Origin: Alphaproteobacteria bacterium
GTDB taxonomy: Bacteria; Pseudomonadota; Alphaproteobacteria; Bin95
Length of the DNA stretch: 64,000 bases
NCBI GenBank assembly: GCA_963665325.3
Contig: OZ224045.1
Span: 1,984,001 to 2,048,000, forward strand
Reading direction: 5' to 3'
This document shows, in pieces, positions 1 through 64,000 of this stretch. Under the pieces are notes generated by a model. It searched no databases. It saw only the letters and a program-made list of their open reading frames with translations, and was not told where the DNA came from. How positions within the stretch are numbered: the first letter of the stretch is position 1; every line of letters starts with the position of its first letter. A program made the translations under genes and the position numbers.

Positions 1-42
1 GGCGCTCTTCGAGCTCCGCCGGCGCCCGTGTCGGGAAGCCCT

Positions 43-876
43 TCACCGCCGCGCCCTCCTCGGCTTGGCGGGTTCGCCCAGGGTCTCGATGAAGAGCTTC
101 TCGTCGAGGACCTCGCGCTCCTTCTCGGCGGCGGCGGCGAGCAGGGCGTCGGCCATGACGGTGAGCGCCCGCGGGTTGCCGTCGGCATGGGCGACCAGGG
201 TGTCCTTGAGGCCCGCGGTCATGAGGCCGGGATTGCCGGCCTGCTCGATCAGATGGTCGAGCAGGGCCGCGAGGTCGCCGGCCTCGGCCTTGGTCATGAC
301 CAGGCGCTGGCGGATGCGCGAGGCGATGGGCTGCAGATCGGGCTGGCGGAGCTTGTCGAGCAGGCGCGTGTCGCCGGCGAGGACGACCGAGAGGATGGCG
401 CGCGAGTCGAAGTCGGTCGAAGCCAGCAGGCGGATCTCGGAGAACACCGAGGGCAGCAGCTCCTGGGCCTCGTCGACGAGCACGACGGGGCGCATGCGGG
501 TATCGTCGACATGGGCGAGCCAGCGCTCGCGCAGGCTTTTGAAGCTGGCCCAGCGGTTGTTGTACATCAGGTCGACGCCGAACATCTCGCCGATCTCGCG
601 GTAGAAGTCGGACAGCCGGGAGGAGGGATGGGTGATGGCGGCGATGCTGAGCCCCTCGCAGCGGCCGAGACGGTCGGCGAGCAGGCGCAACGCCACACTC
701 TTTCCGGCGCCGGGCTCGCCGGCGATCAAGGCGAAGCCGCCCTGGCGCACCAGGTGGCGCTCGATCCTGAGGCAGAAGCTGTCGACGGCAGGCGTCGCCA
801 TGAGACTGTCGACCGGCAGGTCGGTGGCGAAGGGGTTCCACTTGAGCCCGTAGAAGGTGAGCAGTTCCCGGTTCAT
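43..876 (-). CDS. ExeA/TnsC-like AAA+ ATPase, transposon copy 1
   Basis: Walker A GEPGAGKS, Walker B VVLVDEAQ, N-terminal FYGLKWNPF typical of the ExeA family. ATGA overlap with the transposase. Confidence 0.9.
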   Translation of the reverse strand: MNRELLTFYGLKWNPFATDLPVDSLMATPAVDSFCLRIERHLVRQGGFALIAGEPGAGKSVALRLLADRLGRCEGLSIAAITHPSSRLSDFYREIGEMFGVDLMYNNRWASFKSLRERWLAHVDDTRMRPVVLVDEAQELLPSVFSEIRLLASTDFDSRAILSVVLAGDTRLLDKLRQPDLQPIASRIRQRLVMTKAEAGDLAALLDHLIEQAGNPGLMTAGLKDTLVAHADGNPRALTVMADALLAAAAEKEREVLDEKLFIETLGEPAKPRRARR

Positions 877-2348
877 GGCGCATCTCCCCGATCTTCGTCC
901 TCGCCCGGACCGGGCGTCTTGTCATGGGGCAGCCAGGCCGGCGGCAGGCCGGTTGCGGCCTGGGCGTCGAGCATGCCCTTGAGCAGCGGCGGAAGTTCCC
1001 CCGTCCCCGCGCCGCCATTGCCATCGTTGCCGCCGGGGCCGGCGGGACGGCGCACGCCATCGGCGTTGCCGCGCTTGTCGAGGGGGTACAGCGTGCACAG
1101 GCGCTCGCCGCCTCGACCGTCGATCAGATCGACGCTGGCGAGGTTCCAGCGCGCGTAACGGATCCAGGCCTCGCGCAGGTGGCGCCACGGCTGTGGCACC
1201 TGGTAGCGGATGCCCTCGACCGAGACGGTGCCGTCCGAGCGCCTGAGCGTGCGCTTCCTGGTGATGCGGAAGGCCGCCTTGAGCTCGGCCGAGCCGGGGC
1301 AGGATCTCGACGCGTCGACGCTCCCGGCCAGGCGTTGATGCGGCGTCATGCCGAGCTCGCGGTGCTTGCGGCGGTGATAGTCCTGCTCCAGCCAGGCGAT
1401 GGTGGCGTCGTTGAGCATCTTCAAGGTAAGCGCGTCGACGCCTTCGAGCTGAGCCATCAGGCGCGATTCGACCGTGCCCCAGAACGACTCGATCTTGCCG
1501 TTCTGATGGGGGCTGTAAGCGAGCGTCGTGACCCCCGCGATGCCGAGCCGGTGCAACCCCTCCTCGACCTCGCCCGCGGTCATCGCCGCGCCGTTGTCGG
1601 TCAGCAGGGACCTCGGCAGACCGCGCTTCATGAAGGCCTGGCAAAGGCCGTGGACGAACACCTCGGCGGTCTCGGCGAGGTACCACTGAAGGTGGCAGCC
1701 GAGGCGCGAGTGGTCGTCGAGGAAGCCGAGCAGGATCGGCGTCTTCCACTCGCCCGAGGCGGTCAGCACGCGACGCTTGGCGCTGTGCATGTCGGCGTGC
1801 CACAGGGCGTGAGAGCGCGAGACCTCGTAGCTCAATACCTCGCGGGCTTCGACCGCCGGCCTGGCCTCGCTCTCATGCCACTTGCGCCGGCGCTTGCGTA
1901 CCAGCCCGCGAGCCCGCATCGCCCGGGTCAGCGTCGCGTAGGACGGTATCGGGCCGAGCTCGGGATCGGCCTCGACCCGCGCGGCCAGATTCTCGTGATG
2001 AAGCTGCGCCGACCACGACGGATGCGCCCGGTACTGCTCGTGCAGCGCCTCGATCAGCGTCGGCGACATCGCGCGCGGGCGCCCGGCATCGGCGCGCGGG
2101 CGCCGCTTGAGCGCCCCCACCGGATCGTTGTCCGCCGCCCGCGCCTGGTAGTACCAGCGCTCGATCGTGGACACCGCGAAGCGCACCCGGCCCTTGCCGG
2201 ACGGGTGATCCCACTCGCGTTCGGCAAGCCGCTCAAGCTCGGCGTGCAGCCGCCCCGCCGGCGGCGGCGAGGCCAGAAGCGGCCCGACCACCGCGAAGCG
2301 CAACCGCGCCCACCGGTCGCGACGCTCGCTCCCGTCGTTGCTGTTCAT
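873..2348 (-). CDS. DDE (rve/Mu-like) transposase, copy 1
   Basis: N-terminal HTH-like region, catalytic motifs WHAD, LTDNG and NGKIE, and a Mu-transposase C-terminal-like segment (DGTVSVEGIRY). Confidence 0.92.
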   Translation of the reverse strand: MNSNDGSERRDRWARLRFAVVGPLLASPPPAGRLHAELERLAEREWDHPSGKGRVRFAVSTIERWYYQARAADNDPVGALKRRPRADAGRPRAMSPTLIEALHEQYRAHPSWSAQLHHENLAARVEADPELGPIPSYATLTRAMRARGLVRKRRRKWHESEARPAVEAREVLSYEVSRSHALWHADMHSAKRRVLTASGEWKTPILLGFLDDHSRLGCHLQWYLAETAEVFVHGLCQAFMKRGLPRSLLTDNGAAMTAGEVEEGLHRLGIAGVTTLAYSPHQNGKIESFWGTVESRLMAQLEGVDALTLKMLNDATIAWLEQDYHRRKHRELGMTPHQRLAGSVDASRSCPGSAELKAAFRITRKRTLRRSDGTVSVEGIRYQVPQPWRHLREAWIRYARWNLASVDLIDGRGGERLCTLYPLDKRGNADGVRRPAGPGGNDGNGGAGTGELPPLLKGMLDAQAATGLPPAWLPHDKTPGPGEDEDRGDAP

Positions 2349-2396
2349 TCCGGCATCCCCCTCGCTGCTTCGTGGAGGTGCCGATGATGCGGTGCC

Positions 2397-3011
2397 CTAT
2401 CCGTGCATCATAGAAACGCTTTCTGCGGGCGAAGCCGGACCTGCGCCGAGCGCGCAAAAGCCGGTCCACGGCATCAGCCAGACCAGGCTCCGCAGCAGCC
2501 GCGAGCGGAAGCCACGGCCCCGCATGATGCGCAGCAGCCGGCGCAGCGGCGCCTCTTCGGGCGGCGCCGCCAGCTCGCCCCGTCTCGCCTGCCACTCCCG
2601 GGTCAGCGGGAAGGCTTCCAGCCACCAGCGCCGCCAGCGCTTCAGCGTCGAGGCCGGAACCCCGCACCGCCGCGCGATCGTCTGCAACCGCGCGCCGCCG
2701 GCCACAGCCAGCGCACTCACCACAAGGAACAGCGCCCCGACGTAAAAGCGCCTGCCGAAGAAACGCACCGACGGCGGCTTCACGCGGCGTCGGCACACCG
2801 AACAGCACAGGCTGAAGCGCCGAACGTCGTTCCGAAGATTCGCCGCCAGACCGTGCGGCTTGCGCGGGTAGCTCGCGCTGTGAAGCGCGCCGCCGCAGCG
2901 CGGGCAACCCGCCGCCCGGCACGCCTCCGCCTCGGCCGCGTCGACCTGCTTCAGAAAATCCCAAACCCGGGCGTTGGAGAGATTGGAGTGCCGGAACAGC
3001 TTGTGCGACAT
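2397..3011 (-). CDS. Zn-finger/HTH protein (DUF6431-like), copy 1
   Basis: CPRC...CCSVC Cys cluster and GVPASTLKRW HTH-like motif. First gene of the element. Confidence 0.75.
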   Translation of the reverse strand: MSHKLFRHSNLSNARVWDFLKQVDAAEAEACRAAGCPRCGGALHSASYPRKPHGLAANLRNDVRRFSLCCSVCRRRVKPPSVRFFGRRFYVGALFLVVSALAVAGGARLQTIARRCGVPASTLKRWRRWWLEAFPLTREWQARRGELAAPPEEAPLRRLLRIMRGRGFRSRLLRSLVWLMPWTGFCALGAGPASPAESVSMMHG

Positions 3012-3158
3012 TGGGGCCGTCTCAGGTTGATGTCACTGTCACCGAGACAAGCCCTCCGGCGGCCTTCTTGCAAGATCGCCGGGGGGCACCCAATCCAAAA
3101 CCTCGATTAATCCGAGCCGATCAGCCCCTGATCGCCGCTGAAAGCCTGCGCCCGCTCA

Positions 3159-3542
3159 CCAGGCCTCGTCCGCGTCCGGGTCGATCGCCCCGACGATCTT
3201 CGCGGCAACCGTCGCTTCGTCGGCGAGCTCGCCCGGAAAGACGGCGACCGGAACCGGGGCGGCCGCGCCATGCGGGCTCTCTCCGTTCGTCCATCGCCGC
3301 GCCATCTCGGAGAGCAGCGCCGTCTTCCCGGCGCCCGGTGCGCCCTGGATGAGTTGCGTTGCGCCTCCCATCGCCTCGCCCTTCCGTGCAACGGCGAGCG
3401 CTTCGGCGCAAAGGCGTTCGACGGCGTCCATCCGGTCCTTGCGTCCGGCGAAGAAGGGCGAGGAACGCCGGTCGCCAAGAGCCGCGAAGGCTTCCAGAGC
3501 CTTGAGATCGGGACGGCGGGCCCGCCCGGCAATGCGCGCCAT
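3159..3542 (-). pseudogene. 5' part of an AAA_16-like ATPase gene interrupted by transposon copy 1
   Basis: ATG at 3542 with RBS; FFAGR motif and Walker A GAPGAGKT. The frame runs directly into the element's terminal TGA at 3158. Confidence 0.8.
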
Positions 3543-3712
3543 GGAGCGGTCTCCCTCGACGACTGCCCGGCAGGAGGCCGGTCCGGTCATCCGGCGCCTG
3601 CGGACTGTCCGGCCGCAGCCGTTTCGACTGCGGGGGCAGCGTATGCGGCAGCGGGTCGGACGGTCAAGGTTTCGGCGGACGCCCGCCTGCCCTACCGGCG
3701 GAGGGGCGGACA

Positions 3713-4597
3713 ATGAAGATGGGCAAGGGTGCCGACGCAGAGCGCGCGGTCGAGGCGAAATCCCGACGCGGGACGGTCTGGCGGCGTCTGAAGGAGGCGG
3801 GGGCTCGGGCGAACGGGCTTTCGGGGCTGTCCGGGGAGTTCGATCCGGGGCAGGCGGTATCGAAGCGGCTCGCCCGGGATGTTCTGGATGAGGCTGAAGC
3901 TGGGGCGGGCGTCGCGGCATTCCTTCCAGTCCATCCAGGCCTGAAAGAGGATGACCATGCCCGCGAGAACCGTCATGCCCACGACGCCGGCGGCAAGGAC
4001 CTCGGTCTTGTCCGGTCCGTAGAGGCAAAGCGCTCCGGTGCCCGCGACAGCGAAGACGAAGAGTCCCCCATAGGCGCTGCCGAAGGCGAAGGAGAGGATC
4101 GCTTCATCGAGGGCGAAGGTGCATTCGACGATTGGCACTGGATTTCGTTCGGTGGCGGTTCGCTCAGGGTGACGGCATTTTCGGCCTGCGTGCTGCTGCT
4201 GGCAAGCGCGCTGGCTCCCGGAGGGTTTTCGACTGACGGTGCGACGCTGGGGGCCGGGATGTATTTCGTGTGGCTTGCAGGCACGTTCTGGGGGAAGTGC
4301 CGGGGATGCGGCCGAGGCTTTGCGGTCGCTATGCAGCGGTTGGAGGCGGTCCGCTTCGGGCTGTCGGCGGTTGCGCTGGCGTTCCTGTGGGCGGGCGATC
4401 CGGCGGCTGCGGGTCTTGCGGTGTGGATTGCGGCGGCGGCGCTGGCGATCGGCGGGTTGGAAGACGGCGACTGGATCGCGGTGGTGTCGCTGCGCCGCGA
4501 GGTCCCGCCCTGGCGGGCGGTGGGCATTGTCTTCCGCGAGAGCCGGGATGCATGGCGCGAGGGCTGGCGCTCCCTTTACGGGGGGACGCTTCGATGA
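3713..4597 (+). CDS. Hypothetical inner-membrane protein (GLxD...PW paralog family), first gene of the pilus cluster
   Basis: Acidic N-terminus, several hydrophobic helices, GLEDGDWIAVVSLRREVPPWRAV motif. Stop overlaps the next ATG. Confidence 0.65.
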   Translation: MKMGKGADAERAVEAKSRRGTVWRRLKEAGARANGLSGLSGEFDPGQAVSKRLARDVLDEAEAGAGVAAFLPVHPGLKEDDHARENRHAHDAGGKDLGLVRSVEAKRSGARDSEDEESPIGAAEGEGEDRFIEGEGAFDDWHWISFGGGSLRVTAFSACVLLLASALAPGGFSTDGATLGAGMYFVWLAGTFWGKCRGCGRGFAVAMQRLEAVRFGLSAVALAFLWAGDPAAAGLAVWIAAAALAIGGLEDGDWIAVVSLRREVPPWRAVGIVFRESRDAWREGWRSLYGGTLR

Positions 4598-6279
4598 CGG
4601 GCCGGCGGGACACATGGTGGGGCCGTCTCTTGTTCAAGGAGAAGCCGCCGGAAGTGATGCCGTCGGGCCTGGTGCGCTGGGAGCGGATGGACGAGCGCTT
4701 CCGGGAGCGCTGCGCGGTCTGGTCGGACGGGCGCGTGCTGATAGCGGACGGCTATGCGAACGACGTGGAGCTGCGCGCGCTGCTGGTGGAGTTGCAGCGC
4801 ACGGGCGCGGTCCGGGGCCAGTTCCGGGAGGAGACGGCCTCGCTCCAGGAGGTTGCGGAGGTCTGGCGCGGCAACCGGGTCCGTGACGAGAGCCTGGACG
4901 TGAACCCGCGGATCGTGGAGGGGCTTGTCGCGATCTTCACGGAGGCGGCGAGGGCCCGGGCTTCGGACGTGGTGCTGGAGAAGGGGCCGGACGACTGCCG
5001 GGTGTTCGCGATCGTGAACGACCGCAAGCTGCCGCTCGGTTCTGCGATGACGGTGCGGGAGGCGGAGCAGGTGTTCGGGTTCCTGTTCTTCGTGAAGGAC
5101 GAGGGCTCGCGGCAGACCTCCTTGCAGCGTGCGAGCTTCCAGGGTTTCAGCGTGAGGCGCTCGGAGACGTTCCCCTTGCCGGAGGAGATCGCGGCGCTGC
5201 GCTGCGAGGCGGGCCCGCACGAGCCGGAGGGCCACCACCTCTACATGCGTCTCTTCTACCGCGACCAGGTCGGGGGCCGGAAGACGCTGGAGGATCTCGG
5301 GTTCACGGCGGAGGTGGCGGGCCTGTTCCGCGAGATCCGGATGTCGAAATACGGCGGCATCTTCATCGGCGGGACGACGGGCGACGGCAAGTCGACGACG
5401 CTTGCGGTGAACCTGAACCTGCAGATGCGCGAGCACGGGCATCGCCTGAACATGGTGACGCTGGAGGACCCGGTCGAATACGACATACCGGGGGCGGTGC
5501 AGATTGCGGTGGGCACGCGGGGCATCGGCGAGGAGCGCGGTCTCGGCTTTGCAGCGGCGCTGATGCATTTCGTGCGGGTGCATCCGGCCTCGGGGATGGT
5601 TGGCGAGATCCGGGACAAGATGGGCGCGCAGCAGGTGCTGCAGTTCATCGACTCGGGCCACCAGGTGTGGACGACGATCCATGTCCACACGGCGAACGGC
5701 ATCCTGTTCCGCCTGATGGACCTCGGCGTCGAGGTGTCGGAGGTGACGAAGCCCGGCAACATCCGGCTTCTGGTGAAGCAGACGCTGGTGCCTCTGCTCT
5801 GTCCGGAATGTGCGAGGCCGGCGCTGCCGGAGGGACGGGACCTTCCGGAGGAGCTGGCGGTTCTGTTGGGCCCGGGGGTCCGCTACCGCAATCCGGAGGG
5901 TTGCCCGCAATGCCGGACGGCGGGCCAGTCGGCGCTCTCGCTGGCGGCCTGGGCGGGCTATGTGCGCCCGCTCGCGGTGGCGGAGTGGATCGTCCCGGAC
6001 GACGGCTATCTGAGGCATGTGCAGGCGCGCGACGCGGTGGGCGCGTGGAACCACTGGGTGGGTTCGATGGGCGGGGTTCCGATCGGGCGGAAGATCTGGC
6101 GCGCGGTCGGCGAGGGCCGGGTCGATCCGGCGGACGCGATGCTGAAGGGCGCGGAGATCGCCGAGGCGAAGGCGGTGTTCGGTCCTCCGGGCGAAGGCCT
6201 GCGGGAGGACGGGCCGGGTCATGCCGGCGCCGCGCCGGGCAAGCCGGTGCTCGTGGTGGATGCGGAGGCGGTGGAATGA
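4594..6279 (+). CDS. pilQ: Type IVb pilus assembly ATPase (PilQ/PilB/GspE family)
   Basis: Walker A GTTGDGKSTT, Asp box TLEDPVEY, GEIRD, His box SGHQVWTTIH, Zn motif CPEC...CPQC. ATG at 4594 by ATGA overlap. Confidence 0.85.
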   Translation: MTGRRDTWWGRLLFKEKPPEVMPSGLVRWERMDERFRERCAVWSDGRVLIADGYANDVELRALLVELQRTGAVRGQFREETASLQEVAEVWRGNRVRDESLDVNPRIVEGLVAIFTEAARARASDVVLEKGPDDCRVFAIVNDRKLPLGSAMTVREAEQVFGFLFFVKDEGSRQTSLQRASFQGFSVRRSETFPLPEEIAALRCEAGPHEPEGHHLYMRLFYRDQVGGRKTLEDLGFTAEVAGLFREIRMSKYGGIFIGGTTGDGKSTTLAVNLNLQMREHGHRLNMVTLEDPVEYDIPGAVQIAVGTRGIGEERGLGFAAALMHFVRVHPASGMVGEIRDKMGAQQVLQFIDSGHQVWTTIHVHTANGILFRLMDLGVEVSEVTKPGNIRLLVKQTLVPLLCPECARPALPEGRDLPEELAVLLGPGVRYRNPEGCPQCRTAGQSALSLAAWAGYVRPLAVAEWIVPDDGYLRHVQARDAVGAWNHWVGSMGGVPIGRKIWRAVGEGRVDPADAMLKGAEIAEAKAVFGPPGEGLREDGPGHAGAAPGKPVLVVDAEAVE

Positions 6280-7334
6280 GGGGTTTCCGGTGGCTGTTCC
6301 TGCGCCGGTTCCTTGCGGCCCGGACCGAGGCGCGGATCGACATCTGGTATCTGCTTCACGACCTGCTCCAGGGCGGGCTTGGTCTGCGCGAGGCGCTCGG
6401 CGTGGTGATGCAGGCGAAGTCGCGCGAGACGATCCGGGTGCGGATGCTTCGGGACTGGCAGGCGGCGCTTGCGGGCGGCGGGGACGATTTCGCGGTGGAG
6501 CTGTCGCGCTGGGTTCCGGCCTCGGAGGCGATGATCTTCTACGGGCTCGGCCGGGCGCGGGCTGAGGTTCTGTTCCTGGCGGCGGCGCGCGTCGCGGAGA
6601 TGCGCTCGAAGCAGGTGCGCGCGGTGGCGAGCGCGATGTTTCTGCCGCTGGTGATCTTCGTGGGCTGCATCGGCATGACCTGGTTCATGGGCTACGAGGT
6701 CATTCCGGCGATGCTGGAGGTGAGCGACCGGTCGCGCTGGGATATCTGGTCGCGCTCGTTCGCCTGGGTCTCGGAGGGTTTCTACGCGAACGATATCGAG
6801 ATCGGGCTCGCGTTCCTGCTGTTCCTGGTTGCCTTCCGGCTGGTTGTGCTGCGCTGGACCGGCCGGGGCCGCGTGTTCGCGGACCGGATCCCGCCCTTTT
6901 CGCTCTACCGGATGCTGTCGGGGAGCGGGTTCCTGTTCGTGTGCGTGGAGTTCCTGCGCATGGGCGTGGACCTGAACCGGGACACGTTCGAGCAGTTCGA
7001 GCGCGGCGCCTCGCCCTATGTGCGGAGCCGCATGCGCCGTGTGCGGGAGCTGATGCTGAACGAGGGTCTGGGCTTCGGCTCGGCGCTCTCGGCGGCCCGG
7101 CAGGGGTTCCCGGACGAGACGCTGGTTGCAGTCGCGGGCGCGATGGACGGGCGCGCGGACTGGGAGGAGACGCTTGCCGGGTTCGTGGAGCGCTGGGTGG
7201 AGCGCTCGGAGGCGATGATGCGGATGCGCACCATGGTTCTGAACACGGTGCTGATGGCGCTCGGGACGGCGCAGATGATCCTGATCATGTGGGTGAGTTT
7301 CGACATCTCGACCCAGGTGGAACGAAGCTACTGA
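6276..7334 (+). CDS. pilR: Type IVb pilus inner-membrane platform protein (PilR/GspF family)
   Basis: About 350 aa, three TM segments, WVPASE and DRIPPFSLYR motifs seen in PilR-type proteins; follows the ATPase gene. Confidence 0.8.
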   Translation: MRGFRWLFLRRFLAARTEARIDIWYLLHDLLQGGLGLREALGVVMQAKSRETIRVRMLRDWQAALAGGGDDFAVELSRWVPASEAMIFYGLGRARAEVLFLAAARVAEMRSKQVRAVASAMFLPLVIFVGCIGMTWFMGYEVIPAMLEVSDRSRWDIWSRSFAWVSEGFYANDIEIGLAFLLFLVAFRLVVLRWTGRGRVFADRIPPFSLYRMLSGSGFLFVCVEFLRMGVDLNRDTFEQFERGASPYVRSRMRRVRELMLNEGLGFGSALSAARQGFPDETLVAVAGAMDGRADWEETLAGFVERWVERSEAMMRMRTMVLNTVLMALGTAQMILIMWVSFDISTQVERSY

Positions 7335-7346
7335 GAGGAGGGGAAC

Positions 7347-7886
7347 ATGAACCCTATCGGAGTCTTGCTGTCGGTGGTAGCGGGCCTCTTCGCGATCGTC
7401 GCGGTTGTGGGGATCTACAACGGGATCACGGCGCGGCTGAGCGAGGGCGAGTCGGTCGAGCTGCTGAACCAGCTGCGCGCGAATGTCGAGAGGATCTATT
7501 CTGGCCAGGCCAGCTACGGCGACAGCGCGAATGACGACCTTGTGCCGATCCTGGCCGGGTTCGGGAAGATCCCGGACGGCTCGCGGGTGGGCACGGGCGG
7601 GTCGGCGACGATCCGTCATCCGTTCGGCGGCGCGGTGACGATCCTGGGCAATGGCGGGCGGTTCGCGATCACGTTCGCGGATCTGGACGACGAGACCTGC
7701 AAGGACCTGGGCCAGGCCTATGTGGGCCGGACGCGGGCGGGCTCGGGGATCGTGCGGATGCAGGTGGCCGGCAGCGCCCCGGCGGCGGTGCATGCCGGCG
7801 CGCCGGTGACGCGCACGGTCACCTGGCTCAACAACCAGTGCGACAACGGCACGGCGTCCAACGCCCTGACCTTCGTGTTCGGGTGA
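7347..7886 (+). CDS. pilS: Major type IVb pilin (PilS-like), no cleavable leader
   Basis: Hydrophobic N-terminal helix, IRHPFGGAVT motif, Cys pair (ETCKDL...NQC), C-terminal LTFVF strand, strong RBS GAGAGGAGGG. Confidence 0.8.
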   Translation: MNPIGVLLSVVAGLFAIVAVVGIYNGITARLSEGESVELLNQLRANVERIYSGQASYGDSANDDLVPILAGFGKIPDGSRVGTGGSATIRHPFGGAVTILGNGGRFAITFADLDDETCKDLGQAYVGRTRAGSGIVRMQVAGSAPAAVHAGAPVTRTVTWLNNQCDNGTASNALTFVFG

Positions 7887-7889
7887 CCG

Positions 7890-9140
7890 GTGGCGCGCCT
7901 CGGGACATCGCTGTTCTGCCGTCTTCGCCGGGGCGCGCGCCGCGGCGCGGCGCTGCCTGTGGGCGCGCTGTTCCTGGTCATGACGGTAGTGGTCGTGCTG
8001 GCGGCCTGGGAGCGCCAGCAGGAGGAGTTGCGGCTCGCGGAGATCGACCGCGAGCGCGGGCGCATCTGGGCGATGACCTGCACGGCGGTCCACCGGGCGG
8101 TCCAGTCGGGCCGGGTGACGGCGGCGGGTGTCGTGACGCCGGCGCAGCTGAAGGGCTGGTCCCTCCTCCCGGACGGCCTCGGCACGGTCGGTCGCGCCGG
8201 GGGCACGGTGGCGACGGCTGCCTATGGCGCGGTGACGGTCGACAGCGTTCCGATGGCGGCCTGCTCGCTCTCGGGCCCGGAGCTTTCGTTCCGGGCGCCG
8301 GCGCTCAGGGCGGGCGCGGTGATGGGCGGCCTCGACCTTGTCGGCGCGGTCGGCGGCGAGGCGACGGCGATGCACGGCCGGCTGCCGGCGGTCCGGGCGG
8401 TGCTCGGGACTTTGCCGGCGGGCTCGCTGTTCGCAACGGCGGACCATGCGGTGGGCCACGACGAGGACCGGCTCTACCGGCGGCCGGTGGGCGGGCGTCC
8501 CGAGCTTGCGCGCATGGAGACGGATTTCGTGTTCGGCCCGAACGCGGGCGCGGTCGGCCAGGCGCTGCTGCCGGCCGGCGAGATCGAGAGCCCGGTTGCG
8601 GTCGTCGCCGGCGAGGACTGCCGGGATGCGGCGCTGGCGGACGACCGGCGCTGCTACGGGGTGCTGGACGCCGGCAGCGTGGCGGGGGTCGATGCCGGGA
8701 CCAACCGGGAGGGCCGCTTTGCCGGGACGGGCGGGACGCCGGCTGAGGTCGCCGGCAATGTGACCGTGGGCCGGACCGGCCAGCCCGGCAGCATGGCGTT
8801 CGGGGGCGACATTCCGGCGACGGCGTTCCGGGCGGATGGCGGGTTCCGGTTCGGCCATGCGGGCGCGCCGGCGCAGGCGTTCAACATCCCGCAGCTGCTG
8901 TCGGTCGGCACCGGGCTCACTGCGACGGACACGGCGCTTGCGGTGGCGGGCGAAGCGGGCGCGGGCAGCCTGGACGTGACGGGGGACCTCGACGCCGAGG
9001 GCCGGCTCACGGCTTCGGGGAATGCGCGGGCTCGCACGCTTTCGGTTGGCGGCGAACTCGGTGCGAATTCGGGCTCGTTCACCGGCACGGTGACGACGGG
9101 TGGCTGCACCGGCTGCGAGCCGGTTCCGGTGTTCCAGTGA
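7890..9140 (+). CDS. PilV-like minor pilin/adhesin 1
   Basis: Basic leader ending RRG then hydrophobic helix; METD motif; G/A/T-rich C-terminal region ending CTGC. Confidence 0.65.
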   Translation: MARLGTSLFCRLRRGARRGAALPVGALFLVMTVVVVLAAWERQQEELRLAEIDRERGRIWAMTCTAVHRAVQSGRVTAAGVVTPAQLKGWSLLPDGLGTVGRAGGTVATAAYGAVTVDSVPMAACSLSGPELSFRAPALRAGAVMGGLDLVGAVGGEATAMHGRLPAVRAVLGTLPAGSLFATADHAVGHDEDRLYRRPVGGRPELARMETDFVFGPNAGAVGQALLPAGEIESPVAVVAGEDCRDAALADDRRCYGVLDAGSVAGVDAGTNREGRFAGTGGTPAEVAGNVTVGRTGQPGSMAFGGDIPATAFRADGGFRFGHAGAPAQAFNIPQLLSVGTGLTATDTALAVAGEAGAGSLDVTGDLDAEGRLTASGNARARTLSVGGELGANSGSFTGTVTTGGCTGCEPVPVFQ

Positions 9141-10213
9141 GGAGGCGCATGGCCAGGCCGGGGTTCGCGCAGCGCCTCAGGCTCGGGCGCTGGCGGGGCA
9201 TGACGCCGGTGGGCGCGCTGGTGGCGGTGATCGTGCTGGTGGTGATCGCGCTCGGTTTCGCGATCTGGCTGCAGGGACGCATCGCGGCCTCGAACGCGGT
9301 CGGCGCGGCGCGGAAGCTGGTGGTGCTGGCGCAGGCGGTCGAGAGCCATGTGCGCTCGGAATACGGAAGCTATGCGGGCCTGACGGCCGGGACGGCGCGG
9401 CGGATCGATATCGGCGCGCTGAGGACCGACAGGCTGCTGCCGCAGGGCTTCGACGAGGCGGGCGACGCGATGAAGCGCCCGCTCCAGGCCTGGGCGGTCT
9501 CGCTCGGCGGGGGCGATGTGCGGCTCTTGTCGATGCAGCTGGCCGACGCCAATGACACGCGCTTCCCGGCGAATGCGGTGTTCGAGGCGCGCGGCCGGCA
9601 GGCGCTGGGCGTGGTGGACGGGTCGGGCGTGCTGCTCGGGCCGACCGTGCAGGAAGACCTGACGGCGTTCCGGGCGGCTGCCGGCGGTCATCCGCGCGCC
9701 CGGGCGCTGGCGGTCTACCGGCAGCTCGACCGGGAGAGCGTGTGCGGGGACGCCGTGTTCCGGCGGGTCAGGGCCGGCTGTCCGGACTCCGCGCGCATGG
9801 AGACCGACCTCGACATGAACGGCAACGACCTGGTGGGTGTGCGGGTGCTGACGGCCGAGGAGCTGCAGGTGGACCGCGTCATGCGCGCGGGCTCCTTCCG
9901 GATCGACCGGGCGCTCACGGTGGGCACGGCGACGACGGCGGGCTCGGTCGAGGTCATGGGGAGTTTCACGGTGCCGGATGGCCTGGTGTTCCGGGGCGAC
10001 GCGGAGTTCACGGGCATCGTCAATGCGGACGTGGTGAACGCGACCGGCGCGCTGGAGGCGGCGAGCGCCGATGTCGCCGGGGACGTGGAGGCCGCGAATA
10101 TCGAGGCGGCTGCCAACCTCACGGCCGCGGGCGCCAACGTGAACGGCTCGGTCACGGTCACCGGTACGGGCTCGTTCGGGTCGCTCACGGTCGGGAGCTG
10201 CTCGGGATGCTGA
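9137..10213 (+). CDS. PilV-like minor pilin/adhesin 2
   Basis: RWRG|MTPVG class-III-like leader, METDLDMNGNDL (PilV-type motif), beta-helix-like repeats, C-terminal CSGC. Confidence 0.7.
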   Translation: MRRRMARPGFAQRLRLGRWRGMTPVGALVAVIVLVVIALGFAIWLQGRIAASNAVGAARKLVVLAQAVESHVRSEYGSYAGLTAGTARRIDIGALRTDRLLPQGFDEAGDAMKRPLQAWAVSLGGGDVRLLSMQLADANDTRFPANAVFEARGRQALGVVDGSGVLLGPTVQEDLTAFRAAAGGHPRARALAVYRQLDRESVCGDAVFRRVRAGCPDSARMETDLDMNGNDLVGVRVLTAEELQVDRVMRAGSFRIDRALTVGTATTAGSVEVMGSFTVPDGLVFRGDAEFTGIVNADVVNATGALEAASADVAGDVEAANIEAAANLTAAGANVNGSVTVTGTGSFGSLTVGSCSGC

Positions 10214-10602
10214 TGGCGGCGCGCATTTCGGGTCTCGCGGTCCTGCTGTCGCTGGCGGGCGCGATGGCGTTGCCGGCTGCGGGCCAGGCGCAGGATGCGG
10301 TCACGGCAGAGAACGGGGCTCCCGCACAGGACAGCGCCACGAAGCCCGATGCGGCGCCGGACGGCTGGATAGAAGCGCGCCTCGAGGGCCTGAAGGTCCG
10401 CGAGGCGCTGGCGCGGGAGGTTGCCGGGATGCGCCGTCTGCTGGCGGTCCAGAAGGAGCTCGGGGCGTGGAACCGCGAGCGGGCGGAGGTCGGGTCTGCG
10501 GTCAGGACGCTGCGCCCGGAGATCTGCGGCGAAGAGGAGCTCGAACGCTGGTGCCGCCTCCTGCCGGCGACATTCGGCGTGTGGGAGGACGATCTGCGAT
10601 GA
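10213..10602 (+). CDS. Exported hypothetical protein
   Basis: Signal peptide ending AQA; start and stop overlap both neighbours. Confidence 0.6.
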   Translation: MAARISGLAVLLSLAGAMALPAAGQAQDAVTAENGAPAQDSATKPDAAPDGWIEARLEGLKVREALAREVAGMRRLLAVQKELGAWNRERAEVGSAVRTLRPEICGEEELERWCRLLPATFGVWEDDLR

Positions 10603-11180
10603 GCCCGGCGAGCTCCCGCGACGCGGCGCCGGTTTTCGCCACCGTCGTGTTCCTGTTCGGAGGCATGGCGATGCTGGCCGGCGCCCCGCAGTCGATGGCG
10701 CTCACGTTGATCGTACTGGCCTGGGCCTGCGGCGCGCTCTGGCGGATCGCCAGCATCGACGTTCAGCGGTACCGGATCGATCCCTGGTGGCTGTTCCTGC
10801 TCGTGGGCGCGGGCGCGCTCCGGCAGGTCGGCCCCGATGCGGCCGACGGCCTGGTGCGTGCGATGGCGGGCGCCGGCATCGGGTTCCTGGTCGGGGCCGT
10901 GCCTCTCGTCATTGCCGAGGCCCTCGGCCGGCGCTGGCCGTTCCAGCCGGGCGACGTGCTGCTGTTCGCGGCGCTGGGCTGGCTGCTGGGTCCCTGGGGC
11001 CTTCTCTGGGCGCTCTCCATAGGAGCGATCTGCGCTCTCGCCCGCCATGCCTGCGTCCAGCGTCGGCGGGGCCGGTCCTGGCTCCGGGGCGATGTGCCGC
11101 TCGGGCCCGGCATGGCCGTGGGCGCTGCCCTCGTTCTCGCGGTGACGGCTCTCGACCGCGCCGATATCGGGCTCGGGTGA
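10599..11180 (+). CDS. Prepilin peptidase (A24 family, PilU-like)
   Basis: Multi-TM protein with both catalytic Asp motifs (IDVQRYRI, PGDVLL) and a C-terminal VPLGPGM motif. Confidence 0.85.
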   Translation: MSPASSRDAAPVFATVVFLFGGMAMLAGAPQSMALTLIVLAWACGALWRIASIDVQRYRIDPWWLFLLVGAGALRQVGPDAADGLVRAMAGAGIGFLVGAVPLVIAEALGRRWPFQPGDVLLFAALGWLLGPWGLLWALSIGAICALARHACVQRRRGRSWLRGDVPLGPGMAVGAALVLAVTALDRADIGLG

Positions 11181-11187
11181 AGGTTCG

Positions 11188-11718
11188 ATGAGTGGCTCGG
11201 AGAGGAAGCATGGCAGGACCATAGCCGGGATGATACGGCTGCTCGGCGTGCCGGAAACGACCTCGGAAAGACGCGCTTGGTGGTTCGGTACCGGGCACGC
11301 GCTTGCGGCGGGGGGCTTCGGCATGTGTGTCGGCGTGTTTGTCTCGCTGCTGCCGTCCTCTCTGGAAGGTTTCGAAGTCGCGAAGGTGTCGGTGGCGACG
11401 GGCAAGTCCGGTGCGATCGTGCTGGGCGGCGCCGTCGTGGTCCGGAGATTTGCGGCAGGTGGCCGGGTCTTGCGGTGGCGCAACTGCGTTCTCGCTCTGG
11501 CTGGCGGTTGTGTGGCCGGAGGCAGTTTTCTTGCGGGGCTGTCCATGGCCCTGCTCGCGATGATCCTGGGCGCCGCAGCGCCGTTCGCCGACGCGCGGAT
11601 CGCGGTGTCCGAGGCGCCGATGGTGTTGGGCTCGATCGCCTTGTTGGGGACGCTTTGCCTGCTTTCCGGCGCGGTCGCGGTGAGGTGGAGCCGGCTCGCC
11701 GGGGAGGAAGCGCGGTGA
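11188..11718 (+). CDS. Hypothetical membrane protein
   Basis: Four hydrophobic segments; tightly packed in the operon. Confidence 0.55.
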   Translation: MSGSERKHGRTIAGMIRLLGVPETTSERRAWWFGTGHALAAGGFGMCVGVFVSLLPSSLEGFEVAKVSVATGKSGAIVLGGAVVVRRFAAGGRVLRWRNCVLALAGGCVAGGSFLAGLSMALLAMILGAAAPFADARIAVSEAPMVLGSIALLGTLCLLSGAVAVRWSRLAGEEAR

Positions 11719-12362
11719 GCGGGAGGCCCGGTCTCAGGTCGTGGGAGATGCGCGAGATGAAGGAGGCGCTTCGCGCGACGATGCTCCAGATGTGTCTCGC
11801 GATCTTTGTGGCGGGGCTGGTTGTCGGGCCGCACTGGGTGCTGGCGGCCTATGCCGTCGGCGGGGTTCTGGCCTTGGCGGCCCTCAGGGCCGACAGGGCG
11901 GGCCGGGATCGCGGCGTGTCGGCCAGTCGCGCGCGCCAGATACTGGGCCGGATATGCGAGTGGGAAGTCAGGAGGGTTGCGATCCTGGCGATGGTCAATG
12001 CGGGCTTCTGGGTCCTTTGGGAGTTCCTGACGATGCCTGGTTGGCTCACGTTCCTGGAGTCGCTGCCGGAAGGTGAGACGACGACAGCCGAGGTAATCGC
12101 TGCGATGAAGGAGGCGATCCGCGAAGCGTACCGGCAGGCCCGGGAGAACGCGGAGTTCGCGGTGGCGCTGGTCGGGACCTTCGGCATTGCGGGTGCGCTG
12201 CTTTCCGGGCTGAGAGACTTTCTGACGGTGGGCGGCGTTGCCGCGCGGCATGGGGTTGGTCCGTGGCGCGTGCTGGGGTTCCGGTGGAGCAAGCAGGACT
12301 GGAAGGCGCTCGCTGCCCGCGAGCGGTCGCGCCGCCGGCGCCTGCTGAGGGGCGAGAGATGA
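11715..12362 (+). CDS. Hypothetical membrane protein (GLxD...PW paralog family)
   Basis: GTG start overlaps the upstream TGA. Clear similarity to the interrupted gene at 25158-30214. Confidence 0.7.
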   Translation: MSGRPGLRSWEMREMKEALRATMLQMCLAIFVAGLVVGPHWVLAAYAVGGVLALAALRADRAGRDRGVSASRARQILGRICEWEVRRVAILAMVNAGFWVLWEFLTMPGWLTFLESLPEGETTTAEVIAAMKEAIREAYRQARENAEFAVALVGTFGIAGALLSGLRDFLTVGGVAARHGVGPWRVLGFRWSKQDWKALAARERSRRRRLLRGER

Positions 12363-13387
12363 GGCGTCCGGTCGAACTCCCGCCTCGGCTTCCGGGTCGC
12401 CCGGCGACGCGCTCTGCCCGGTTTCCGGTCATGGCGGCGCTGGTGGTTGTGCTCGGCGTTTCGGGCTGCGACGGCAGCGACGAGCCCCGCCTTCCTTCTC
12501 CTCCCGGCCCGGCGCCCAATACCGGTGCCCCGCTGGAGACGGGCGGCGAGGTGGCGGCGCGGATGGCCGAGATCCTGTTCCGGACGGACTCGCTTCTGGC
12601 GACGCGCGTCCACGGGCAGCGCCGCGAGCTGCCGCCGGAGGTGGCGGTGCTGCCCGACCCGCTGGCGCCGGCGCCGGAGCTCGAACGGCAGGACTTCCTG
12701 TTCGATGCGGCATGCGAGGAAACCGCCTGCATGCTGACGGCGGTCGGGGACGCGGGTGCGGCGTCGGCCGGCGGCGTGCCGGCCGGGTTCGCGAGGGACG
12801 ACCTCAACTGGGTAACGCGCGCATCGAGCGCCTGGGCCGCCCGGCACGGGATCACGCTGCTGGAAGCGCAGGCCGATGTGCGCGAGGCAACGCCCGAGAC
12901 ACCCGACATGCGCAGCCTGGGCGCCTGGATGGACCATAGCGGGTTCGGCTTCAGCCATGCGCTGTCCGTTGAGGAGGGCTGGGAGACGCAGTGGCGTTAC
13001 GGCCTGGCGGGCGGCGATCTCTCCGGGACGCGTCCGGTGCCGCGGCAGGACTTCGATCTCGTCTGGCGGGGCGTGATGATCGGCAGTTCGGCGCATGGCT
13101 ACCTGCCGCTCCAGGGCGACGCGGTGCTCACATATGACGGCGGCGACAGCTCTCTGGATGCGGTGTTCTCGGACATTTACGACCTGGAGAACCGGCGCCC
13201 GCACAGCGTCTCCCGGGTGCGGTTCGACAATGTGCCGGTTCGCCTGGACGGGACGTTCGACGCAGGCGTGCCCGGGAACCGCATCGCCGGCGGCTTCTAC
13301 GGGCCGGATCACCGGGAGAGCGTCGGGGTGATGGAGCAGCTCGGCATTGTCGGGTCCTTCGGCGCGCGACGGCAGGAGGACGAGTAG
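12359..13387 (+). CDS. Lipoprotein with TbpB/fHbp-like C-terminal beta-barrel
   Basis: Lipobox VSGC, Pro-rich linker, C-terminal GGFYGPDHRESVG...GSFGARR typical of TbpB-type barrels. Confidence 0.7.
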   Translation: MRRPVELPPRLPGRPATRSARFPVMAALVVVLGVSGCDGSDEPRLPSPPGPAPNTGAPLETGGEVAARMAEILFRTDSLLATRVHGQRRELPPEVAVLPDPLAPAPELERQDFLFDAACEETACMLTAVGDAGAASAGGVPAGFARDDLNWVTRASSAWAARHGITLLEAQADVREATPETPDMRSLGAWMDHSGFGFSHALSVEEGWETQWRYGLAGGDLSGTRPVPRQDFDLVWRGVMIGSSAHGYLPLQGDAVLTYDGGDSSLDAVFSDIYDLENRRPHSVSRVRFDNVPVRLDGTFDAGVPGNRIAGGFYGPDHRESVGVMEQLGIVGSFGARRQEDE

Positions 13388-13390
13388 GCG

Positions 13391-14377
13391 ATGGTCAGCT
13401 TGGGTTACGGGCGCCTGGCCGCGGCCTTGCTGGCATGCGGCGCGGTTCTGTCGGCCTGCGGCGGCGACGGGGGACCGTCGCGGCCCGGATCGAGGATCGG
13501 GGAGGCGGGACCGGAGCCGCGCCCGCCGGCGGTCCGGCCTCCCGGCATGGAGACGGCGCCGGTGTCGGTTTGGGCGGCCTCGGTTCTTGGAGGCGCGGAC
13601 GCGCTGTTCGCGACCGGCGTACATGAGGAGAGCGGGTTCGGTGAGCGCCAGGTCCATGACACCGCGTGTTCGGGCCTGGGCTGTTCGGGGTCGGGCAGTG
13701 GCGGGATCGGCACGGGCAATGCCGGCCGGCTCGCGCGCGCCGGCGTTGTCGGGCGCACGGGCGGCATCGACCTTGTGTGGGCCTCGGACTTCGATGCCGG
13801 GAGCTGGGGCGCCTGGATGCGCCATGCCGGCTTCGGCGTCCTGCTGGAGCGCGCGGGCATGGGTGCGGAGCTTCGCGAGTTCCGTTACGGGCTGGCTGTC
13901 GGGAGCCTGACGGAGGTCGCCGAGGGCCAGGACACAAGCGCCACGTGGCGGGGCCGGATGGTCGGGGTGACGGATACCGGCGGGTTTTCGGAGGGGCGCC
14001 TCGAGGGCGATGCGGTGCTCACCTACCGGTCGGTCGAGGCGCTGGGCGACGAAGCAGAGGACGGCGACATCGTCGGTCGGATCGATGCGGCCTTCACCGA
14101 CATTGTGAGCGTGTCGACCGGCGCGTCCTTTGCCGATGCGAGCTTCGTGGATGTGCCGGTGAGCCTGCACGATGTGACGGAGACGACGGTCGAGGAAGCG
14201 GGTGAGATGCGGCCGGGCGAGGAGCCCGAGGTCGACGTGACGGCGAGGATGGCCTTCGACGCGGGCAATGCCGGCAACCGGATCAGGGGCGGGTTCTTCG
14301 GACCCGACAGGGCCGAAGTCGCCGGCGTCTTCGAACAGAACGGGATCGTGGGGGCTTTCGGTGCGACGAGAAAATAG
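13391..14377 (+). CDS. Second lipoprotein with TbpB-like beta-barrel (paralog of the previous gene)
   Basis: Lipobox LSAC. Shares GAWMxHxGFG, WRGxMxG, GDAVLTY and GNRIxGGFxGPD with the upstream gene. Confidence 0.7.
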   Translation: MVSLGYGRLAAALLACGAVLSACGGDGGPSRPGSRIGEAGPEPRPPAVRPPGMETAPVSVWAASVLGGADALFATGVHEESGFGERQVHDTACSGLGCSGSGSGGIGTGNAGRLARAGVVGRTGGIDLVWASDFDAGSWGAWMRHAGFGVLLERAGMGAELREFRYGLAVGSLTEVAEGQDTSATWRGRMVGVTDTGGFSEGRLEGDAVLTYRSVEALGDEAEDGDIVGRIDAAFTDIVSVSTGASFADASFVDVPVSLHDVTETTVEEAGEMRPGEEPEVDVTARMAFDAGNAGNRIRGGFFGPDRAEVAGVFEQNGIVGAFGATRK

Positions 14378-14903
14378 AAGCTGCTGGCCTGTTGCGGCGC
14401 CGGTCGCGCTGTTTCTGGCGCTGTCATGCGGGTTGCCCGCGGCCGCCCACGCGCAGCGCGTCGAGACGCCCGAGGCGCGGTCGTTCGCGATCCGGGTCGA
14501 TGACGGGACCCACCTGGCCATTGTCGTGGCCGAACCGCTGTCCAGGGACGATACCGGGCCGCGCATCGGTTTCGTGGTGCAGTGCGAGCGGGCGTCGGGT
14601 CAGGTGAAGGCGAATCTGTCCTTCGGGACGGTTCCTGCCGGCAAGCCGGTGCAGGCGGCTGCGGGCCATCCCGACGGGCCGGTGGAGCGTTTCGGCCCGG
14701 TGGTGCGCGGCGGCGGTCCGGCGGCGGGCTTCCACAGCCCGGTCATCGCCGACAAGGCGGATGTGCTGCGCTTCGTCGATGCTGCGCTGGTGACGGGCGC
14801 GCTGGTCTCGAACGGCCACAACTCGGTGTGGAACCGCATCGGCGAGGGCGAGAACCGGGAGGTCCGGATGGCCCTGCGGCGCTGCGCGGGAGCGGGCCGA
14901 TGA
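14361..14903 (+). CDS. Exported hypothetical protein
   Basis: GTG at 14361 gives a signal peptide ending AHA; stop overlaps the next ATG. Start position uncertain. Confidence 0.55.
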   Translation: MRRENRSCWPVAAPVALFLALSCGLPAAAHAQRVETPEARSFAIRVDDGTHLAIVVAEPLSRDDTGPRIGFVVQCERASGQVKANLSFGTVPAGKPVQAAAGHPDGPVERFGPVVRGGGPAAGFHSPVIADKADVLRFVDAALVTGALVSNGHNSVWNRIGEGENREVRMALRRCAGAGR

Positions 14904-15988
14904 CACAGGGCGCGGCGGAAATGCGCCCCCGGCTGTCGTCGGGAGGCCGGACGGCGCGCCGGCGGCGGGTTTTCGACATGTCGCTGGAGATGGTGCTGTT
15001 GCTTGCCGTGCTGCTGGTGTGCGTTTCCGTGGCGGCGGCGCAGGGCGACCGGCGGAAACCCTGGGCGGCGGCTCCGATGGCGGCGACGGTGACGGTCGCG
15101 GCGCCGTCGCGGGACCTGCCCCGGGACGTCGCGGCGCGCCAGATCGAGGTGAAGCAGCTGGGTCCCCTGCCGTTCCGGCAGCTGGCGGGTCTGGTTGCGG
15201 ACCAGGCCGGGGTGAAGGCGGTGCTTCAGGACCGCCCCGGCCGCGTACTGGACGGCGATGTCGACCTGGAGCCGGCGGTTCCGTTCGGTCTTTCGATGCG
15301 CGGGACGGTTCCCGAGGTGCTGGACGAGCTCGCCCGGCTCTCGGGCTACGACTGGGGCTGGGAGGACGGACAGCTCGTCTTCTACCGCTATGGCGATATC
15401 GAGCAGCGCCGCCCGGAACGGATGCCGGGCGGCGTTCCTGTCGATGTGCTGGCGGCGATCGCCGGCGAGACGGCGCAGATGGCGGCCGTCGCCGAAGAGG
15501 CGCCGGCGCCGACTGTCGCTGAAGGGCCGCAGGACGTGTCACCGCAGACAGGGGAGAGGATCGATGCCGAGGGAAAACCCGAGGCCGGGCGTCTGGCGGC
15601 TCAGGTTCCGGAAGAGCTGGAGCCGGGAAGACGGCCAGTGGATACCGACGCTGCTGCGCCGGTGGAAGGACAGGAGCAGGCGGCGCCGGAAAGGCCGGTG
15701 CCGGCGGAGCCGCCAGCATGGGAAGTGATCCCCGGGACGCACGGAACCGTGGAGGACGTGCTGCGGTCCTGGGCGGAGCGCGCCGGCTGGCAGCTGGCCT
15801 GGAAGAGCGAGCGCCAGTTTGCGGTCGGGGCTGCGGCCGCCTTTCCGGCGGGCGAGACGGAGGCGGCGGGTTTCCTGGCGGCGGCGGACGCGCTTCTGGC
15901 GATCGGGCCGATGCGGCGCGCGCTCACGGCAACGGCCTATCCCAACAGGTGGCTCGTGGTGCGGGACCTCGGGAGCGCAGGACAATGA
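14900..15988 (+). CDS. PilL/TcpQ-domain pilus protein
   Basis: Hydrophobic N-terminal segment, STN-like segment (VPEVLDELARLSGYDW), C-terminal TcpQ-like VEDVLRSWAERAGWQLAW. Confidence 0.7.
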   Translation: MTQGAAEMRPRLSSGGRTARRRRVFDMSLEMVLLLAVLLVCVSVAAAQGDRRKPWAAAPMAATVTVAAPSRDLPRDVAARQIEVKQLGPLPFRQLAGLVADQAGVKAVLQDRPGRVLDGDVDLEPAVPFGLSMRGTVPEVLDELARLSGYDWGWEDGQLVFYRYGDIEQRRPERMPGGVPVDVLAAIAGETAQMAAVAEEAPAPTVAEGPQDVSPQTGERIDAEGKPEAGRLAAQVPEELEPGRRPVDTDAAAPVEGQEQAAPERPVPAEPPAWEVIPGTHGTVEDVLRSWAERAGWQLAWKSERQFAVGAAAAFPAGETEAAGFLAAADALLAIGPMRRALTATAYPNRWLVVRDLGSAGQ

Positions 15989-16324
15989 GCGTCGGGGCAG
16001 CGGCAGGGGCATTCCTGGTGGGGGCGGTTGCGCTCTCCGGCTGCCAGACGCTGAGTGTGCTCTCGGTATCTGATGGCGGGATGGTCACGTTGTTCGATGG
16101 TTTTCAGGCGTCGGGCCGGGCGTGACGGCGGGGGTGTCGGACGGCCGTCGGCGCGTCAAGCCGCTTCGCGGCTCCTGCGCTGCGCTCCGGCCCTTCGGGT
16201 GACCCGCCGCCGTCCCTCCGACGGAGTGCATCCATGGCCGTAAGCAAGCTTCCGGCCACGGGCCGGCCGCTTTACGCAGTGTGACAATGGGAGCGGTGTT
16301 ACCCGTTACCGTTACCCTCTCTCC

Positions 16325-17323
16325 CTAGGGGTTCGAGGCGGTAACGGTTTTCGGTAACGTGTCCCTGCGGTCGTTGCCGTTGAGGGCGGCGAGGCGGTAT
16401 CCGCCTTCGGATGCGCGCTCGACGCGTCCTTCGCGGACGAGCCTGTGCAGCGCCTCGGCGACGGTTGCGGGCCGGGTTGCCGCGCGCTCGCGGATCCGGC
16501 GCTGGGAGAGCGGCGCGTCGGCGTCGGCGAGGGCCTGCAGGATGCGCCGTTCGGGGGTATCCGGCTCCGGCGCCTGGTCTTCCGGCGTCTCGCGCAACCG
16601 CAGGGCGGGGCGCTCGTCGTCGTCGGCGAGTTCGATCTCGAGGTCTTCGAGGCCAGGGGCGTCGCGATGCTCGACGGTCATGAGGATCTGGCGGTCTCGC
16701 CGGCGCAGGTACAGATTCGAATCGCCCCAGGCGTGAAGTTCGCTGCTGCCGCGCAGCGCCTGCCCGGGCCGGGAGCCGCCGCTCTTTCGTGCGTGATGGA
16801 CGAGGAGGACGGCGGTTTCGAAGCGGCGCTGTATGTCGCGCAGGAAGCCCAGCATGGGGGCGACCTCGGCGACGGTATTTTCGTCGACGCCGTGCAGGCG
16901 CACGAGGGGGTCGAGGACGACGAGGCGGGGTGAGACGCGCTCCACCGTCTCGACCAGGCGCTGGCGATCGGCGCGATGGTCGAGACGCAGCGTGGGCACG
17001 TCGATGACGGCGATGTCGAGGGTCTCGAACGCGGTGCCTGCCGCCTTTGCGATGCCCTGGAGGCGTGCGCGCACGATATGGCCGGCGTCCTCGGCGGCGA
17101 ACAGCAGCACGGGGCCGCTTGCGGCGGGACGGAAGTGGCGCAGGCAGGGGACGCCGGCGGCGACCGCGACGGCGATGTCGAGTGCGAGGAAGGATTTGCC
17201 GCACTTGGGCTCGCCGCCGACGATGCCGACGCCCTGCTCGGACCACAACGCCTCGACCATCCAGCGGCGCGCCTGGGGGCGCTCTTCGAGCTCCGCCGGC
17301 GCCCGTGTCGGGAAGCCCTTCAC
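16325..17323 (-). CDS. AAA_25 (RSF1010 RepA/DnaB-like) helicase-fold ATPase with C-terminal wHTH, copy 2
   Basis: GTG start overlaps the ExeA-like stop. Walker A GEPKCGKS, AAED, LVVLDP, VHHARK and RGSS motifs. Confidence 0.85.
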   Translation of the reverse strand: MKGFPTRAPAELEERPQARRWMVEALWSEQGVGIVGGEPKCGKSFLALDIAVAVAAGVPCLRHFRPAASGPVLLFAAEDAGHIVRARLQGIAKAAGTAFETLDIAVIDVPTLRLDHRADRQRLVETVERVSPRLVVLDPLVRLHGVDENTVAEVAPMLGFLRDIQRRFETAVLLVHHARKSGGSRPGQALRGSSELHAWGDSNLYLRRRDRQILMTVEHRDAPGLEDLEIELADDDERPALRLRETPEDQAPEPDTPERRILQALADADAPLSQRRIRERAATRPATVAEALHRLVREGRVERASEGGYRLAALNGNDRRDTLPKTVTASNP

Positions 17324-18153
17324 CGCCGCGCCCTCCTCGGCTTGGCGGGTTCGCCCAGGGTCTCGATGAAGAGCTTCTCGTCGAGGACCTCGCGCTCCTT
17401 CTCGGCGGCGGCGGCGAGCAGGGCGTCGGCCATGACGGTGAGCGCCCGCGGGTTGCCGTCGGCATGGGCGACCAGGGTGTCCTTGAGGCCCGCGGTCATG
17501 AGGCCGGGATTGCCGGCCTGCTCGATCAGATGGTCGAGCAGGGCCGCGAGGTCGCCGGCCTCGGCCTTGGTCATGACCAGGCGCTGGCGGATGCGCGAGG
17601 CGATGGGCTGCAGATCGGGCTGGCGGAGCTTGTCGAGCAGGCGCGTGTCGCCGGCGAGGACGACCGAGAGGATGGCGCGCGAGTCGAAGTCGGTCGAAGC
17701 CAGCAGGCGGATCTCGGAGAACACCGAGGGCAGCAGCTCCTGGGCCTCGTCGACGAGCACGACGGGGCGCATGCGGGTATCGTCGACATGGGCGAGCCAG
17801 CGCTCGCGCAGGCTTTTGAAGCTGGCCCAGCGGTTGTTGTACATCAGGTCGACGCCGAACATCTCGCCGATCTCGCGGTAGAAGTCGGACAGCCGGGAGG
17901 AGGGATGGGTGATGGCGGCGATGCTGAGCCCCTCGCAGCGGCCGAGACGGTCGGCGAGCAGGCGCAACGCCACACTCTTTCCGGCGCCGGGCTCGCCGGC
18001 GATCAAGGCGAAGCCGCCCTGGCGCACCAGGTGGCGCTCGATCCTGAGGCAGAAGCTGTCGACGGCAGGCGTCGCCATGAGACTGTCGACCGGCAGGTCG
18101 GTGGCGAAGGGGTTCCACTTGAGCCCGTAGAAGGTGAGCAGTTCCCGGTTCAT
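17320..18153 (-). CDS. ExeA/TnsC-like AAA+ ATPase, copy 2
   Basis: Same translation as copy 1. Confidence 0.9.
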   Translation of the reverse strand: MNRELLTFYGLKWNPFATDLPVDSLMATPAVDSFCLRIERHLVRQGGFALIAGEPGAGKSVALRLLADRLGRCEGLSIAAITHPSSRLSDFYREIGEMFGVDLMYNNRWASFKSLRERWLAHVDDTRMRPVVLVDEAQELLPSVFSEIRLLASTDFDSRAILSVVLAGDTRLLDKLRQPDLQPIASRIRQRLVMTKAEAGDLAALLDHLIEQAGNPGLMTAGLKDTLVAHADGNPRALTVMADALLAAAAEKEREVLDEKLFIETLGEPAKPRRARR

Positions 18154-19625
18154 GGCGCATCTCCCCGATCTTCGTCCTCGCCCGGACCGGGCGTCTTGTC
18201 ATGGGGCAGCCAGGCCGGCGGCAGGCCGGTTGCGGCCTGGGCGTCGAGCATGCCCTTGAGCAGCGGCGGAAGTTCCCCCGTCCCCGCGCCGCCATTGCCA
18301 TCGTTGCCGCCGGGGCCGGCGGGACGGCGCACGCCATCGGCGTTGCCGCGCTTGTCGAGGGGGTACAGCGTGCACAGGCGCTCGCCGCCTCGACCGTCGA
18401 TCAGATCGACGCTGGCGAGGTTCCAGCGCGCGTAACGGATCCAGGCCTCGCGCAGGTGGCGCCACGGCTGTGGCACCTGGTAGCGGATGCCCTCGACCGA
18501 GACGGTGCCGTCCGAGCGCCTGAGCGTGCGCTTCCTGGTGATGCGGAAGGCCGCCTTGAGCTCGGCCGAGCCGGGGCAGGATCTCGACGCGTCGACGCTC
18601 CCGGCCAGGCGTTGATGCGGCGTCATGCCGAGCTCGCGGTGCTTGCGGCGGTGATAGTCCTGCTCCAGCCAGGCGATGGTGGCGTCGTTGAGCATCTTCA
18701 AGGTAAGCGCGTCGACGCCTTCGAGCTGAGCCATCAGGCGCGATTCGACCGTGCCCCAGAACGACTCGATCTTGCCGTTCTGATGGGGGCTGTAAGCGAG
18801 CGTCGTGACCCCCGCGATGCCGAGCCGGTGCAACCCCTCCTCGACCTCGCCCGCGGTCATCGCCGCGCCGTTGTCGGTCAGCAGGGACCTCGGCAGACCG
18901 CGCTTCATGAAGGCCTGGCAAAGGCCGTGGACGAACACCTCGGCGGTCTCGGCGAGGTACCACTGAAGGTGGCAGCCGAGGCGCGAGTGGTCGTCGAGGA
19001 AGCCGAGCAGGATCGGCGTCTTCCACTCGCCCGAGGCGGTCAGCACGCGACGCTTGGCGCTGTGCATGTCGGCGTGCCACAGGGCGTGAGAGCGCGAGAC
19101 CTCGTAGCTCAATACCTCGCGGGCTTCGACCGCCGGCCTGGCCTCGCTCTCATGCCACTTGCGCCGGCGCTTGCGTACCAGCCCGCGAGCCCGCATCGCC
19201 CGGGTCAGCGTCGCGTAGGACGGTATCGGGCCGAGCTCGGGATCGGCCTCGACCCGCGCGGCCAGATTCTCGTGATGAAGCTGCGCCGACCACGACGGAT
19301 GCGCCCGGTACTGCTCGTGCAGCGCCTCGATCAGCGTCGGCGACATCGCGCGCGGGCGCCCGGCATCGGCGCGCGGGCGCCGCTTGAGCGCCCCCACCGG
19401 ATCGTTGTCCGCCGCCCGCGCCTGGTAGTACCAGCGCTCGATCGTGGACACCGCGAAGCGCACCCGGCCCTTGCCGGACGGGTGATCCCACTCGCGTTCG
19501 GCAAGCCGCTCAAGCTCGGCGTGCAGCCGCCCCGCCGGCGGCGGCGAGGCCAGAAGCGGCCCGACCACCGCGAAGCGCAACCGCGCCCACCGGTCGCGAC
19601 GCTCGCTCCCGTCGTTGCTGTTCAT
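18150..19625 (-). CDS. DDE transposase, copy 2
   Basis: Same translation as copy 1. Confidence 0.92.
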   Translation of the reverse strand: MNSNDGSERRDRWARLRFAVVGPLLASPPPAGRLHAELERLAEREWDHPSGKGRVRFAVSTIERWYYQARAADNDPVGALKRRPRADAGRPRAMSPTLIEALHEQYRAHPSWSAQLHHENLAARVEADPELGPIPSYATLTRAMRARGLVRKRRRKWHESEARPAVEAREVLSYEVSRSHALWHADMHSAKRRVLTASGEWKTPILLGFLDDHSRLGCHLQWYLAETAEVFVHGLCQAFMKRGLPRSLLTDNGAAMTAGEVEEGLHRLGIAGVTTLAYSPHQNGKIESFWGTVESRLMAQLEGVDALTLKMLNDATIAWLEQDYHRRKHRELGMTPHQRLAGSVDASRSCPGSAELKAAFRITRKRTLRRSDGTVSVEGIRYQVPQPWRHLREAWIRYARWNLASVDLIDGRGGERLCTLYPLDKRGNADGVRRPAGPGGNDGNGGAGTGELPPLLKGMLDAQAATGLPPAWLPHDKTPGPGEDEDRGDAP

Positions 19626-19673
19626 TCCGGCATCCCCCTCGCTGCTTCGTGGAGGTGCCGATGATGCGGTGCC

Positions 19674-20288
19674 CTATCCGTGCATCATAGAAACGCTTTC
19701 TGCGGGCGAAGCCGGACCTGCGCCGAGCGCGCAAAAGCCGGTCCACGGCATCAGCCAGACCAGGCTCCGCAGCAGCCGCGAGCGGAAGCCACGGCCCCGC
19801 ATGATGCGCAGCAGCCGGCGCAGCGGCGCCTCTTCGGGCGGCGCCGCCAGCTCGCCCCGTCTCGCCTGCCACTCCCGGGTCAGCGGGAAGGCTTCCAGCC
19901 ACCAGCGCCGCCAGCGCTTCAGCGTCGAGGCCGGAACCCCGCACCGCCGCGCGATCGTCTGCAACCGCGCGCCGCCGGCCACAGCCAGCGCACTCACCAC
20001 AAGGAACAGCGCCCCGACGTAAAAGCGCCTGCCGAAGAAACGCACCGACGGCGGCTTCACGCGGCGTCGGCACACCGAACAGCACAGGCTGAAGCGCCGA
20101 ACGTCGTTCCGAAGATTCGCCGCCAGACCGTGCGGCTTGCGCGGGTAGCTCGCGCTGTGAAGCGCGCCGCCGCAGCGCGGGCAACCCGCCGCCCGGCACG
20201 CCTCCGCCTCGGCCGCGTCGACCTGCTTCAGAAAATCCCAAACCCGGGCGTTGGAGAGATTGGAGTGCCGGAACAGCTTGTGCGACAT
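19674..20288 (-). CDS. Zn-finger/HTH protein, copy 2
   Basis: Same translation as copy 1. Confidence 0.75.
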   Translation of the reverse strand: MSHKLFRHSNLSNARVWDFLKQVDAAEAEACRAAGCPRCGGALHSASYPRKPHGLAANLRNDVRRFSLCCSVCRRRVKPPSVRFFGRRFYVGALFLVVSALAVAGGARLQTIARRCGVPASTLKRWRRWWLEAFPLTREWQARRGELAAPPEEAPLRRLLRIMRGRGFRSRLLRSLVWLMPWTGFCALGAGPASPAESVSMMHG

Positions 20289-20894
20289 TGGGGCCGTCTC
20301 AGGTTGATGTCACTGTCACCGAGACAAGCCCTCCGGCGGCCTTCTTGCAAGATCGCCGGGGGGCACCCAATCCAAAACCTCGATTAATCCGAGCCGATCA
20401 GCCCCTGATCGCCGCTGAAAGCCTGCGCCCGCTCAGACGCTGGATTTCGGCCGGGACCCGGTTCCGAAGGAAGGCAACGGCTCGGTCATGGACCCGGCCG
20501 AAGCGCGCCTGGCGGAAGCGGTGCTTAGTGCCGAACGGTCGCTGTCGCTGATCGCGGAGACGCGCTCGGCCGAGGCGGACCTGAGGGTTCCGGACGTGCC
20601 GGAGAATGTGCCGCCCGAACTGCTTCTGAAGGTGACCCTGGACTACATCGGGCCGCTGGAGGAGCTGGCGCGGCAGCTGGCGGCGGGCGCAGGCTACGGG
20701 CTGGTGACGGCGGGCCGTCCGCCGCCGGCGCCGGTGCTGGTCGAGATCGAGGCGGATGACACGCCGCTCATCCACATCTTCAGGGATGCCGGCATGCAGG
20801 CGGCCGACCGCGCGCTTCTGACGGTGGACGCCGGCCGCATGACCGTGCGCCTTGACTGGTTCGAGGCCGAACCGCGCGCGCAGGGAACCGGCGG

Positions 20895-21761
20895 TTGATG
20901 CGGCTCGCGCGCTTCCTCCTCCCGGCCCTGGCCGTGCTTCTGGTCCCGTTGTGGGCAGCGGCGGAGGACTCTGCACCCCCCGATCTTGCGGCACTGCTGG
21001 AGGCAAGGCCCGGTGCGGAGCTGGGAGTGGAGTTCGGAGAGGAGAAACGCCGCGAGGCGATGCGCGCTGCCGCTCTGGCCTATGGGGCGCAGGGAGGTCT
21101 GGCGCGGCGGTCCTGGGAGATCGCGCGGGACGTGGTGGCGAAGCACGAGGCGAGCCTCGACAGGCTGTACGGGTTCAGGCGGTTGATGGAGAGCCGGCAC
21201 GGGTTCGTTCTGGTGCCGCCGGTTGTGGGCGAGACGCGCCAGGCGGTGCGCCTCGGGCGGGACGGGCGGCGCGCGGCCTCGGCGGCGCGCGTGGTTCGGA
21301 TCATGGAATCCGAGCGCCTGGCGACGGCGCCGCCGCACTGGCGGGACTTCCTGGTCCGTCGCTGGCGGGTTCCGGAGCCTCCGGTATCGGTGCTGTTCCC
21401 GCGTGACGACGTGGAGAAGGTGGACTGGGCGCGCTGGATCGCTCGCGGCTGGCAGGAGGGCGTGAAGCAGGCGGACGCGATCTTCGCGGCGGACCTGGAT
21501 CGTCTGAATGCGCTTCTGGAAGGGATCGCGCGCTGGAACACGCTCCACGGCGCCCGGATGGTGGGCGCTCCGAAGGTTGAGGTCAGCCGTTCGGCGACGG
21601 CCGGCGACGGCCGCGTGATGCGGGTCGGCGAGACGCTTGTGAGGCTCGGGCGGCCGGCGGAGCTTCAGCTTCGCTCGCGCGAGTGGCGCGGGTTCGTGTT
21701 CCGGAACGAGGGCGGTCAGGCGGGGGCCGGGCTTCCGGTGTGGTCGGAGGCGGGGCCGTGA
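20895..21761 (+). CDS. dotC: Type IVB secretion protein DotC/TraI
   Basis: AALAYGAQGGL, VLVPPVV, PPHWRDFL and WQEGVKQA motifs; position between dotD and dotB. Confidence 0.9.
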   Translation: MMRLARFLLPALAVLLVPLWAAAEDSAPPDLAALLEARPGAELGVEFGEEKRREAMRAAALAYGAQGGLARRSWEIARDVVAKHEASLDRLYGFRRLMESRHGFVLVPPVVGETRQAVRLGRDGRRAASAARVVRIMESERLATAPPHWRDFLVRRWRVPEPPVSVLFPRDDVEKVDWARWIARGWQEGVKQADAIFAADLDRLNALLEGIARWNTLHGARMVGAPKVEVSRSATAGDGRVMRVGETLVRLGRPAELQLRSREWRGFVFRNEGGQAGAGLPVWSEAGP

Positions 21762-22474
21762 GCGGCGTCAGGCACGGCGAAAGAGGTTACGGGAAGGTGG
21801 TGCCGTTCGGGAGACAGTCCGAAGCGGCCGGGGGCCGGCCAGGTGGGGCGCCAATAGCAGGTAAGGATGAGCAGGAAGGCGGCGACCGCCGTCATGAGCA
21901 GGGTGAACCGGGAGGGGCGGAGTACCAGCTTGCCCAGGGTGGGCGGACGGAACCGGAGGTACAGCAGGACGAGGAAAGCGGGCAGCGCGATGAAGTAGCC
22001 GGAGGCGCACAGGGCGGCCCAGGCTTTGGAAACGAGTATCGGGATATGGTCCAGGATGCGGGGAATTCCTTTGCCTTGACGTTGGCGCTGGCGATGCCGC
22101 TGGCGGTATGTGCTTTGGGGCCCGGCACGGCAGGTTGGAGGCATATAGCGGTCGCAGCCGGATACTACGGGCTTCTTTTCGTCTTCAGCAGTTGGGCGGC
22201 GCGGCGCTGGGGCGGAAAGGACGGGGTTCTCGCGCGGTCGGTATTCATGGAAAGCCGCATTGCGATCGTGCTGATCGGATTTGCGGCCGTGGGTTTCGGT
22301 TCGCCTGTGCTTCTGGAAATCGCGCCGGACGTGCTGGCGGTGGCGATCGCGGGTTCCGGGTTGGCCGATGGACGGGCGGTGGGATTGGAGGCGCGGATCC
22401 GCGGTCGTTCCGTGGCGCGGGCGCTCCTCTGCGTGGCGTCGGATCGCGGTGCCGGAAGGAAGGCGTCGTCATGA
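21758..22474 (+). CDS. Hypothetical membrane protein (divergent GLxD family member)
   Basis: GTGA and ATGA overlaps at both ends; acidic N-terminus then TM helices; SGLADGRAVG motif. Confidence 0.55.
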   Translation: MSGVRHGERGYGKVVPFGRQSEAAGGRPGGAPIAGKDEQEGGDRRHEQGEPGGAEYQLAQGGRTEPEVQQDEESGQRDEVAGGAQGGPGFGNEYRDMVQDAGNSFALTLALAMPLAVCALGPGTAGWRHIAVAAGYYGLLFVFSSWAARRWGGKDGVLARSVFMESRIAIVLIGFAAVGFGSPVLLEIAPDVLAVAIAGSGLADGRAVGLEARIRGRSVARALLCVASDRGAGRKASS

Positions 22475-23598
22475 CCGGCCTCTGGGCGCCCGGCGAGCAT
22501 GTGTTTCCGGTCGAGCGACTGGACGATTTCCTCCGGTGGGCGTGGGAGGAGCGGGCGTCGGACGTTTCGTTCCAGACGCAGGCGCCGGCATTGATCGAGG
22601 TGGACGGCCGGGTGCGCCGGGCGACGTTGGCGTCGCTGGACAACACGACCGTCGAGCGGATCGCGCGCGAGATCGGGCGGGAGACCGCGGACGGTGTGCT
22701 GCGGTCGGGCCGCGCGGTGGACTGCGGGCATGCGGTGGGTCTGGAGCGCGGTCTGGATATCCGGTTCCGCTGCAATCTCTCGCCGGTCCAGGTGAAGCAC
22801 GGTTTCGGGATCAACATCACGATGCGGCTCTTGCCGGGCGACCCTCCGACGCTGGACGAGCTGCATATCGAGGGTGAGATCGTTGAGGCCCTGGAGGCCT
22901 GCACGGGACTGAACCTTGTGACGGGCGTTCCGGGGAGCGGCAAGAGCACGCTACTGGCGGCGGGAACCAGGCGGCTTCTGGAGATGGGGGCGGGGCGCAT
23001 CCAGAGCTACGAGGCGCCGATCGAGTTCGTCTTCGACGGTGTGGAGACGGGCGGCGCGAGCCTGATGTCGAGCTCGGAGATTCCGCGTCATTTCGTGGAT
23101 TTTGCGGACGGGTTGCGGGCGAGCCTTCGCCGGCGCCCGGCGGCGGTGATCGTAGGCGAGGCGCGGGACAGGGAGACGGTGGAGGCGGCGATCAATGCGG
23201 CGGATTTCGGGATCGCGGTCTACAGCACGACGCACACGATCGGGGTGGCGAACACGGTCCGCCGGATGCTGAGCGAGTTTCCGGAGGACGAGCGCGACGA
23301 GCGCGGCGCCGCCCTGATCGACATGCTGAACCTGGTGGTGACGCAGGTGCTGTTGCCGAACCCCGAAGGCGGGCGGACGGCGGTGAGGGAATGGCTCGTG
23401 TTTGACGCCGACCTGAAGGCGGAGCTGCTGGACATGCGCCGCCAGTTTTGGCCGCGGCGGATATCCGAAGCGTTGCGGGCGACGGGTCACGGTCTGGCGG
23501 TGCAGGCGGAGGCGGTGTTTGCCGAGGGGCGGATCGGGGCGCGGGACCTCGCGCGCATTCGCGCCTCGCACGGCATGGCGGGGAGCGAGGCATCGTGA
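22471..23598 (+). CDS. dotB: DotB/TraJ PilT-like ATPase
   Basis: Walker A GVPGSGKST, YEAPIEFV, LRRRP...VGEARD, YSTTH and REWLVF motifs. Confidence 0.9.
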   Translation: MTGLWAPGEHVFPVERLDDFLRWAWEERASDVSFQTQAPALIEVDGRVRRATLASLDNTTVERIAREIGRETADGVLRSGRAVDCGHAVGLERGLDIRFRCNLSPVQVKHGFGINITMRLLPGDPPTLDELHIEGEIVEALEACTGLNLVTGVPGSGKSTLLAAGTRRLLEMGAGRIQSYEAPIEFVFDGVETGGASLMSSSEIPRHFVDFADGLRASLRRRPAAVIVGEARDRETVEAAINAADFGIAVYSTTHTIGVANTVRRMLSEFPEDERDERGAALIDMLNLVVTQVLLPNPEGGRTAVREWLVFDADLKAELLDMRRQFWPRRISEALRATGHGLAVQAEAVFAEGRIGARDLARIRASHGMAGSEAS

Positions 23599-23613
23599 TG
23601 GCGGGAGGCAGGA

Positions 23614-23886
23614 ATGGACGGGCTTGTGTGGCGCGACAGTGCGCGGGCGGTGAGGATCTGGGGCTTCGACGCGCGTCTGGCGCTGATGACGTTCGCCTGG
23701 CTGTTCTGGCCCAACATTGCGACGACGGTCCTGCTGCTGCTGGCGTTCGTGGCGTTCCGGGTGGCGGAGGCGCGGGGCTACCGGCTGCGGGCGGCGATAA
23801 GGCGGGTGCGCGCGGCGAGCTGCCGGGGCCGGCGCGCGCTTTTCCTCGACCGCTATCGGCGCTTTGCGGACTTGCACTGGCTCTAG
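23614..23886 (+). CDS. icmT: IcmT/TraK family protein
   Basis: 90 aa, WRDSARAVRIWGFDAR N-terminal signature, TM segment, basic C-terminus; GGAGG-type RBS. Confidence 0.85.
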   Translation: MDGLVWRDSARAVRIWGFDARLALMTFAWLFWPNIATTVLLLLAFVAFRVAEARGYRLRAAIRRVRAASCRGRRALFLDRYRRFADLHWL

Positions 23887-23891
23887 GCGCG

Positions 23892-24464
23892 ATGGGCGGT
23901 TTGCCGGCCGATGCCGGTTTCGATTTCGAGCCGGGGCTGCGGGAGGGCGTGCTGCTGCATGCGCCGGACGAGACATCGCTTGCGGAGACGGCGGCGAGGC
24001 TCGGACCGGCCGGGGTCAAGCTCCGCTGGGACCGGCGGGTGGAGGCCGGCAGGCCCGTGGACCGGGTCCATGGGGACTGGCGTTCGCTGCTGTTCGATGC
24101 GGGCCTGGCGTGGCGGCGGTTCGGGGACGAGCTGCATGTCCGGCCGGCCGGCATCCCCGAGGGCGAGATCGAGTTCGCGACGGCGCGCGCCGGCGCTTCG
24201 GACTGGCGTGTCTGGTCGGAAGAAACGCTGCGTTCGGTCATGTCCCGCTGGGGAGCGCGGGCCGGCGTCGAGGTCGTCTGGCGGACGGACCGCCATTACC
24301 GGGTTCATGACGGCCGGGTGTTTCGGGGCCACACGTTCGAGGAGGCGGCGGCGCTGCTGTTCGCGGCGCTGGGCGGGGTTCCGGACGCGCCGGCGGGAAG
24401 GCTGTCGGAGGACGGCGCTTCGATGGCGATGAAGCATGTGTGGAAAGGCGGGGAGGAGAAGTGA
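23892..24464 (+). CDS. Second TcpQ-domain protein (start uncertain)
   Basis: WRVWSEETLRSVMSRWGARAGVEVVW...FEEAAALLF resembles the TcpQ domain. Confidence 0.6.
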   Translation: MGGLPADAGFDFEPGLREGVLLHAPDETSLAETAARLGPAGVKLRWDRRVEAGRPVDRVHGDWRSLLFDAGLAWRRFGDELHVRPAGIPEGEIEFATARAGASDWRVWSEETLRSVMSRWGARAGVEVVWRTDRHYRVHDGRVFRGHTFEEAAALLFAALGGVPDAPAGRLSEDGASMAMKHVWKGGEEK

Positions 24465-25039
24465 TGGGGCAGGGGTTGTGGAGGTACGGCTGGGAAATCC
24501 TGCGGAAGCTCGACGGAATCGCGCATGGGGTCGACATGCTGCGTCTGGAAGTGAAGGGGATCGAGGCAGGGTCCGGGAGAGCCGATGACAGGGCGAGTTA
24601 TCGGCTGGAGCGGATGCATGACGACGTCCGGAGCTTGCTGGAGAGGCGGGAGAAGTCCGGAGGGTCGGGCGGCGTGGCGTTGGTGTCCGCGATTTCCGGG
24701 GGGATTGGCGGTTTTCTGCTGTGCGGAGGGCTGGCGATGGCTCTCGGCCTGGTGGACGGAAGGGATCTGCGGGGGGTCTGGCAGCCGAAACCGGCATCGG
24801 TGAGTGGGGTCGAACGGCGAGCGGTCGGTGTGCATATCGATGTTGTTCCGGCGCCGGAGGGGGGGACCGTCGAGACGCAGCCGTTCGCGGTTCCGCAGGG
24901 GTACTTGCGGGAGGTCGAGCTCCTGGAGGAGCGACGGGCGCGGGAGATTCGGCTGGGTCGCGGCCCGGAAGAATATCTGGGCAGGCGGGAGGACAGCATT
25001 GGGCTGCAGCCCGATGTCCCGATGGATACGGCGCCGTAG
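24464..25039 (+). CDS. Hypothetical protein with coiled coil and one TM segment
   Basis: RBS GGAGGAG and TGATG overlap with the previous gene. Confidence 0.5.
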   Translation: MGQGLWRYGWEILRKLDGIAHGVDMLRLEVKGIEAGSGRADDRASYRLERMHDDVRSLLERREKSGGSGGVALVSAISGGIGGFLLCGGLAMALGLVDGRDLRGVWQPKPASVSGVERRAVGVHIDVVPAPEGGTVETQPFAVPQGYLREVELLEERRAREIRLGRGPEEYLGRREDSIGLQPDVPMDTAP

Positions 25040-25056
25040 CGCGGGAGGGGCAGAGA

Positions 25057-25167
25057 ATGAGAGCAAGGACAGTGAAAGCGGTCCGAAGGGTCGCTGGTTC
25101 CTGGCTGATGGGCCTGGCGATCGTCGCCGGAACGGTGCTGTTCCTTGGAGGTCTGGCATGGATCTGA
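25057..25167 (+). CDS. Small (36 aa) single-TM protein
   Basis: RBS GGGAGGGG, basic N-terminus and hydrophobic helix; fills the gap in the operon. Confidence 0.4.
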   Translation: MRARTVKAVRRVAGSWLMGLAIVAGTVLFLGGLAWI

Positions 25168-25872
25168 AGGCAGGGGAGCGTCTCGGTCTCGAGGATCACG
25201 AGATGCGCAGCGTGGCGGCGTCTCTCTGGTGGAGTTTCACCTTGTTGTGCGCAGGAATGGTGGCGGTATGGCCGGTCACCGGAGGGCCCTGGGTTCTGCC
25301 TGCATATGGGCTGGGGGCTGCCCTGGCGTTTGTTGCGATGAGGATGCACGGGGCGGCTCTCGGGCGGGGGGAGAGTGGGAGCCGCTTTCGTCGCATGACG
25401 GGAGAGCTGCTCGTTCGGTGGGACCCGAGACCTGTCGCGATCCTGGTAACGGTCATGTGCGCTGTGTGGCTTGTCGCGGGGTTCCTGCTTGTTCCGTCCG
25501 AAGTGTTGTCTGGCGTGGAAAACCCCGGAGCGACAAAGGCGGAGATCGATGAAGCGTTTGAGGCACGCCTGAACGGGTTCGTAGAGCGGGCAGCGCCGTT
25601 GCGGGTGGCGGTGGCGGTTTTCGGATTGGTTGGAGCGGTCTGCGCCGGTCTGTCGGACTGGCTTTGGCTCGGCACGGTCGCAGGGAGGCTTGGGGTGAAG
25701 CCCTGGCAGGTCTTGCCGGTCGGGCTGAGCGGGCGCAGGCTTTCAGCGGCGATCAGGGGCTGATCGGCTCGGATTAATCGAGGTTTTGGATTGGGTGCCC
25801 CCCGGCGATCTTGCAAGAAGGCCGCCGGAGGGCTTGTCTCGGTGACAGTGACATCAACCTGAGACGGCCCCA

Positions 25873-26487
25873 ATGTCGCACAAGCTGTTCCGGCACTCCA
25901 ATCTCTCCAACGCCCGGGTTTGGGATTTTCTGAAGCAGGTCGACGCGGCCGAGGCGGAGGCGTGCCGGGCGGCGGGTTGCCCGCGCTGCGGCGGCGCGCT
26001 TCACAGCGCGAGCTACCCGCGCAAGCCGCACGGTCTGGCGGCGAATCTTCGGAACGACGTTCGGCGCTTCAGCCTGTGCTGTTCGGTGTGCCGACGCCGC
26101 GTGAAGCCGCCGTCGGTGCGTTTCTTCGGCAGGCGCTTTTACGTCGGGGCGCTGTTCCTTGTGGTGAGTGCGCTGGCTGTGGCCGGCGGCGCGCGGTTGC
26201 AGACGATCGCGCGGCGGTGCGGGGTTCCGGCCTCGACGCTGAAGCGCTGGCGGCGCTGGTGGCTGGAAGCCTTCCCGCTGACCCGGGAGTGGCAGGCGAG
26301 ACGGGGCGAGCTGGCGGCGCCGCCCGAAGAGGCGCCGCTGCGCCGGCTGCTGCGCATCATGCGGGGCCGTGGCTTCCGCTCGCGGCTGCTGCGGAGCCTG
26401 GTCTGGCTGATGCCGTGGACCGGCTTTTGCGCGCTCGGCGCAGGTCCGGCTTCGCCCGCAGAAAGCGTTTCTATGATGCACGGATAG
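25873..26487 (+). CDS. Zn-finger/HTH protein, copy 3
   Basis: Same translation as the other copies. Confidence 0.75.
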   Translation: MSHKLFRHSNLSNARVWDFLKQVDAAEAEACRAAGCPRCGGALHSASYPRKPHGLAANLRNDVRRFSLCCSVCRRRVKPPSVRFFGRRFYVGALFLVVSALAVAGGARLQTIARRCGVPASTLKRWRRWWLEAFPLTREWQARRGELAAPPEEAPLRRLLRIMRGRGFRSRLLRSLVWLMPWTGFCALGAGPASPAESVSMMHG

Positions 26488-26535
26488 GGCACCGCATCAT
26501 CGGCACCTCCACGAAGCAGCGAGGGGGATGCCGGA

Positions 26536-28011
26536 ATGAACAGCAACGACGGGAGCGAGCGTCGCGACCGGTGGGCGCGGTTGCGCTTCGCGGTGGTCGG
26601 GCCGCTTCTGGCCTCGCCGCCGCCGGCGGGGCGGCTGCACGCCGAGCTTGAGCGGCTTGCCGAACGCGAGTGGGATCACCCGTCCGGCAAGGGCCGGGTG
26701 CGCTTCGCGGTGTCCACGATCGAGCGCTGGTACTACCAGGCGCGGGCGGCGGACAACGATCCGGTGGGGGCGCTCAAGCGGCGCCCGCGCGCCGATGCCG
26801 GGCGCCCGCGCGCGATGTCGCCGACGCTGATCGAGGCGCTGCACGAGCAGTACCGGGCGCATCCGTCGTGGTCGGCGCAGCTTCATCACGAGAATCTGGC
26901 CGCGCGGGTCGAGGCCGATCCCGAGCTCGGCCCGATACCGTCCTACGCGACGCTGACCCGGGCGATGCGGGCTCGCGGGCTGGTACGCAAGCGCCGGCGC
27001 AAGTGGCATGAGAGCGAGGCCAGGCCGGCGGTCGAAGCCCGCGAGGTATTGAGCTACGAGGTCTCGCGCTCTCACGCCCTGTGGCACGCCGACATGCACA
27101 GCGCCAAGCGTCGCGTGCTGACCGCCTCGGGCGAGTGGAAGACGCCGATCCTGCTCGGCTTCCTCGACGACCACTCGCGCCTCGGCTGCCACCTTCAGTG
27201 GTACCTCGCCGAGACCGCCGAGGTGTTCGTCCACGGCCTTTGCCAGGCCTTCATGAAGCGCGGTCTGCCGAGGTCCCTGCTGACCGACAACGGCGCGGCG
27301 ATGACCGCGGGCGAGGTCGAGGAGGGGTTGCACCGGCTCGGCATCGCGGGGGTCACGACGCTCGCTTACAGCCCCCATCAGAACGGCAAGATCGAGTCGT
27401 TCTGGGGCACGGTCGAATCGCGCCTGATGGCTCAGCTCGAAGGCGTCGACGCGCTTACCTTGAAGATGCTCAACGACGCCACCATCGCCTGGCTGGAGCA
27501 GGACTATCACCGCCGCAAGCACCGCGAGCTCGGCATGACGCCGCATCAACGCCTGGCCGGGAGCGTCGACGCGTCGAGATCCTGCCCCGGCTCGGCCGAG
27601 CTCAAGGCGGCCTTCCGCATCACCAGGAAGCGCACGCTCAGGCGCTCGGACGGCACCGTCTCGGTCGAGGGCATCCGCTACCAGGTGCCACAGCCGTGGC
27701 GCCACCTGCGCGAGGCCTGGATCCGTTACGCGCGCTGGAACCTCGCCAGCGTCGATCTGATCGACGGTCGAGGCGGCGAGCGCCTGTGCACGCTGTACCC
27801 CCTCGACAAGCGCGGCAACGCCGATGGCGTGCGCCGTCCCGCCGGCCCCGGCGGCAACGATGGCAATGGCGGCGCGGGGACGGGGGAACTTCCGCCGCTG
27901 CTCAAGGGCATGCTCGACGCCCAGGCCGCAACCGGCCTGCCGCCGGCCTGGCTGCCCCATGACAAGACGCCCGGTCCGGGCGAGGACGAAGATCGGGGAG
28001 ATGCGCCATGA
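26536..28011 (+). CDS. DDE transposase, copy 3
   Basis: DDE motifs; RBS GAGGGGG. Confidence 0.92.
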   Translation: MNSNDGSERRDRWARLRFAVVGPLLASPPPAGRLHAELERLAEREWDHPSGKGRVRFAVSTIERWYYQARAADNDPVGALKRRPRADAGRPRAMSPTLIEALHEQYRAHPSWSAQLHHENLAARVEADPELGPIPSYATLTRAMRARGLVRKRRRKWHESEARPAVEAREVLSYEVSRSHALWHADMHSAKRRVLTASGEWKTPILLGFLDDHSRLGCHLQWYLAETAEVFVHGLCQAFMKRGLPRSLLTDNGAAMTAGEVEEGLHRLGIAGVTTLAYSPHQNGKIESFWGTVESRLMAQLEGVDALTLKMLNDATIAWLEQDYHRRKHRELGMTPHQRLAGSVDASRSCPGSAELKAAFRITRKRTLRRSDGTVSVEGIRYQVPQPWRHLREAWIRYARWNLASVDLIDGRGGERLCTLYPLDKRGNADGVRRPAGPGGNDGNGGAGTGELPPLLKGMLDAQAATGLPPAWLPHDKTPGPGEDEDRGDAP

Positions 28012-28841
28012 ACCGGGAACTGCTCACCTTCTACGGGCTCAAGTGGAACCCCTTCGCCACCGACCTGCCGGTCGACAGTCTCATGGCGACGCCTGCCGTC
28101 GACAGCTTCTGCCTCAGGATCGAGCGCCACCTGGTGCGCCAGGGCGGCTTCGCCTTGATCGCCGGCGAGCCCGGCGCCGGAAAGAGTGTGGCGTTGCGCC
28201 TGCTCGCCGACCGTCTCGGCCGCTGCGAGGGGCTCAGCATCGCCGCCATCACCCATCCCTCCTCCCGGCTGTCCGACTTCTACCGCGAGATCGGCGAGAT
28301 GTTCGGCGTCGACCTGATGTACAACAACCGCTGGGCCAGCTTCAAAAGCCTGCGCGAGCGCTGGCTCGCCCATGTCGACGATACCCGCATGCGCCCCGTC
28401 GTGCTCGTCGACGAGGCCCAGGAGCTGCTGCCCTCGGTGTTCTCCGAGATCCGCCTGCTGGCTTCGACCGACTTCGACTCGCGCGCCATCCTCTCGGTCG
28501 TCCTCGCCGGCGACACGCGCCTGCTCGACAAGCTCCGCCAGCCCGATCTGCAGCCCATCGCCTCGCGCATCCGCCAGCGCCTGGTCATGACCAAGGCCGA
28601 GGCCGGCGACCTCGCGGCCCTGCTCGACCATCTGATCGAGCAGGCCGGCAATCCCGGCCTCATGACCGCGGGCCTCAAGGACACCCTGGTCGCCCATGCC
28701 GACGGCAACCCGCGGGCGCTCACCGTCATGGCCGACGCCCTGCTCGCCGCCGCCGCCGAGAAGGAGCGCGAGGTCCTCGACGAGAAGCTCTTCATCGAGA
28801 CCCTGGGCGAACCCGCCAAGCCGAGGAGGGCGCGGCGGTGA
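28008..28841 (+). CDS. ExeA/TnsC-like AAA+ ATPase, copy 3
   Basis: Walker A and B motifs; ATGA coupling to the transposase. Confidence 0.9.
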   Translation: MNRELLTFYGLKWNPFATDLPVDSLMATPAVDSFCLRIERHLVRQGGFALIAGEPGAGKSVALRLLADRLGRCEGLSIAAITHPSSRLSDFYREIGEMFGVDLMYNNRWASFKSLRERWLAHVDDTRMRPVVLVDEAQELLPSVFSEIRLLASTDFDSRAILSVVLAGDTRLLDKLRQPDLQPIASRIRQRLVMTKAEAGDLAALLDHLIEQAGNPGLMTAGLKDTLVAHADGNPRALTVMADALLAAAAEKEREVLDEKLFIETLGEPAKPRRARR

Positions 28842-29836
28842 AGGGCTTCCCGACACGGGCGCCGGCGGAGCTCGAAGAGCGCCCCCAGGCGCGCCGCTGG
28901 ATGGTCGAGGCGTTGTGGTCCGAGCAGGGCGTCGGCATCGTCGGCGGCGAGCCCAAGTGCGGCAAATCCTTCCTCGCACTCGACATCGCCGTCGCGGTCG
29001 CCGCCGGCGTCCCCTGCCTGCGCCACTTCCGTCCCGCCGCAAGCGGCCCCGTGCTGCTGTTCGCCGCCGAGGACGCCGGCCATATCGTGCGCGCACGCCT
29101 CCAGGGCATCGCAAAGGCGGCAGGCACCGCGTTCGAGACCCTCGACATCGCCGTCATCGACGTGCCCACGCTGCGTCTCGACCATCGCGCCGATCGCCAG
29201 CGCCTGGTCGAGACGGTGGAGCGCGTCTCACCCCGCCTCGTCGTCCTCGACCCCCTCGTGCGCCTGCACGGCGTCGACGAAAATACCGTCGCCGAGGTCG
29301 CCCCCATGCTGGGCTTCCTGCGCGACATACAGCGCCGCTTCGAAACCGCCGTCCTCCTCGTCCATCACGCACGAAAGAGCGGCGGCTCCCGGCCCGGGCA
29401 GGCGCTGCGCGGCAGCAGCGAACTTCACGCCTGGGGCGATTCGAATCTGTACCTGCGCCGGCGAGACCGCCAGATCCTCATGACCGTCGAGCATCGCGAC
29501 GCCCCTGGCCTCGAAGACCTCGAGATCGAACTCGCCGACGACGACGAGCGCCCCGCCCTGCGGTTGCGCGAGACGCCGGAAGACCAGGCGCCGGAGCCGG
29601 ATACCCCCGAACGGCGCATCCTGCAGGCCCTCGCCGACGCCGACGCGCCGCTCTCCCAGCGCCGGATCCGCGAGCGCGCGGCAACCCGGCCCGCAACCGT
29701 CGCCGAGGCGCTGCACAGGCTCGTCCGCGAAGGACGCGTCGAGCGCGCATCCGAAGGCGGATACCGCCTCGCCGCCCTCAACGGCAACGACCGCAGGGAC
29801 ACGTTACCGAAAACCGTTACCGCCTCGAACCCCTAG
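28838..29836 (+). CDS. AAA_25 RepA-like helicase with wHTH (332 aa), copy 3
   Basis: GTGA coupling with RBS GAGGAGG; RecA-fold helicase motifs. Confidence 0.85.
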   Translation: MKGFPTRAPAELEERPQARRWMVEALWSEQGVGIVGGEPKCGKSFLALDIAVAVAAGVPCLRHFRPAASGPVLLFAAEDAGHIVRARLQGIAKAAGTAFETLDIAVIDVPTLRLDHRADRQRLVETVERVSPRLVVLDPLVRLHGVDENTVAEVAPMLGFLRDIQRRFETAVLLVHHARKSGGSRPGQALRGSSELHAWGDSNLYLRRRDRQILMTVEHRDAPGLEDLEIELADDDERPALRLRETPEDQAPEPDTPERRILQALADADAPLSQRRIRERAATRPATVAEALHRLVREGRVERASEGGYRLAALNGNDRRDTLPKTVTASNP

Positions 29837-30037
29837 GGAGAGAGGGTAACGGTAACGGGTAACACCGCTCCCATTGTCACACTGCGTAAAGCGGCCGGCC
29901 CGTGGCCGGAAGCTTGCTTACGGCCATGGATGCACTCCGTCGGAGGGACGGCGGCGGGTCACCCGAAGGGCCGGAGCGCAGCGCAGGAGCCGCGAAGCGG
30001 CTTGACGCGCCGACGGCCGTCCGACACCCCCGCCGTC
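29802..30037. promoter_or_regulatory. Iteron-like repeats and hairpin cluster near one transposon end (putative origin); also present in copies 2 and 4
   Basis: CGTTACCG at 29802 and 29815; palindrome CCCTAGGG at 29831; GGTAAC at 29845, 29851 and 29858; hairpins at 29903-29926, 29962-29970 and 29988-30002. Function is inferred. Confidence 0.55.
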
Positions 30038-30210
30038 ACGCCCGGCCCGACGCCTGAAAACCATCGAACAACGTGACCATCCCGCCATCAGATACCGAGA
30101 GCACACTCAGGGCCGGCAGATCCCGACTGGTGCGGTCTTGCGGAGAGGGAGCGGGCCCGGCGCCGGAGTTATCTGAGGGACGGGGGCGTCGTCCAGGATG
30201 GGGAAGGTCG

Positions 30211-31095
30211 ATGAAACGGTTCGGGAAACAGATGGCGGCCTGGCTCGTGACGCTTGCAGCGGGCGCCGCGACGATCGGATGGACAATGGACATCAAGACG
30301 GCATCGGGCCGGGAGGCGGGCGGAGCCCTTGTGGCCGGTCTTCGCACGAACGGAGCGGAGGTGAAGCCGCTCGGTCGCAGGGGAGCGCTCGAAGGGTGGC
30401 TGGTCACGCCTCGCGGCAAGCCGCCTTACACGCTTTATGTGGACGAGAGCGGCCATGGGGTGATGGGGCTGCTGTTCGGGCCCGACGGCCGGGAGCTGAC
30501 GGGCAGGCAGGTGGCGTCCATCAGGGAAGATGTGGAGCGCCTGCCCGGCAATGTCCGGGAGCCGCCCGGGGCTTCCGCATCGGAGGTTGAGCCGCTGACG
30601 GAGGTTTCGCGGGTTGCGCCGGGGCCGGCTCGCGGAGGGTTGGCGCCGGCGCCGGCGGCGGGAGTTCTGGAGGCGGCCCTGGCGGCGGAAGGGTTCGACC
30701 TCGGCGAGGCCGGGCCGCAGGTCGCGATCTTCGCCGACCCGACCTGCCTTCCTTCCCGTGCGGCGGTTGCGGAGCTTGCGCGCCGTGCGCTCGACGGCGG
30801 GATCGTGTTGCGCGTGGTGCCTGTAGGGGCGCGCGGCGCGGAGGCCGAGGTCATGGCCGCGCTGGTGCTGGGTGCGGAGGACCGGGCGCGGACCTGGTTC
30901 ACGCTCGACCGCGAGGACGAATGGCCGGCGTTGAGTTCGGATGCCGCGGCCGGGGTGGCGCTGAACCGGCGGTTGTTCGGGCGCACGGGGTCGGAGTTCG
31001 TTCCGTATGCGTTGATGCGGGAGCCGTCCGGAGAGGTCGTTTCCGCCGTCGGTCTGGAGTTCCGGCAATGGTTCGGCGAGGGGACGGCGAGGTGA
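30211..31095 (+). CDS. DsbG/TrbB-like thioredoxin-fold periplasmic protein with CxxS site
   Basis: N-terminal hydrophobic segment; DsbG-like N-domain (GLLFGPDGRELT); IFADPTCLPS; VVPVG; FVP cis-Pro-like loop. Confidence 0.7.
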   Translation: MKRFGKQMAAWLVTLAAGAATIGWTMDIKTASGREAGGALVAGLRTNGAEVKPLGRRGALEGWLVTPRGKPPYTLYVDESGHGVMGLLFGPDGRELTGRQVASIREDVERLPGNVREPPGASASEVEPLTEVSRVAPGPARGGLAPAPAAGVLEAALAAEGFDLGEAGPQVAIFADPTCLPSRAAVAELARRALDGGIVLRVVPVGARGAEAEVMAALVLGAEDRARTWFTLDREDEWPALSSDAAAGVALNRRLFGRTGSEFVPYALMREPSGEVVSAVGLEFRQWFGEGTAR

Positions 31096-31433
31096 TGGCG
31101 GCAGTGAGAGCGGCCTTGGCCGCGGTTGCCTGGTTGGGCCTCGTCTCGCCCTCCCCGGCGGCGACCTATAACGGCATGACGCAGGACCTGCTGCCGCGCT
31201 CGGGGCCGTCGCCGTTCCGGGTTCTCGGGTTGATATGTGTTGTGCTGGCGCTGGGGTTGTCCTTGCTGCTGCTGGCGAGGCTGAAATGGCGTCTGGACGC
31301 CGGAAGTCCTGTCGGGGTCGTCGGTGTTGCGGTGAGCGTGGCGGCGGTCGGGACCTTGTGGGTGCTGGTGTGGTTGCTGACGGGAGTGCCAGCCTTCGGG
31401 CCGTTGCCCGCGCCTGTGTGGCCGGCGGACTGA
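31095..31433 (+). CDS. Hypothetical membrane protein
   Basis: TGATG coupling; signal peptide plus two TM segments. Confidence 0.55.
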   Translation: MAAVRAALAAVAWLGLVSPSPAATYNGMTQDLLPRSGPSPFRVLGLICVVLALGLSLLLLARLKWRLDAGSPVGVVGVAVSVAAVGTLWVLVWLLTGVPAFGPLPAPVWPAD

Positions 31434-31436
31434 GCG

Positions 31437-31805
31437 ATGCGGGTTTGGCTGAAACGGGCGGCGGATGCGGGTTCGGGGGCCTCGGTGGCGGCGGCCGTGC
31501 TTGCGGTTTTTTGCCTTGGGGGCGCGGCGCCGGGACTGGCCGACCGGTACGGGAGCAAGGCGCAGGATCTGCTGCTGCGGTGGGCGCCGGGAGAGGACGC
31601 CTCCGGGTGGGTCCTGCATGCGGCTTTTGTGCTGGCGCTGGCGTTCTGGGCTGTCCTCGCCGTGCGGGCATGGTGGTACGGCAGCACGGTCGGATTTGTC
31701 GTCTACGCGGTGTGGTTCATCGTCTTTGCCGCAGGCTGGGTATTCGGTCTGGAGTTCCTGGAGGCGTGGGTCCTGTGGGATCCGGCGCCCTGGTGGGCGC
31801 GATGA
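31437..31805 (+). CDS. Hypothetical membrane protein
   Basis: Three hydrophobic segments; stop overlaps the dotI ATG. Confidence 0.55.
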   Translation: MRVWLKRAADAGSGASVAAAVLAVFCLGGAAPGLADRYGSKAQDLLLRWAPGEDASGWVLHAAFVLALAFWAVLAVRAWWYGSTVGFVVYAVWFIVFAAGWVFGLEFLEAWVLWDPAPWWAR

Positions 31806-32446
31806 GCGATCTGCGCCAGGCGGTCGCAGCGGCGGCGCGGAGCCTCTCTTTCGAGCGTTCGGCGCATCACGGCTGGCGGCGGATCGCGTTCGTGCTGCTT
31901 GTGATGAACGTGCTGCTGACCGTGGCGCTCTGGAGCTATATCGACCTTCACGACACGGTCTATGTGACGATCGCGGCGACGCCGGACGGCAAGATCATCG
32001 AGGCGCAGGGGCTGGAAGAGCCGGTGCGCACGGATGCCTCGCTGAAGAACTGGGCGGTGACGGCGGTCACGGAGGCGTTCACCTTCGGACATCACGACTG
32101 GCGGCCCAGGCTCTCGGCGGTGCGGGTCTATTTCACGGACGAGGGCTTCGACTCCTTCGTGGCGGGGCTCGAGGAGAGCCTCTATCTCGACCGGATCAGG
32201 GACAACTACCAGGTCGCGAGCGCGGTGGCGCAGGGCGCGCCGGTAATCACGGATGCGCGGATATTCGCGGACGGGCGCGCCGGCTGGCAGCTCGAGTTCC
32301 CGATGCTGATCACGTTCCACGCAGGCCGGAAGACCTCGTCCACGAAGATGGTGACGAAGGTGCTCGTGATGCGGGTGCCGTTCGACGAGCGGGCGTCCGG
32401 CATCGGCATCGAGCAGATTTTCGTGACGAAGGCGGTGCGGACATGA
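31802..32446 (+). CDS. dotI: DotI/IcmL/TraM (VirB8-like)
   Basis: Single TM, ATPDGKII, NWAVTAV...FTFGHHDWR, YFTDEGF and WQLEFPM motifs. Confidence 0.88.
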   Translation: MSDLRQAVAAAARSLSFERSAHHGWRRIAFVLLVMNVLLTVALWSYIDLHDTVYVTIAATPDGKIIEAQGLEEPVRTDASLKNWAVTAVTEAFTFGHHDWRPRLSAVRVYFTDEGFDSFVAGLEESLYLDRIRDNYQVASAVAQGAPVITDARIFADGRAGWQLEFPMLITFHAGRKTSSTKMVTKVLVMRVPFDERASGIGIEQIFVTKAVRT

Positions 32447-33402
32447 GGTTCGGATGGGTGGCGGCCGGGGTTGTGGCCGGGGTTGTGGCCGGGGTTGCGG
32501 CCGGGCTCGCAGGCATGACGGGCATGGCCGATGCGCAGGCGCCGCGAGGCGAGGATATCTGGCCCGACAAGGCGGTTCCGGAGGAGGAAGCGGCGACGGC
32601 CGGGCGCCGGGTGATGCCGTTGACGCAAGAGCATATCCGCCTGCTGGGCGAGCTGGTCCGCCAGCAGCAGCGCGCGACGCTGGAGGGGGCCGGGTTCCGG
32701 CCTTCGGGACGGATCAGGCGGGTTGCGGTCGACCCCGGGGCCGGGGCTGCGGTGCCGGCGGTCGAGGTGCGGCACGGGTTCACGACCGTGCTGTCCTGGT
32801 CGGACACGACGGGTTCGCCCTGGCCGGTCGAGGAGGTGCTGGTGGACTCGCAGTTCCTGCCGGGCGAAGGCGGGGACGAAGGCGGGGCCGGGCATCTGGT
32901 CTATCTCGCCCCGAAACGCCGTTTTCTGGCCGGCAATCTGGTGGTGAAGCTGCGGGGCCTGGCGGAGCCTCTGGTGGTGCTGCTTCAGGACAGCGGCGGA
33001 CCCGAGAGCGATTTCCGGGTGGAGATGCGCCTGGCGCGGCCGGGTCCGGGCGTGGATGCGGCGGCGCTGATGCGCCCGGCGAGCTTTCATGCGGGCGACG
33101 AAGAGCTTGCGGGGCTGCTTGCGGGCGCGATCCCGGAGGGCGCGGTCCGGGTCGAGCTCAGCGGCGGGGACGCGGGCGACCGGGCCTGGCGCCAGGGCGA
33201 GGACCTGCTGCTGCTCAGCCGCCATGTGGTGCTGTCGCCGGGGCCCTGGGCGGCGGAGCGCGGCTCGGGCGGACGCTGGGCCTACAGGCTGCCGGCGGCG
33301 CCGGAGCTCTGGGTCTCGCTCGACGGGCGCGAGCGGCGGGTATCCGTGCGCGAGGGAGGTCCCTCGATCTGGGCGGGCGCTTCGGAAGGCGGCGGGCGAT
33401 GA
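32443..33402 (+). CDS. dotH: DotH/IcmK/TraN outer-membrane core protein
   Basis: MPLT, GFTTVLSWSDTTGSPWPV and GNLVVKLRGL motifs; follows dotI. Confidence 0.85.
   Translation: MRFGWVAAGVVAGVVAGVAAGLAGMTGMADAQAPRGEDIWPDKAVPEEEAATAGRRVMPLTQEHIRLLGELVRQQQRATLEGAGFRPSGRIRRVAVDPGAGAAVPAVEVRHGFTTVLSWSDTTGSPWPVEEVLVDSQFLPGEGGDEGGAGHLVYLAPKRRFLAGNLVVKLRGLAEPLVVLLQDSGGPESDFRVEMRLARPGPGVDAAALMRPASFHAGDEELAGLLAGAIPEGAVRVELSGGDAGDRAWRQGEDLLLLSRHVVLSPGPWAAERGSGGRWAYRLPAAPELWVSLDGRERRVSVREGGPSIWAGASEGGGR
32461..32505 (+). repeat. 12-bp tandem repeat G(C/T)GGCCGGGGTT, about 3.75 units, in the dotH signal peptide
   Basis: Read directly from the sequence; encodes AAGVVAGVVAGVAAG. Confidence 0.85.
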
Positions 33403-34574
33403 TGGCAAGCCTGTTCCTGGCGGTTGTGCTGTTCCTGGGCGCGGCGCCGGCGACCCTGGCGCTGGACGGGGTCGTTCCGGACGTGAAGTTGAACACGGCC
33501 GACGGGCCCGGCGACAAGGTCTACGAACAGGGCCTGGAGAAGAGGAACCGGCAGGGGCAGGAGGAAGCGGGAGAAGAAGGCCGGTCCCACGTCGATGTCG
33601 TGTCGGAGGCGGTCGGCGAGGGGCCGCATGAGGCGGTGAAGCCTCCGGAGGTGATCTCCCGGCCGAGGAAGGAAGAGGCGAAACCGGAAGACGGAGAGGC
33701 CGGGACGATTCCGGTGGAGCGTGTGCAGCCGCGCCGGGAGTGGGAGCCGGAGCCGGACGGAGACTACGCCCGGCCTGCGGGTGAGGACGAGGGCAATCTC
33801 GATGCGGTCGTGGCGGCGCTGGTCGATGCGATCAACAGGCCTCCGGACATTCGCAGGATCGCCTGGGGGGTACGGGAAGCGGAGCGCCCGGACGGTGGCG
33901 GGGCGCGCGCGCCGCAGCGCACGGCGCCACTGCCTCGCGTGGGCGCCGGCGAGGCTTTCTATGCGCGCGTGATGCATGCGGTGAACTCGGACTATCCGGG
34001 GCCGGTGCTGATCGAGCTGCTGCAGCCGCCGCTGGCCGGAGCGGTCGCGCGCGGCGAGTTCCAGCTGGTGCGCGAACGCATGGTGATCCGGCTCAAGTCG
34101 CTGGATGTGGCCGGTGAGACGGTTCCGGTCGATGCGGTGGCGGTCGGCCTCGACTGCGCGTGTTTCGGCGTGGCGGGGGACGTCTCCTACCACTGGTGGG
34201 AGCGTGTGCTGCTGCCGGCGGCTACCGGTTTTGTCGAGCAGTATCTGATCGCGCGGGCCGAGCCGGAGCGCCGGGTGGTCACCGTGGGCGGGGAAACCGT
34301 CGTCACGGAGGAGAGCGGGCGCAGCGCCAGGCAGGCGCGGGATGCCGGCCTGGCGGCGGCGGCCGGCAGGGTCGGCCAGGTTCTGCTGCAGCAGGCGCCG
34401 TCCAGGCAGACGGTCGAGATCCCCCGCAATGCGGAAGTGGCGGTGATGTTCGCCGAGCGGCTGGCGCGGCCGTCGGCCGCTCCCCGGGCGGAGGCTCCGG
34501 CGCCAGCTCCGGCGCCTCCGCGCGTCGAGCGGGTGCGCAGGCAGGCTGCCGGCAATGGGGAGGACGGGCAATGA
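33399..34574 (+). CDS. dotG: DotG/IcmE/TraO (short VirB10-like form)
   Basis: AGEAFYARVMHAVNSDYPGPV and AGDVSYHWWER motifs of the IcmE/TraO C-domain. Confidence 0.8.
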   Translation: MMASLFLAVVLFLGAAPATLALDGVVPDVKLNTADGPGDKVYEQGLEKRNRQGQEEAGEEGRSHVDVVSEAVGEGPHEAVKPPEVISRPRKEEAKPEDGEAGTIPVERVQPRREWEPEPDGDYARPAGEDEGNLDAVVAALVDAINRPPDIRRIAWGVREAERPDGGGARAPQRTAPLPRVGAGEAFYARVMHAVNSDYPGPVLIELLQPPLAGAVARGEFQLVRERMVIRLKSLDVAGETVPVDAVAVGLDCACFGVAGDVSYHWWERVLLPAATGFVEQYLIARAEPERRVVTVGGETVVTEESGRSARQARDAGLAAAAGRVGQVLLQQAPSRQTVEIPRNAEVAVMFAERLARPSAAPRAEAPAPAPAPPRVERVRRQAAGNGEDGQ

Positions 34575-35119
34575 ACGGGCAGGGCCTCGGCGATGCGCTG
34601 ATTTCGTTCGTTTCGACGCTGCTGGTCCCTGGAATCGGGCTGGTCGAGATCGCCTGTTACGTCATCGGCGGGGTGGTGTTCCTGCAGGCGCTCTTGCGGC
34701 TCATGCGCTCGGGCGAGGAAGGTCTGCGCGGACCTTCAGGGACGGGCACGGCGCTCACCTTTCTGGTCGCGATCGTGTTCCTCACCTTCCCGCAATGGCT
34801 GGGCGTGTGGGGCGAGACGCTGTTCGGCGGCACGGAACGGGGTGCGGCGGCGACGCTGGCCTATGCGCAGGGCGAGCGCGGCGAGCGCTACCGGCTGTTG
34901 CTCTGGGCGGTGTTCAAGATCGTCCAGTTCGTTGGCCTGTTCGCGTTCCTGAGGGGTGTGTTCGTGCTGCGCGATTCGGCGGACGGGCGCAACGGCGCGA
35001 CGGCCGGGAAGGCCTTTGCGCACATCGTGGGCGGCGTGTGCGCCTGGCACATCGTGTGGGTGATCGACCGGGTCCAGAACACGCTCGGGATCGCGCCGCT
35101 CAGCATTACGGAAGGTTGA
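34571..35119 (+). CDS. icmC: IcmC/DotE/TraQ membrane protein
   Basis: VQFVGLFAFLRG and GKAFAHIVGGV...NTLG pattern. Confidence 0.75.
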   Translation: MNGQGLGDALISFVSTLLVPGIGLVEIACYVIGGVVFLQALLRLMRSGEEGLRGPSGTGTALTFLVAIVFLTFPQWLGVWGETLFGGTERGAAATLAYAQGERGERYRLLLWAVFKIVQFVGLFAFLRGVFVLRDSADGRNGATAGKAFAHIVGGVCAWHIVWVIDRVQNTLGIAPLSITEG

Positions 35120-35121
35120 AG

Positions 35122-35514
35122 ATGTCAAATCTGACAAGGAGACGGAAGATGGTTTCGAGGACGGTGACGGATCGCCTGGGCCTGCTTGCCTTGCTGGTGC
35201 TGCTTGCGGTTGCGGCGGAGCCGGTGCTGGCGAAGGATCTCGGCGACATGGCGAGGAAGAGTGCGGACGCGCTCGACAGCTTCCCGCTGGTGGTGCAGAT
35301 CCTGTTCTACGTGGTTGGCGGGTTCCTGGTGCTGATGGGCCTGTACAAGTTCAAGCGCATGCAGGACAATCCGCAGCAGCAGAGCTTCATGGGCGCGGTC
35401 GTCACCGGACTGGTCGGCGTCGCGATGATCTTCTTTCCGTCAGCGGTCGAAATGATGGGCGGGACGCTCGACCTGGCGCCCGGCGGCACGTTGACCCGGC
35501 CGCAGATGCAATAG
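35122..35514 (+). CDS. icmD: IcmD/DotP/TraR-like membrane protein
   Basis: YVVGGF...KFKRMQDNPQQ...IFFPS pattern; follows icmC. Confidence 0.7.
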   Translation: MSNLTRRRKMVSRTVTDRLGLLALLVLLAVAAEPVLAKDLGDMARKSADALDSFPLVVQILFYVVGGFLVLMGLYKFKRMQDNPQQQSFMGAVVTGLVGVAMIFFPSAVEMMGGTLDLAPGGTLTRPQMQ

Positions 35515-37316
35515 GCGGCCGGGCGCGGTGTTCCGCCAGCTGAACGACACGGTCCGTTATTGGTGGACCTTGCGGCGCAAGCCGCTGGAGGCGTTCATGG
35601 AGCCGGTGGCGCTGGCCGGCGACGCACTGCTCTGCCAGGACGGCTCGCTGGTGACGCTGCTGCGCATCGAGGGCTCGCGTTCGATCACGGGCGCGCGCGA
35701 GCTCGCGCAGTTCGTGGAGCTGGCGCAGCGGCGCCTGAACGGCGGCTTTCTCGACCGGGGACATGCGCTGCATGTCATGCTGGAGCGCGCGCCGGATGCG
35801 GCGCGGGCCGCGATCGATGCCGCGGCAGGGCGCCAGCGGCGGCAGTCGGAGCGTCTCGGCCTGGCGCTGGACGATGTGATCGCGGAGCGGTCCGGGCGGC
35901 TGGCGGAGCTGCTCACGGGCGAGACGGGGGTCATGGCGTGCTGGACCCGGCCGCAAACAGTGCCCGGTCCGCAGCTCACTCGCGAGAAGAAGGAGCGGAA
36001 GAAGCAGCTGAAGGGCTGGCTTCCGGCGCTGCGGGACTCGCAGTGCCCGCTCCAGGTCGTTGACAGCCTGCCGCCGCGCCATGAGGCGTTCGTGGCGACG
36101 GTAACGTCGCTTCTCGGCGAGGCGGGGCTGATGGCGGAGCAGCTGGGCTCGCACGAGGCGGTGCGGTCGATGCGGGCGCTGTTGAACGGGCCGGACGCGG
36201 CCGGGCCGGACTGGCGGCCGGTCGGGCCCGGGGACGAGGCCTGGCCGCGGTTCACGGAGCCGCCGGAGCTGGGCTCGTTCCCGCCCCCGCTCGCGCCGCA
36301 GCTTCTGGTTCGGGAGCCTGAGGTCGAAGCGGGAGGTCTCCGGATCGGGGGCAGGCTGTACGGGGCGGTGGACATGGTGCTCGGGCCCCGCCTGGAACGG
36401 CCGTTCTCGGAGCTCATGACCAGGCTTGCGGAGGCGGATATCCCGTTCCGGTTCTCGATGGTAATCGAAGGCGGCGGGATGGCGGGTTCGGGGCCGTCGG
36501 TCGCGCTCGCGGCGGCCTCGGTGCTGGCCGTGACCTCCGAGGACAGCCGGCACGTAAGGGACGCGCTCATCGGCCTGCGGGCGGTGCGCAGCGACGAGCA
36601 GGCGGTGGTGCGGGTGCGGATCGGGTTGCTGACCTGGGTGGAGGAAGAGGAGGACGAGGCGGCTCTGGCCCGACGTCTCGGGCGCATGCAGCAGATCTGC
36701 GAGGGCTGGGGCGAGTGCGAGTTCTCGCCGCTGGTGGGGGACATCCTGGAGGCGTTTGCGGGAACGGTGCCGGGATTTGCGCTTGGCGGGACGCCGGAGC
36801 CGGCGCTGGCGCCGCTTTCGAAGGTGCTCGGCATGCTGCCGCTGTTCCGTCCGGCATCCGCGGTGAGGCCGGACCGGGCCGACTACCTCTTCCGGAGCGA
36901 GGACGGCAAGCCGCTCGGCTACAGCCTGGAGGAGAGCGGGGATTTCGGGTTCGACCTGGTTTACGGGATACCGGGGCGCGGCAAGAGCGTGCTGCTGGGC
37001 TCGCTGTCGCTGGCGTTCTGCCTGCAGGGCGGTCGCCGGCGCCTGAGTGTGCTCTCGGTATCTGATGGCGGGATGGTCACGTTGTTCGATGGTTTTCAGG
37101 CGTCGGGCCGGGCGTGACGGCGGGGGTGTCGGACGGCCGTCGGCGCGTCAAGCCGCTTCGCGGCTCCTGCGCTGCGCTCCGGCCCTTCGGGTGACCCGCC
37201 GCCGTCCCTCCGACGGAGTGCATCCATGGCCGTAAGCAAGCTTCCGGCCACGGGCCGGCCGCTTTACGCAGTGTGACAATGGGAGCGGTGTTACCCGTTA
37301 CCGTTACCCTCTCTCC

Positions 37317-38315
37317 CTAGGGGTTCGAGGCGGTAACGGTTTTCGGTAACGTGTCCCTGCGGTCGTTGCCGTTGAGGGCGGCGAGGCGGTATCCGCCTTC
37401 GGATGCGCGCTCGACGCGTCCTTCGCGGACGAGCCTGTGCAGCGCCTCGGCGACGGTTGCGGGCCGGGTTGCCGCGCGCTCGCGGATCCGGCGCTGGGAG
37501 AGCGGCGCGTCGGCGTCGGCGAGGGCCTGCAGGATGCGCCGTTCGGGGGTATCCGGCTCCGGCGCCTGGTCTTCCGGCGTCTCGCGCAACCGCAGGGCGG
37601 GGCGCTCGTCGTCGTCGGCGAGTTCGATCTCGAGGTCTTCGAGGCCAGGGGCGTCGCGATGCTCGACGGTCATGAGGATCTGGCGGTCTCGCCGGCGCAG
37701 GTACAGATTCGAATCGCCCCAGGCGTGAAGTTCGCTGCTGCCGCGCAGCGCCTGCCCGGGCCGGGAGCCGCCGCTCTTTCGTGCGTGATGGACGAGGAGG
37801 ACGGCGGTTTCGAAGCGGCGCTGTATGTCGCGCAGGAAGCCCAGCATGGGGGCGACCTCGGCGACGGTATTTTCGTCGACGCCGTGCAGGCGCACGAGGG
37901 GGTCGAGGACGACGAGGCGGGGTGAGACGCGCTCCACCGTCTCGACCAGGCGCTGGCGATCGGCGCGATGGTCGAGACGCAGCGTGGGCACGTCGATGAC
38001 GGCGATGTCGAGGGTCTCGAACGCGGTGCCTGCCGCCTTTGCGATGCCCTGGAGGCGTGCGCGCACGATATGGCCGGCGTCCTCGGCGGCGAACAGCAGC
38101 ACGGGGCCGCTTGCGGCGGGACGGAAGTGGCGCAGGCAGGGGACGCCGGCGGCGACCGCGACGGCGATGTCGAGTGCGAGGAAGGATTTGCCGCACTTGG
38201 GCTCGCCGCCGACGATGCCGACGCCCTGCTCGGACCACAACGCCTCGACCATCCAGCGGCGCGCCTGGGGGCGCTCTTCGAGCTCCGCCGGCGCCCGTGT
38301 CGGGAAGCCCTTCAC
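37317..38315 (-). CDS. AAA_25 RepA-like helicase with wHTH, copy 4
   Basis: Same translation as the other copies. Confidence 0.85.
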   Translation of the reverse strand: MKGFPTRAPAELEERPQARRWMVEALWSEQGVGIVGGEPKCGKSFLALDIAVAVAAGVPCLRHFRPAASGPVLLFAAEDAGHIVRARLQGIAKAAGTAFETLDIAVIDVPTLRLDHRADRQRLVETVERVSPRLVVLDPLVRLHGVDENTVAEVAPMLGFLRDIQRRFETAVLLVHHARKSGGSRPGQALRGSSELHAWGDSNLYLRRRDRQILMTVEHRDAPGLEDLEIELADDDERPALRLRETPEDQAPEPDTPERRILQALADADAPLSQRRIRERAATRPATVAEALHRLVREGRVERASEGGYRLAALNGNDRRDTLPKTVTASNP

Positions 38316-39145
38316 CGCCGCGCCCTCCTCGGCTTGGCGGGTTCGCCCAGGGTCTCGATGAAGAGCTTCTCGTCGAGGACCTCGCGCTCCTTCTCGGCGG
38401 CGGCGGCGAGCAGGGCGTCGGCCATGACGGTGAGCGCCCGCGGGTTGCCGTCGGCATGGGCGACCAGGGTGTCCTTGAGGCCCGCGGTCATGAGGCCGGG
38501 ATTGCCGGCCTGCTCGATCAGATGGTCGAGCAGGGCCGCGAGGTCGCCGGCCTCGGCCTTGGTCATGACCAGGCGCTGGCGGATGCGCGAGGCGATGGGC
38601 TGCAGATCGGGCTGGCGGAGCTTGTCGAGCAGGCGCGTGTCGCCGGCGAGGACGACCGAGAGGATGGCGCGCGAGTCGAAGTCGGTCGAAGCCAGCAGGC
38701 GGATCTCGGAGAACACCGAGGGCAGCAGCTCCTGGGCCTCGTCGACGAGCACGACGGGGCGCATGCGGGTATCGTCGACATGGGCGAGCCAGCGCTCGCG
38801 CAGGCTTTTGAAGCTGGCCCAGCGGTTGTTGTACATCAGGTCGACGCCGAACATCTCGCCGATCTCGCGGTAGAAGTCGGACAGCCGGGAGGAGGGATGG
38901 GTGATGGCGGCGATGCTGAGCCCCTCGCAGCGGCCGAGACGGTCGGCGAGCAGGCGCAACGCCACACTCTTTCCGGCGCCGGGCTCGCCGGCGATCAAGG
39001 CGAAGCCGCCCTGGCGCACCAGGTGGCGCTCGATCCTGAGGCAGAAGCTGTCGACGGCAGGCGTCGCCATGAGACTGTCGACCGGCAGGTCGGTGGCGAA
39101 GGGGTTCCACTTGAGCCCGTAGAAGGTGAGCAGTTCCCGGTTCAT
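38312..39145 (-). CDS. ExeA/TnsC-like AAA+ ATPase, copy 4
   Basis: Same translation as the other copies. Confidence 0.9.
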   Translation of the reverse strand: MNRELLTFYGLKWNPFATDLPVDSLMATPAVDSFCLRIERHLVRQGGFALIAGEPGAGKSVALRLLADRLGRCEGLSIAAITHPSSRLSDFYREIGEMFGVDLMYNNRWASFKSLRERWLAHVDDTRMRPVVLVDEAQELLPSVFSEIRLLASTDFDSRAILSVVLAGDTRLLDKLRQPDLQPIASRIRQRLVMTKAEAGDLAALLDHLIEQAGNPGLMTAGLKDTLVAHADGNPRALTVMADALLAAAAEKEREVLDEKLFIETLGEPAKPRRARR

Positions 39146-40617
39146 GGCGCATCTCCCCGATCTTCGTCCTCGCCCGGACCGGGCGTCTTGTCATGGGGCA
39201 GCCAGGCCGGCGGCAGGCCGGTTGCGGCCTGGGCGTCGAGCATGCCCTTGAGCAGCGGCGGAAGTTCCCCCGTCCCCGCGCCGCCATTGCCATCGTTGCC
39301 GCCGGGGCCGGCGGGACGGCGCACGCCATCGGCGTTGCCGCGCTTGTCGAGGGGGTACAGCGTGCACAGGCGCTCGCCGCCTCGACCGTCGATCAGATCG
39401 ACGCTGGCGAGGTTCCAGCGCGCGTAACGGATCCAGGCCTCGCGCAGGTGGCGCCACGGCTGTGGCACCTGGTAGCGGATGCCCTCGACCGAGACGGTGC
39501 CGTCCGAGCGCCTGAGCGTGCGCTTCCTGGTGATGCGGAAGGCCGCCTTGAGCTCGGCCGAGCCGGGGCAGGATCTCGACGCGTCGACGCTCCCGGCCAG
39601 GCGTTGATGCGGCGTCATGCCGAGCTCGCGGTGCTTGCGGCGGTGATAGTCCTGCTCCAGCCAGGCGATGGTGGCGTCGTTGAGCATCTTCAAGGTAAGC
39701 GCGTCGACGCCTTCGAGCTGAGCCATCAGGCGCGATTCGACCGTGCCCCAGAACGACTCGATCTTGCCGTTCTGATGGGGGCTGTAAGCGAGCGTCGTGA
39801 CCCCCGCGATGCCGAGCCGGTGCAACCCCTCCTCGACCTCGCCCGCGGTCATCGCCGCGCCGTTGTCGGTCAGCAGGGACCTCGGCAGACCGCGCTTCAT
39901 GAAGGCCTGGCAAAGGCCGTGGACGAACACCTCGGCGGTCTCGGCGAGGTACCACTGAAGGTGGCAGCCGAGGCGCGAGTGGTCGTCGAGGAAGCCGAGC
40001 AGGATCGGCGTCTTCCACTCGCCCGAGGCGGTCAGCACGCGACGCTTGGCGCTGTGCATGTCGGCGTGCCACAGGGCGTGAGAGCGCGAGACCTCGTAGC
40101 TCAATACCTCGCGGGCTTCGACCGCCGGCCTGGCCTCGCTCTCATGCCACTTGCGCCGGCGCTTGCGTACCAGCCCGCGAGCCCGCATCGCCCGGGTCAG
40201 CGTCGCGTAGGACGGTATCGGGCCGAGCTCGGGATCGGCCTCGACCCGCGCGGCCAGATTCTCGTGATGAAGCTGCGCCGACCACGACGGATGCGCCCGG
40301 TACTGCTCGTGCAGCGCCTCGATCAGCGTCGGCGACATCGCGCGCGGGCGCCCGGCATCGGCGCGCGGGCGCCGCTTGAGCGCCCCCACCGGATCGTTGT
40401 CCGCCGCCCGCGCCTGGTAGTACCAGCGCTCGATCGTGGACACCGCGAAGCGCACCCGGCCCTTGCCGGACGGGTGATCCCACTCGCGTTCGGCAAGCCG
40501 CTCAAGCTCGGCGTGCAGCCGCCCCGCCGGCGGCGGCGAGGCCAGAAGCGGCCCGACCACCGCGAAGCGCAACCGCGCCCACCGGTCGCGACGCTCGCTC
40601 CCGTCGTTGCTGTTCAT
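39142..40617 (-). CDS. DDE transposase, copy 4
   Basis: Same translation as the other copies. Confidence 0.92.
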   Translation of the reverse strand: MNSNDGSERRDRWARLRFAVVGPLLASPPPAGRLHAELERLAEREWDHPSGKGRVRFAVSTIERWYYQARAADNDPVGALKRRPRADAGRPRAMSPTLIEALHEQYRAHPSWSAQLHHENLAARVEADPELGPIPSYATLTRAMRARGLVRKRRRKWHESEARPAVEAREVLSYEVSRSHALWHADMHSAKRRVLTASGEWKTPILLGFLDDHSRLGCHLQWYLAETAEVFVHGLCQAFMKRGLPRSLLTDNGAAMTAGEVEEGLHRLGIAGVTTLAYSPHQNGKIESFWGTVESRLMAQLEGVDALTLKMLNDATIAWLEQDYHRRKHRELGMTPHQRLAGSVDASRSCPGSAELKAAFRITRKRTLRRSDGTVSVEGIRYQVPQPWRHLREAWIRYARWNLASVDLIDGRGGERLCTLYPLDKRGNADGVRRPAGPGGNDGNGGAGTGELPPLLKGMLDAQAATGLPPAWLPHDKTPGPGEDEDRGDAP

Positions 40618-40665
40618 TCCGGCATCCCCCTCGCTGCTTCGTGGAGGTGCCGATGATGCGGTGCC

Positions 40666-41280
40666 CTATCCGTGCATCATAGAAACGCTTTCTGCGGGCG
40701 AAGCCGGACCTGCGCCGAGCGCGCAAAAGCCGGTCCACGGCATCAGCCAGACCAGGCTCCGCAGCAGCCGCGAGCGGAAGCCACGGCCCCGCATGATGCG
40801 CAGCAGCCGGCGCAGCGGCGCCTCTTCGGGCGGCGCCGCCAGCTCGCCCCGTCTCGCCTGCCACTCCCGGGTCAGCGGGAAGGCTTCCAGCCACCAGCGC
40901 CGCCAGCGCTTCAGCGTCGAGGCCGGAACCCCGCACCGCCGCGCGATCGTCTGCAACCGCGCGCCGCCGGCCACAGCCAGCGCACTCACCACAAGGAACA
41001 GCGCCCCGACGTAAAAGCGCCTGCCGAAGAAACGCACCGACGGCGGCTTCACGCGGCGTCGGCACACCGAACAGCACAGGCTGAAGCGCCGAACGTCGTT
41101 CCGAAGATTCGCCGCCAGACCGTGCGGCTTGCGCGGGTAGCTCGCGCTGTGAAGCGCGCCGCCGCAGCGCGGGCAACCCGCCGCCCGGCACGCCTCCGCC
41201 TCGGCCGCGTCGACCTGCTTCAGAAAATCCCAAACCCGGGCGTTGGAGAGATTGGAGTGCCGGAACAGCTTGTGCGACAT
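40666..41280 (-). CDS. Zn-finger/HTH protein, copy 4
   Basis: Same translation as the other copies. Confidence 0.75.
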   Translation of the reverse strand: MSHKLFRHSNLSNARVWDFLKQVDAAEAEACRAAGCPRCGGALHSASYPRKPHGLAANLRNDVRRFSLCCSVCRRRVKPPSVRFFGRRFYVGALFLVVSALAVAGGARLQTIARRCGVPASTLKRWRRWWLEAFPLTREWQARRGELAAPPEEAPLRRLLRIMRGRGFRSRLLRSLVWLMPWTGFCALGAGPASPAESVSMMHG

Positions 41281-42915
41281 TGGGGCCGTCTCAGGTTGAT
41301 GTCACTGTCACCGAGACAAGCCCTCCGGCGGCCTTCTTGCAAGATCGCCGGGGGGCACCCAATCCAAAACCTCGATTAATCCGAGCCGATCAGCCCCTGA
41401 TCGCCGCTGAAAGCCTGCGCCCGCTCAGCGCCTGCCCCTGCTGGCGGTCGTCGATATCGGGCCTTCGTCCTCGGGCATGATCTCGATGATCCGCGAGGCG
41501 CTGCCGGAGGACCGGCGCTACGAGGTCGGCTGGTTCGCGCCGCAGATGACGCGCGCGCATGCGATCAATCCCTGCGACACGCAGCTCGGCTGCCGCTTTC
41601 CGCTGCCTTCGGAGCGGGCGTTCCTGACCAATCTGCTGGCGCTGATCCTGACCCCGGCCGGCGCCGCGGGCGTCCCGGACGGGGTGGCCGAGACGATCTC
41701 GCCGATGATCGGGAAGATCTACCGGATGCGCGAGGACGGCCGCCCGGGTGCGGAGCCGCATCCCTACACGAAGGGCCGCGACGCGGAAGTGGACGGGGCG
41801 CTTGAGCGCCAGGCCATTCACCTTCCGGGCTCGCCCTTGTGGTGGGAGGTGGTGGACCTGCTGTTCGACGCCGGCGAGGTGGATGCGGCCGGGCGCGCGC
41901 AGCGTTATGCGGCGCCGACGCTGCTCGATTGCCTGACGGCGGTGCGGGAGCCGGAGGTCCAGGACCTGGTGGGCAAGGCGACCTACGGCTCGGGCGGCGA
42001 GCCGGTGACGGCGGCGGTGGTGCGCATCATGACCGCGCTTTCGGGCCAGTGGCCGCTCATGTTCGAGCCGACCGCCTTCGATATCGGGCATGTCCGGGTG
42101 GCGGCGATCGACCTGGCGGCGGTGGCGCCGCAGGGCAGTCCCGAGGCGGACCGGCAGACGGCGGCGATGTACATGCTCGCCCGTCACGTGCTGACGCGGC
42201 ACTGGTGGGTCGGCGAGGAGGTGCTGGGCGAGGTCCCGGAGAAATACCGGGCCTGGCATGAGCGGCGCATTCGCGAGGTGAGGGAGACGCCGAAGCGGCT
42301 CGTGTTCGACGAGTATCACCGCACGGCCGCGGCGCCCGGGGTCCGCTCGCAGGTCGACCGCGACGTGCGCGAGGCGCGCAAGCAGCGCGTGCGGTTGATG
42401 CTGGCGTCCCAGCGCGAGGGGGATTTCGGCGACCTGGCGGAACTCGCGACCGGTTTCTGGATCCTGGGGTCGGGCGGGACAACCGAAGACGAGGCGCGCC
42501 ACCTGGCCGAGATGTTCGGGCTCGGGGACGCGGCGGTGGAAGCCATCCGGTTCCGTCTCACGGGACCGTCGCGGACGGGCGCGCCGGCGCTGCATGTCGC
42601 CAGGGACGCCGGCGGGCAGTTCGAGCAGATCCTGGTGAACTCCGTGGGACCGGTCGAACTCTGGGCTCTGAACACGGCGCCGCGCGACGTCGCGTTGCGG
42701 AACCGTGTGCAGGCACTGATCGGCGCGGCTGCTGGACGGGCAGCACTCGCGGGGATGTTCCCGTCGGGCTCCGCCAGGGACCGTGTCGAGGCACAGATCC
42801 GGGCGCTGGAAAGCCGGGGCATGGAGGCCTCGGTCGAGGAGGCGGAAATCCTGGACGAACTGGCCGAGGAAACCGTGCGCAGTGCGACGTCGCATGCGGC
42901 CGGGAGGATGGTCGC

Positions 42916-43218
42916 GTGAGGCCGGGTCTGCGGATGGCTGCGTTCCTGGCGACGGTTCTGGCGCCGGGGCTGGCGGCGGCGGATGGGTTTTATGCGGTGA
43001 TCCGGTCCTCGCCGCTTCAGCCGGTGGGATGGGTGTTCGCTGTGCTCGCCTTGGTGCTCCTGATAGTCGGCTATCTGGAATTGAATGGCGCCATCGAGAG
43101 AAACGACCGGGGGAGCCTGGTCTGGATGTATGCAAGCCTTGCGCTGGCGTTAACGGCCATGGCGAGGGTTCTGCTGTTCGGCGGCCTTGTTTCGATAGAG
43201 GTAATGCGATGGGGTTGA
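42916..43218 (+). CDS. Small membrane protein
   Basis: GTGA coupling to icmB; three hydrophobic segments. Confidence 0.55.
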   Translation: MRPGLRMAAFLATVLAPGLAAADGFYAVIRSSPLQPVGWVFAVLALVLLIVGYLELNGAIERNDRGSLVWMYASLALALTAMARVLLFGGLVSIEVMRWG

Positions 43219-43231
43219 GGAGGGCGGGCCG

Positions 43232-43714
43232 ATGAGGCGATTTGGGGTGCTCGGCTGGATCGTCGTTGTTCTGGCGCTGGCGGCGTCGCCGGCGGCCGGT
43301 CAGTCGGGCGGACAGGCCGACTGCGATCCGGCGGTCGCGAAGGCGCTCGAGGATTCGGCTGTCCGGGGTGTGGAGCGTGACCAGGTCATCATCCGCCACC
43401 CTGACGAGGGGATCGGCGACCCGGACTCGATCTACGACCTCTCCTGCGACCTGCTGAACTTTCCGAGCTGGGACGCGCTGGTGCGGCTGCCGAGCCTGCC
43501 GGACCTGTTTCAGGAGCTTTGCGACCGGGCCAAGGCGGTCTGGCGGGAGAAGGTGACGCGCCCGTTCGACCGGGCGGTTTATGGACTGGACCGCGAACTG
43601 GACGTTCTGCCGGGGCTCGATGTCGATGTGCGGCCGAGGACGCGGCGCCTTCCGGGAGTGGACCCGGATGCCGGCCGGGTGTTTCGCGGCATCGTGGGGG
43701 AGGAAGAATCGTGA
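43232..43714 (+). CDS. Exported Cys-containing protein of the T4BSS cluster
   Basis: RBS GAGGAGG, signal peptide, three Cys. Confidence 0.65.
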   Translation: MRRFGVLGWIVVVLALAASPAAGQSGGQADCDPAVAKALEDSAVRGVERDQVIIRHPDEGIGDPDSIYDLSCDLLNFPSWDALVRLPSLPDLFQELCDRAKAVWREKVTRPFDRAVYGLDRELDVLPGLDVDVRPRTRRLPGVDPDAGRVFRGIVGEEES

Positions 43715-44847
43715 TGTTGAGAACCGCCGCTGGCGCGATTGCGGTGCTGTTGCTGGCGCTGGCGGCGCCGGAAGCGCATGCGGGCTGTTGCGGCTGCGCC
43801 TGGAGCGCGTCGCGATCGGCGGCCCGAACGGTGATTACCAGCGTCAATGCCCGGATCGACCGGATGGAGAGCAGCATCGTCGAGACGCTGGAACTCCAGA
43901 CGGCGCAGCTCTCCGGATATATCGCCGAGGGCGCGAAGTCGATCACGGACTCCCTGGATGCGCAGATGAAGCTGCAGGCGGAGATCGCGCGCGACGAGGC
44001 CGAGACGCAGTCGAAGCTCCAGCATCGGCCGACCTCTTCGGGTTGCCGGACGGTCACGGGCATGGCGGGTCTTGCCGAAGGCCGCGTGGCGGGGGCGGAG
44101 GCCGGCAGGCGCGCCGGGACCCGGGAGACCGGGCGGATCGGCGGCGACAGCGCCGTGGTCGGCGATGGGGCCGGCATGGCGGCGGACACCAGGCGGCGTT
44201 TCGGGGTCTGGACGGGCGAGCATTGCAGCGAGAGCCGTCTCGAGGCCGGCGCGGATGTCTGTCGCGGAGACCCGTCGAGGCACGACGCCGACATCAGGGC
44301 GGGGTCCCTGTTCGACGTGGACACCTTCGGGGATGACGACGAACGCCTTGCCGCCGGGGAGCTCGGGCGGAACCTGGCCGCGCCGCTGGTCTGGGACCGG
44401 TATCCGCTGCGCGCGGTGGACACGGACCAGGACCGCGAGCTCGCCATGCTGGCGCGCGCGGCCGATGCGCGCTCGGCGCTGGCTTCGGACTGGTTTGCGC
44501 GCTCGCGCGGCGCGCGCGAGCCGGCGGTGGACCTGGCGGGCTGGGCCTCGACACTGGCGCCCGGGCTTTCCGGCGACGGGACTTTTCTCAGCCGGCACGA
44601 GCTGCTCGAGGTCCTTGCCTCGCGGCGGTTCGAGAACCCGGCCTGGGCGGTCGGACTGCAGTCGATGAACCGGGACAATCTGCTGCGCGAGCTCGCGCTC
44701 CTCCAGGCCGCGTCGCTGATGCTGGACTGGGAGCGCTACCGGATGGACGAGCGGCGCGGCGCCATGGAGGCCGCGCGCCTCGGGGCGGTGGCCGAGGAAA
44801 TGCGCCGTCTGCCGGGTCTGGCTGACTGGCTCGAGGTCCAGCGCTGA
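43711..44847 (+). CDS. TraW-like exported protein
   Basis: Signal peptide ending AHA; helical body; RRFENPAW...LLREL motif; directly before dotA, as IncI traW lies near traY. Confidence 0.55.
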   Translation: MMLRTAAGAIAVLLLALAAPEAHAGCCGCAWSASRSAARTVITSVNARIDRMESSIVETLELQTAQLSGYIAEGAKSITDSLDAQMKLQAEIARDEAETQSKLQHRPTSSGCRTVTGMAGLAEGRVAGAEAGRRAGTRETGRIGGDSAVVGDGAGMAADTRRRFGVWTGEHCSESRLEAGADVCRGDPSRHDADIRAGSLFDVDTFGDDDERLAAGELGRNLAAPLVWDRYPLRAVDTDQDRELAMLARAADARSALASDWFARSRGAREPAVDLAGWASTLAPGLSGDGTFLSRHELLEVLASRRFENPAWAVGLQSMNRDNLLRELALLQAASLMLDWERYRMDERRGAMEAARLGAVAEEMRRLPGLADWLEVQR

Positions 44848-47060
44848 TGGGTGTGCTGCGGCTGCTCTTCCACCCGGAACTCGGGCGGTCGCTGGGGGAA
44901 ATGAGAGCCTCGGCGGGCCGGATCGCGGGGTCGGTCGGTCAGCTGTGGCGGCTCCCGGAAGGCAGCCGCTTCGATGCGCGGCGGTTCCGCACGCGGATCG
45001 GGGTCGTGCGCCTCGCGCTCGGGCTGTCGCTGGTGGGGCTGGGGATTGCGCTGGGCACGGGGGTTGCGTGGGGCCAGGGGTTCCAGTCCGACCTGTTCGA
45101 TATCGTCGACGAGGCGAGCCGCGACCTGTTCGACCTGCTGCGCGGCGGGGACGGCGGCGGCAATGCGGCCTATGCGGCGCTCGGCGAGATGGTCGGCTAT
45201 TTCAATGCGGGCGTGCTCGTCCTCGCCGGCGCGCTGCTGATCTACCACACGGCCGCCGGCGTCATGGATACCGGCCGGACCGGCCGGCTCGGCTTCGGCG
45301 GCTGGGAGATCGTGCGCATCGTGGCATCCGTCGCCCTGCTCGTCCCCCTCCCGGGCGGCCCCTCGGGCGGGCAGCACATCGTGCTGGACCTGGCGGGGCT
45401 CGGCGGGGACTTCGCCCAGTCCGTGTGGAAGCCCTTTGCGGGCTCCCTGCTGGGCAGCTCGCGGGTGTCGGTTCCGAAGCCGTCGACCGTGGGGCGGGAG
45501 GTCATGATGGTGGACTTCCTGGTCGTGGAGGTCTGCCGGGAGCTGGCAGGCAAGAGGGTGGGCGGGGGGCCGTTGAGGACGACGGCAAGGGGCGGTGAGG
45601 TCTGGCGCTATGACGTGGCCCAGGGATCGAGAGGCTATGACATAAGGAGCCATTGCGGCGAGGTGAGGTTCGCGGGGCTGGACCGCGAGGGTCCGCGGGG
45701 GGATGTGGCGAAGGCGCATCTCGAGGGCATGAACGAGGCCCGCAAGGTCCTGGTCCCGGTCGCGAAGGAGATTGGAGCGCCTTACGAGGACGGTCGGCGG
45801 TTCGGGGAGCCGATGGACTGGTCGGCGGTGAGCGGTGCGATCGCGGGGGCTGTGGCGGCCTATTCGCAGGTGGTGGATGCGGCCGTGGCGGCGGCGGGAG
45901 AGCAGCAGAATACCGAGACGCAGGAGCGGCTGACTGCGGATCAGGCCGAGGATGGCAGCTGGACGACGGCGGGCAGCCTGTTCTTCCGGGTGGCGGAGCG
46001 GATCGGGGAGTTCAACTGGGCGGTGGTGAGCGCGCCCGAGGTAACGCCGCCCATGCTCGCCCTGAAGGACCGGGACAGGAAGACCTTCAAGGCGCTGCTG
46101 CAGATCGCGGAGGACATATCGACGGCGGCGGGATCGCCGGTGAGTCCGCTGGGCAGCCGGGCGCCGCAGACGGGGTCGGCTGGCGGGGGCGCGGGGAGCC
46201 TGTTGAACCAGGTCTTCTATACGGTCCTGTTCTCGTTTGAGGACGTGCTCGATGTGGAGGGCGACAATCCGCTCTCGGAGCTGGCGGCGATCGGGCACAA
46301 CCTGATAACGGCGGTCCTGGTGACGTCGGGCACGCTTATGAGCGTTGCGGCGGTGTCCAATGTGGGCGATGTCCAGGCGCTCGGATTTTCGCTCAGGGCC
46401 GATCTCTTCGAGGCGACCTGGCCGGTGATCGACGGCATGGTGACGATGCTGCTGATGGCGCTTCTGATCGGCGGTGCGGTTCTCGCCTATCTGGTGCCGG
46501 CGCTGCCGTTCATCCGGTTCCTGTTCGGACTGCTGGTCTGGATCCTGGCGGTGGTCGAGGCGTTCATTGCGATGACCGTGTGGCTCGCGGCGCAGACGGC
46601 GCGCGGCCAGGGCGACGGGCTCACCACGAACTCGACGGTGGGCGGGCTGGTGACGCTCGCGGGCGTGGTCTTGAGGCCGCCGCTGATGATCCTCGGGCTG
46701 ATCGTCGGCTACCTGGTCTTTACCGTCGTGATCGAGCTCTTCAACGCGATCTGGCTGACGCAGATGAAGGAGAGCGCCGGAGAGATCGGGCCTGGGATTA
46801 TCCAGTATGCGGTGTTCGTGGCGCTCTACGTGATGATCGCATACGGACTGCTGAATGCATCGCTGAAGCTGATCGAGATGCTGCCGGATGCGGTGATGAA
46901 CTGGATCGGCGGACGGGCCTCCGGCATGAGCGAGGCGGACCGGATGATCGGTGTGGCGACCGGCAGCACCGGGCGGCTCGGCGGGGTCGCGCCGAGCCGC
47001 TTCGGTGCGGGCGTGCGAAACAGGGCCGGGGCCGGCGGGCCGGCCGGCGGCGGGGATTGA
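44847..47060 (+). CDS. dotA: DotA/TraY polytopic membrane protein
   Basis: SWTTAG, NPLSELAAIGH, YLVPALPFIRF, LRPPLMILG and LPDAVMNWIGG motifs. Confidence 0.92.
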   Translation: MGVLRLLFHPELGRSLGEMRASAGRIAGSVGQLWRLPEGSRFDARRFRTRIGVVRLALGLSLVGLGIALGTGVAWGQGFQSDLFDIVDEASRDLFDLLRGGDGGGNAAYAALGEMVGYFNAGVLVLAGALLIYHTAAGVMDTGRTGRLGFGGWEIVRIVASVALLVPLPGGPSGGQHIVLDLAGLGGDFAQSVWKPFAGSLLGSSRVSVPKPSTVGREVMMVDFLVVEVCRELAGKRVGGGPLRTTARGGEVWRYDVAQGSRGYDIRSHCGEVRFAGLDREGPRGDVAKAHLEGMNEARKVLVPVAKEIGAPYEDGRRFGEPMDWSAVSGAIAGAVAAYSQVVDAAVAAAGEQQNTETQERLTADQAEDGSWTTAGSLFFRVAERIGEFNWAVVSAPEVTPPMLALKDRDRKTFKALLQIAEDISTAAGSPVSPLGSRAPQTGSAGGGAGSLLNQVFYTVLFSFEDVLDVEGDNPLSELAAIGHNLITAVLVTSGTLMSVAAVSNVGDVQALGFSLRADLFEATWPVIDGMVTMLLMALLIGGAVLAYLVPALPFIRFLFGLLVWILAVVEAFIAMTVWLAAQTARGQGDGLTTNSTVGGLVTLAGVVLRPPLMILGLIVGYLVFTVVIELFNAIWLTQMKESAGEIGPGIIQYAVFVALYVMIAYGLLNASLKLIEMLPDAVMNWIGGRASGMSEADRMIGVATGSTGRLGGVAPSRFGAGVRNRAGAGGPAGGGD

Positions 47061-47077
47061 ACGCAAGGAGACGTGCG

Positions 47078-49024
47078 ATGGGCGACAGGTGGAAGGGTTT
47101 CGGGGTGGCGGCGGTATTCGCGTTGCTTGGTCTGGGCGCCGCGGTCTGGTTGGTGCTGGAGCGGGCGGATGCCGGGACCGGAGCGCGGCTGCTGATTGCG
47201 GCGGTCGTGGGCGGCCTTGCGGCCTGGTGCTTCTGCGGGAGCTCGCGCGCGGGCGAGGTGCGTAGCTTCGGTCTGGGGCTCGGCATGCTGTTGGTCGCGG
47301 CTGCGGGCGTGTGGTCCTGGATGATCGACACCTGGGTGTGGGCGGGACTCGTCCGGCTTCGCGGCGCGGCCCTGGACAGGTTCGGGGAAAGCTGGGAGAC
47401 GGTCTGCGTATATGTGGGGCCTGCGGCGGGGGTGTTCCTGGCTTTCCTGATATTGAGCATGACGGCCAGGACGACGGCCAAACGGGTCGCCGGCGAAAGG
47501 GGAAGGAAGAAGGCTGAGTCGGAGCTCTTCGGAAAGGCGAAGTTCCTGGAGCGGCGCTGGCTCCGTGAGCTCGCACGGCAAAAGGGGGTGCTGATCGGAA
47601 AGAGCCCGGACGGGCTGATTTCCTATCCGCTGGAAGGCTCGGCAATGACTTTTGCCCCGCCGCGGACCGGCAAGGGCGCGACGATCGCGTTGAACTACCT
47701 GTCTCCGGAAGAGCGCGGCTGGCAGGGCTCGACCGTGGTGATCGATCCGAGGGGGGAGCTTTACCCGATCGTGGCGCGGCGCCGGCGTTCGTTGGGGCGC
47801 CGACCGGTTCTCCTGGACCCCTTCGGCATGGTCGCGAGGCACAGGGAGCTGGAGGGCGGCGAGGCGGATTTCGGCGAGGGGGCCGTGCTGCATCTGCCGG
47901 TCTGGAAGAGCGATACCTACAACCCGCTGGACTTCATCCGCGAAGGCGATGAGGCGGTGCGGGATATCGGCGTCCTGGTCGAGGCGCTGATGGAGCGCCC
48001 GAAGGGCGACGGTGGAAACTCGAAGCACTTCTACGAGTCCGCCCGGTCGCTGATAAGCGGGTATCTGTCCTGGGTGCGGTTCAAGATGCCGCCCGATCAA
48101 CGAAACCTGAAGACGCTCTACGAGCTGCTGTCGCTCGGCAACGATGCGCGGGATGAGTTCTTTGCCCAGGTCGCGGCGACGGACCCCTTCTGCGGCGGCC
48201 TGATGCATCTCGCGATGGAGCGGTCCAGGCGGGTCGGCAAGGAAGAGGGGGGCTCGAACTTCACCACGGTATCGAACCAGCTCTCCTTCCTGAACTATCC
48301 GGAGATCTCGGCGCATACGAGCTCGTCGAGTTTCGATCCGCTGGACCTGGCGAACGGCGATGTGGACGTGTTCGTGGTCGTGCCGGACGAGATGACGAGC
48401 CTCGTGAAGGGCTGGCTGCGGCTGTGGGTCTCTATTCCCTATGCGGTGGCGTCGCGGCGCGCGATGCAGCGCGACATGCTGGTCGTGATCGACGAGCTGC
48501 CTGCGATCGGGCACCTGCAGCCGGTCATGGACGGCTACAACCTCGCCGCGGGCAAGGGCGTTCACTTCTGGACGTTCGCGCAGTCGGTGTCGGCGCTGGA
48601 CGATACCTGGGGGCAGGATGCCCACAAGACGCTGATGGAGCTCGCCGAGGTGGTCCAGATCCTCGGCTGGTCTCGAATTGCTGTCGATGGCGCCGAGCTC
48701 TTGTCCAAGGCGATCGGCGCGGCCACCTTCGTGAACCGCAGTGAAAGCAGGTCCGGGCAAATGCGCGACAGCGCCCTCCTCCCGGACGGCCAGAGCTCGC
48801 TCCAGGAATCGCTGTCGGTCGTGAAGGAGCAGCTGGTGCCGGCGGACGAGATCCTGTCCATGGGGCCGGACGATCAGTTCGTGGTGGCATCGCCGAAGAA
48901 TATGCCCCGCGACGTGATCCGGCTCAGGCATGCACGCTATTGGCAGCTGCAGGATGTGGCGCTGCTGGCCGATCCGAACCCGTATGTGGTCCGCAAGGAA
49001 AGGTCGCTGGCGGAAGCAGCCTGA
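47078..49024 (+). CDS. traG: Type IV coupling protein, VirD4/TraG family
   Basis: N-terminal TMs, LFGKAKF, Walker A APPRTGKG, VIDPRGE, YNPLD, VIDELPAIG and QSVSAL motifs. Confidence 0.88.
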   Translation: MGDRWKGFGVAAVFALLGLGAAVWLVLERADAGTGARLLIAAVVGGLAAWCFCGSSRAGEVRSFGLGLGMLLVAAAGVWSWMIDTWVWAGLVRLRGAALDRFGESWETVCVYVGPAAGVFLAFLILSMTARTTAKRVAGERGRKKAESELFGKAKFLERRWLRELARQKGVLIGKSPDGLISYPLEGSAMTFAPPRTGKGATIALNYLSPEERGWQGSTVVIDPRGELYPIVARRRRSLGRRPVLLDPFGMVARHRELEGGEADFGEGAVLHLPVWKSDTYNPLDFIREGDEAVRDIGVLVEALMERPKGDGGNSKHFYESARSLISGYLSWVRFKMPPDQRNLKTLYELLSLGNDARDEFFAQVAATDPFCGGLMHLAMERSRRVGKEEGGSNFTTVSNQLSFLNYPEISAHTSSSSFDPLDLANGDVDVFVVVPDEMTSLVKGWLRLWVSIPYAVASRRAMQRDMLVVIDELPAIGHLQPVMDGYNLAAGKGVHFWTFAQSVSALDDTWGQDAHKTLMELAEVVQILGWSRIAVDGAELLSKAIGAATFVNRSESRSGQMRDSALLPDGQSSLQESLSVVKEQLVPADEILSMGPDDQFVVASPKNMPRDVIRLRHARYWQLQDVALLADPNPYVVRKERSLAEAA

Positions 49025-49052
49025 GGACGCGACCGGGCGGAGGGTCCTGCAC

Positions 49053-49685
49053 ATGGCGAGGAGAAGACGGCGCGGAGGGGCTGGCGCGATCGATTTGCCG
49101 TGGTGGGTCGCCGTATTTCTGGCGGCCGGGTCCTGGGTCGGAATTGTCCATTTGCTGCCGGAAGTGTTGGCGGGCCTTCCGGTCGGAGGGCGCCGCCTTG
49201 CGGTTTTCGCGGATCGGCTATGGGTGCCGGCGACAGCGGTTGCGGCGGTGTTTCTGTTGTGGGCATTGGCGCTGTGGCGCCGGGGAACGCGAAAGAAGCG
49301 GCTGCTGGATACGAGGACGGGCATTGCCTCGATCCGGGCGTTGTCCTGGCGCGAGTTCGAGGAGCTTGTGGCGGAGGCGTTCCGGCGAGAAGGATATCGG
49401 GTCGTGGAGAACACGAAGGGAGGCGCCGATGGCGGGATCGATATCCGGTTGCGCAAGGAGGGACGGCTTATCCTGGTGCAGTGCAAGCACTGGAACAGCA
49501 ATAGGGTCGGGGTTCCGGTAGTCCGGGAAATGTGCGGGGTGATGATGGACCAGCACGCGGCCGGTGTCGTGATCGTGTGTTCGGGGGGCTTCACGCGCGA
49601 TGCGTGGGGTTTCGCGAAGGACAAGCCGGTTCGGCTCGTCGACGGCCAAGGGCTTCTGCGAATGATCGCTCGGGTCAAGGAATGA
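49053..49685 (+). CDS. Membrane-anchored Mrr_cat-family restriction endonuclease-like protein
   Basis: Two TMs then LSWREFEELV, ADGGIDI, VQCKHW, FTRDA and LVDG motifs. Confidence 0.85.
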   Translation: MARRRRRGGAGAIDLPWWVAVFLAAGSWVGIVHLLPEVLAGLPVGGRRLAVFADRLWVPATAVAAVFLLWALALWRRGTRKKRLLDTRTGIASIRALSWREFEELVAEAFRREGYRVVENTKGGADGGIDIRLRKEGRLILVQCKHWNSNRVGVPVVREMCGVMMDQHAAGVVIVCSGGFTRDAWGFAKDKPVRLVDGQGLLRMIARVKE

Positions 49686-50040
49686 CGGTCGGCAATCGGT
49701 TTTCCGGGTCTGCAGGGAGGACGGGAAGTGGACAAGGGATTTGTGCTGACGGCTTGTCTGGTACTGGCGGTACTGGTGCTGCCGGTTGATTGCGAAGCTG
49801 AACCCGGAAGGACGCTGGAAGCGCGGGGTTTCGAGGTCTGGGTAGACGATGCGGAGCACCTGATTATCGGGATCGTGGAAAATGCTGCCCGTTGGCGAGG
49901 TCGCGGCCGTCGAGTTCGTGGCCGGCAAGGGCCAGGGCGGGCCAGAGCAGGACGAGGGCCGGCAGGACGGCCTTCATGCGACCTCCACCCGTGTCTTCAT
50001 CCCCGATGCCTAGTGGACTGCGCGGACAAGCTACTGCCGT

Positions 50041-50143
50041 GCCAGTGGTACATCAATTTTGCTCCGCCGTTGACAGCGACGATCTCAGCGCCCAGCGCGA
50101 TCTCGACCCGGTCGACATAGCCCTTGATCGTCACCTTCTTGCC
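50041..50143 (-). mobile_element. IS21-family scar: istA fragment joined to an IS21-like end
   Basis: Minus strand reads GKKVTIKGYVDRVEIALGAEIVA (IstA C-terminal-like), followed directly by TGTCAACGGCGGAGCAAAATTG from 50075. Confidence 0.45.
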
Positions 50144-50491
50144 CAGGATCGGGCCTGACCGCGATGTAATACCAACGGCGGCGAGTTAGAACCCATGTGG
50201 CCATTCTCTGGTTCCGATGGACGCGATACCCCCCAACCGGAGCGGACCCTTTGTTCATCTGAGCTTTCTCCTTCAGGCCTTTTCGTGACAGGCTTTTCGT
50301 CTGTTTCCCCGACCAAGCGCAGTATAGACAGCCAGAAAGCGCCCCCGGATCGGGGTCCGGGGCAGGCTCCCGCCGAGCTGGGAGGGCAGGCTGCGCCGTG
50401 CGGGCTTCAGGTGGCCCTGGAGGGCCCGTTTCGGCTTGGGAGACGCTCGTTATTCTCGCTTTTTATACATCGCCATGCTATATTTGCAAGT

Positions 50492-51658
50492 ATGATACCC
50501 CGTCAGATCACCGAAACCGTTCGCGCCAGGCTGGACCTGTTCCCGGCCGTGGCCCTGCTCGGGCCACGCCAGGTCGGCAAGACGACCTTGGCGGAAATCA
50601 TCGCCGCAGAACGCCCCAGCGTCTATCTCGACCTAGAGGCGTTCGACGCCCGCGAACAACTGGCTGACGCTCCCCTCTTCCTCGAGGCGCACGCGGACCG
50701 GCTGGTCGTCCTGGACGAGGTCCAGCGCATGCCGGAACTGTTCGCGACGCTCCGCGGCGTGATCGACAGGGGCCGGCGCCAGGGACGCCGCGCCGGACGG
50801 TTCCTGCTGTTGGGTTCGGCGTCGGGCGATCTGCTCAGGCAGTCGGGAGAATCCCTGGCCGGCCGCATCGCCTATGTCGAACTGACCCCGTTCCACCTGC
50901 CCGAGGCCGGCGAAGACGCGGTGGAGACGCTCTGGACCAGGGGCGGCTTCCCCGACAGCTTCCTCGCCGGGAGCGACAGGGCCAGCGCGATCTGGCGCGA
51001 GAACTTCATCCGCACCTATCTTGAGCGCGACATCCCCCGGCTGGGGCCGCGGGTGTCGGCAGACACGCTGCGCCGGCTCTGGACCATGCTGTGCCATCTG
51101 CAGGGCGGGACGCTCAACATCGCCGGGATCGCCCGTGGCCTGGGCCTCGACGGGAGAACGGTCGCCGGCTATCTCGACATGCTCGTCGACCTCCTGCTGG
51201 TGCGACGCCTGCTACCCTTCCACGCAAATGTCGGCAAGCGCCTGGTGAAGGCCCCCAAGGTCTATGTGCGCGACAGTGGCATCGTCCACACGCTGCTCCG
51301 GCTGGACGATCGCGACGCCGTTCTGGGCCATCCGGTCGCCGGCGGAAGCTGGGAAGGCTTCGTCCTGGAGACTCTGCTGGCGGCGGCACCTGAGCGGACG
51401 GCCGCCTGGTTCTACCGGACGGCCGCCGGGGCCGAGATCGACCTGGTGCTGGAGATGCCGGACGGCGAGTTGTGGGCGGTCGAGATCAAGCGCGCCCGGG
51501 CGCCGGGGCTCGAGAAGGGATTCCACCACGCCCGCCAGGATCTCCGCCCGTCCCGCGCCTTCCTCGTCGGCTCGGGTACGGACCGCTATCCGAAGGCCGA
51601 CGGCGTCGAGGTCATCGGCTTGGCCGAGCTGGCGTACATCCTTCGCGAAATCCCATAG
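50492..51658 (+). CDS. AAA_14 plus DUF4143 ATP-binding protein
   Basis: GPRQVGKTT, LDEVQ, LLGSAS, ESLAGR, GGFP, KAPKVY and EIDLV...EIK motifs. Confidence 0.9.
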   Translation: MIPRQITETVRARLDLFPAVALLGPRQVGKTTLAEIIAAERPSVYLDLEAFDAREQLADAPLFLEAHADRLVVLDEVQRMPELFATLRGVIDRGRRQGRRAGRFLLLGSASGDLLRQSGESLAGRIAYVELTPFHLPEAGEDAVETLWTRGGFPDSFLAGSDRASAIWRENFIRTYLERDIPRLGPRVSADTLRRLWTMLCHLQGGTLNIAGIARGLGLDGRTVAGYLDMLVDLLLVRRLLPFHANVGKRLVKAPKVYVRDSGIVHTLLRLDDRDAVLGHPVAGGSWEGFVLETLLAAAPERTAAWFYRTAAGAEIDLVLEMPDGELWAVEIKRARAPGLEKGFHHARQDLRPSRAFLVGSGTDRYPKADGVEVIGLAELAYILREIP

Positions 51659-51673
51659 GACGGGAGAGACATC

Positions 51674-52099
51674 ATGTTGGACCTCCACCATCCGGACATG
51701 GCGTCCGACAACGCCGCCGGGCTGTTTTCGTCGGATGCGACGTGGATGAAAACGCAGGTGCTCGACGCCCGGGCGGTCGGAACGCGGGAATTCGACCTCG
51801 ACGAGTTCGCCCGGTATCGGCGCATCCGGATCCTCACCTATTCGTCGAGCGTGCCGATGCTGAGCACGCTATTCGAGCGGTTCAACGGCCTCTACAAGGC
51901 CGAGGTGATCCATCGGCGTGGCCCGTGGAGATCGTGGAGGCTGTCGAATAGGTGCATCGGGGCTCTGTGGAGAAGCGCCCCGGCGGCGTCGGGAGCATTA
52001 TCGCTAGCTTCCGCCAGGGCGCTACGCGGCATCCATTGGGGGTTCGGCACCGCGCAGCGTCAGCTTGCGACAGCCTTCGAGGGAAAGTCGATTCGCTGA
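51674..52099 (+). pseudogene. Truncated gene fused to an IS3-family transposase remnant (51884-51948)
   Basis: NGLYKAEVIHRRGPWRS followed by a frameshifted EAVE is an IS3 OrfB C-terminal motif. Confidence 0.55.
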
Positions 52100-52204
52100 T
52101 CGGAGCCAGCATTCGCCGCTGGACCATGAACGCGATCTCGGTCAGGCTGCGAAGGCTGGTGTCGTGAGCCCGTCCCGTTCGTCGCGCTATAGCGGAGGCC
52201 CGCA

Positions 52205-52666
52205 ATGCGGCTTAGCAAACGTGTCGACTACGCTCTGCGGGCGCTCGTCTATCTTGCCGTCCATGAAGGGCGCCTCTCCACCATCCACGAGATCGCGGAA
52301 TGCTACGGGATTTCCCGAAGCCACCTGACCAAGGTCGTCTGGCAACTGGGCGGGGCCGGGTACGTGGAGACGGTTCGCGGAAAGAAGGGCGGGGTCAGGC
52401 TGGCTCATCCGCCAGAGACGATTTCCCTTGGCGCGCTCGTGCGTCCTATCGAGCGAACTTTTCCGCCCGCCGAGTGCTTTCCCGACGGGGCGGGCGCGTG
52501 CCGGATCGTCTCATGCTGCCGGTATCGGTCGATACTCGCGGAAGCGGAGGAAGCCTTCTTTGCAGTGTTCGACCGCTACGCGGTTCATGACCTCGTGCAT
52601 CACGTTCGGAGGGGAGGAAGCGAAGCCGGAGGCGTGGCGGCGACCGGGCCGACGCGATCACATTGA
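52205..52666 (+). CDS. Rrf2-family (NsrR-like) transcriptional regulator
   Basis: DYALRAL, ISRSHLTKV, RGKKGG and the Cys ligand region ECF...CRIVSCC. Confidence 0.88.
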   Translation: MRLSKRVDYALRALVYLAVHEGRLSTIHEIAECYGISRSHLTKVVWQLGGAGYVETVRGKKGGVRLAHPPETISLGALVRPIERTFPPAECFPDGAGACRIVSCCRYRSILAEAEEAFFAVFDRYAVHDLVHHVRRGGSEAGGVAATGPTRSH

Positions 52667-53010
52667 CCAGCTGCGTTCTCGCGTGAGCTCCTGCTGCTGT
52701 GCGAGGACCCTGATCTGGCGTTTGTAGAAGCCCTCGGAGAGATTGACGAGACCCGCCGCGATAGCGCGGGAGGAAGGTCGCGGGCGAGGTTCCGGACGGA
52801 GACGTTCAGGCGGCGGCGTTTGGCGTCGTCTACGAATGTGCGGAAGGCGGTGAGCGTGCAGGGGGCGTTGGGCCTTGGTGATCTGGCTTTGAGTGGCGGC
52901 GGCAGGATGTTCTGACTTGTACCGTTGGCATATAGCGGAGGGTGGCGAGGCCAAGAAAAGCCTGCTTTAGGACATGAATGGTCGGTGTCGAGAGAACGAC
53001 TAGGTAGGGA

Positions 53011-53553
53011 TTAATTCACGGGGAGAAGGGGGAGATGGATGTTGATATATTCGAGATTCTGTTCGTTCGATCGGCGGTTTGTGGGGCGCTTTCCGCGTGC
53101 GAGGATGGCGTTCATGGTGAAGCTGACCATGGCCTCGGGTTGGAGGTCTTCGGCCGTGAGCTGGATGTTGATGAGGGTTGGGACCTTCGGTGGCAGCAAG
53201 GTGAAGGTCGTACCAGGAAGCCTGCTATTCCTGTTGGTAATGCAGTCGTCGATTCGCGAATCGCGAAGGTTTCTGCATTTTGCAATGCCAGCGATTTCGC
53301 TGAGGTAGTGGACCCCGCCCTTGTTGTCGAGGGCGAGCGGACTTGGCCCAACGAGCGCGAGATAAGCAGAGGTATCGGCCGTATTGGTGATCGTGACGCT
53401 GACCGTGAGACTGCTTTGGGCCCGGTCGGCTCCGATGAAGAGAACTTGGGTGGATAGGCCGTTTCCTTGGACGGCTGGCGAGGGCGGGTGGCTCGAGTGT
53501 GCGGCGGCTGCAGACGCAGTCAGAAGAAGGGCGAGGGCCAGAAGGGGCTTCAT
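53011..53553 (-). CDS. Exported hypothetical protein, lower GC
   Basis: Signal peptide MKPLLALALLLTASAAAA; one Cys pair. Confidence 0.65.
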   Translation of the reverse strand: MKPLLALALLLTASAAAAHSSHPPSPAVQGNGLSTQVLFIGADRAQSSLTVSVTITNTADTSAYLALVGPSPLALDNKGGVHYLSEIAGIAKCRNLRDSRIDDCITNRNSRLPGTTFTLLPPKVPTLINIQLTAEDLQPEAMVSFTMNAILARGKRPTNRRSNEQNLEYINIHLPLLPVN

Positions 53554-53564
53554 GGTCCATGTCC

Positions 53565-54065
53565 TCATGGAGCGGTATCGGATTGAGGGGTTGTCCACAT
53601 GCGGGCGAGAAATTCGCGCGCTTCGAGTCCAACCGCCGTGGTGTAGATGGCTGTAGTCGAGATGTCCGCATGGCCGAGGACGGCGGCGATCGTGGGTCGT
53701 GGGACGCCGGTGGCGACGGTAGCAATTCCGAAGGAATGGTGCTGGCCCTTGGGGCATGCCTGCGGTCCGGAGATCCCGGCGCGCTCCCTGACGGCGACGA
53801 TCCGTCTGTGTCCGGTTGCCCTGGACCAGGGCCAGAGAGGTTTCCTGGCGCGTCGCGGCTGGATCGCGCGCAGGCCGTGGACGAGCTCGAGGGCGCGCAG
53901 GAGGTCGGCTGGCAGCGGGACCTCGCGCCAGTGCTCGGCGCGGCGCTTGAGCGTGCGGATCCGGATCGCGGTTACGTCCAGGTCGATATTTGCAGGGCGG
54001 AGGGCGAGAACCTCGGAGAGCCTGGCGCCGGAATGTGCGAGAGTGAGCGCGAAGGTCTGGCGATC
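53565..54065 (-). pseudogene. Degenerate, 5'-truncated copy of the tyrosine recombinase at 55128-55730
   Basis: Near-identical to the intact copy, but KGLRHAF has become KGQHHSF (catalytic Arg lost) and the N-terminus is missing. Confidence 0.8.
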
Positions 54066-54180
54066 CGACTTCCTTGGCGTGAAAGGAGAAGGATTCGATG
54101 ACCCGGAAAGCGGTAATACCGGCGGCGGTTGATCGGAACCAATAGCGAGGGTGCCCCTGCCGTCGGCTTGGTCCTCTTCC

Positions 54181-54290
54181 CCCTTGTATCCGGATTAGCG
54201 GGACCAGCCGCGTATCGAGGGAGGCGTTTCCGCCGGCGGGACGGTCCTTCGATACGCGCCCGCTGGTGCGGGCGCTACTCAGGATGAGGA
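54181..54290. repeat. REP/RIME-like palindromic element
   Basis: CGCGTATCGAGGGA...TCCTTCGATACGCG inverted repeat, inner GCGCCCGC-TGGT-GCGGGCGC hairpin, and CTCAGGATGAGG end resembling alphaproteobacterial intergenic repeats. Confidence 0.55.
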
Positions 54291-54374
54291 GAGGGCCGCG
54301 ATGTCGGGCGGGGCGGGGCCAACAAATGAGTCTCAACCCGGCACCGCTGGTATGAGTCAATTCGTCCACAGGGC

Positions 54375-55061
54375 TTAGCTCCGGGCTTCCCCTACCACTC
54401 GCTCTGCAATGAGGGTATCAAGTTCATTGAGGCGGTCTTGGATAGCCAGCCCGAGGGCTTCGAGGACGAAGTCCGGATCGGCTCCGGGAAGTACCTTGGA
54501 AAGTCCGAGTTCTGTCGGTCTGTGAGGCGCCTGCAGGTCGAGCATGAGAGCTTCGCGGGTGTTGCCTGAAATATCGATGCGCCACATTTCCGGGACGCCC
54601 AGGCGACAGTAGAAGGCCGGCTTGTCCCGATCCCCCGGGCTGCGCTCGACCTCTACCACCAGGTCAGGCGGGTTGTTCAACTCGAATGCCTCGCGTTCTG
54701 CCGGACCCTGCGCATAAGCCCGGCCCCAGCGTTCGGCCGTTTCGCCCAAATAGTAGCAGGAATCGGGTTCGGCACCGGTGTTATCCGGATCGTCGGGCCG
54801 GCGCCAGCGTATCGAGCCCAGATGGATCGCGCGGATCCCGAGACGGCGGCCCATGGCGTCCAGCAGCCGGTCGGTGCCCCTGGCGTGGAGTTCATGCTCG
54901 GGGGACGGCGTCATCAAGTCGACAAAGCCGGTCACCGGGTCGATGAAAACCCGCCGCGCAAGACTGTTCCAGTCGAACTTGGCAGTCAGCAGCGGCACGC
55001 TCTCCGGATCGAGGTGGAATCGGAGATATTCCGACCCCATGCTGCCAATTACCCGTTCCAT
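54375..55061 (-). CDS. Uma2-family PD-(D/E)xK endonuclease-like protein
   Basis: MTPSPEHE, AEPDSCYY, PDLVVEV and LGVPEMW motifs. Confidence 0.85.
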   Translation of the reverse strand: MERVIGSMGSEYLRFHLDPESVPLLTAKFDWNSLARRVFIDPVTGFVDLMTPSPEHELHARGTDRLLDAMGRRLGIRAIHLGSIRWRRPDDPDNTGAEPDSCYYLGETAERWGRAYAQGPAEREAFELNNPPDLVVEVERSPGDRDKPAFYCRLGVPEMWRIDISGNTREALMLDLQAPHRPTELGLSKVLPGADPDFVLEALGLAIQDRLNELDTLIAERVVGEARS

Positions 55062-55127
55062 GGCGCAAACCCTCCGACGGCCTGTCTTCGCCTCAGTATA
55101 GCTGGGGCTTCATGATGGTGTTGTAGG

Positions 55128-55730
55128 TCATGTCTTCAGCGGGCCGGCTGGCTCCCACATGCGCGCGAGGAACGTCCTGGCCTCGATGCCGACGGCAGTG
55201 GTGTAGATCGCGGTCGTGGCGATGTCGGCATGGCCGAGTACGGCCGCGATGGTAGGCAGCGGCACGCCGGCCGTGACGGCGGCGATGCCGAAGGCGTGGC
55301 GGAGTCCCTTGGGACATGCCTGGGGTCCGGCGATTCCGGCGCGCTCCATGACGGCGACGATGCGCCGGTGGCCGGTGGCGCGCGACCATGGCCAGAGCGG
55401 CTTGCCGGCGTGCCTGGGCGGGATGCTGCGCAGCCCGTGGACAAGTTCGAGCGCGCGCAGGGTCTCCACGGGCAGGGGGACCTCACGCCAGTGCTCGGCG
55501 CGGCGCTTGAGCGTGCGGATGCGGATCGAGGCCGCGTCCAGGTCGATGTCGGCGGACCGGAGTGCCAGCACCTCTGATAGCCTGGCGCCGGAGTGTGCGA
55601 GCGTCAGCGCGAAGGTCTGGCGTTCGGGTTTCGGCTCGCGGGCTGCGACGGCGAGGAAGCGCGTGCGTTCGGCAGCGGTCAGGTATTTGCGCCCGCGTCC
55701 GTCGACGAGCTGGATCGCGCCCAAGGCCAT
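55128..55730 (-). CDS. Small tyrosine recombinase (catalytic domain only)
   Basis: SGARLSE, TLK, KGLRHAF and LGHADIATTAIY motifs. Confidence 0.9.
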   Translation of the reverse strand: MALGAIQLVDGRGRKYLTAAERTRFLAVAAREPKPERQTFALTLAHSGARLSEVLALRSADIDLDAASIRIRTLKRRAEHWREVPLPVETLRALELVHGLRSIPPRHAGKPLWPWSRATGHRRIVAVMERAGIAGPQACPKGLRHAFGIAAVTAGVPLPTIAAVLGHADIATTAIYTTAVGIEARTFLARMWEPAGPLKT

Positions 55731-55880
55731 GGATGCATCGTTACCATTAGCAGTAATGCCCGTCGAGTGGAGTCCGGGGCCGCCAGGGAGGGTCGGTTGT
55801 GCCTCGCGGTGGGCTGGAGTGCGTCGTGGATTGAGACATTATGACAATTCTGTGTCACAGAGCTTGGAAGCGGGGAATGG

Positions 55881-56195
55881 GTGATGGAAGAGAAGACGGC
55901 GAAGTGGGTGTCGTCGATGGACGAGGCGATGTCGGAGTTGGAGAGGATTCTGGATCGGCTGGAGAAGTCCATCGTTTCGGAGGGCTCGTCAGCGGAGGAG
56001 CGGTCCGGGTTGATGGGAGAGCTGGTGGCGGTGTTTGAGCGTCTGGTGCGTTGCGCGGGGGAGGGACGCGGATTGGCGGAGGGAGAGGAAGCGGCCGCGT
56101 TGGTGGAAGCGAGAATTGCCGTTATTGAAAGCGTGAAAAAATTTGTTGTGGCTGCTTACGAGAAAGACACGGGGTTGAAGTGGGCCTGGAACTGA
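55881..56195 (+). CDS. Hypothetical helical protein
   Basis: Plausible composition; convergent with the next gene. Confidence 0.45.
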   Translation: MMEEKTAKWVSSMDEAMSELERILDRLEKSIVSEGSSAEERSGLMGELVAVFERLVRCAGEGRGLAEGEEAAALVEARIAVIESVKKFVVAAYEKDTGLKWAWN

Positions 56196-56233
56196 TTGTC
56201 CACGGGTCGGTCGGAGGTTTTTCCAGGCTGGTT

Positions 56234-56542
56234 TCAGGAGGTGCGGGTCGTCTCGTCATGGTTCGCCGGGGATGCCGCGCACCCTGTGACGGTGCGCGGG
56301 TATCCCAGCTCGGCTTCCAGCTTTGCCATGATGGCTTCGGCATGGGCGATGTCGTTGAGCGCGCGCTCCTCGAAGGAGGCGTCCGCGAATGATTTGGGGA
56401 GGTCCGGGTTTCTGAGTTTCATGTTGTGACGCGCGATGGCCCGGCGTTCGCGTTCAAGCCTGTGACGCGCGTTGTCGCGGGCAGCGGCGAGGGCTTGGTA
56501 GATGACGTCGAGCTCAAGGTCGGTGAATAACGGTGCGGGCAT
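56234..56542 (-). CDS. Hypothetical protein
   Basis: RBS AGGA; part of the minus-strand gene run. Confidence 0.55.
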   Translation of the reverse strand: MPAPLFTDLELDVIYQALAAARDNARHRLERERRAIARHNMKLRNPDLPKSFADASFEERALNDIAHAEAIMAKLEAELGYPRTVTGCAASPANHDETTRTS

Positions 56543-56600
56543 GTCGGGTCCTGTTGTTGGCTGGTGGCGAAAGCAGGGAAGGTGTCTATGCGCGTCCGCG

Positions 56601-57161
56601 TCAGGGCCAGAGATCTGCCAAGCTGAAGGTGACTGCGTCGAAAGGTCGAATGTTGACGGGGTCGTCGTCCTTTGCGCTCGCGATCAGCAGCCATTTGCTT
56701 TCGTGGAGTTCGAATGCTTCCAGAGTGCGATCGGTTGGGTCCACGAGCCAAAGGAAGGGGACTCCTTCGCGGGCATAGACGGGACGCTTTTCGTGTAGGT
56801 CCAGCCTACGGGTTCCGGGGGAGAGAACTTCGCAGACCCAGTCCGGTGCAAGGGTGACGTAGGCGGTGTCGGGATAATGCGGCATCCGCTCCCGGCGCCA
56901 TCCAGCCAGATCTGGTACGAGGATGTCCTCGCCCAGGTGCAGTTCGGGTTCATCGACGATCCACCAGCCGCCCGGGCCTCCGTCGCCATAGTTGAACGGC
57001 GGGTTGAGCCGCGCTCCCAGCCCGGAGCTTGCCCAGGCGTGGGGCATGGCGGGCCGGGGCTGGGTGTGCAGCGCGCCGTCGATCACCTCGGCGACCATGT
57101 GGGCGGGGACATTTAACACGTCCTGGTAATCGGCGCGGCGATCCTGTTTCAATGCTTGCAT
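56601..57161 (-). CDS. Uma2-family endonuclease-like protein
   Basis: EVIDG, PDLAGW, PDWVCEVLSP and GVPFLWLVDP motifs. Confidence 0.9.
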   Translation of the reverse strand: MQALKQDRRADYQDVLNVPAHMVAEVIDGALHTQPRPAMPHAWASSGLGARLNPPFNYGDGGPGGWWIVDEPELHLGEDILVPDLAGWRRERMPHYPDTAYVTLAPDWVCEVLSPGTRRLDLHEKRPVYAREGVPFLWLVDPTDRTLEAFELHESKWLLIASAKDDDPVNIRPFDAVTFSLADLWP

Positions 57162-57190
57162 GAGGAGGCTGGCTCCCTTCGGAAACGAAA

Positions 57191-57565
57191 TTACACGCCG
57201 GCGGGGCCGGAGTCTTCCCTGATCTCCTGCCAGACCTGTCTTCGTCCGGTGTTGCGGTCGATGCGGTCGGCTTGGACAGCGACGCCATTCAGGGCCAAGG
57301 TGGCGGTCACTTCATAGGTTCCTTCTGCCTGCAGGGACTGGATGGTTTCGACCAAGAGTAGAAGGCCTTCTCGTGTGCGCCGGCGCACGAGCGCGAGGCG
57401 GGCTTCATGCTCGTCGCAGGTCATGACTTCGAAGGTGCTGCCGTCGTCGCGAAATCGGGCCTCGAGGCGGCCGCAGCGCTGGGCTGCGGCTCGTGAGGGG
57501 TGGGCGGCTCTGAGGCAGCAAAAGGACCTGCCGGTTCTGAAATGGGCGAGATAGCGTTGGGTCAT
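57191..57565 (-). CDS. Hypothetical protein
   Basis: ATGA coupling to the upstream gene. Confidence 0.5.
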   Translation of the reverse strand: MTQRYLAHFRTGRSFCCLRAAHPSRAAAQRCGRLEARFRDDGSTFEVMTCDEHEARLALVRRRTREGLLLLVETIQSLQAEGTYEVTATLALNGVAVQADRIDRNTGRRQVWQEIREDSGPAGV

Positions 57566-58041
57566 GGAGCGCGCTGCGCGTCGAGGTGGCGGAGCACGGC
57601 GGCGGTGAGTGCGCGGATGTCCTGGTAGGAACGCTCGTCGGAGTCGTTCCATTCGATGAGGCTGTTGAGATGCGGTTCGGGATTGGGCTCGTCCCATTCT
57701 GGGGTGTCGGGGTCGATGCCGGCGAGCCCGGTGTAGACCTCACACATGGTCTCTGTAGCCTCTCCGATATAGGACGGGTCGTTCCAGAGGATCGAGCCGG
57801 TGTGGATGCGGATGGCGGCGCCGAGGCAGAAGCAGCGGGGGCTTTCGGGTGTGGCGAGGCGGAAGGCGGGCGGGTGGCGGACCTCGTCGTTGTCGACGAC
57901 GTGGAAGCCGCCGTCGAACTCGATGACGTCGCCGTCGTCGTCGCGCCCCCATCCCCCCTGGTGCCATCGGTTGGGGCGGTCGAATGTCTCGTGGACGCGG
58001 CGGGCGATCTCGAGCTGTTGCTCGGGGCTGAGCGTGCGCAT
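57562..58041 (-). CDS. Hypothetical protein (DUF6197-like)
   Basis: WHQG, CFCLGAAI and WNDSDER pattern. Confidence 0.55.
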   Translation of the reverse strand: MRTLSPEQQLEIARRVHETFDRPNRWHQGGWGRDDDGDVIEFDGGFHVVDNDEVRHPPAFRLATPESPRCFCLGAAIRIHTGSILWNDPSYIGEATETMCEVYTGLAGIDPDTPEWDEPNPEPHLNSLIEWNDSDERSYQDIRALTAAVLRHLDAQRAP

Positions 58042-58043
58042 GC

Positions 58044-58460
58044 TCAGTCGTCCTCTGGAAACATTATGGTGATTGCGGGGCTACCGTCGTCGCCGGCGCC
58101 GATCGCCACGATTGGGCAGTGCCTGCCGGGCGGTCGGTGGCTGTCGTGGAGGTCCTTGCGGACGTCGCGCACCAGCACGCACATTGTCACGCGGTCGCTG
58201 TCGGAGGCGCGGAGCGCGTAGTGGCGCGCCATCCAGAGCAAGTCCCACAGGCGTCCGCGCTCGTCCTGGAATCCCTGGTAGTCGTCCGGGAGGGCGATGA
58301 TGCGGTTCCAGACCGTGCGCGTGACGGCGACGGGAATATTGAAGCCTGCTTCGCGCGCCGTGTCGGAGACGTCGACGAGGATGCCGTCCTCAATCGCCTG
58401 GGCGCGGGTGTAGACAGAGATGACGGGATCGAACGCGGCGGCGTTGCCGGGTTGGGGCAT
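58044..58460 (-). CDS. Plasmid-associated protein (DUF6573-like)
   Basis: YTRAQAIEDGILVDV, AREAGF, GRLWDLL and ITIMFPED motifs. Confidence 0.75.
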   Translation of the reverse strand: MPQPGNAAAFDPVISVYTRAQAIEDGILVDVSDTAREAGFNIPVAVTRTVWNRIIALPDDYQGFQDERGRLWDLLWMARHYALRASDSDRVTMCVLVRDVRKDLHDSHRPPGRHCPIVAIGAGDDGSPAITIMFPEDD

Positions 58461-58507
58461 GATCGGTTTCCTTGCGGGAAAGAGTGGGAGGCGATCGCTG
58501 CGGCCTG

Positions 58508-59341
58508 TCAGAGCAGCTCGGCGTTCGCTGTTGCATGTTGCCGGCCGGGAGAGGAGGATCCAGCTGGCAGAGGGGGATCGAGCGGGGTTTCGAGGATGCG
58601 CTGGACCCCGCGCCAGACGCCGGGCGAGCGGTCGGTCGTGAGCAGCCGGGCAATCTGTTTGCGTTTGGCAATCCGGTACTTGCGTGTTTTCTCGGCCTCG
58701 GCAAACGCGAATATCTCGCAATAGCGTTTGACGCCGGCAAGCGTGGTTGCGGCATGGCAGCGTCCGGCCTCGCCGAAGCCATGGATGCGCCAGTATTGTC
58801 CGTCCCGCTGCAGGACCGCTGCTTCCTCCCCCTCGACCTGGAAAGCGTGGACGCCCGGCCGCTTGCGTTTCATTGCTGTCCAGGGCCGGAGGCCGGGATG
58901 TTCCGGGAGTGAGCTGGCGACGGAGAAGAGGACGGCTGCGGCGAGTTCCTGCGTGTGGCAGACCGCGTCGAAGGCGAGCGGCCGGTCGGGCGGTAGCGCC
59001 TTTCTGAGCATGGTCCGGATGTGGCCGGAAAGAGTCCCGAGCGCAGCGCCGGCGGTATTGTCGGGATCGAGCCAGTTACGGAACTGCCGCCCGCTGAGGT
59101 CGTATGTCGCCCGGCGGAGGGCGGCATCAAGAGAGAAGCGCTGGGCGCGGGGCGAGAGGGCGTTACAGGACCGGTCTTCGGCGTCGCGAGCGCCCAGCGG
59201 TGTCCAGCTGGCCTCCAGCATTGGCAGCGCGTAGTCACAGATATCCTTTGGCGTCACGATCGGCGGCAGGTCGGCAAGAGCCGGTGTTCCGGCCGGGCGG
59301 GGCCCGGCACGGCGGAAGGTCGGGTCGGGATGCGGTGTCAT
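58508..59341 (-). CDS. Hypothetical protein
   Basis: ATGA coupling to the upstream gene with GAGGA RBS. Confidence 0.55.
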   Translation of the reverse strand: MTPHPDPTFRRAGPRPAGTPALADLPPIVTPKDICDYALPMLEASWTPLGARDAEDRSCNALSPRAQRFSLDAALRRATYDLSGRQFRNWLDPDNTAGAALGTLSGHIRTMLRKALPPDRPLAFDAVCHTQELAAAVLFSVASSLPEHPGLRPWTAMKRKRPGVHAFQVEGEEAAVLQRDGQYWRIHGFGEAGRCHAATTLAGVKRYCEIFAFAEAEKTRKYRIAKRKQIARLLTTDRSPGVWRGVQRILETPLDPPLPAGSSSPGRQHATANAELL

Positions 59342-59883
59342 GACTGGGTGTTCCTCGTGGCTATGCGGAGCGGAACGGGTTCTTCCGTTGGCAAGATGCG
59401 CACGAACCGGACCGCTTCCTCGAGGCGCCGGCGGGCGACGCGGTCATGTCTCGGGTTGGCGCGGAACCAGCGTTCCGGTTTGCGGGAAAACCAGGCCCCG
59501 CTGTCGGCAACGAAGCTGTCGCTGTAGGCGATGAGATGGGTGGTGGTGGCGATGGCCCAGGTGCCGGAGGGCCAGATGTCGAGAACCCGCCCGATGGTGA
59601 CTGAGCGGGTCTCGGAGGGGACGTCGGCGAAAATGCGGTTGTAGGTGTCCTGCCGGCGGGCGTGGCGGCGCTTGTGCAGGTTACGGTGCCGGAGCGCATA
59701 TTCGGGTTGCCAGCCGAGCTCGATCAGGGCGGCGGCGAGTTCGTCCATGTAGACGCCGTTGACGGTCTTTCGGTCGAAGAGCTGTCGGATGATGGCTGCG
59801 GCGTCGTGTGTGTGGATGCCGGCGATGGCGCTGATGGTGGAGGGACCGCATTTGGTGGCCCGGCCCTTGATTCGATGGAGCAT
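59338..59883 (-). CDS. Hypothetical protein
   Basis: Strong RBS AAGGAGG; CGPSTISAI N-terminal motif; first gene of the minus-strand run. Confidence 0.65.
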   Translation of the reverse strand: MLHRIKGRATKCGPSTISAIAGIHTHDAAAIIRQLFDRKTVNGVYMDELAAALIELGWQPEYALRHRNLHKRRHARRQDTYNRIFADVPSETRSVTIGRVLDIWPSGTWAIATTTHLIAYSDSFVADSGAWFSRKPERWFRANPRHDRVARRRLEEAVRFVRILPTEEPVPLRIATRNTQS

Positions 59884-60095
59884 GGCGTTTCCTCCTTGTC
59901 GCGGGGCAAGGGAATTCGCCGAAAGACTGCTTTTCTCGGACTCCTGGTCCGGGTTTCGGGGATAAATGTCTATTGGAGAAGGAGCGATGGGTCTGCTTTA
60001 GAGGGGACCGCGAAGTCAAAACAATCAAGGCTGGGAAGGATCAATATGAAGGTAATTACGAAGTTGAACGGGACGGGTTGTAAGTCGGGAAACCT

Positions 60096-61223
60096 GTGAG
60101 TTGTTGTGGCGAGCGTGAAGGATTGCAAGTAGTGTCCGAACAAGGTGGCAGGACTGGAATTTCGGAGGTTGGCGGAATGGCTGAAGGGGACGGGGTAGGG
60201 ACGGGTCGGGACGGTCTGGTTATACCGGGCGATTTGGACGATCCATTGGTGGACGAGGCGTCCGCTCTCGGAAACGGGGAGGACGCGGTGGTTGACGAGA
60301 CTGCTGCTCCGGGCAACGGAGTGGAGCCCCGGGAGGCGGCGCCGGCGAGCAGGGGAAACGGCGAGGATCGCGACTGGACCGAGATAGACCGTCACAGCGA
60401 TCAGGTCATCGCGTTTCTGGAAAAGATCTGGGAGGATTCGGAAAAGAAGGCTCAGGAGACGCTCCGGCCGCTGCTGGATCGCGTGGAACTGAACCTCGGG
60501 AAATTGGTGAAGCTGACGGAAACCAATGCAGGTGTGCAATTCCGGGACATGAAGCTATTCATCACAAGCTCGGTCGGGGCAGCAGGTCGGGAGCAGGCGG
60601 CTGCTGCCTGGCGGGGACCGGCCGAAGCGTTGCGCCTGTTGGGTAGCGTGCTGGTCGGACTCTCGCAGAGGGCGGGCCAGGATGCGATCGGGAACGAAGA
60701 GCTGACGAATATGTTTCCTGTGCTGAAGACGGCGGAGGCTCTCCTTCTGCGCGCCTGCCAGCATGAGGAGGGCAGGTTGCCGGTGATCGACGAGGCGCTG
60801 GGCGGAACGGGAACGCACGGGGCGCGGACAGCCGTCGTCGCCGCCAGCGTGAGTGAAGCGGTGGCGCTCGTGGAAAAGATGATGAGGGGCTCGGAGACGC
60901 CGGGCAGGAAGGCAGTGGCGGTCCTGGTTGCCGGCAGCATTGTTCAGCTGGGTGGTGTCTTCGGGGCGGAGGGCGAGAACTCGGAATTCGTGCGGCGGGT
61001 CGAGCGGTTGCGCCAGGAGCGCGCGGGACCGGTAGAAGGCGCGGAGTCGAATGACGTGAGGGCCTTCCGGGCGGATTTCGGCAAGGAGCTGGAACGGCTT
61101 CGCAACGCGATGCGATGGCGCGAGCGCGGGATCTGGGCGGCCGGGCTGGCGTGTAGTTTGTTGCTCGGATGGGGAGTCGGAGTCTCGGGCGCGGATTTTT
61201 CGTTCGTGGGCCGCCTGCTATAG
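60096..61223 (+). CDS. Hypothetical protein with acidic N-terminus and C-terminal TM (start uncertain)
   Basis: Long ORF convergent with traA. Confidence 0.5.
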   Translation: MSCCGEREGLQVVSEQGGRTGISEVGGMAEGDGVGTGRDGLVIPGDLDDPLVDEASALGNGEDAVVDETAAPGNGVEPREAAPASRGNGEDRDWTEIDRHSDQVIAFLEKIWEDSEKKAQETLRPLLDRVELNLGKLVKLTETNAGVQFRDMKLFITSSVGAAGREQAAAAWRGPAEALRLLGSVLVGLSQRAGQDAIGNEELTNMFPVLKTAEALLLRACQHEEGRLPVIDEALGGTGTHGARTAVVAASVSEAVALVEKMMRGSETPGRKAVAVLVAGSIVQLGGVFGAEGENSEFVRRVERLRQERAGPVEGAESNDVRAFRADFGKELERLRNAMRWRERGIWAAGLACSLLLGWGVGVSGADFSFVGRLL

Positions 61224-64000
61224 GATCGACATACCAGTGTCTTCCTCGTGGGAGACGCTGCGGTCCTGTTCCTTTGTCTGCGTTCCCTGACGTTGATCGG
61301 TGGTGCGTTCGCGGGCGCGTTCCGTGGTCTCTTCGGGTGTCTTTGCACGATCCCGGTCTCGGAGGGCAGCGTCCTGTTTCCGGAGCTCGTCGATGGTCTC
61401 GACCCCGCGTTGGAAACGGTATTTGGCGTCTTCGCCGGAGAGGTTGCGATTGGCGAGGCGAAGGTGAACATGGAACCGCCGGAGTTCGGCTTGAAGCGAG
61501 GAGACGGAAAGACCGGCTTCCATTTCGCTGAGGGCGGCATCGATGCGAGCTTCGGGAGGTAGAGTAGTCAGCTGGCGGTCGAGGGCTGAGAGGGTGAGTT
61601 CGAAATCGGTGATGAGTCGGACGGCCTGGATATCGTTGTCGGGGAGTGGGGTATCGAGGAAGCGCCCGGCTTCGGTGCGCAGGCGAACGAGTTCCCTGGC
61701 GGTGCCGGCGACGCCCTCGTCCAGGCGCTTGTCGATCGTCGCGATCGCGGAGAGGGTATCTGCGGCGAGTCGCTCAACGGCCGCGAAATTCGTGGCTTGC
61801 CGTTCGAGCTGGGTATCGTAGGCGTCCGATCCGGCGCTGACGGCTTGTCCGAGCTTACGGCCGATCTCGCGCAGTCCGTCGAGGTCGGCGTTGTCGTAGA
61901 GGGCCGCGAGCCCCCCTGCCCTCATGGTCTGGCGTAGATTGCCGCGAAGCTCGACGGTTTCGGCGGTGAGTTCGTAGAGTTGCGCGGCCGGGACTTCGAT
62001 CTGGCTGCGGACCGCTGCCAGGAGATTGTGGTCGAGGCGGGCCAGCACGGTATCGCCGAGTGCGCTGTTCGCCCGGGCGTCGTAGTGGGCCAGGTAGGGG
62101 TCGAATTCGTCTGCGGGCGGGAGATGGTCGACGACCTTCTGCAGGGCGTCCTTGCGTTCGCGAATTCCGGTCCAGTCGATGTCGGGATCGTGGGGTCCCT
62201 GTGTGGCGGCGAAGAGAGCCTGCGCGTCTTCGTGGGTTTCGCCGATGAGGCGGATGAGATTGCGAGCCTGGCGGTCGTATCTGTATGCGGTCCGCTGGTC
62301 CTGGAGGATCGAATTGAAAGTGCGCTGGGAGGTTTCCGGAATGGTGCGCTTCGCGAGGGCTTCCGAAATACGGTCGACGGCGATGCGCCAGCCCGGGACA
62401 TGCACCGGCAGGATGTCGCGCCGGCGGGCCTCGTCGGCGACGGCGCGCCATTGGGCTTCGAGTTCGTTTAGGTGTTCGCTCCGGGGTGGGTGCGGCGTGG
62501 CGGCAGCCGTGTTGAATTCCCGTTGCCGCGCCGCGTAGTCGTGGATCCAGTCGACGAGTCCTTCGCGCGTGATGCCGGCCCGGTCCGCGATCTTCCGGTG
62601 TTGGTGGCGTTTGACGATGCGCCGGAGCGCCTGGCGGGCTCGGTCGAGGAGAGAGCGGTGCGTTTGGAGGGTCTCGAGATATGTCGGGCTGCGCAGGGCT
62701 TCGGCCTTTTCGGTGAGGCGCTCGCGTTCCGTGACGGCGCGATAGCTCTCCTTGATGCCTTCGATGGTCTCGGAGAGTTGCTCGTAGGAGGCCACGTGGT
62801 TGCGGTCGACGGTGTCTTGTTCCACGGTTCGGATCAGCTCGTCGAGGAAGGGCGTTTCGCGGTCCGGCGAACGGTTCGCGCGGAGCCAGTTGACGGCTGA
62901 CAGTCCCCCGGGCGGACGTGGCCGGACCATACTCTTGTAGTAGCCTTTCGGTTCGTGACGGGTGGGATTTTCGGGGTCTGCCGGGGGGAGCGGTTCCAGG
63001 GCGGTGGCGCGCTGGTCCGGTGGCAGGATGTAGTCGCGGGCGGCCTTTTTCGGGTCGGACCGGGACCAGAGTTTGGCGAGGTGGTCCAGGATATCCTGGT
63101 CGGTGACGTCGCGCTGGTGCTCGTATTCGGGGCGCTGGTCGGCAACCGTCAGCCGGATCGGCTCGCTGTTCACATAGACGTCGAGACGGTCGCGGTGCCT
63201 GGTGAGGCTCGGATAGACCGTCTCCAGCGCCGGCCGGTCATCGGCGAGCACATAGGCATGGTCGACGGTTGCGCCCTGGGCCGACGAGAAGGTGAGCGCG
63301 TATCCGTAGTCGAGTCGGGGCAGTCCGTAACGGCCCTGGTCGGGGCTCCAGTCGCGGATTTCGTCGGGGTCGAACGTGAATGTCTTTCCGTCGTCCCTGC
63401 GTGCGGTGATGATGTGTTTTGTCTGGCCGCGCCTGTTCCTGATGAGGTTGCCGTCGTTGTCCCTGGGCGTCTCGATCTTTTCGACGGTGACGAGGTTGCC
63501 GGTGTCCAGGCCGAGGTCGCGGCAGGGGGTCCGGATGACGAGGCGTTCGCCGGTCGCGACGAGGATCTTGCGGGGATTCTTGTGCCGCGTGTCGGAGTTG
63601 TCGCCGGCGACTGTAATCGTGACTTCGCCTACGCGCTGCTCTTCGGTGAGGGCGAGCTTGCGCAGAAGGGGGGTAAGGGCGCCGATTTCGTCATGGGTGC
63701 GGGCGATGACGAGGGTGGACCGATCGGGAGATTCCCGGCGGTGTCTGTCCCAGTCTTCGACGAGTTGCGTCAGGGTCCTGTCGAGATTGTGGCCGAGATG
63801 AAACCGGCCCCGCTCGTGGTAAGCGGCTATGGTTTTCGCGACGCTTTTGGTGGCGTCTTCCCGGTTGTCGGCGAAGCCGTCGCGAAGGTTCGATGAGGCC
63901 GTGATCTGCCAGGGCACGATGCGCGGAGCCTCGTTTTCCGCGCGGTATTGCCGAACGAGTTCCTGCTGTTCGGCATGGCTTATGGTCGCCAGGCGCTCGC
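61218..64000 (-). CDS. traA: C-terminal part of a Ti-type TraA relaxase-helicase; 5' end outside the window
   Basis: RecD-like helicase motifs LDYGYALT..AQGATVD and LTRHRD, W..AS segment and a long helical tail. The relaxase domain itself is not visible. Confidence 0.75.
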   Translation of the reverse strand, partial: ERLATISHAEQQELVRQYRAENEAPRIVPWQITASSNLRDGFADNREDATKSVAKTIAAYHERGRFHLGHNLDRTLTQLVEDWDRHRRESPDRSTLVIARTHDEIGALTPLLRKLALTEEQRVGEVTITVAGDNSDTRHKNPRKILVATGERLVIRTPCRDLGLDTGNLVTVEKIETPRDNDGNLIRNRRGQTKHIITARRDDGKTFTFDPDEIRDWSPDQGRYGLPRLDYGYALTFSSAQGATVDHAYVLADDRPALETVYPSLTRHRDRLDVYVNSEPIRLTVADQRPEYEHQRDVTDQDILDHLAKLWSRSDPKKAARDYILPPDQRATALEPLPPADPENPTRHEPKGYYKSMVRPRPPGGLSAVNWLRANRSPDRETPFLDELIRTVEQDTVDRNHVASYEQLSETIEGIKESYRAVTERERLTEKAEALRSPTYLETLQTHRSLLDRARQALRRIVKRHQHRKIADRAGITREGLVDWIHDYAARQREFNTAAATPHPPRSEHLNELEAQWRAVADEARRRDILPVHVPGWRIAVDRISEALAKRTIPETSQRTFNSILQDQRTAYRYDRQARNLIRLIGETHEDAQALFAATQGPHDPDIDWTGIRERKDALQKVVDHLPPADEFDPYLAHYDARANSALGDTVLARLDHNLLAAVRSQIEVPAAQLYELTAETVELRGNLRQTMRAGGLAALYDNADLDGLREIGRKLGQAVSAGSDAYDTQLERQATNFAAVERLAADTLSAIATIDKRLDEGVAGTARELVRLRTEAGRFLDTPLPDNDIQAVRLITDFELTLSALDRQLTTLPPEARIDAALSEMEAGLSVSSLQAELRRFHVHLRLANRNLSGEDAKYRFQRGVETIDELRKQDAALRDRDRAKTPEETTERARERTTDQRQGTQTKEQDRSVSHEEDTGMSIL

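What the first reader, a model, noticed from the sequence alone, without database searches (positions are those of the whole stretch)
25726..30109. Four-gene DDE transposon carrying its own RepA-like helicase
Seen: a 4,384-bp TG...CA element with TSDs and four co-oriented genes (Zn-finger/HTH, Mu/TnsB-like DDE transposase, ExeA/TnsC-like ATPase, AAA_25 RecA-fold helicase with wHTH). The last three are translationally coupled, and there is no cargo. Known: IS21 (IstA/IstB), Mu (A/B) and Tn7/Tn5053 (TnsB/TnsC plus TniQ) pair a transposase with one AAA+ regulator; AAA_25 proteins are typified by the RSF1010 RepA helicase. Inference: the coupled fourth gene sits where a TniQ target selector would be and may be a core component. 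It could drive replicative copy-out or amplification, or choose targets. I do not know of a characterised element with this architecture.
Basis: partly seen in the sequence, partly recalled or inferred. Interest (0 to 1): 0.85.

Follow-up and report, generated by a model that had tools for sequence, protein, structure and literature searches.

The report
Transposon carrying its own replication helicase
A small jumping gene, present in 24 identical copies in this bacterial genome, carries a DNA-unwinding helicase and a folded DNA/RNA signal besides its usual cut-and-join machinery, which suggests that it brings part of the replication apparatus it needs to copy itself.

Summary
Window 25726-30109 is a 4,384-bp TG...CA element present in 24 copies in its genome: 22 identical, 2 with one gap, one of the identical ones split by another insertion. 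20 of 24 have 4-6 bp target duplications. It has four co-oriented genes and no cargo.

Its first three genes are a Zn-ribbon/HTH protein, a D-D-E transposase and a MuB-like AAA_22 ATPase. They are 35-53% identical to those of Tn6049 of Cupriavidus metallidurans. Tn6049 is catalogued, but one paper says its module "could not be categorized". The Tn6049-type relatives examined lack the fourth gene, so that gene is an add-on and not part of the core.

The add-on is a 1.2-kb cassette: a RepA/DnaB-type helicase fused to a winged helix, plus about 195 bp of non-coding DNA. The same cassette (76-80% DNA identity) sits in a second transposon backbone that is only 25-29% identical. In 10 of 80 related loci a DUF3991-Toprim primase-like gene follows the helicase and the non-coding motif is missing; no locus has both.

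The non-coding part contains a four-way-junction motif supported by covariation and matching no Rfam family. It also occurs in IS110-family elements, downstream of relaxase-type helicase and IS91-like ORFs, and standing alone.

Best reading: a Tn6049-family transposon with a portable replication module. Its exact role is inferred, not shown.

The parts
25722..25725 (.). Left copy of the 4-bp target-site duplication (GGGC)
   Evidence: The same four bases lie at 30110-30113. 20 of 24 genomic copies have exact 4-6 bp flanking repeats.
25726..30109 (+). Whole transposable element, 4,384 bp, ends TGAG...CTCA
   Evidence: 24 copies in the window's genome share exactly these limits: 22 identical, 2 with one gap, one of the identical ones split by another insertion.
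25726..25800 (+). Left end: terminal repeat plus at least one subterminal site resembling those of the right end. These are presumed transposase binding sites.
   Evidence: Ends compared across relatives. In one relative (L058) both ends share 24 of 24 terminal bases. The own ends share TGAG and repeated ...T.T(C/T)(A/G)(A/G)(T/C)GG-type sites. Protein binding is inferred.
25873..26487 (+). ORF1, 204 aa: Cys-rich (CxxC...CCxxC) Zn-ribbon-like region plus helix-turn-helix. Conserved first gene of the Tn6049 family.
   Evidence: Pfam HTH_23, 27.1 bits. 35-44% identical to the first gene of Tn6049-type elements. C36, C39, C69, C70 and C73 are invariant in 9 sequences. The structure model is poor (pLDDT 57.7).
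26536..28011 (+). ORF2, 491 aa: DDE (rve-type) transposase with N-terminal HTH
   Evidence: Pfam rve, rve_3 and HTH_32, each below its gathering score. Best NCBIfam match is IS481, 123.9 bits against a cut-off of 224. D186, D251 and E287 are invariant across type A, type B and Tn6049 transposases. 46-51% identical to Tn6049-type transposases.
28008..28841 (+). ORF3, 277 aa: AAA+ ATPase of the AAA_22/ExeA type. Its nearest solved relative by sequence is the phage Mu target DNA activator MuB.
   Evidence: Pfam AAA_22, 72.6 bits. Family profile against PDB: MuB 8xvb, E=5.1e-7. 47-53% identical to the 'gspA' ATPase gene of Tn6049-type elements. Overlaps ORF2 by 4 bases.
28838..29836 (+). ORF4, 332 aa: RepA/DnaB-type RecA-fold helicase domain (about residues 10-245) fused to a C-terminal winged helix-turn-helix (about 255-310)
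   Evidence: Pfam AAA_25, 124.7 bits. RSF1010 RepA 1g8y: E=2.4e-8 alone, 6.6e-18 with the family profile. AlphaFold2 pLDDT 91.1. Best Foldseek hits are RepA, RadA and DnaB. K43, E78, D138, R142, E148, R191 and R220 are invariant in 66 sequences.
28828..30031 (+). Portable cassette (ORF4 plus about 195 bp downstream) shared at DNA level with an otherwise very different transposon backbone (type B)
   Evidence: blastn of whole elements: the only homology between type A and type B is own-element position 3103-4306, at 76-80% identity. The other proteins are 25-29% identical.
29803..29863 (+). Imperfect palindrome of GTTACC / GGTAAC repeats around the ORF4 stop codon
   Evidence: Read directly from the sequence. 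Relatives keep the inverted arrangement but use another repeat word (GTTCCC / GGGAAC), while the encoded C-terminal tail changes. Predicted as a long hairpin with both RNA and DNA parameters.
29900..29929 (+). Conserved hairpin: 9-bp stem and 12-nt loop
   Evidence: Alignments: the stem pairing is kept while its sequence differs in other contexts. Predicted in the RNA fold; in the DNA fold only the centroid structure shows it, not the minimum-energy structure.
29939..30025 (+). Four-way-junction motif. A 33-nt stretch (29958-29990) that is invariant apart from three free positions, a variable hairpin and GCTTGAC (30000-30006), enclosed by a helix that covaries.
   Evidence: At least 120 metagenome stretches match the 33-nt pattern exactly. 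On 44 sequences, 13 of 27 pairs show compensatory changes. 93.2% of cells are paired against 79.1% in shuffles, and the covariation score is 0.321 against 0.097 (0 of 500 shuffles reach it). Slid controls score 0.035-0.103. No Rfam family matches.
30032..30109 (+). Right end: two subterminal sites (...TTCGATGG, ...TCTGATGG on the complementary strand) and the terminal repeat
   Evidence: Comparison of ends. Similar ...TTCGATGG and ...ATTGATGG sites lie in the right end of Tn6049. Binding is inferred.
30110..30113 (.). Right copy of the target-site duplication (GGGC)

Best explanation
The element is an active member of the Tn6049 family of transposons.

Core module. Three genes form a Mu-like transposition module: a small Zn-ribbon/HTH DNA-binding protein, a D-D-E (rve) transposase and a MuB-like AAA+ ATPase. 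The ATPase presumably captures and activates target DNA. Insertion gives 4-5 bp target duplications.

Added cassette. This lineage has also acquired a 1.2-kb replication cassette:
- a RepA/DnaB-type hexameric helicase fused to a winged-helix DNA-binding domain;
- about 250 nt of structured nucleic acid, comprising a GTTACC palindrome, a hairpin and an invariant four-way junction.

Proposed mechanism. DDE transposition without a second-strand nuclease leaves a forked strand-transfer or figure-eight intermediate, which must be replicated across the element. I propose that the winged helix brings the helicase to the right-end region. There the helicase self-loads and opens the fork. The structured DNA serves as the loading or priming signal for host enzymes; in sister elements a Toprim primase replaces it. 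The copying step would then not depend on the host's restart primosome.

Shown: mobility, anatomy, the family relationship, the helicase fold and conserved catalytic residues, the cassette shared between two backbones, the mutually exclusive motif and primase, and the covarying structure.

Inferred: helicase activity, its loading site, replicative transposition, and whether the motif acts as DNA or RNA.

My odds: 0.95 that this is a real, recently active Tn6049-family transposon with a helicase cassette. About 0.45 that the cassette serves the replication step of transposition.
For: Mobility and limits: 24 copies (22 identical, 2 with one gap) and target duplications in 20 of 24.

Family: ORF1, ORF2 and ORF3 are 35-44%, 46-51% and 47-53% identical to Tn6049-type elements in the same gene order. 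Tn6049 is reported with a 12-bp inverted repeat and a 4-bp direct repeat (PMC4739549, passages read).

Core proteins: D186, D251 and E287 are invariant. ORF3's nearest solved relative by sequence is MuB, E=5.1e-7.

Helicase: AAA_25 at 124.7 bits. RepA 1g8y at E=6.6e-18, DnaB at 2e-4. Model pLDDT 91.1, with RepA, RadA and DnaB as top folds. The Walker A lysine, the Walker B aspartate and several acidic and arginine residues are invariant in 66 sequences down to 35% identity. One relative carries a DnaB N-terminal domain (P0269).

Linkage: 80 of 80 loci with an ORF4 homologue (17 assemblies) have it directly behind an AAA_22 gene. 47 are type A and 33 are type B.

Cassette: type A and type B share only ORF4 plus about 195 bp, at 76-80% DNA identity. 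Type-B-linked ORF4s form one clade with 100/99 support.

Primase alternative: of the 80 loci, 67 have the motif (66 exact, 1 with one mismatch) and no Toprim gene. 10 have a DUF3991+Toprim_2 gene and no motif. None has both, and 3 have neither; 2 of those 3 lack downstream sequence.

Structure of the non-coding part: covariation as. Fold z-scores are -3.79 (RNA) and -2.81 (DNA).
Against: - No experiment or read-level evidence shows replicative transposition, helicase activity or a loading site.
- Tn6049-type elements spread without any helicase (12 copies in CH34), so the cassette is dispensable for the basic reaction.
- The motif also occurs where no helicase gene is nearby. Only 13 of 80 metagenome loci have ORF4 upstream; 12 are next to IS110-family genes, 9 matched a script pattern for the stand-alone unit, and I judged about ten more to be of that kind by eye. 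It therefore need not be the helicase's own site.
- Its plus strand runs the same way as the upstream gene in most contexts. G-U type pairs outnumber A-C type mismatches about 2 to 1 (my tally). Both fit an RNA as well as single-stranded DNA.
- One type B locus (L051) has neither motif nor primase, although downstream sequence is available.
- In the best DNA run, exact-match contigs have depth 583-668 against 27.5-28.5 in the flanks. That is about 21-24 fold, which 24 integrated copies explain, so there is no sign of extra replicating copies.
- No left-end-to-right-end circle joint was among the joints listed, but 18 further joints were not shown.
Confidence: 0.5

Rival explanations
1. Plasmid-like passenger. 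ORF4 plus the structured DNA (or plus the primase) is a minimal replicon or selfish passenger that the transposon merely carries. It may let an excised circular copy persist or amplify, or it may do nothing for transposition at all.
For: - The cassette behaves as a separable unit that moved between two backbones.
- Helicase plus primase plus repeats is the logic of small replicons such as RSF1010 (recalled knowledge).
- The Tn6049-type core works without it (PMC2864759 passages).
Against: - The cassette has kept one fixed position, overlapping the upstream ATPase gene by 4 bases in type A.
- It has stayed with each backbone through its diversification, with one clade per backbone.
- Depth of exact contigs in one DNA run fits 24 integrated copies with no excess.
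- No initiator protein other than the winged helix of ORF4 is present.
- No circle junction was among the joints listed (18 joints not shown).
Confidence: 0.2
2. Target selector or regulator. ORF4 takes the place of TniQ/TnsD/TnsE. Through its winged helix or its affinity for forked or single-stranded DNA it recruits the AAA+ ATPase to particular targets, such as replicating or conjugating DNA.
For: - It sits directly after the AAA+ gene, where tniQ lies in Tn5053-type elements (gene order recalled, not checked in a call).
- None of the four proteins matches a TniQ family at E<=0.01.
- 8 of 24 copies lie within 120 kb (contig C1, 1.98-2.10 Mb). That region holds a DotI/IcmL type IVB secretion gene 1.7 kb from the focal copy.
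Against: - The catalytic helicase residues are strictly conserved.
- Relatives carry a DnaB N-terminal domain.
- A primase-like gene is the alternative partner. These features point to DNA synthesis, not to target recognition.
- The target duplications show no common sequence beyond being G+C-rich like the genome.
- The clustering of copies could equally reflect tolerance of insertions in an integrated mobile element.
Confidence: 0.15
3. Recombination helper. ORF4 acts like RadA/Sms, a DnaB-like branch-migration helicase. It would resolve cointegrates or promote repair of the donor gap from a sister copy, which restores the element at the donor site.
For: - RadA from Streptococcus pneumoniae (8rxc) is among the top three fold matches, with scores close to RepA's.
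- The element encodes no resolvase.
- 4 of 24 copies lack target duplications, as expected after recombination between copies.
Against: - By sequence the family is much closer to RepA (E=6.6e-18) than to any other solved protein. RadA does not appear in the sequence search at E<=0.01.
- The Toprim partner and the DnaB N-terminal fusion fit replication better.
Confidence: 0.1

Closest known systems
Tn6049 of Cupriavidus metallidurans CH34 (also on P. aeruginosa pHS87a and Paraburkholderia phytofirmans pBPHYT01)
   Same: - Same first three genes in the same order: ORF1-like protein, DDE transposase annotated 'IS481 family', and the AAA ATPase called gspA. Identities are 35-44%, 46-51% and 47-53%.
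- Similar ...TTCGATGG-type subterminal sites.
- 4-bp direct repeats are reported (PMC4739549 passages).
- High copy number, 12 in CH34 (PMC2864759 passages).
   Different: - Tn6049 is 3.5 kb. In fourth position it has a 71-aa ORF of unknown function followed by a simple hairpin.
- It has no AAA_25 helicase and no four-way-junction motif.
- Its ends read TGTG...CACA, not TGAG...CTCA.
Phage Mu transposition proteins MuA and MuB
   Same: - A DDE transposase paired with an AAA+ target DNA activator. ORF3's family profile finds MuB as its nearest solved relative by sequence (E=5.1e-7).
- Multiple end-binding sites, 5-bp duplications and TG...CA ends (Mu's features recalled).
- Mu's copying step needs a helicase loaded at the strand-transfer fork (recalled).
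   Different: - ORF2 shows no Mu-transpos_C domain at E<=0.01. The type B transposase does.
- Mu relies on host PriA/DnaB for replication (recalled), whereas this element encodes a helicase.
- This is a 4.4-kb element, not a phage.
Tn5053/Tn402 and Tn7-like elements (TniA/TnsB, TniB/TnsC, TniQ/TnsD)
   Same: A DDE transposase followed by an AAA+ regulator and then a third gene. Short target duplications.
   Different: - No TniQ-family match, no TnsA and no resolvase.
- The third partner is a RecA-fold helicase.
- The AAA+ protein matches AAA_22 and MuB. No TniB, TnsC or TniQ family appeared among the Pfam and NCBIfam hits at E<=0.01, and no TnsC appeared in the PDB profile search at E<=1.
RepA helicase of plasmid RSF1010 (PDB 1g8y, 1nlf, 1olo)
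   Same: Best sequence and fold match of ORF4. A single RecA-fold domain with no DnaB-type N-terminal domain. The conserved Walker A lysine, acidic and arginine residues line up in the printed alignment.
   Different: - ORF4 has a C-terminal winged helix of about 80 residues that RepA (279 aa) lacks.
- Identity in the fold alignments is about 20%.
- It is encoded in a transposon and translationally linked to a MuB-like ATPase, not in a plasmid replication operon.
- The ORF4 family is nearly absent from the plasmid collection: 4 weak hits at 27-31% identity.
IS481 family insertion sequences
   Same: Best NCBIfam model for both transposases: 123.9 bits for type A and 213.3 bits for type B. D-D-E rve core with an N-terminal HTH.
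   Different: Both scores are below the curated cut-off of 224. IS481 elements are single-gene insertion sequences (recalled), without the AAA+ ATPase, the Zn-ribbon protein or a helicase.

Membership tests
Tn6049 family | Homologous ORF1 (Zn-ribbon/HTH), DDE transposase and AAA_22 'gspA' ATPase in that order | tested here: met
   tblastn against L011, L012, L094 and L095: 35-44%, 46-51% and 47-53% identity, same order and strand.
Tn6049 family | Short terminal inverted repeats and a 4-bp target duplication | tested here: met
   The element ends TGAG...CTCA. 8 copies have 4-bp, 10 have 5-bp and 2 have 6-bp repeats. Tn6049 is reported with a 12-bp inverted repeat and a 4-bp direct repeat (PMC4739549 passages).
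Tn6049 family | About 3.5-kb element whose fourth gene is a small ORF | tested here: not met
   This element is 4,384 bp. It has a 332-aa AAA_25 helicase and a structured 3' region in place of the 71-aa ORF.
IS481 family (NCBIfam NF033577) | Transposase scores above the curated cut-off of 224 bits | tested here: not met
   123.9 bits. The type B transposase scores 213.3 bits.
IS21 family | IstA-type transposase and IstB-type (IstB_IS21) ATPase | tested here: not met
   The NCBIfam IS21 model gives 45.1 bits against a cut-off of 160. ORF3 has no IstB_IS21 Pfam match at E<=0.01.
Tn7 / Tn5053-like | TniQ/TnsD target selector | tested here: not met
   None of the four proteins matches a TniQ family at E<=0.01 in Pfam or NCBIfam.
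Tn7 / Tn5053-like | TnsA endonuclease (Tn7) or TniR resolvase with a res site (Tn5053) | tested here: not met
   The element has only four ORFs and none has such a domain.
Mu-like A/B transposition module | AAA+ partner related to MuB | tested here: met
   The family profile of ORF3 finds MuB 8xvb as its best solved relative by sequence, E=5.1e-7, over the AAA+ core.
Mu-like A/B transposition module | Transposase with the Mu transposase C-terminal domain (PF09299) | tested here: not met
   Not found in ORF2 at E<=0.01. It is found in the type B transposase, 28.7 bits.
Mu-like A/B transposition module | Replicative transposition through a strand-transfer fork | not testable with these tools
   This needs a transposition assay or read-level evidence of cointegrates.
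RepA/DnaB-type hexameric helicases (Pfam AAA_25) | AAA_25 domain above the gathering score, with RepA as nearest structure | tested here: met
   124.7 bits against a cut-off of 27. 1g8y at E=6.6e-18. Foldseek ranks 1, 2 and 8 are RepA, with target-normalised TM-scores of 0.69-0.75.
RepA/DnaB-type hexameric helicases (Pfam AAA_25) | Conserved Walker A lysine, catalytic acidic residues and arginine finger | tested here: met
   K43, E78, D138, E148, R191 and R220 are invariant in 66 sequences. Which residue plays which role is assigned from recalled RepA literature.
RepA/DnaB-type hexameric helicases (Pfam AAA_25) | Hexamer formation and 5'-3' unwinding | not testable with these tools
   I did not model a homo-oligomer. 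Biochemistry is needed.
Rfam RNA families (for the 3' structured motif) | Match to any of the 4,227 covariance models | tested here: not met
   No match at E<=1 on the element. No match overlaps the motif in 8 other loci that contain it.

The most novel reading that the evidence does not exclude
The helicase-plus-structured-DNA cassette, or its helicase-plus-Toprim-primase version, is a portable 'fork starter'. It lets a Mu-like DDE transposon carry out its own replication step without the host's restart primosome. That would make these elements partly self-replicating transposons of bacteria. On this reading the invariant four-way-junction motif is a new, widespread class of single-strand priming or loading signal, or else a new non-coding RNA. 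Unrelated mobile elements would have adopted it independently: two DDE transposon lineages, IS110-family elements, and loci with relaxase-type helicase or IS91-like genes.
Probability: 0.25. Interest if true: 0.85.

Novelty: new variant of a known kind. Interest (0 to 1): 0.68.

Why it matters
How replicative and copy-out DDE transposons recruit a replication fork is well worked out only for phage Mu, where host restart proteins do the job (recalled knowledge). Here a very compact transposon (4.4 kb, four genes, no cargo) encodes a replicative-type helicase. In sister elements it also encodes a primase-like protein.

These elements have been highly successful:
- 24 copies in this genome.
- At least 45 loci of the two types in one other assembly among the 80 fetched.
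- Relatives in assemblies labelled as four phyla.
- Relatives in sponge, coral and marine sequence libraries.

If the helicase serves transposition, the element is a simple system for asking what the minimal requirements for fork assembly at a transposition intermediate are. It would also be a bacterial counterpart of the self-synthesizing transposons known from eukaryotes and archaea.

Separately, the four-way-junction motif is a well-supported structured element with a 33-nt core that is invariant apart from three free positions. No Rfam family matches it. It is shared by mechanistically unrelated mobile elements, so it is a concrete candidate for a new functional DNA or RNA class.

Tried and rejected
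Tried without a usable result:
- Complex prediction of ORF3 with ORF4 gave no verdict (score 0.00, controls not run). It counts neither for nor against binding.
- The AlphaFold2 model of ORF1 was poor (pLDDT 57.7), so I ran no fold search on it.
- Replication-strand bias of the 24 insertions: cumulative GC skew of the contigs shows no clear origin or terminus. I make no claim from the fact that 17 of 24 copies lie on the minus strand.
- An empty-site model of the focal copy: long open frames are common in this 67% G+C DNA. The result says only that the insertion lies near the junction of two frames.
- Consensus promoter and terminator scan of the element: no promoter-like site, and 3 terminator-like sites against 2.0 expected.
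- Laid contigs of three RNA libraries and one DNA run: relatives of the whole element (85-99% alike) occur in RNA libraries of three studies. Contigs cannot show transcription, strand or ends. No left-to-right-end circle joint was among the joints listed, and 18 joints were not shown.
- Plasmid collection: no near-identical DNA, and only 4 weak ORF4 hits.
- Samples of 400 other genomes of the phylum: the transposase matched 8 of them at E<=1e-20, none above 52% identity. The motif pattern with up to 1 mismatch matched none. This means 'not found in those searched', not 'absent'.

Considered and rejected:
- Integron-like gene cassette with the motif as an attC site. I see no GTTRRRY or RYYYAAC boxes at the cassette limits (my reading).
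- tRNA-like element: the arm sizes do not fit.
- Intrinsic terminator: no T tract follows the structure.
- IS110 bridge or seek RNA as the motif's identity: the motif also lies in DDE transposons that have no such recombinase.

Literature searches that found no description of a DDE transposon with a RepA-like or AAA_25 helicase:
- 'AAA_25' + 'transposon' (the listed hits appear unrelated, judged from titles and abstracts).
- 'IS481' + 'ExeA' + 'transposase' (2 unrelated papers).
- 'transposon' / 'RepA-like helicase' / 'TniB' (none of the 10 listed papers contains 'RepA-like helicase').
- A 14-letter stretch of the motif (0 papers).
- The Frpo/leading-region search was seen as a listing only; I opened no paper from it.

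For the Tn6049 papers I read passages only. ISfinder and TnCentral could not be consulted.

Full report
**1.

A search of the window's own genome (5.58 Mb, 5 contigs, 67% G+C) with window 25500-30400 found 24 matches. Their common limits are exactly window 25726-30109. Twenty-two copies are 100% identical and two differ by a single gap. One of the identical copies is split by a 2,070-bp insertion.

The ends read TGAG...CTCA. Twenty of the 24 copies are flanked by exact direct repeats: 8 of 4 bp, 10 of 5 bp and 2 of 6 bp. Four have none. The window itself holds the focal copy, two further full copies (16052-20435 and 37044-41427, minus strand) and a partial one (1-3158).

ORF2/ORF3 and ORF3/ORF4 each overlap by four bases.

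**2. The core is Tn6049-like**

Pfam and NCBIfam give the following.
- ORF1: HTH_23. Cys motifs are visible in the sequence.
- ORF2: rve-type core with an N-terminal HTH. The best NCBIfam model is IS481, at 123.9 bits against a cut-off of 224.
- ORF3: AAA_22.
- ORF4: AAA_25 plus winged-helix families.

A protein search of the plasmid collection with ORF2 found 21 records covering at least 80% of it, all at about 50% identity. Among them are pMOL28 and pMOL30 of Cupriavidus metallidurans CH34. There the gene order is a 181-aa 'transposase', a 479-aa 'IS481 family transposase', a 277-aa 'AAA family ATPase' and a 71-aa hypothetical protein. pBPHYT01 has the same layout.

This is Tn6049. It is described as 3.5 kb with 12 copies in CH34, all carrying the ATPase gene called gspA (PMC2864759, passages). 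It has 12-bp imperfect inverted repeats and 4-bp direct repeats (PMC4739549, passages). One paper states that its 'transposition module could not be categorized' (PMC6210171, passage).

ORF1, ORF2 and ORF3 are 35-44%, 46-51% and 47-53% identical to these elements and to two further three-gene contigs, L094 and L095. None of the four has an AAA_25 gene.

D186, D251 and E287 are invariant across type A, type B and Tn6049 transposases. A profile of ORF3 relatives finds phage Mu's MuB as the nearest solved protein (E=5.1e-7). The core is therefore a Mu-like A/B pair plus a small Zn/HTH protein.

**3. ORF4 is a RepA/DnaB-type helicase with a winged helix**

- RSF1010 RepA is the best solved relative: E=2.4e-8 for the single sequence and 6.6e-18 for the family profile. 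DnaB follows at 2e-4.
- The AlphaFold2 model is confident (pLDDT 91.1). Its best Foldseek matches are RepA (target-normalised TM-scores 0.71 and 0.75 for ranks 1-2), RadA and DnaB.
- In 66 sequences reaching down to 35% identity, K43, E78, D138, R142, E148, R191 and R220 are invariant. Assigning these to Walker A, the catalytic glutamate, Walker B and an arginine finger rests on recalled RepA literature.
- The family is large: 489 clusters at E<=1e-30.
- One relative carries a DnaB N-terminal domain in front of AAA_25 and the winged helix.

**4. Linkage and the cassette**

The 80 best genome loci encoding ORF4 homologues (69-81% identity) come from 17 assemblies. Their labels are Alphaproteobacteria, Chloroflexota/Dehalococcoidia, Acidimicrobiales and Acidobacteria. 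Binning of short repeat contigs is unreliable, although one Dehalococcoidia contig is 442 kb.

All 80 place the gene directly behind an AAA_22 gene. 78 also show a DDE transposase; in the other two the contig ends first.

There are two backbones.
- Type A (47 loci) is like ours: ORF1 63-87% (full-length matches), ORF2 74-87% and ORF3 72-91% identical.
- Type B (33 loci) is 25-29% identical in the transposase and the ATPase. It has a different Cys-rich first ORF, a transposase with a Mu C-terminal domain, TGTTGT... ends and a length of about 4.38 kb.

At DNA level the two types share only own-element positions 3103-4306 (window 28828-30031). That is ORF4 plus about 195 bp downstream, at 76-80% identity. 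Type-B-linked ORF4s form one clade (100/99) beside two type A sequences. This indicates one transfer of the cassette followed by stable inheritance in each backbone.

**5. A primase-like gene replaces the non-coding motif in sister elements**

Type A variants of 5.19 kb diverge from ours near the ORF4 C-terminus. They carry a fifth gene of 289 aa with DUF3991 and Toprim_2 domains.

Counts over the 80 loci:

| Downstream of ORF4 | Loci |
|---|---|
| Motif (66 exact, 1 with one mismatch), no Toprim gene | 67 |
| Toprim gene, no motif (7 assemblies) | 10 |
| Both | 0 |
| Neither (2 have under 170 nt of downstream sequence; L051 has room) | 3 |

The loci are not independent, because many are copies within one genome.

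**6. The non-coding element**

The stretch after ORF4 is more conserved than the coding sequence. It has three parts:
- a palindrome of GTTACC/GGTAAC words around the stop codon. Relatives change the word but keep the inverted arrangement;
- a 9-bp hairpin;
- a motif with an invariant 33-nt core, a variable hairpin and GCTTGAC.

On 44 non-redundant sequences RNAalifold predicts a four-way junction enclosed by a long helix. 13 of 27 pairs show compensatory changes. 93.2% of cells are paired against 79.1% in shuffles. The covariation score is 0.321 against 0.097 (0 of 500 shuffles reach it), and slid controls give 0.035-0.103. The three helices in the core never vary, so they are untested.

The own 251-nt region folds better than shuffles, with z=-3.79 as RNA and -2.81 as DNA. 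No Rfam family matches.

In the own genome the motif occurs only in the 24 element copies. It was not found in the 400 other sampled genomes of the phylum.

**7. The motif in other contexts**

Of the 80 metagenome loci fetched:
- 13 have ORF4 upstream.
- 12 lie beside IS110-family transposase genes. In 10 the motif is inside the element's 3' non-coding region on the opposite strand; in 2 it is downstream on the same strand.
- 3 lie beside a RecD/TraA-like relaxase-type helicase ORF. I identified this ORF by eye from its sequence, not with a family search.
- 1 lies 510 nt after an IS91-like ORF, also identified by eye.
- 9 matched a script pattern for a stand-alone, roughly 330-nt, two-domain structured unit between unrelated genes. 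I judged about ten more to be of that kind by eye.
- A few lie near a ...GCTCA end resembling type A, behind ORFs with no Pfam match.

A group II intron sits directly after the variable hairpin in L148. In L180 an integrase-like frame, again judged by eye, interrupts the motif.

The motif is therefore a module used by several unrelated mobile elements, not the private site of ORF4.

**8. Interpretation**

The evidence fits a Tn6049-family transposon that has acquired a replication cassette. The main arguments for a role in DNA synthesis are:
- the conserved catalytic residues;
- the DnaB N-terminal fusion in a relative;
- the alternative pairing with a primase-like gene.

The main arguments for functional integration with transposition are the fixed position, the overlap with the MuB-like gene and the stable inheritance in two backbones. 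I propose that the helicase opens the forked transposition intermediate and that the structured DNA or the primase provides priming.

Against this reading:
- Tn6049 does without the cassette.
- The motif is often far from any helicase gene.
- The motif's strand usually matches that of the upstream gene, and G-U type pairs outnumber A-C type mismatches about 2 to 1 by my tally. Both features also fit an RNA.
- Depth in one DNA run fits 24 integrated copies with no excess.
- No experiment bears on any of this.

The rival readings are a passenger replicon, a target selector and a recombination helper. They are listed with odds in their own section.

**9. Novelty**

The backbone is known (Tn6049). 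The helicase-bearing four-gene form, its five-gene primase variant, the transfer of the cassette to a second backbone and the junction motif were not found in the literature I could search. ISfinder, TnCentral and paper supplements could not be consulted.

I file this as a new variant of a known kind. The structured motif is a separate candidate for something new.

Noticed in passing
window 29939-30025 (core 29958-29990); also L104-L183: A four-way-junction motif with an invariant 33-nt core and covarying enclosing helices. No Rfam family matches it. Outside the helicase transposons it lies inside IS110-family elements, downstream of relaxase-type helicase and IS91-like ORFs, and in stand-alone units of about 330 nt. 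Whether it works as RNA or as single-stranded DNA is open.
   Followed up: partly
L070:7103-7972, and likewise L041, L043, L049, L052, L053, L071, L073, L084, L092: Five-gene variants of the transposon (5.19 kb) carry a DUF3991+Toprim_2 primase-like gene after the helicase gene and lack the junction motif.
   Followed up: yes
L074:2973-7352 (type B element); 33 of the 80 loci: A second four-gene transposon lineage of about 4.38 kb. It has TGTTGT... ends, an IS481-like transposase with a Mu C-terminal domain, an AAA_22 ATPase and a different Cys-rich first ORF. It carries the same helicase cassette. One assembly holds many copies of both lineages.
   Followed up: partly
window 1-3158, 16052-20435, 37044-41427 (all minus strand): Three further copies of the same element lie in the window, the first cut by the window start.
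   Followed up: yes
own genome contig C1, 1,982,775-2,101,890 (includes the window): 8 of the 24 copies lie within 120 kb. The region has unusually strong positive GC skew (about 0.10) and contains a DotI/IcmL type IVB secretion gene at window 31790-32446. It may be an integrated conjugative element that either attracts or tolerates insertions.
   Followed up: partly
own genome contig C1, 2,290,873-2,292,942: One copy of the element is interrupted at element position 4108-4111 by a 2,070-bp insertion with a 4-bp duplication, presumably another insertion sequence. I did not examine its content.
   Followed up: no
L148 (about 2,700-2,964) and L114 (upstream of the motif): Group II introns are inserted directly next to hairpins of the structured unit. 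In L148 Rfam matches group-II-D1D4-3 at 66.7 bits. In L114 I recognised the intron 5' end by eye on the opposite strand.
   Followed up: partly
L107:714-4196, 4236-5123, 5180-6277: An element with a type-A-like ...GCTCA end and the junction motif encodes ORFs of 1,160, 295 and 365 aa with no Pfam match at E<=0.001.
   Followed up: no
L105, L112, L129, L131, L140, L144, L149, L170, L173, L183: IS110-family elements have a long conserved non-coding region (about 430 nt by my estimate) 3' of the transposase gene. It contains the junction motif on the opposite strand. It also holds an internal stretch (…CGCTACC…) that repeats the sequence at the element's end, as might be expected of a guide (bridge or seek) RNA region.
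   Followed up: no
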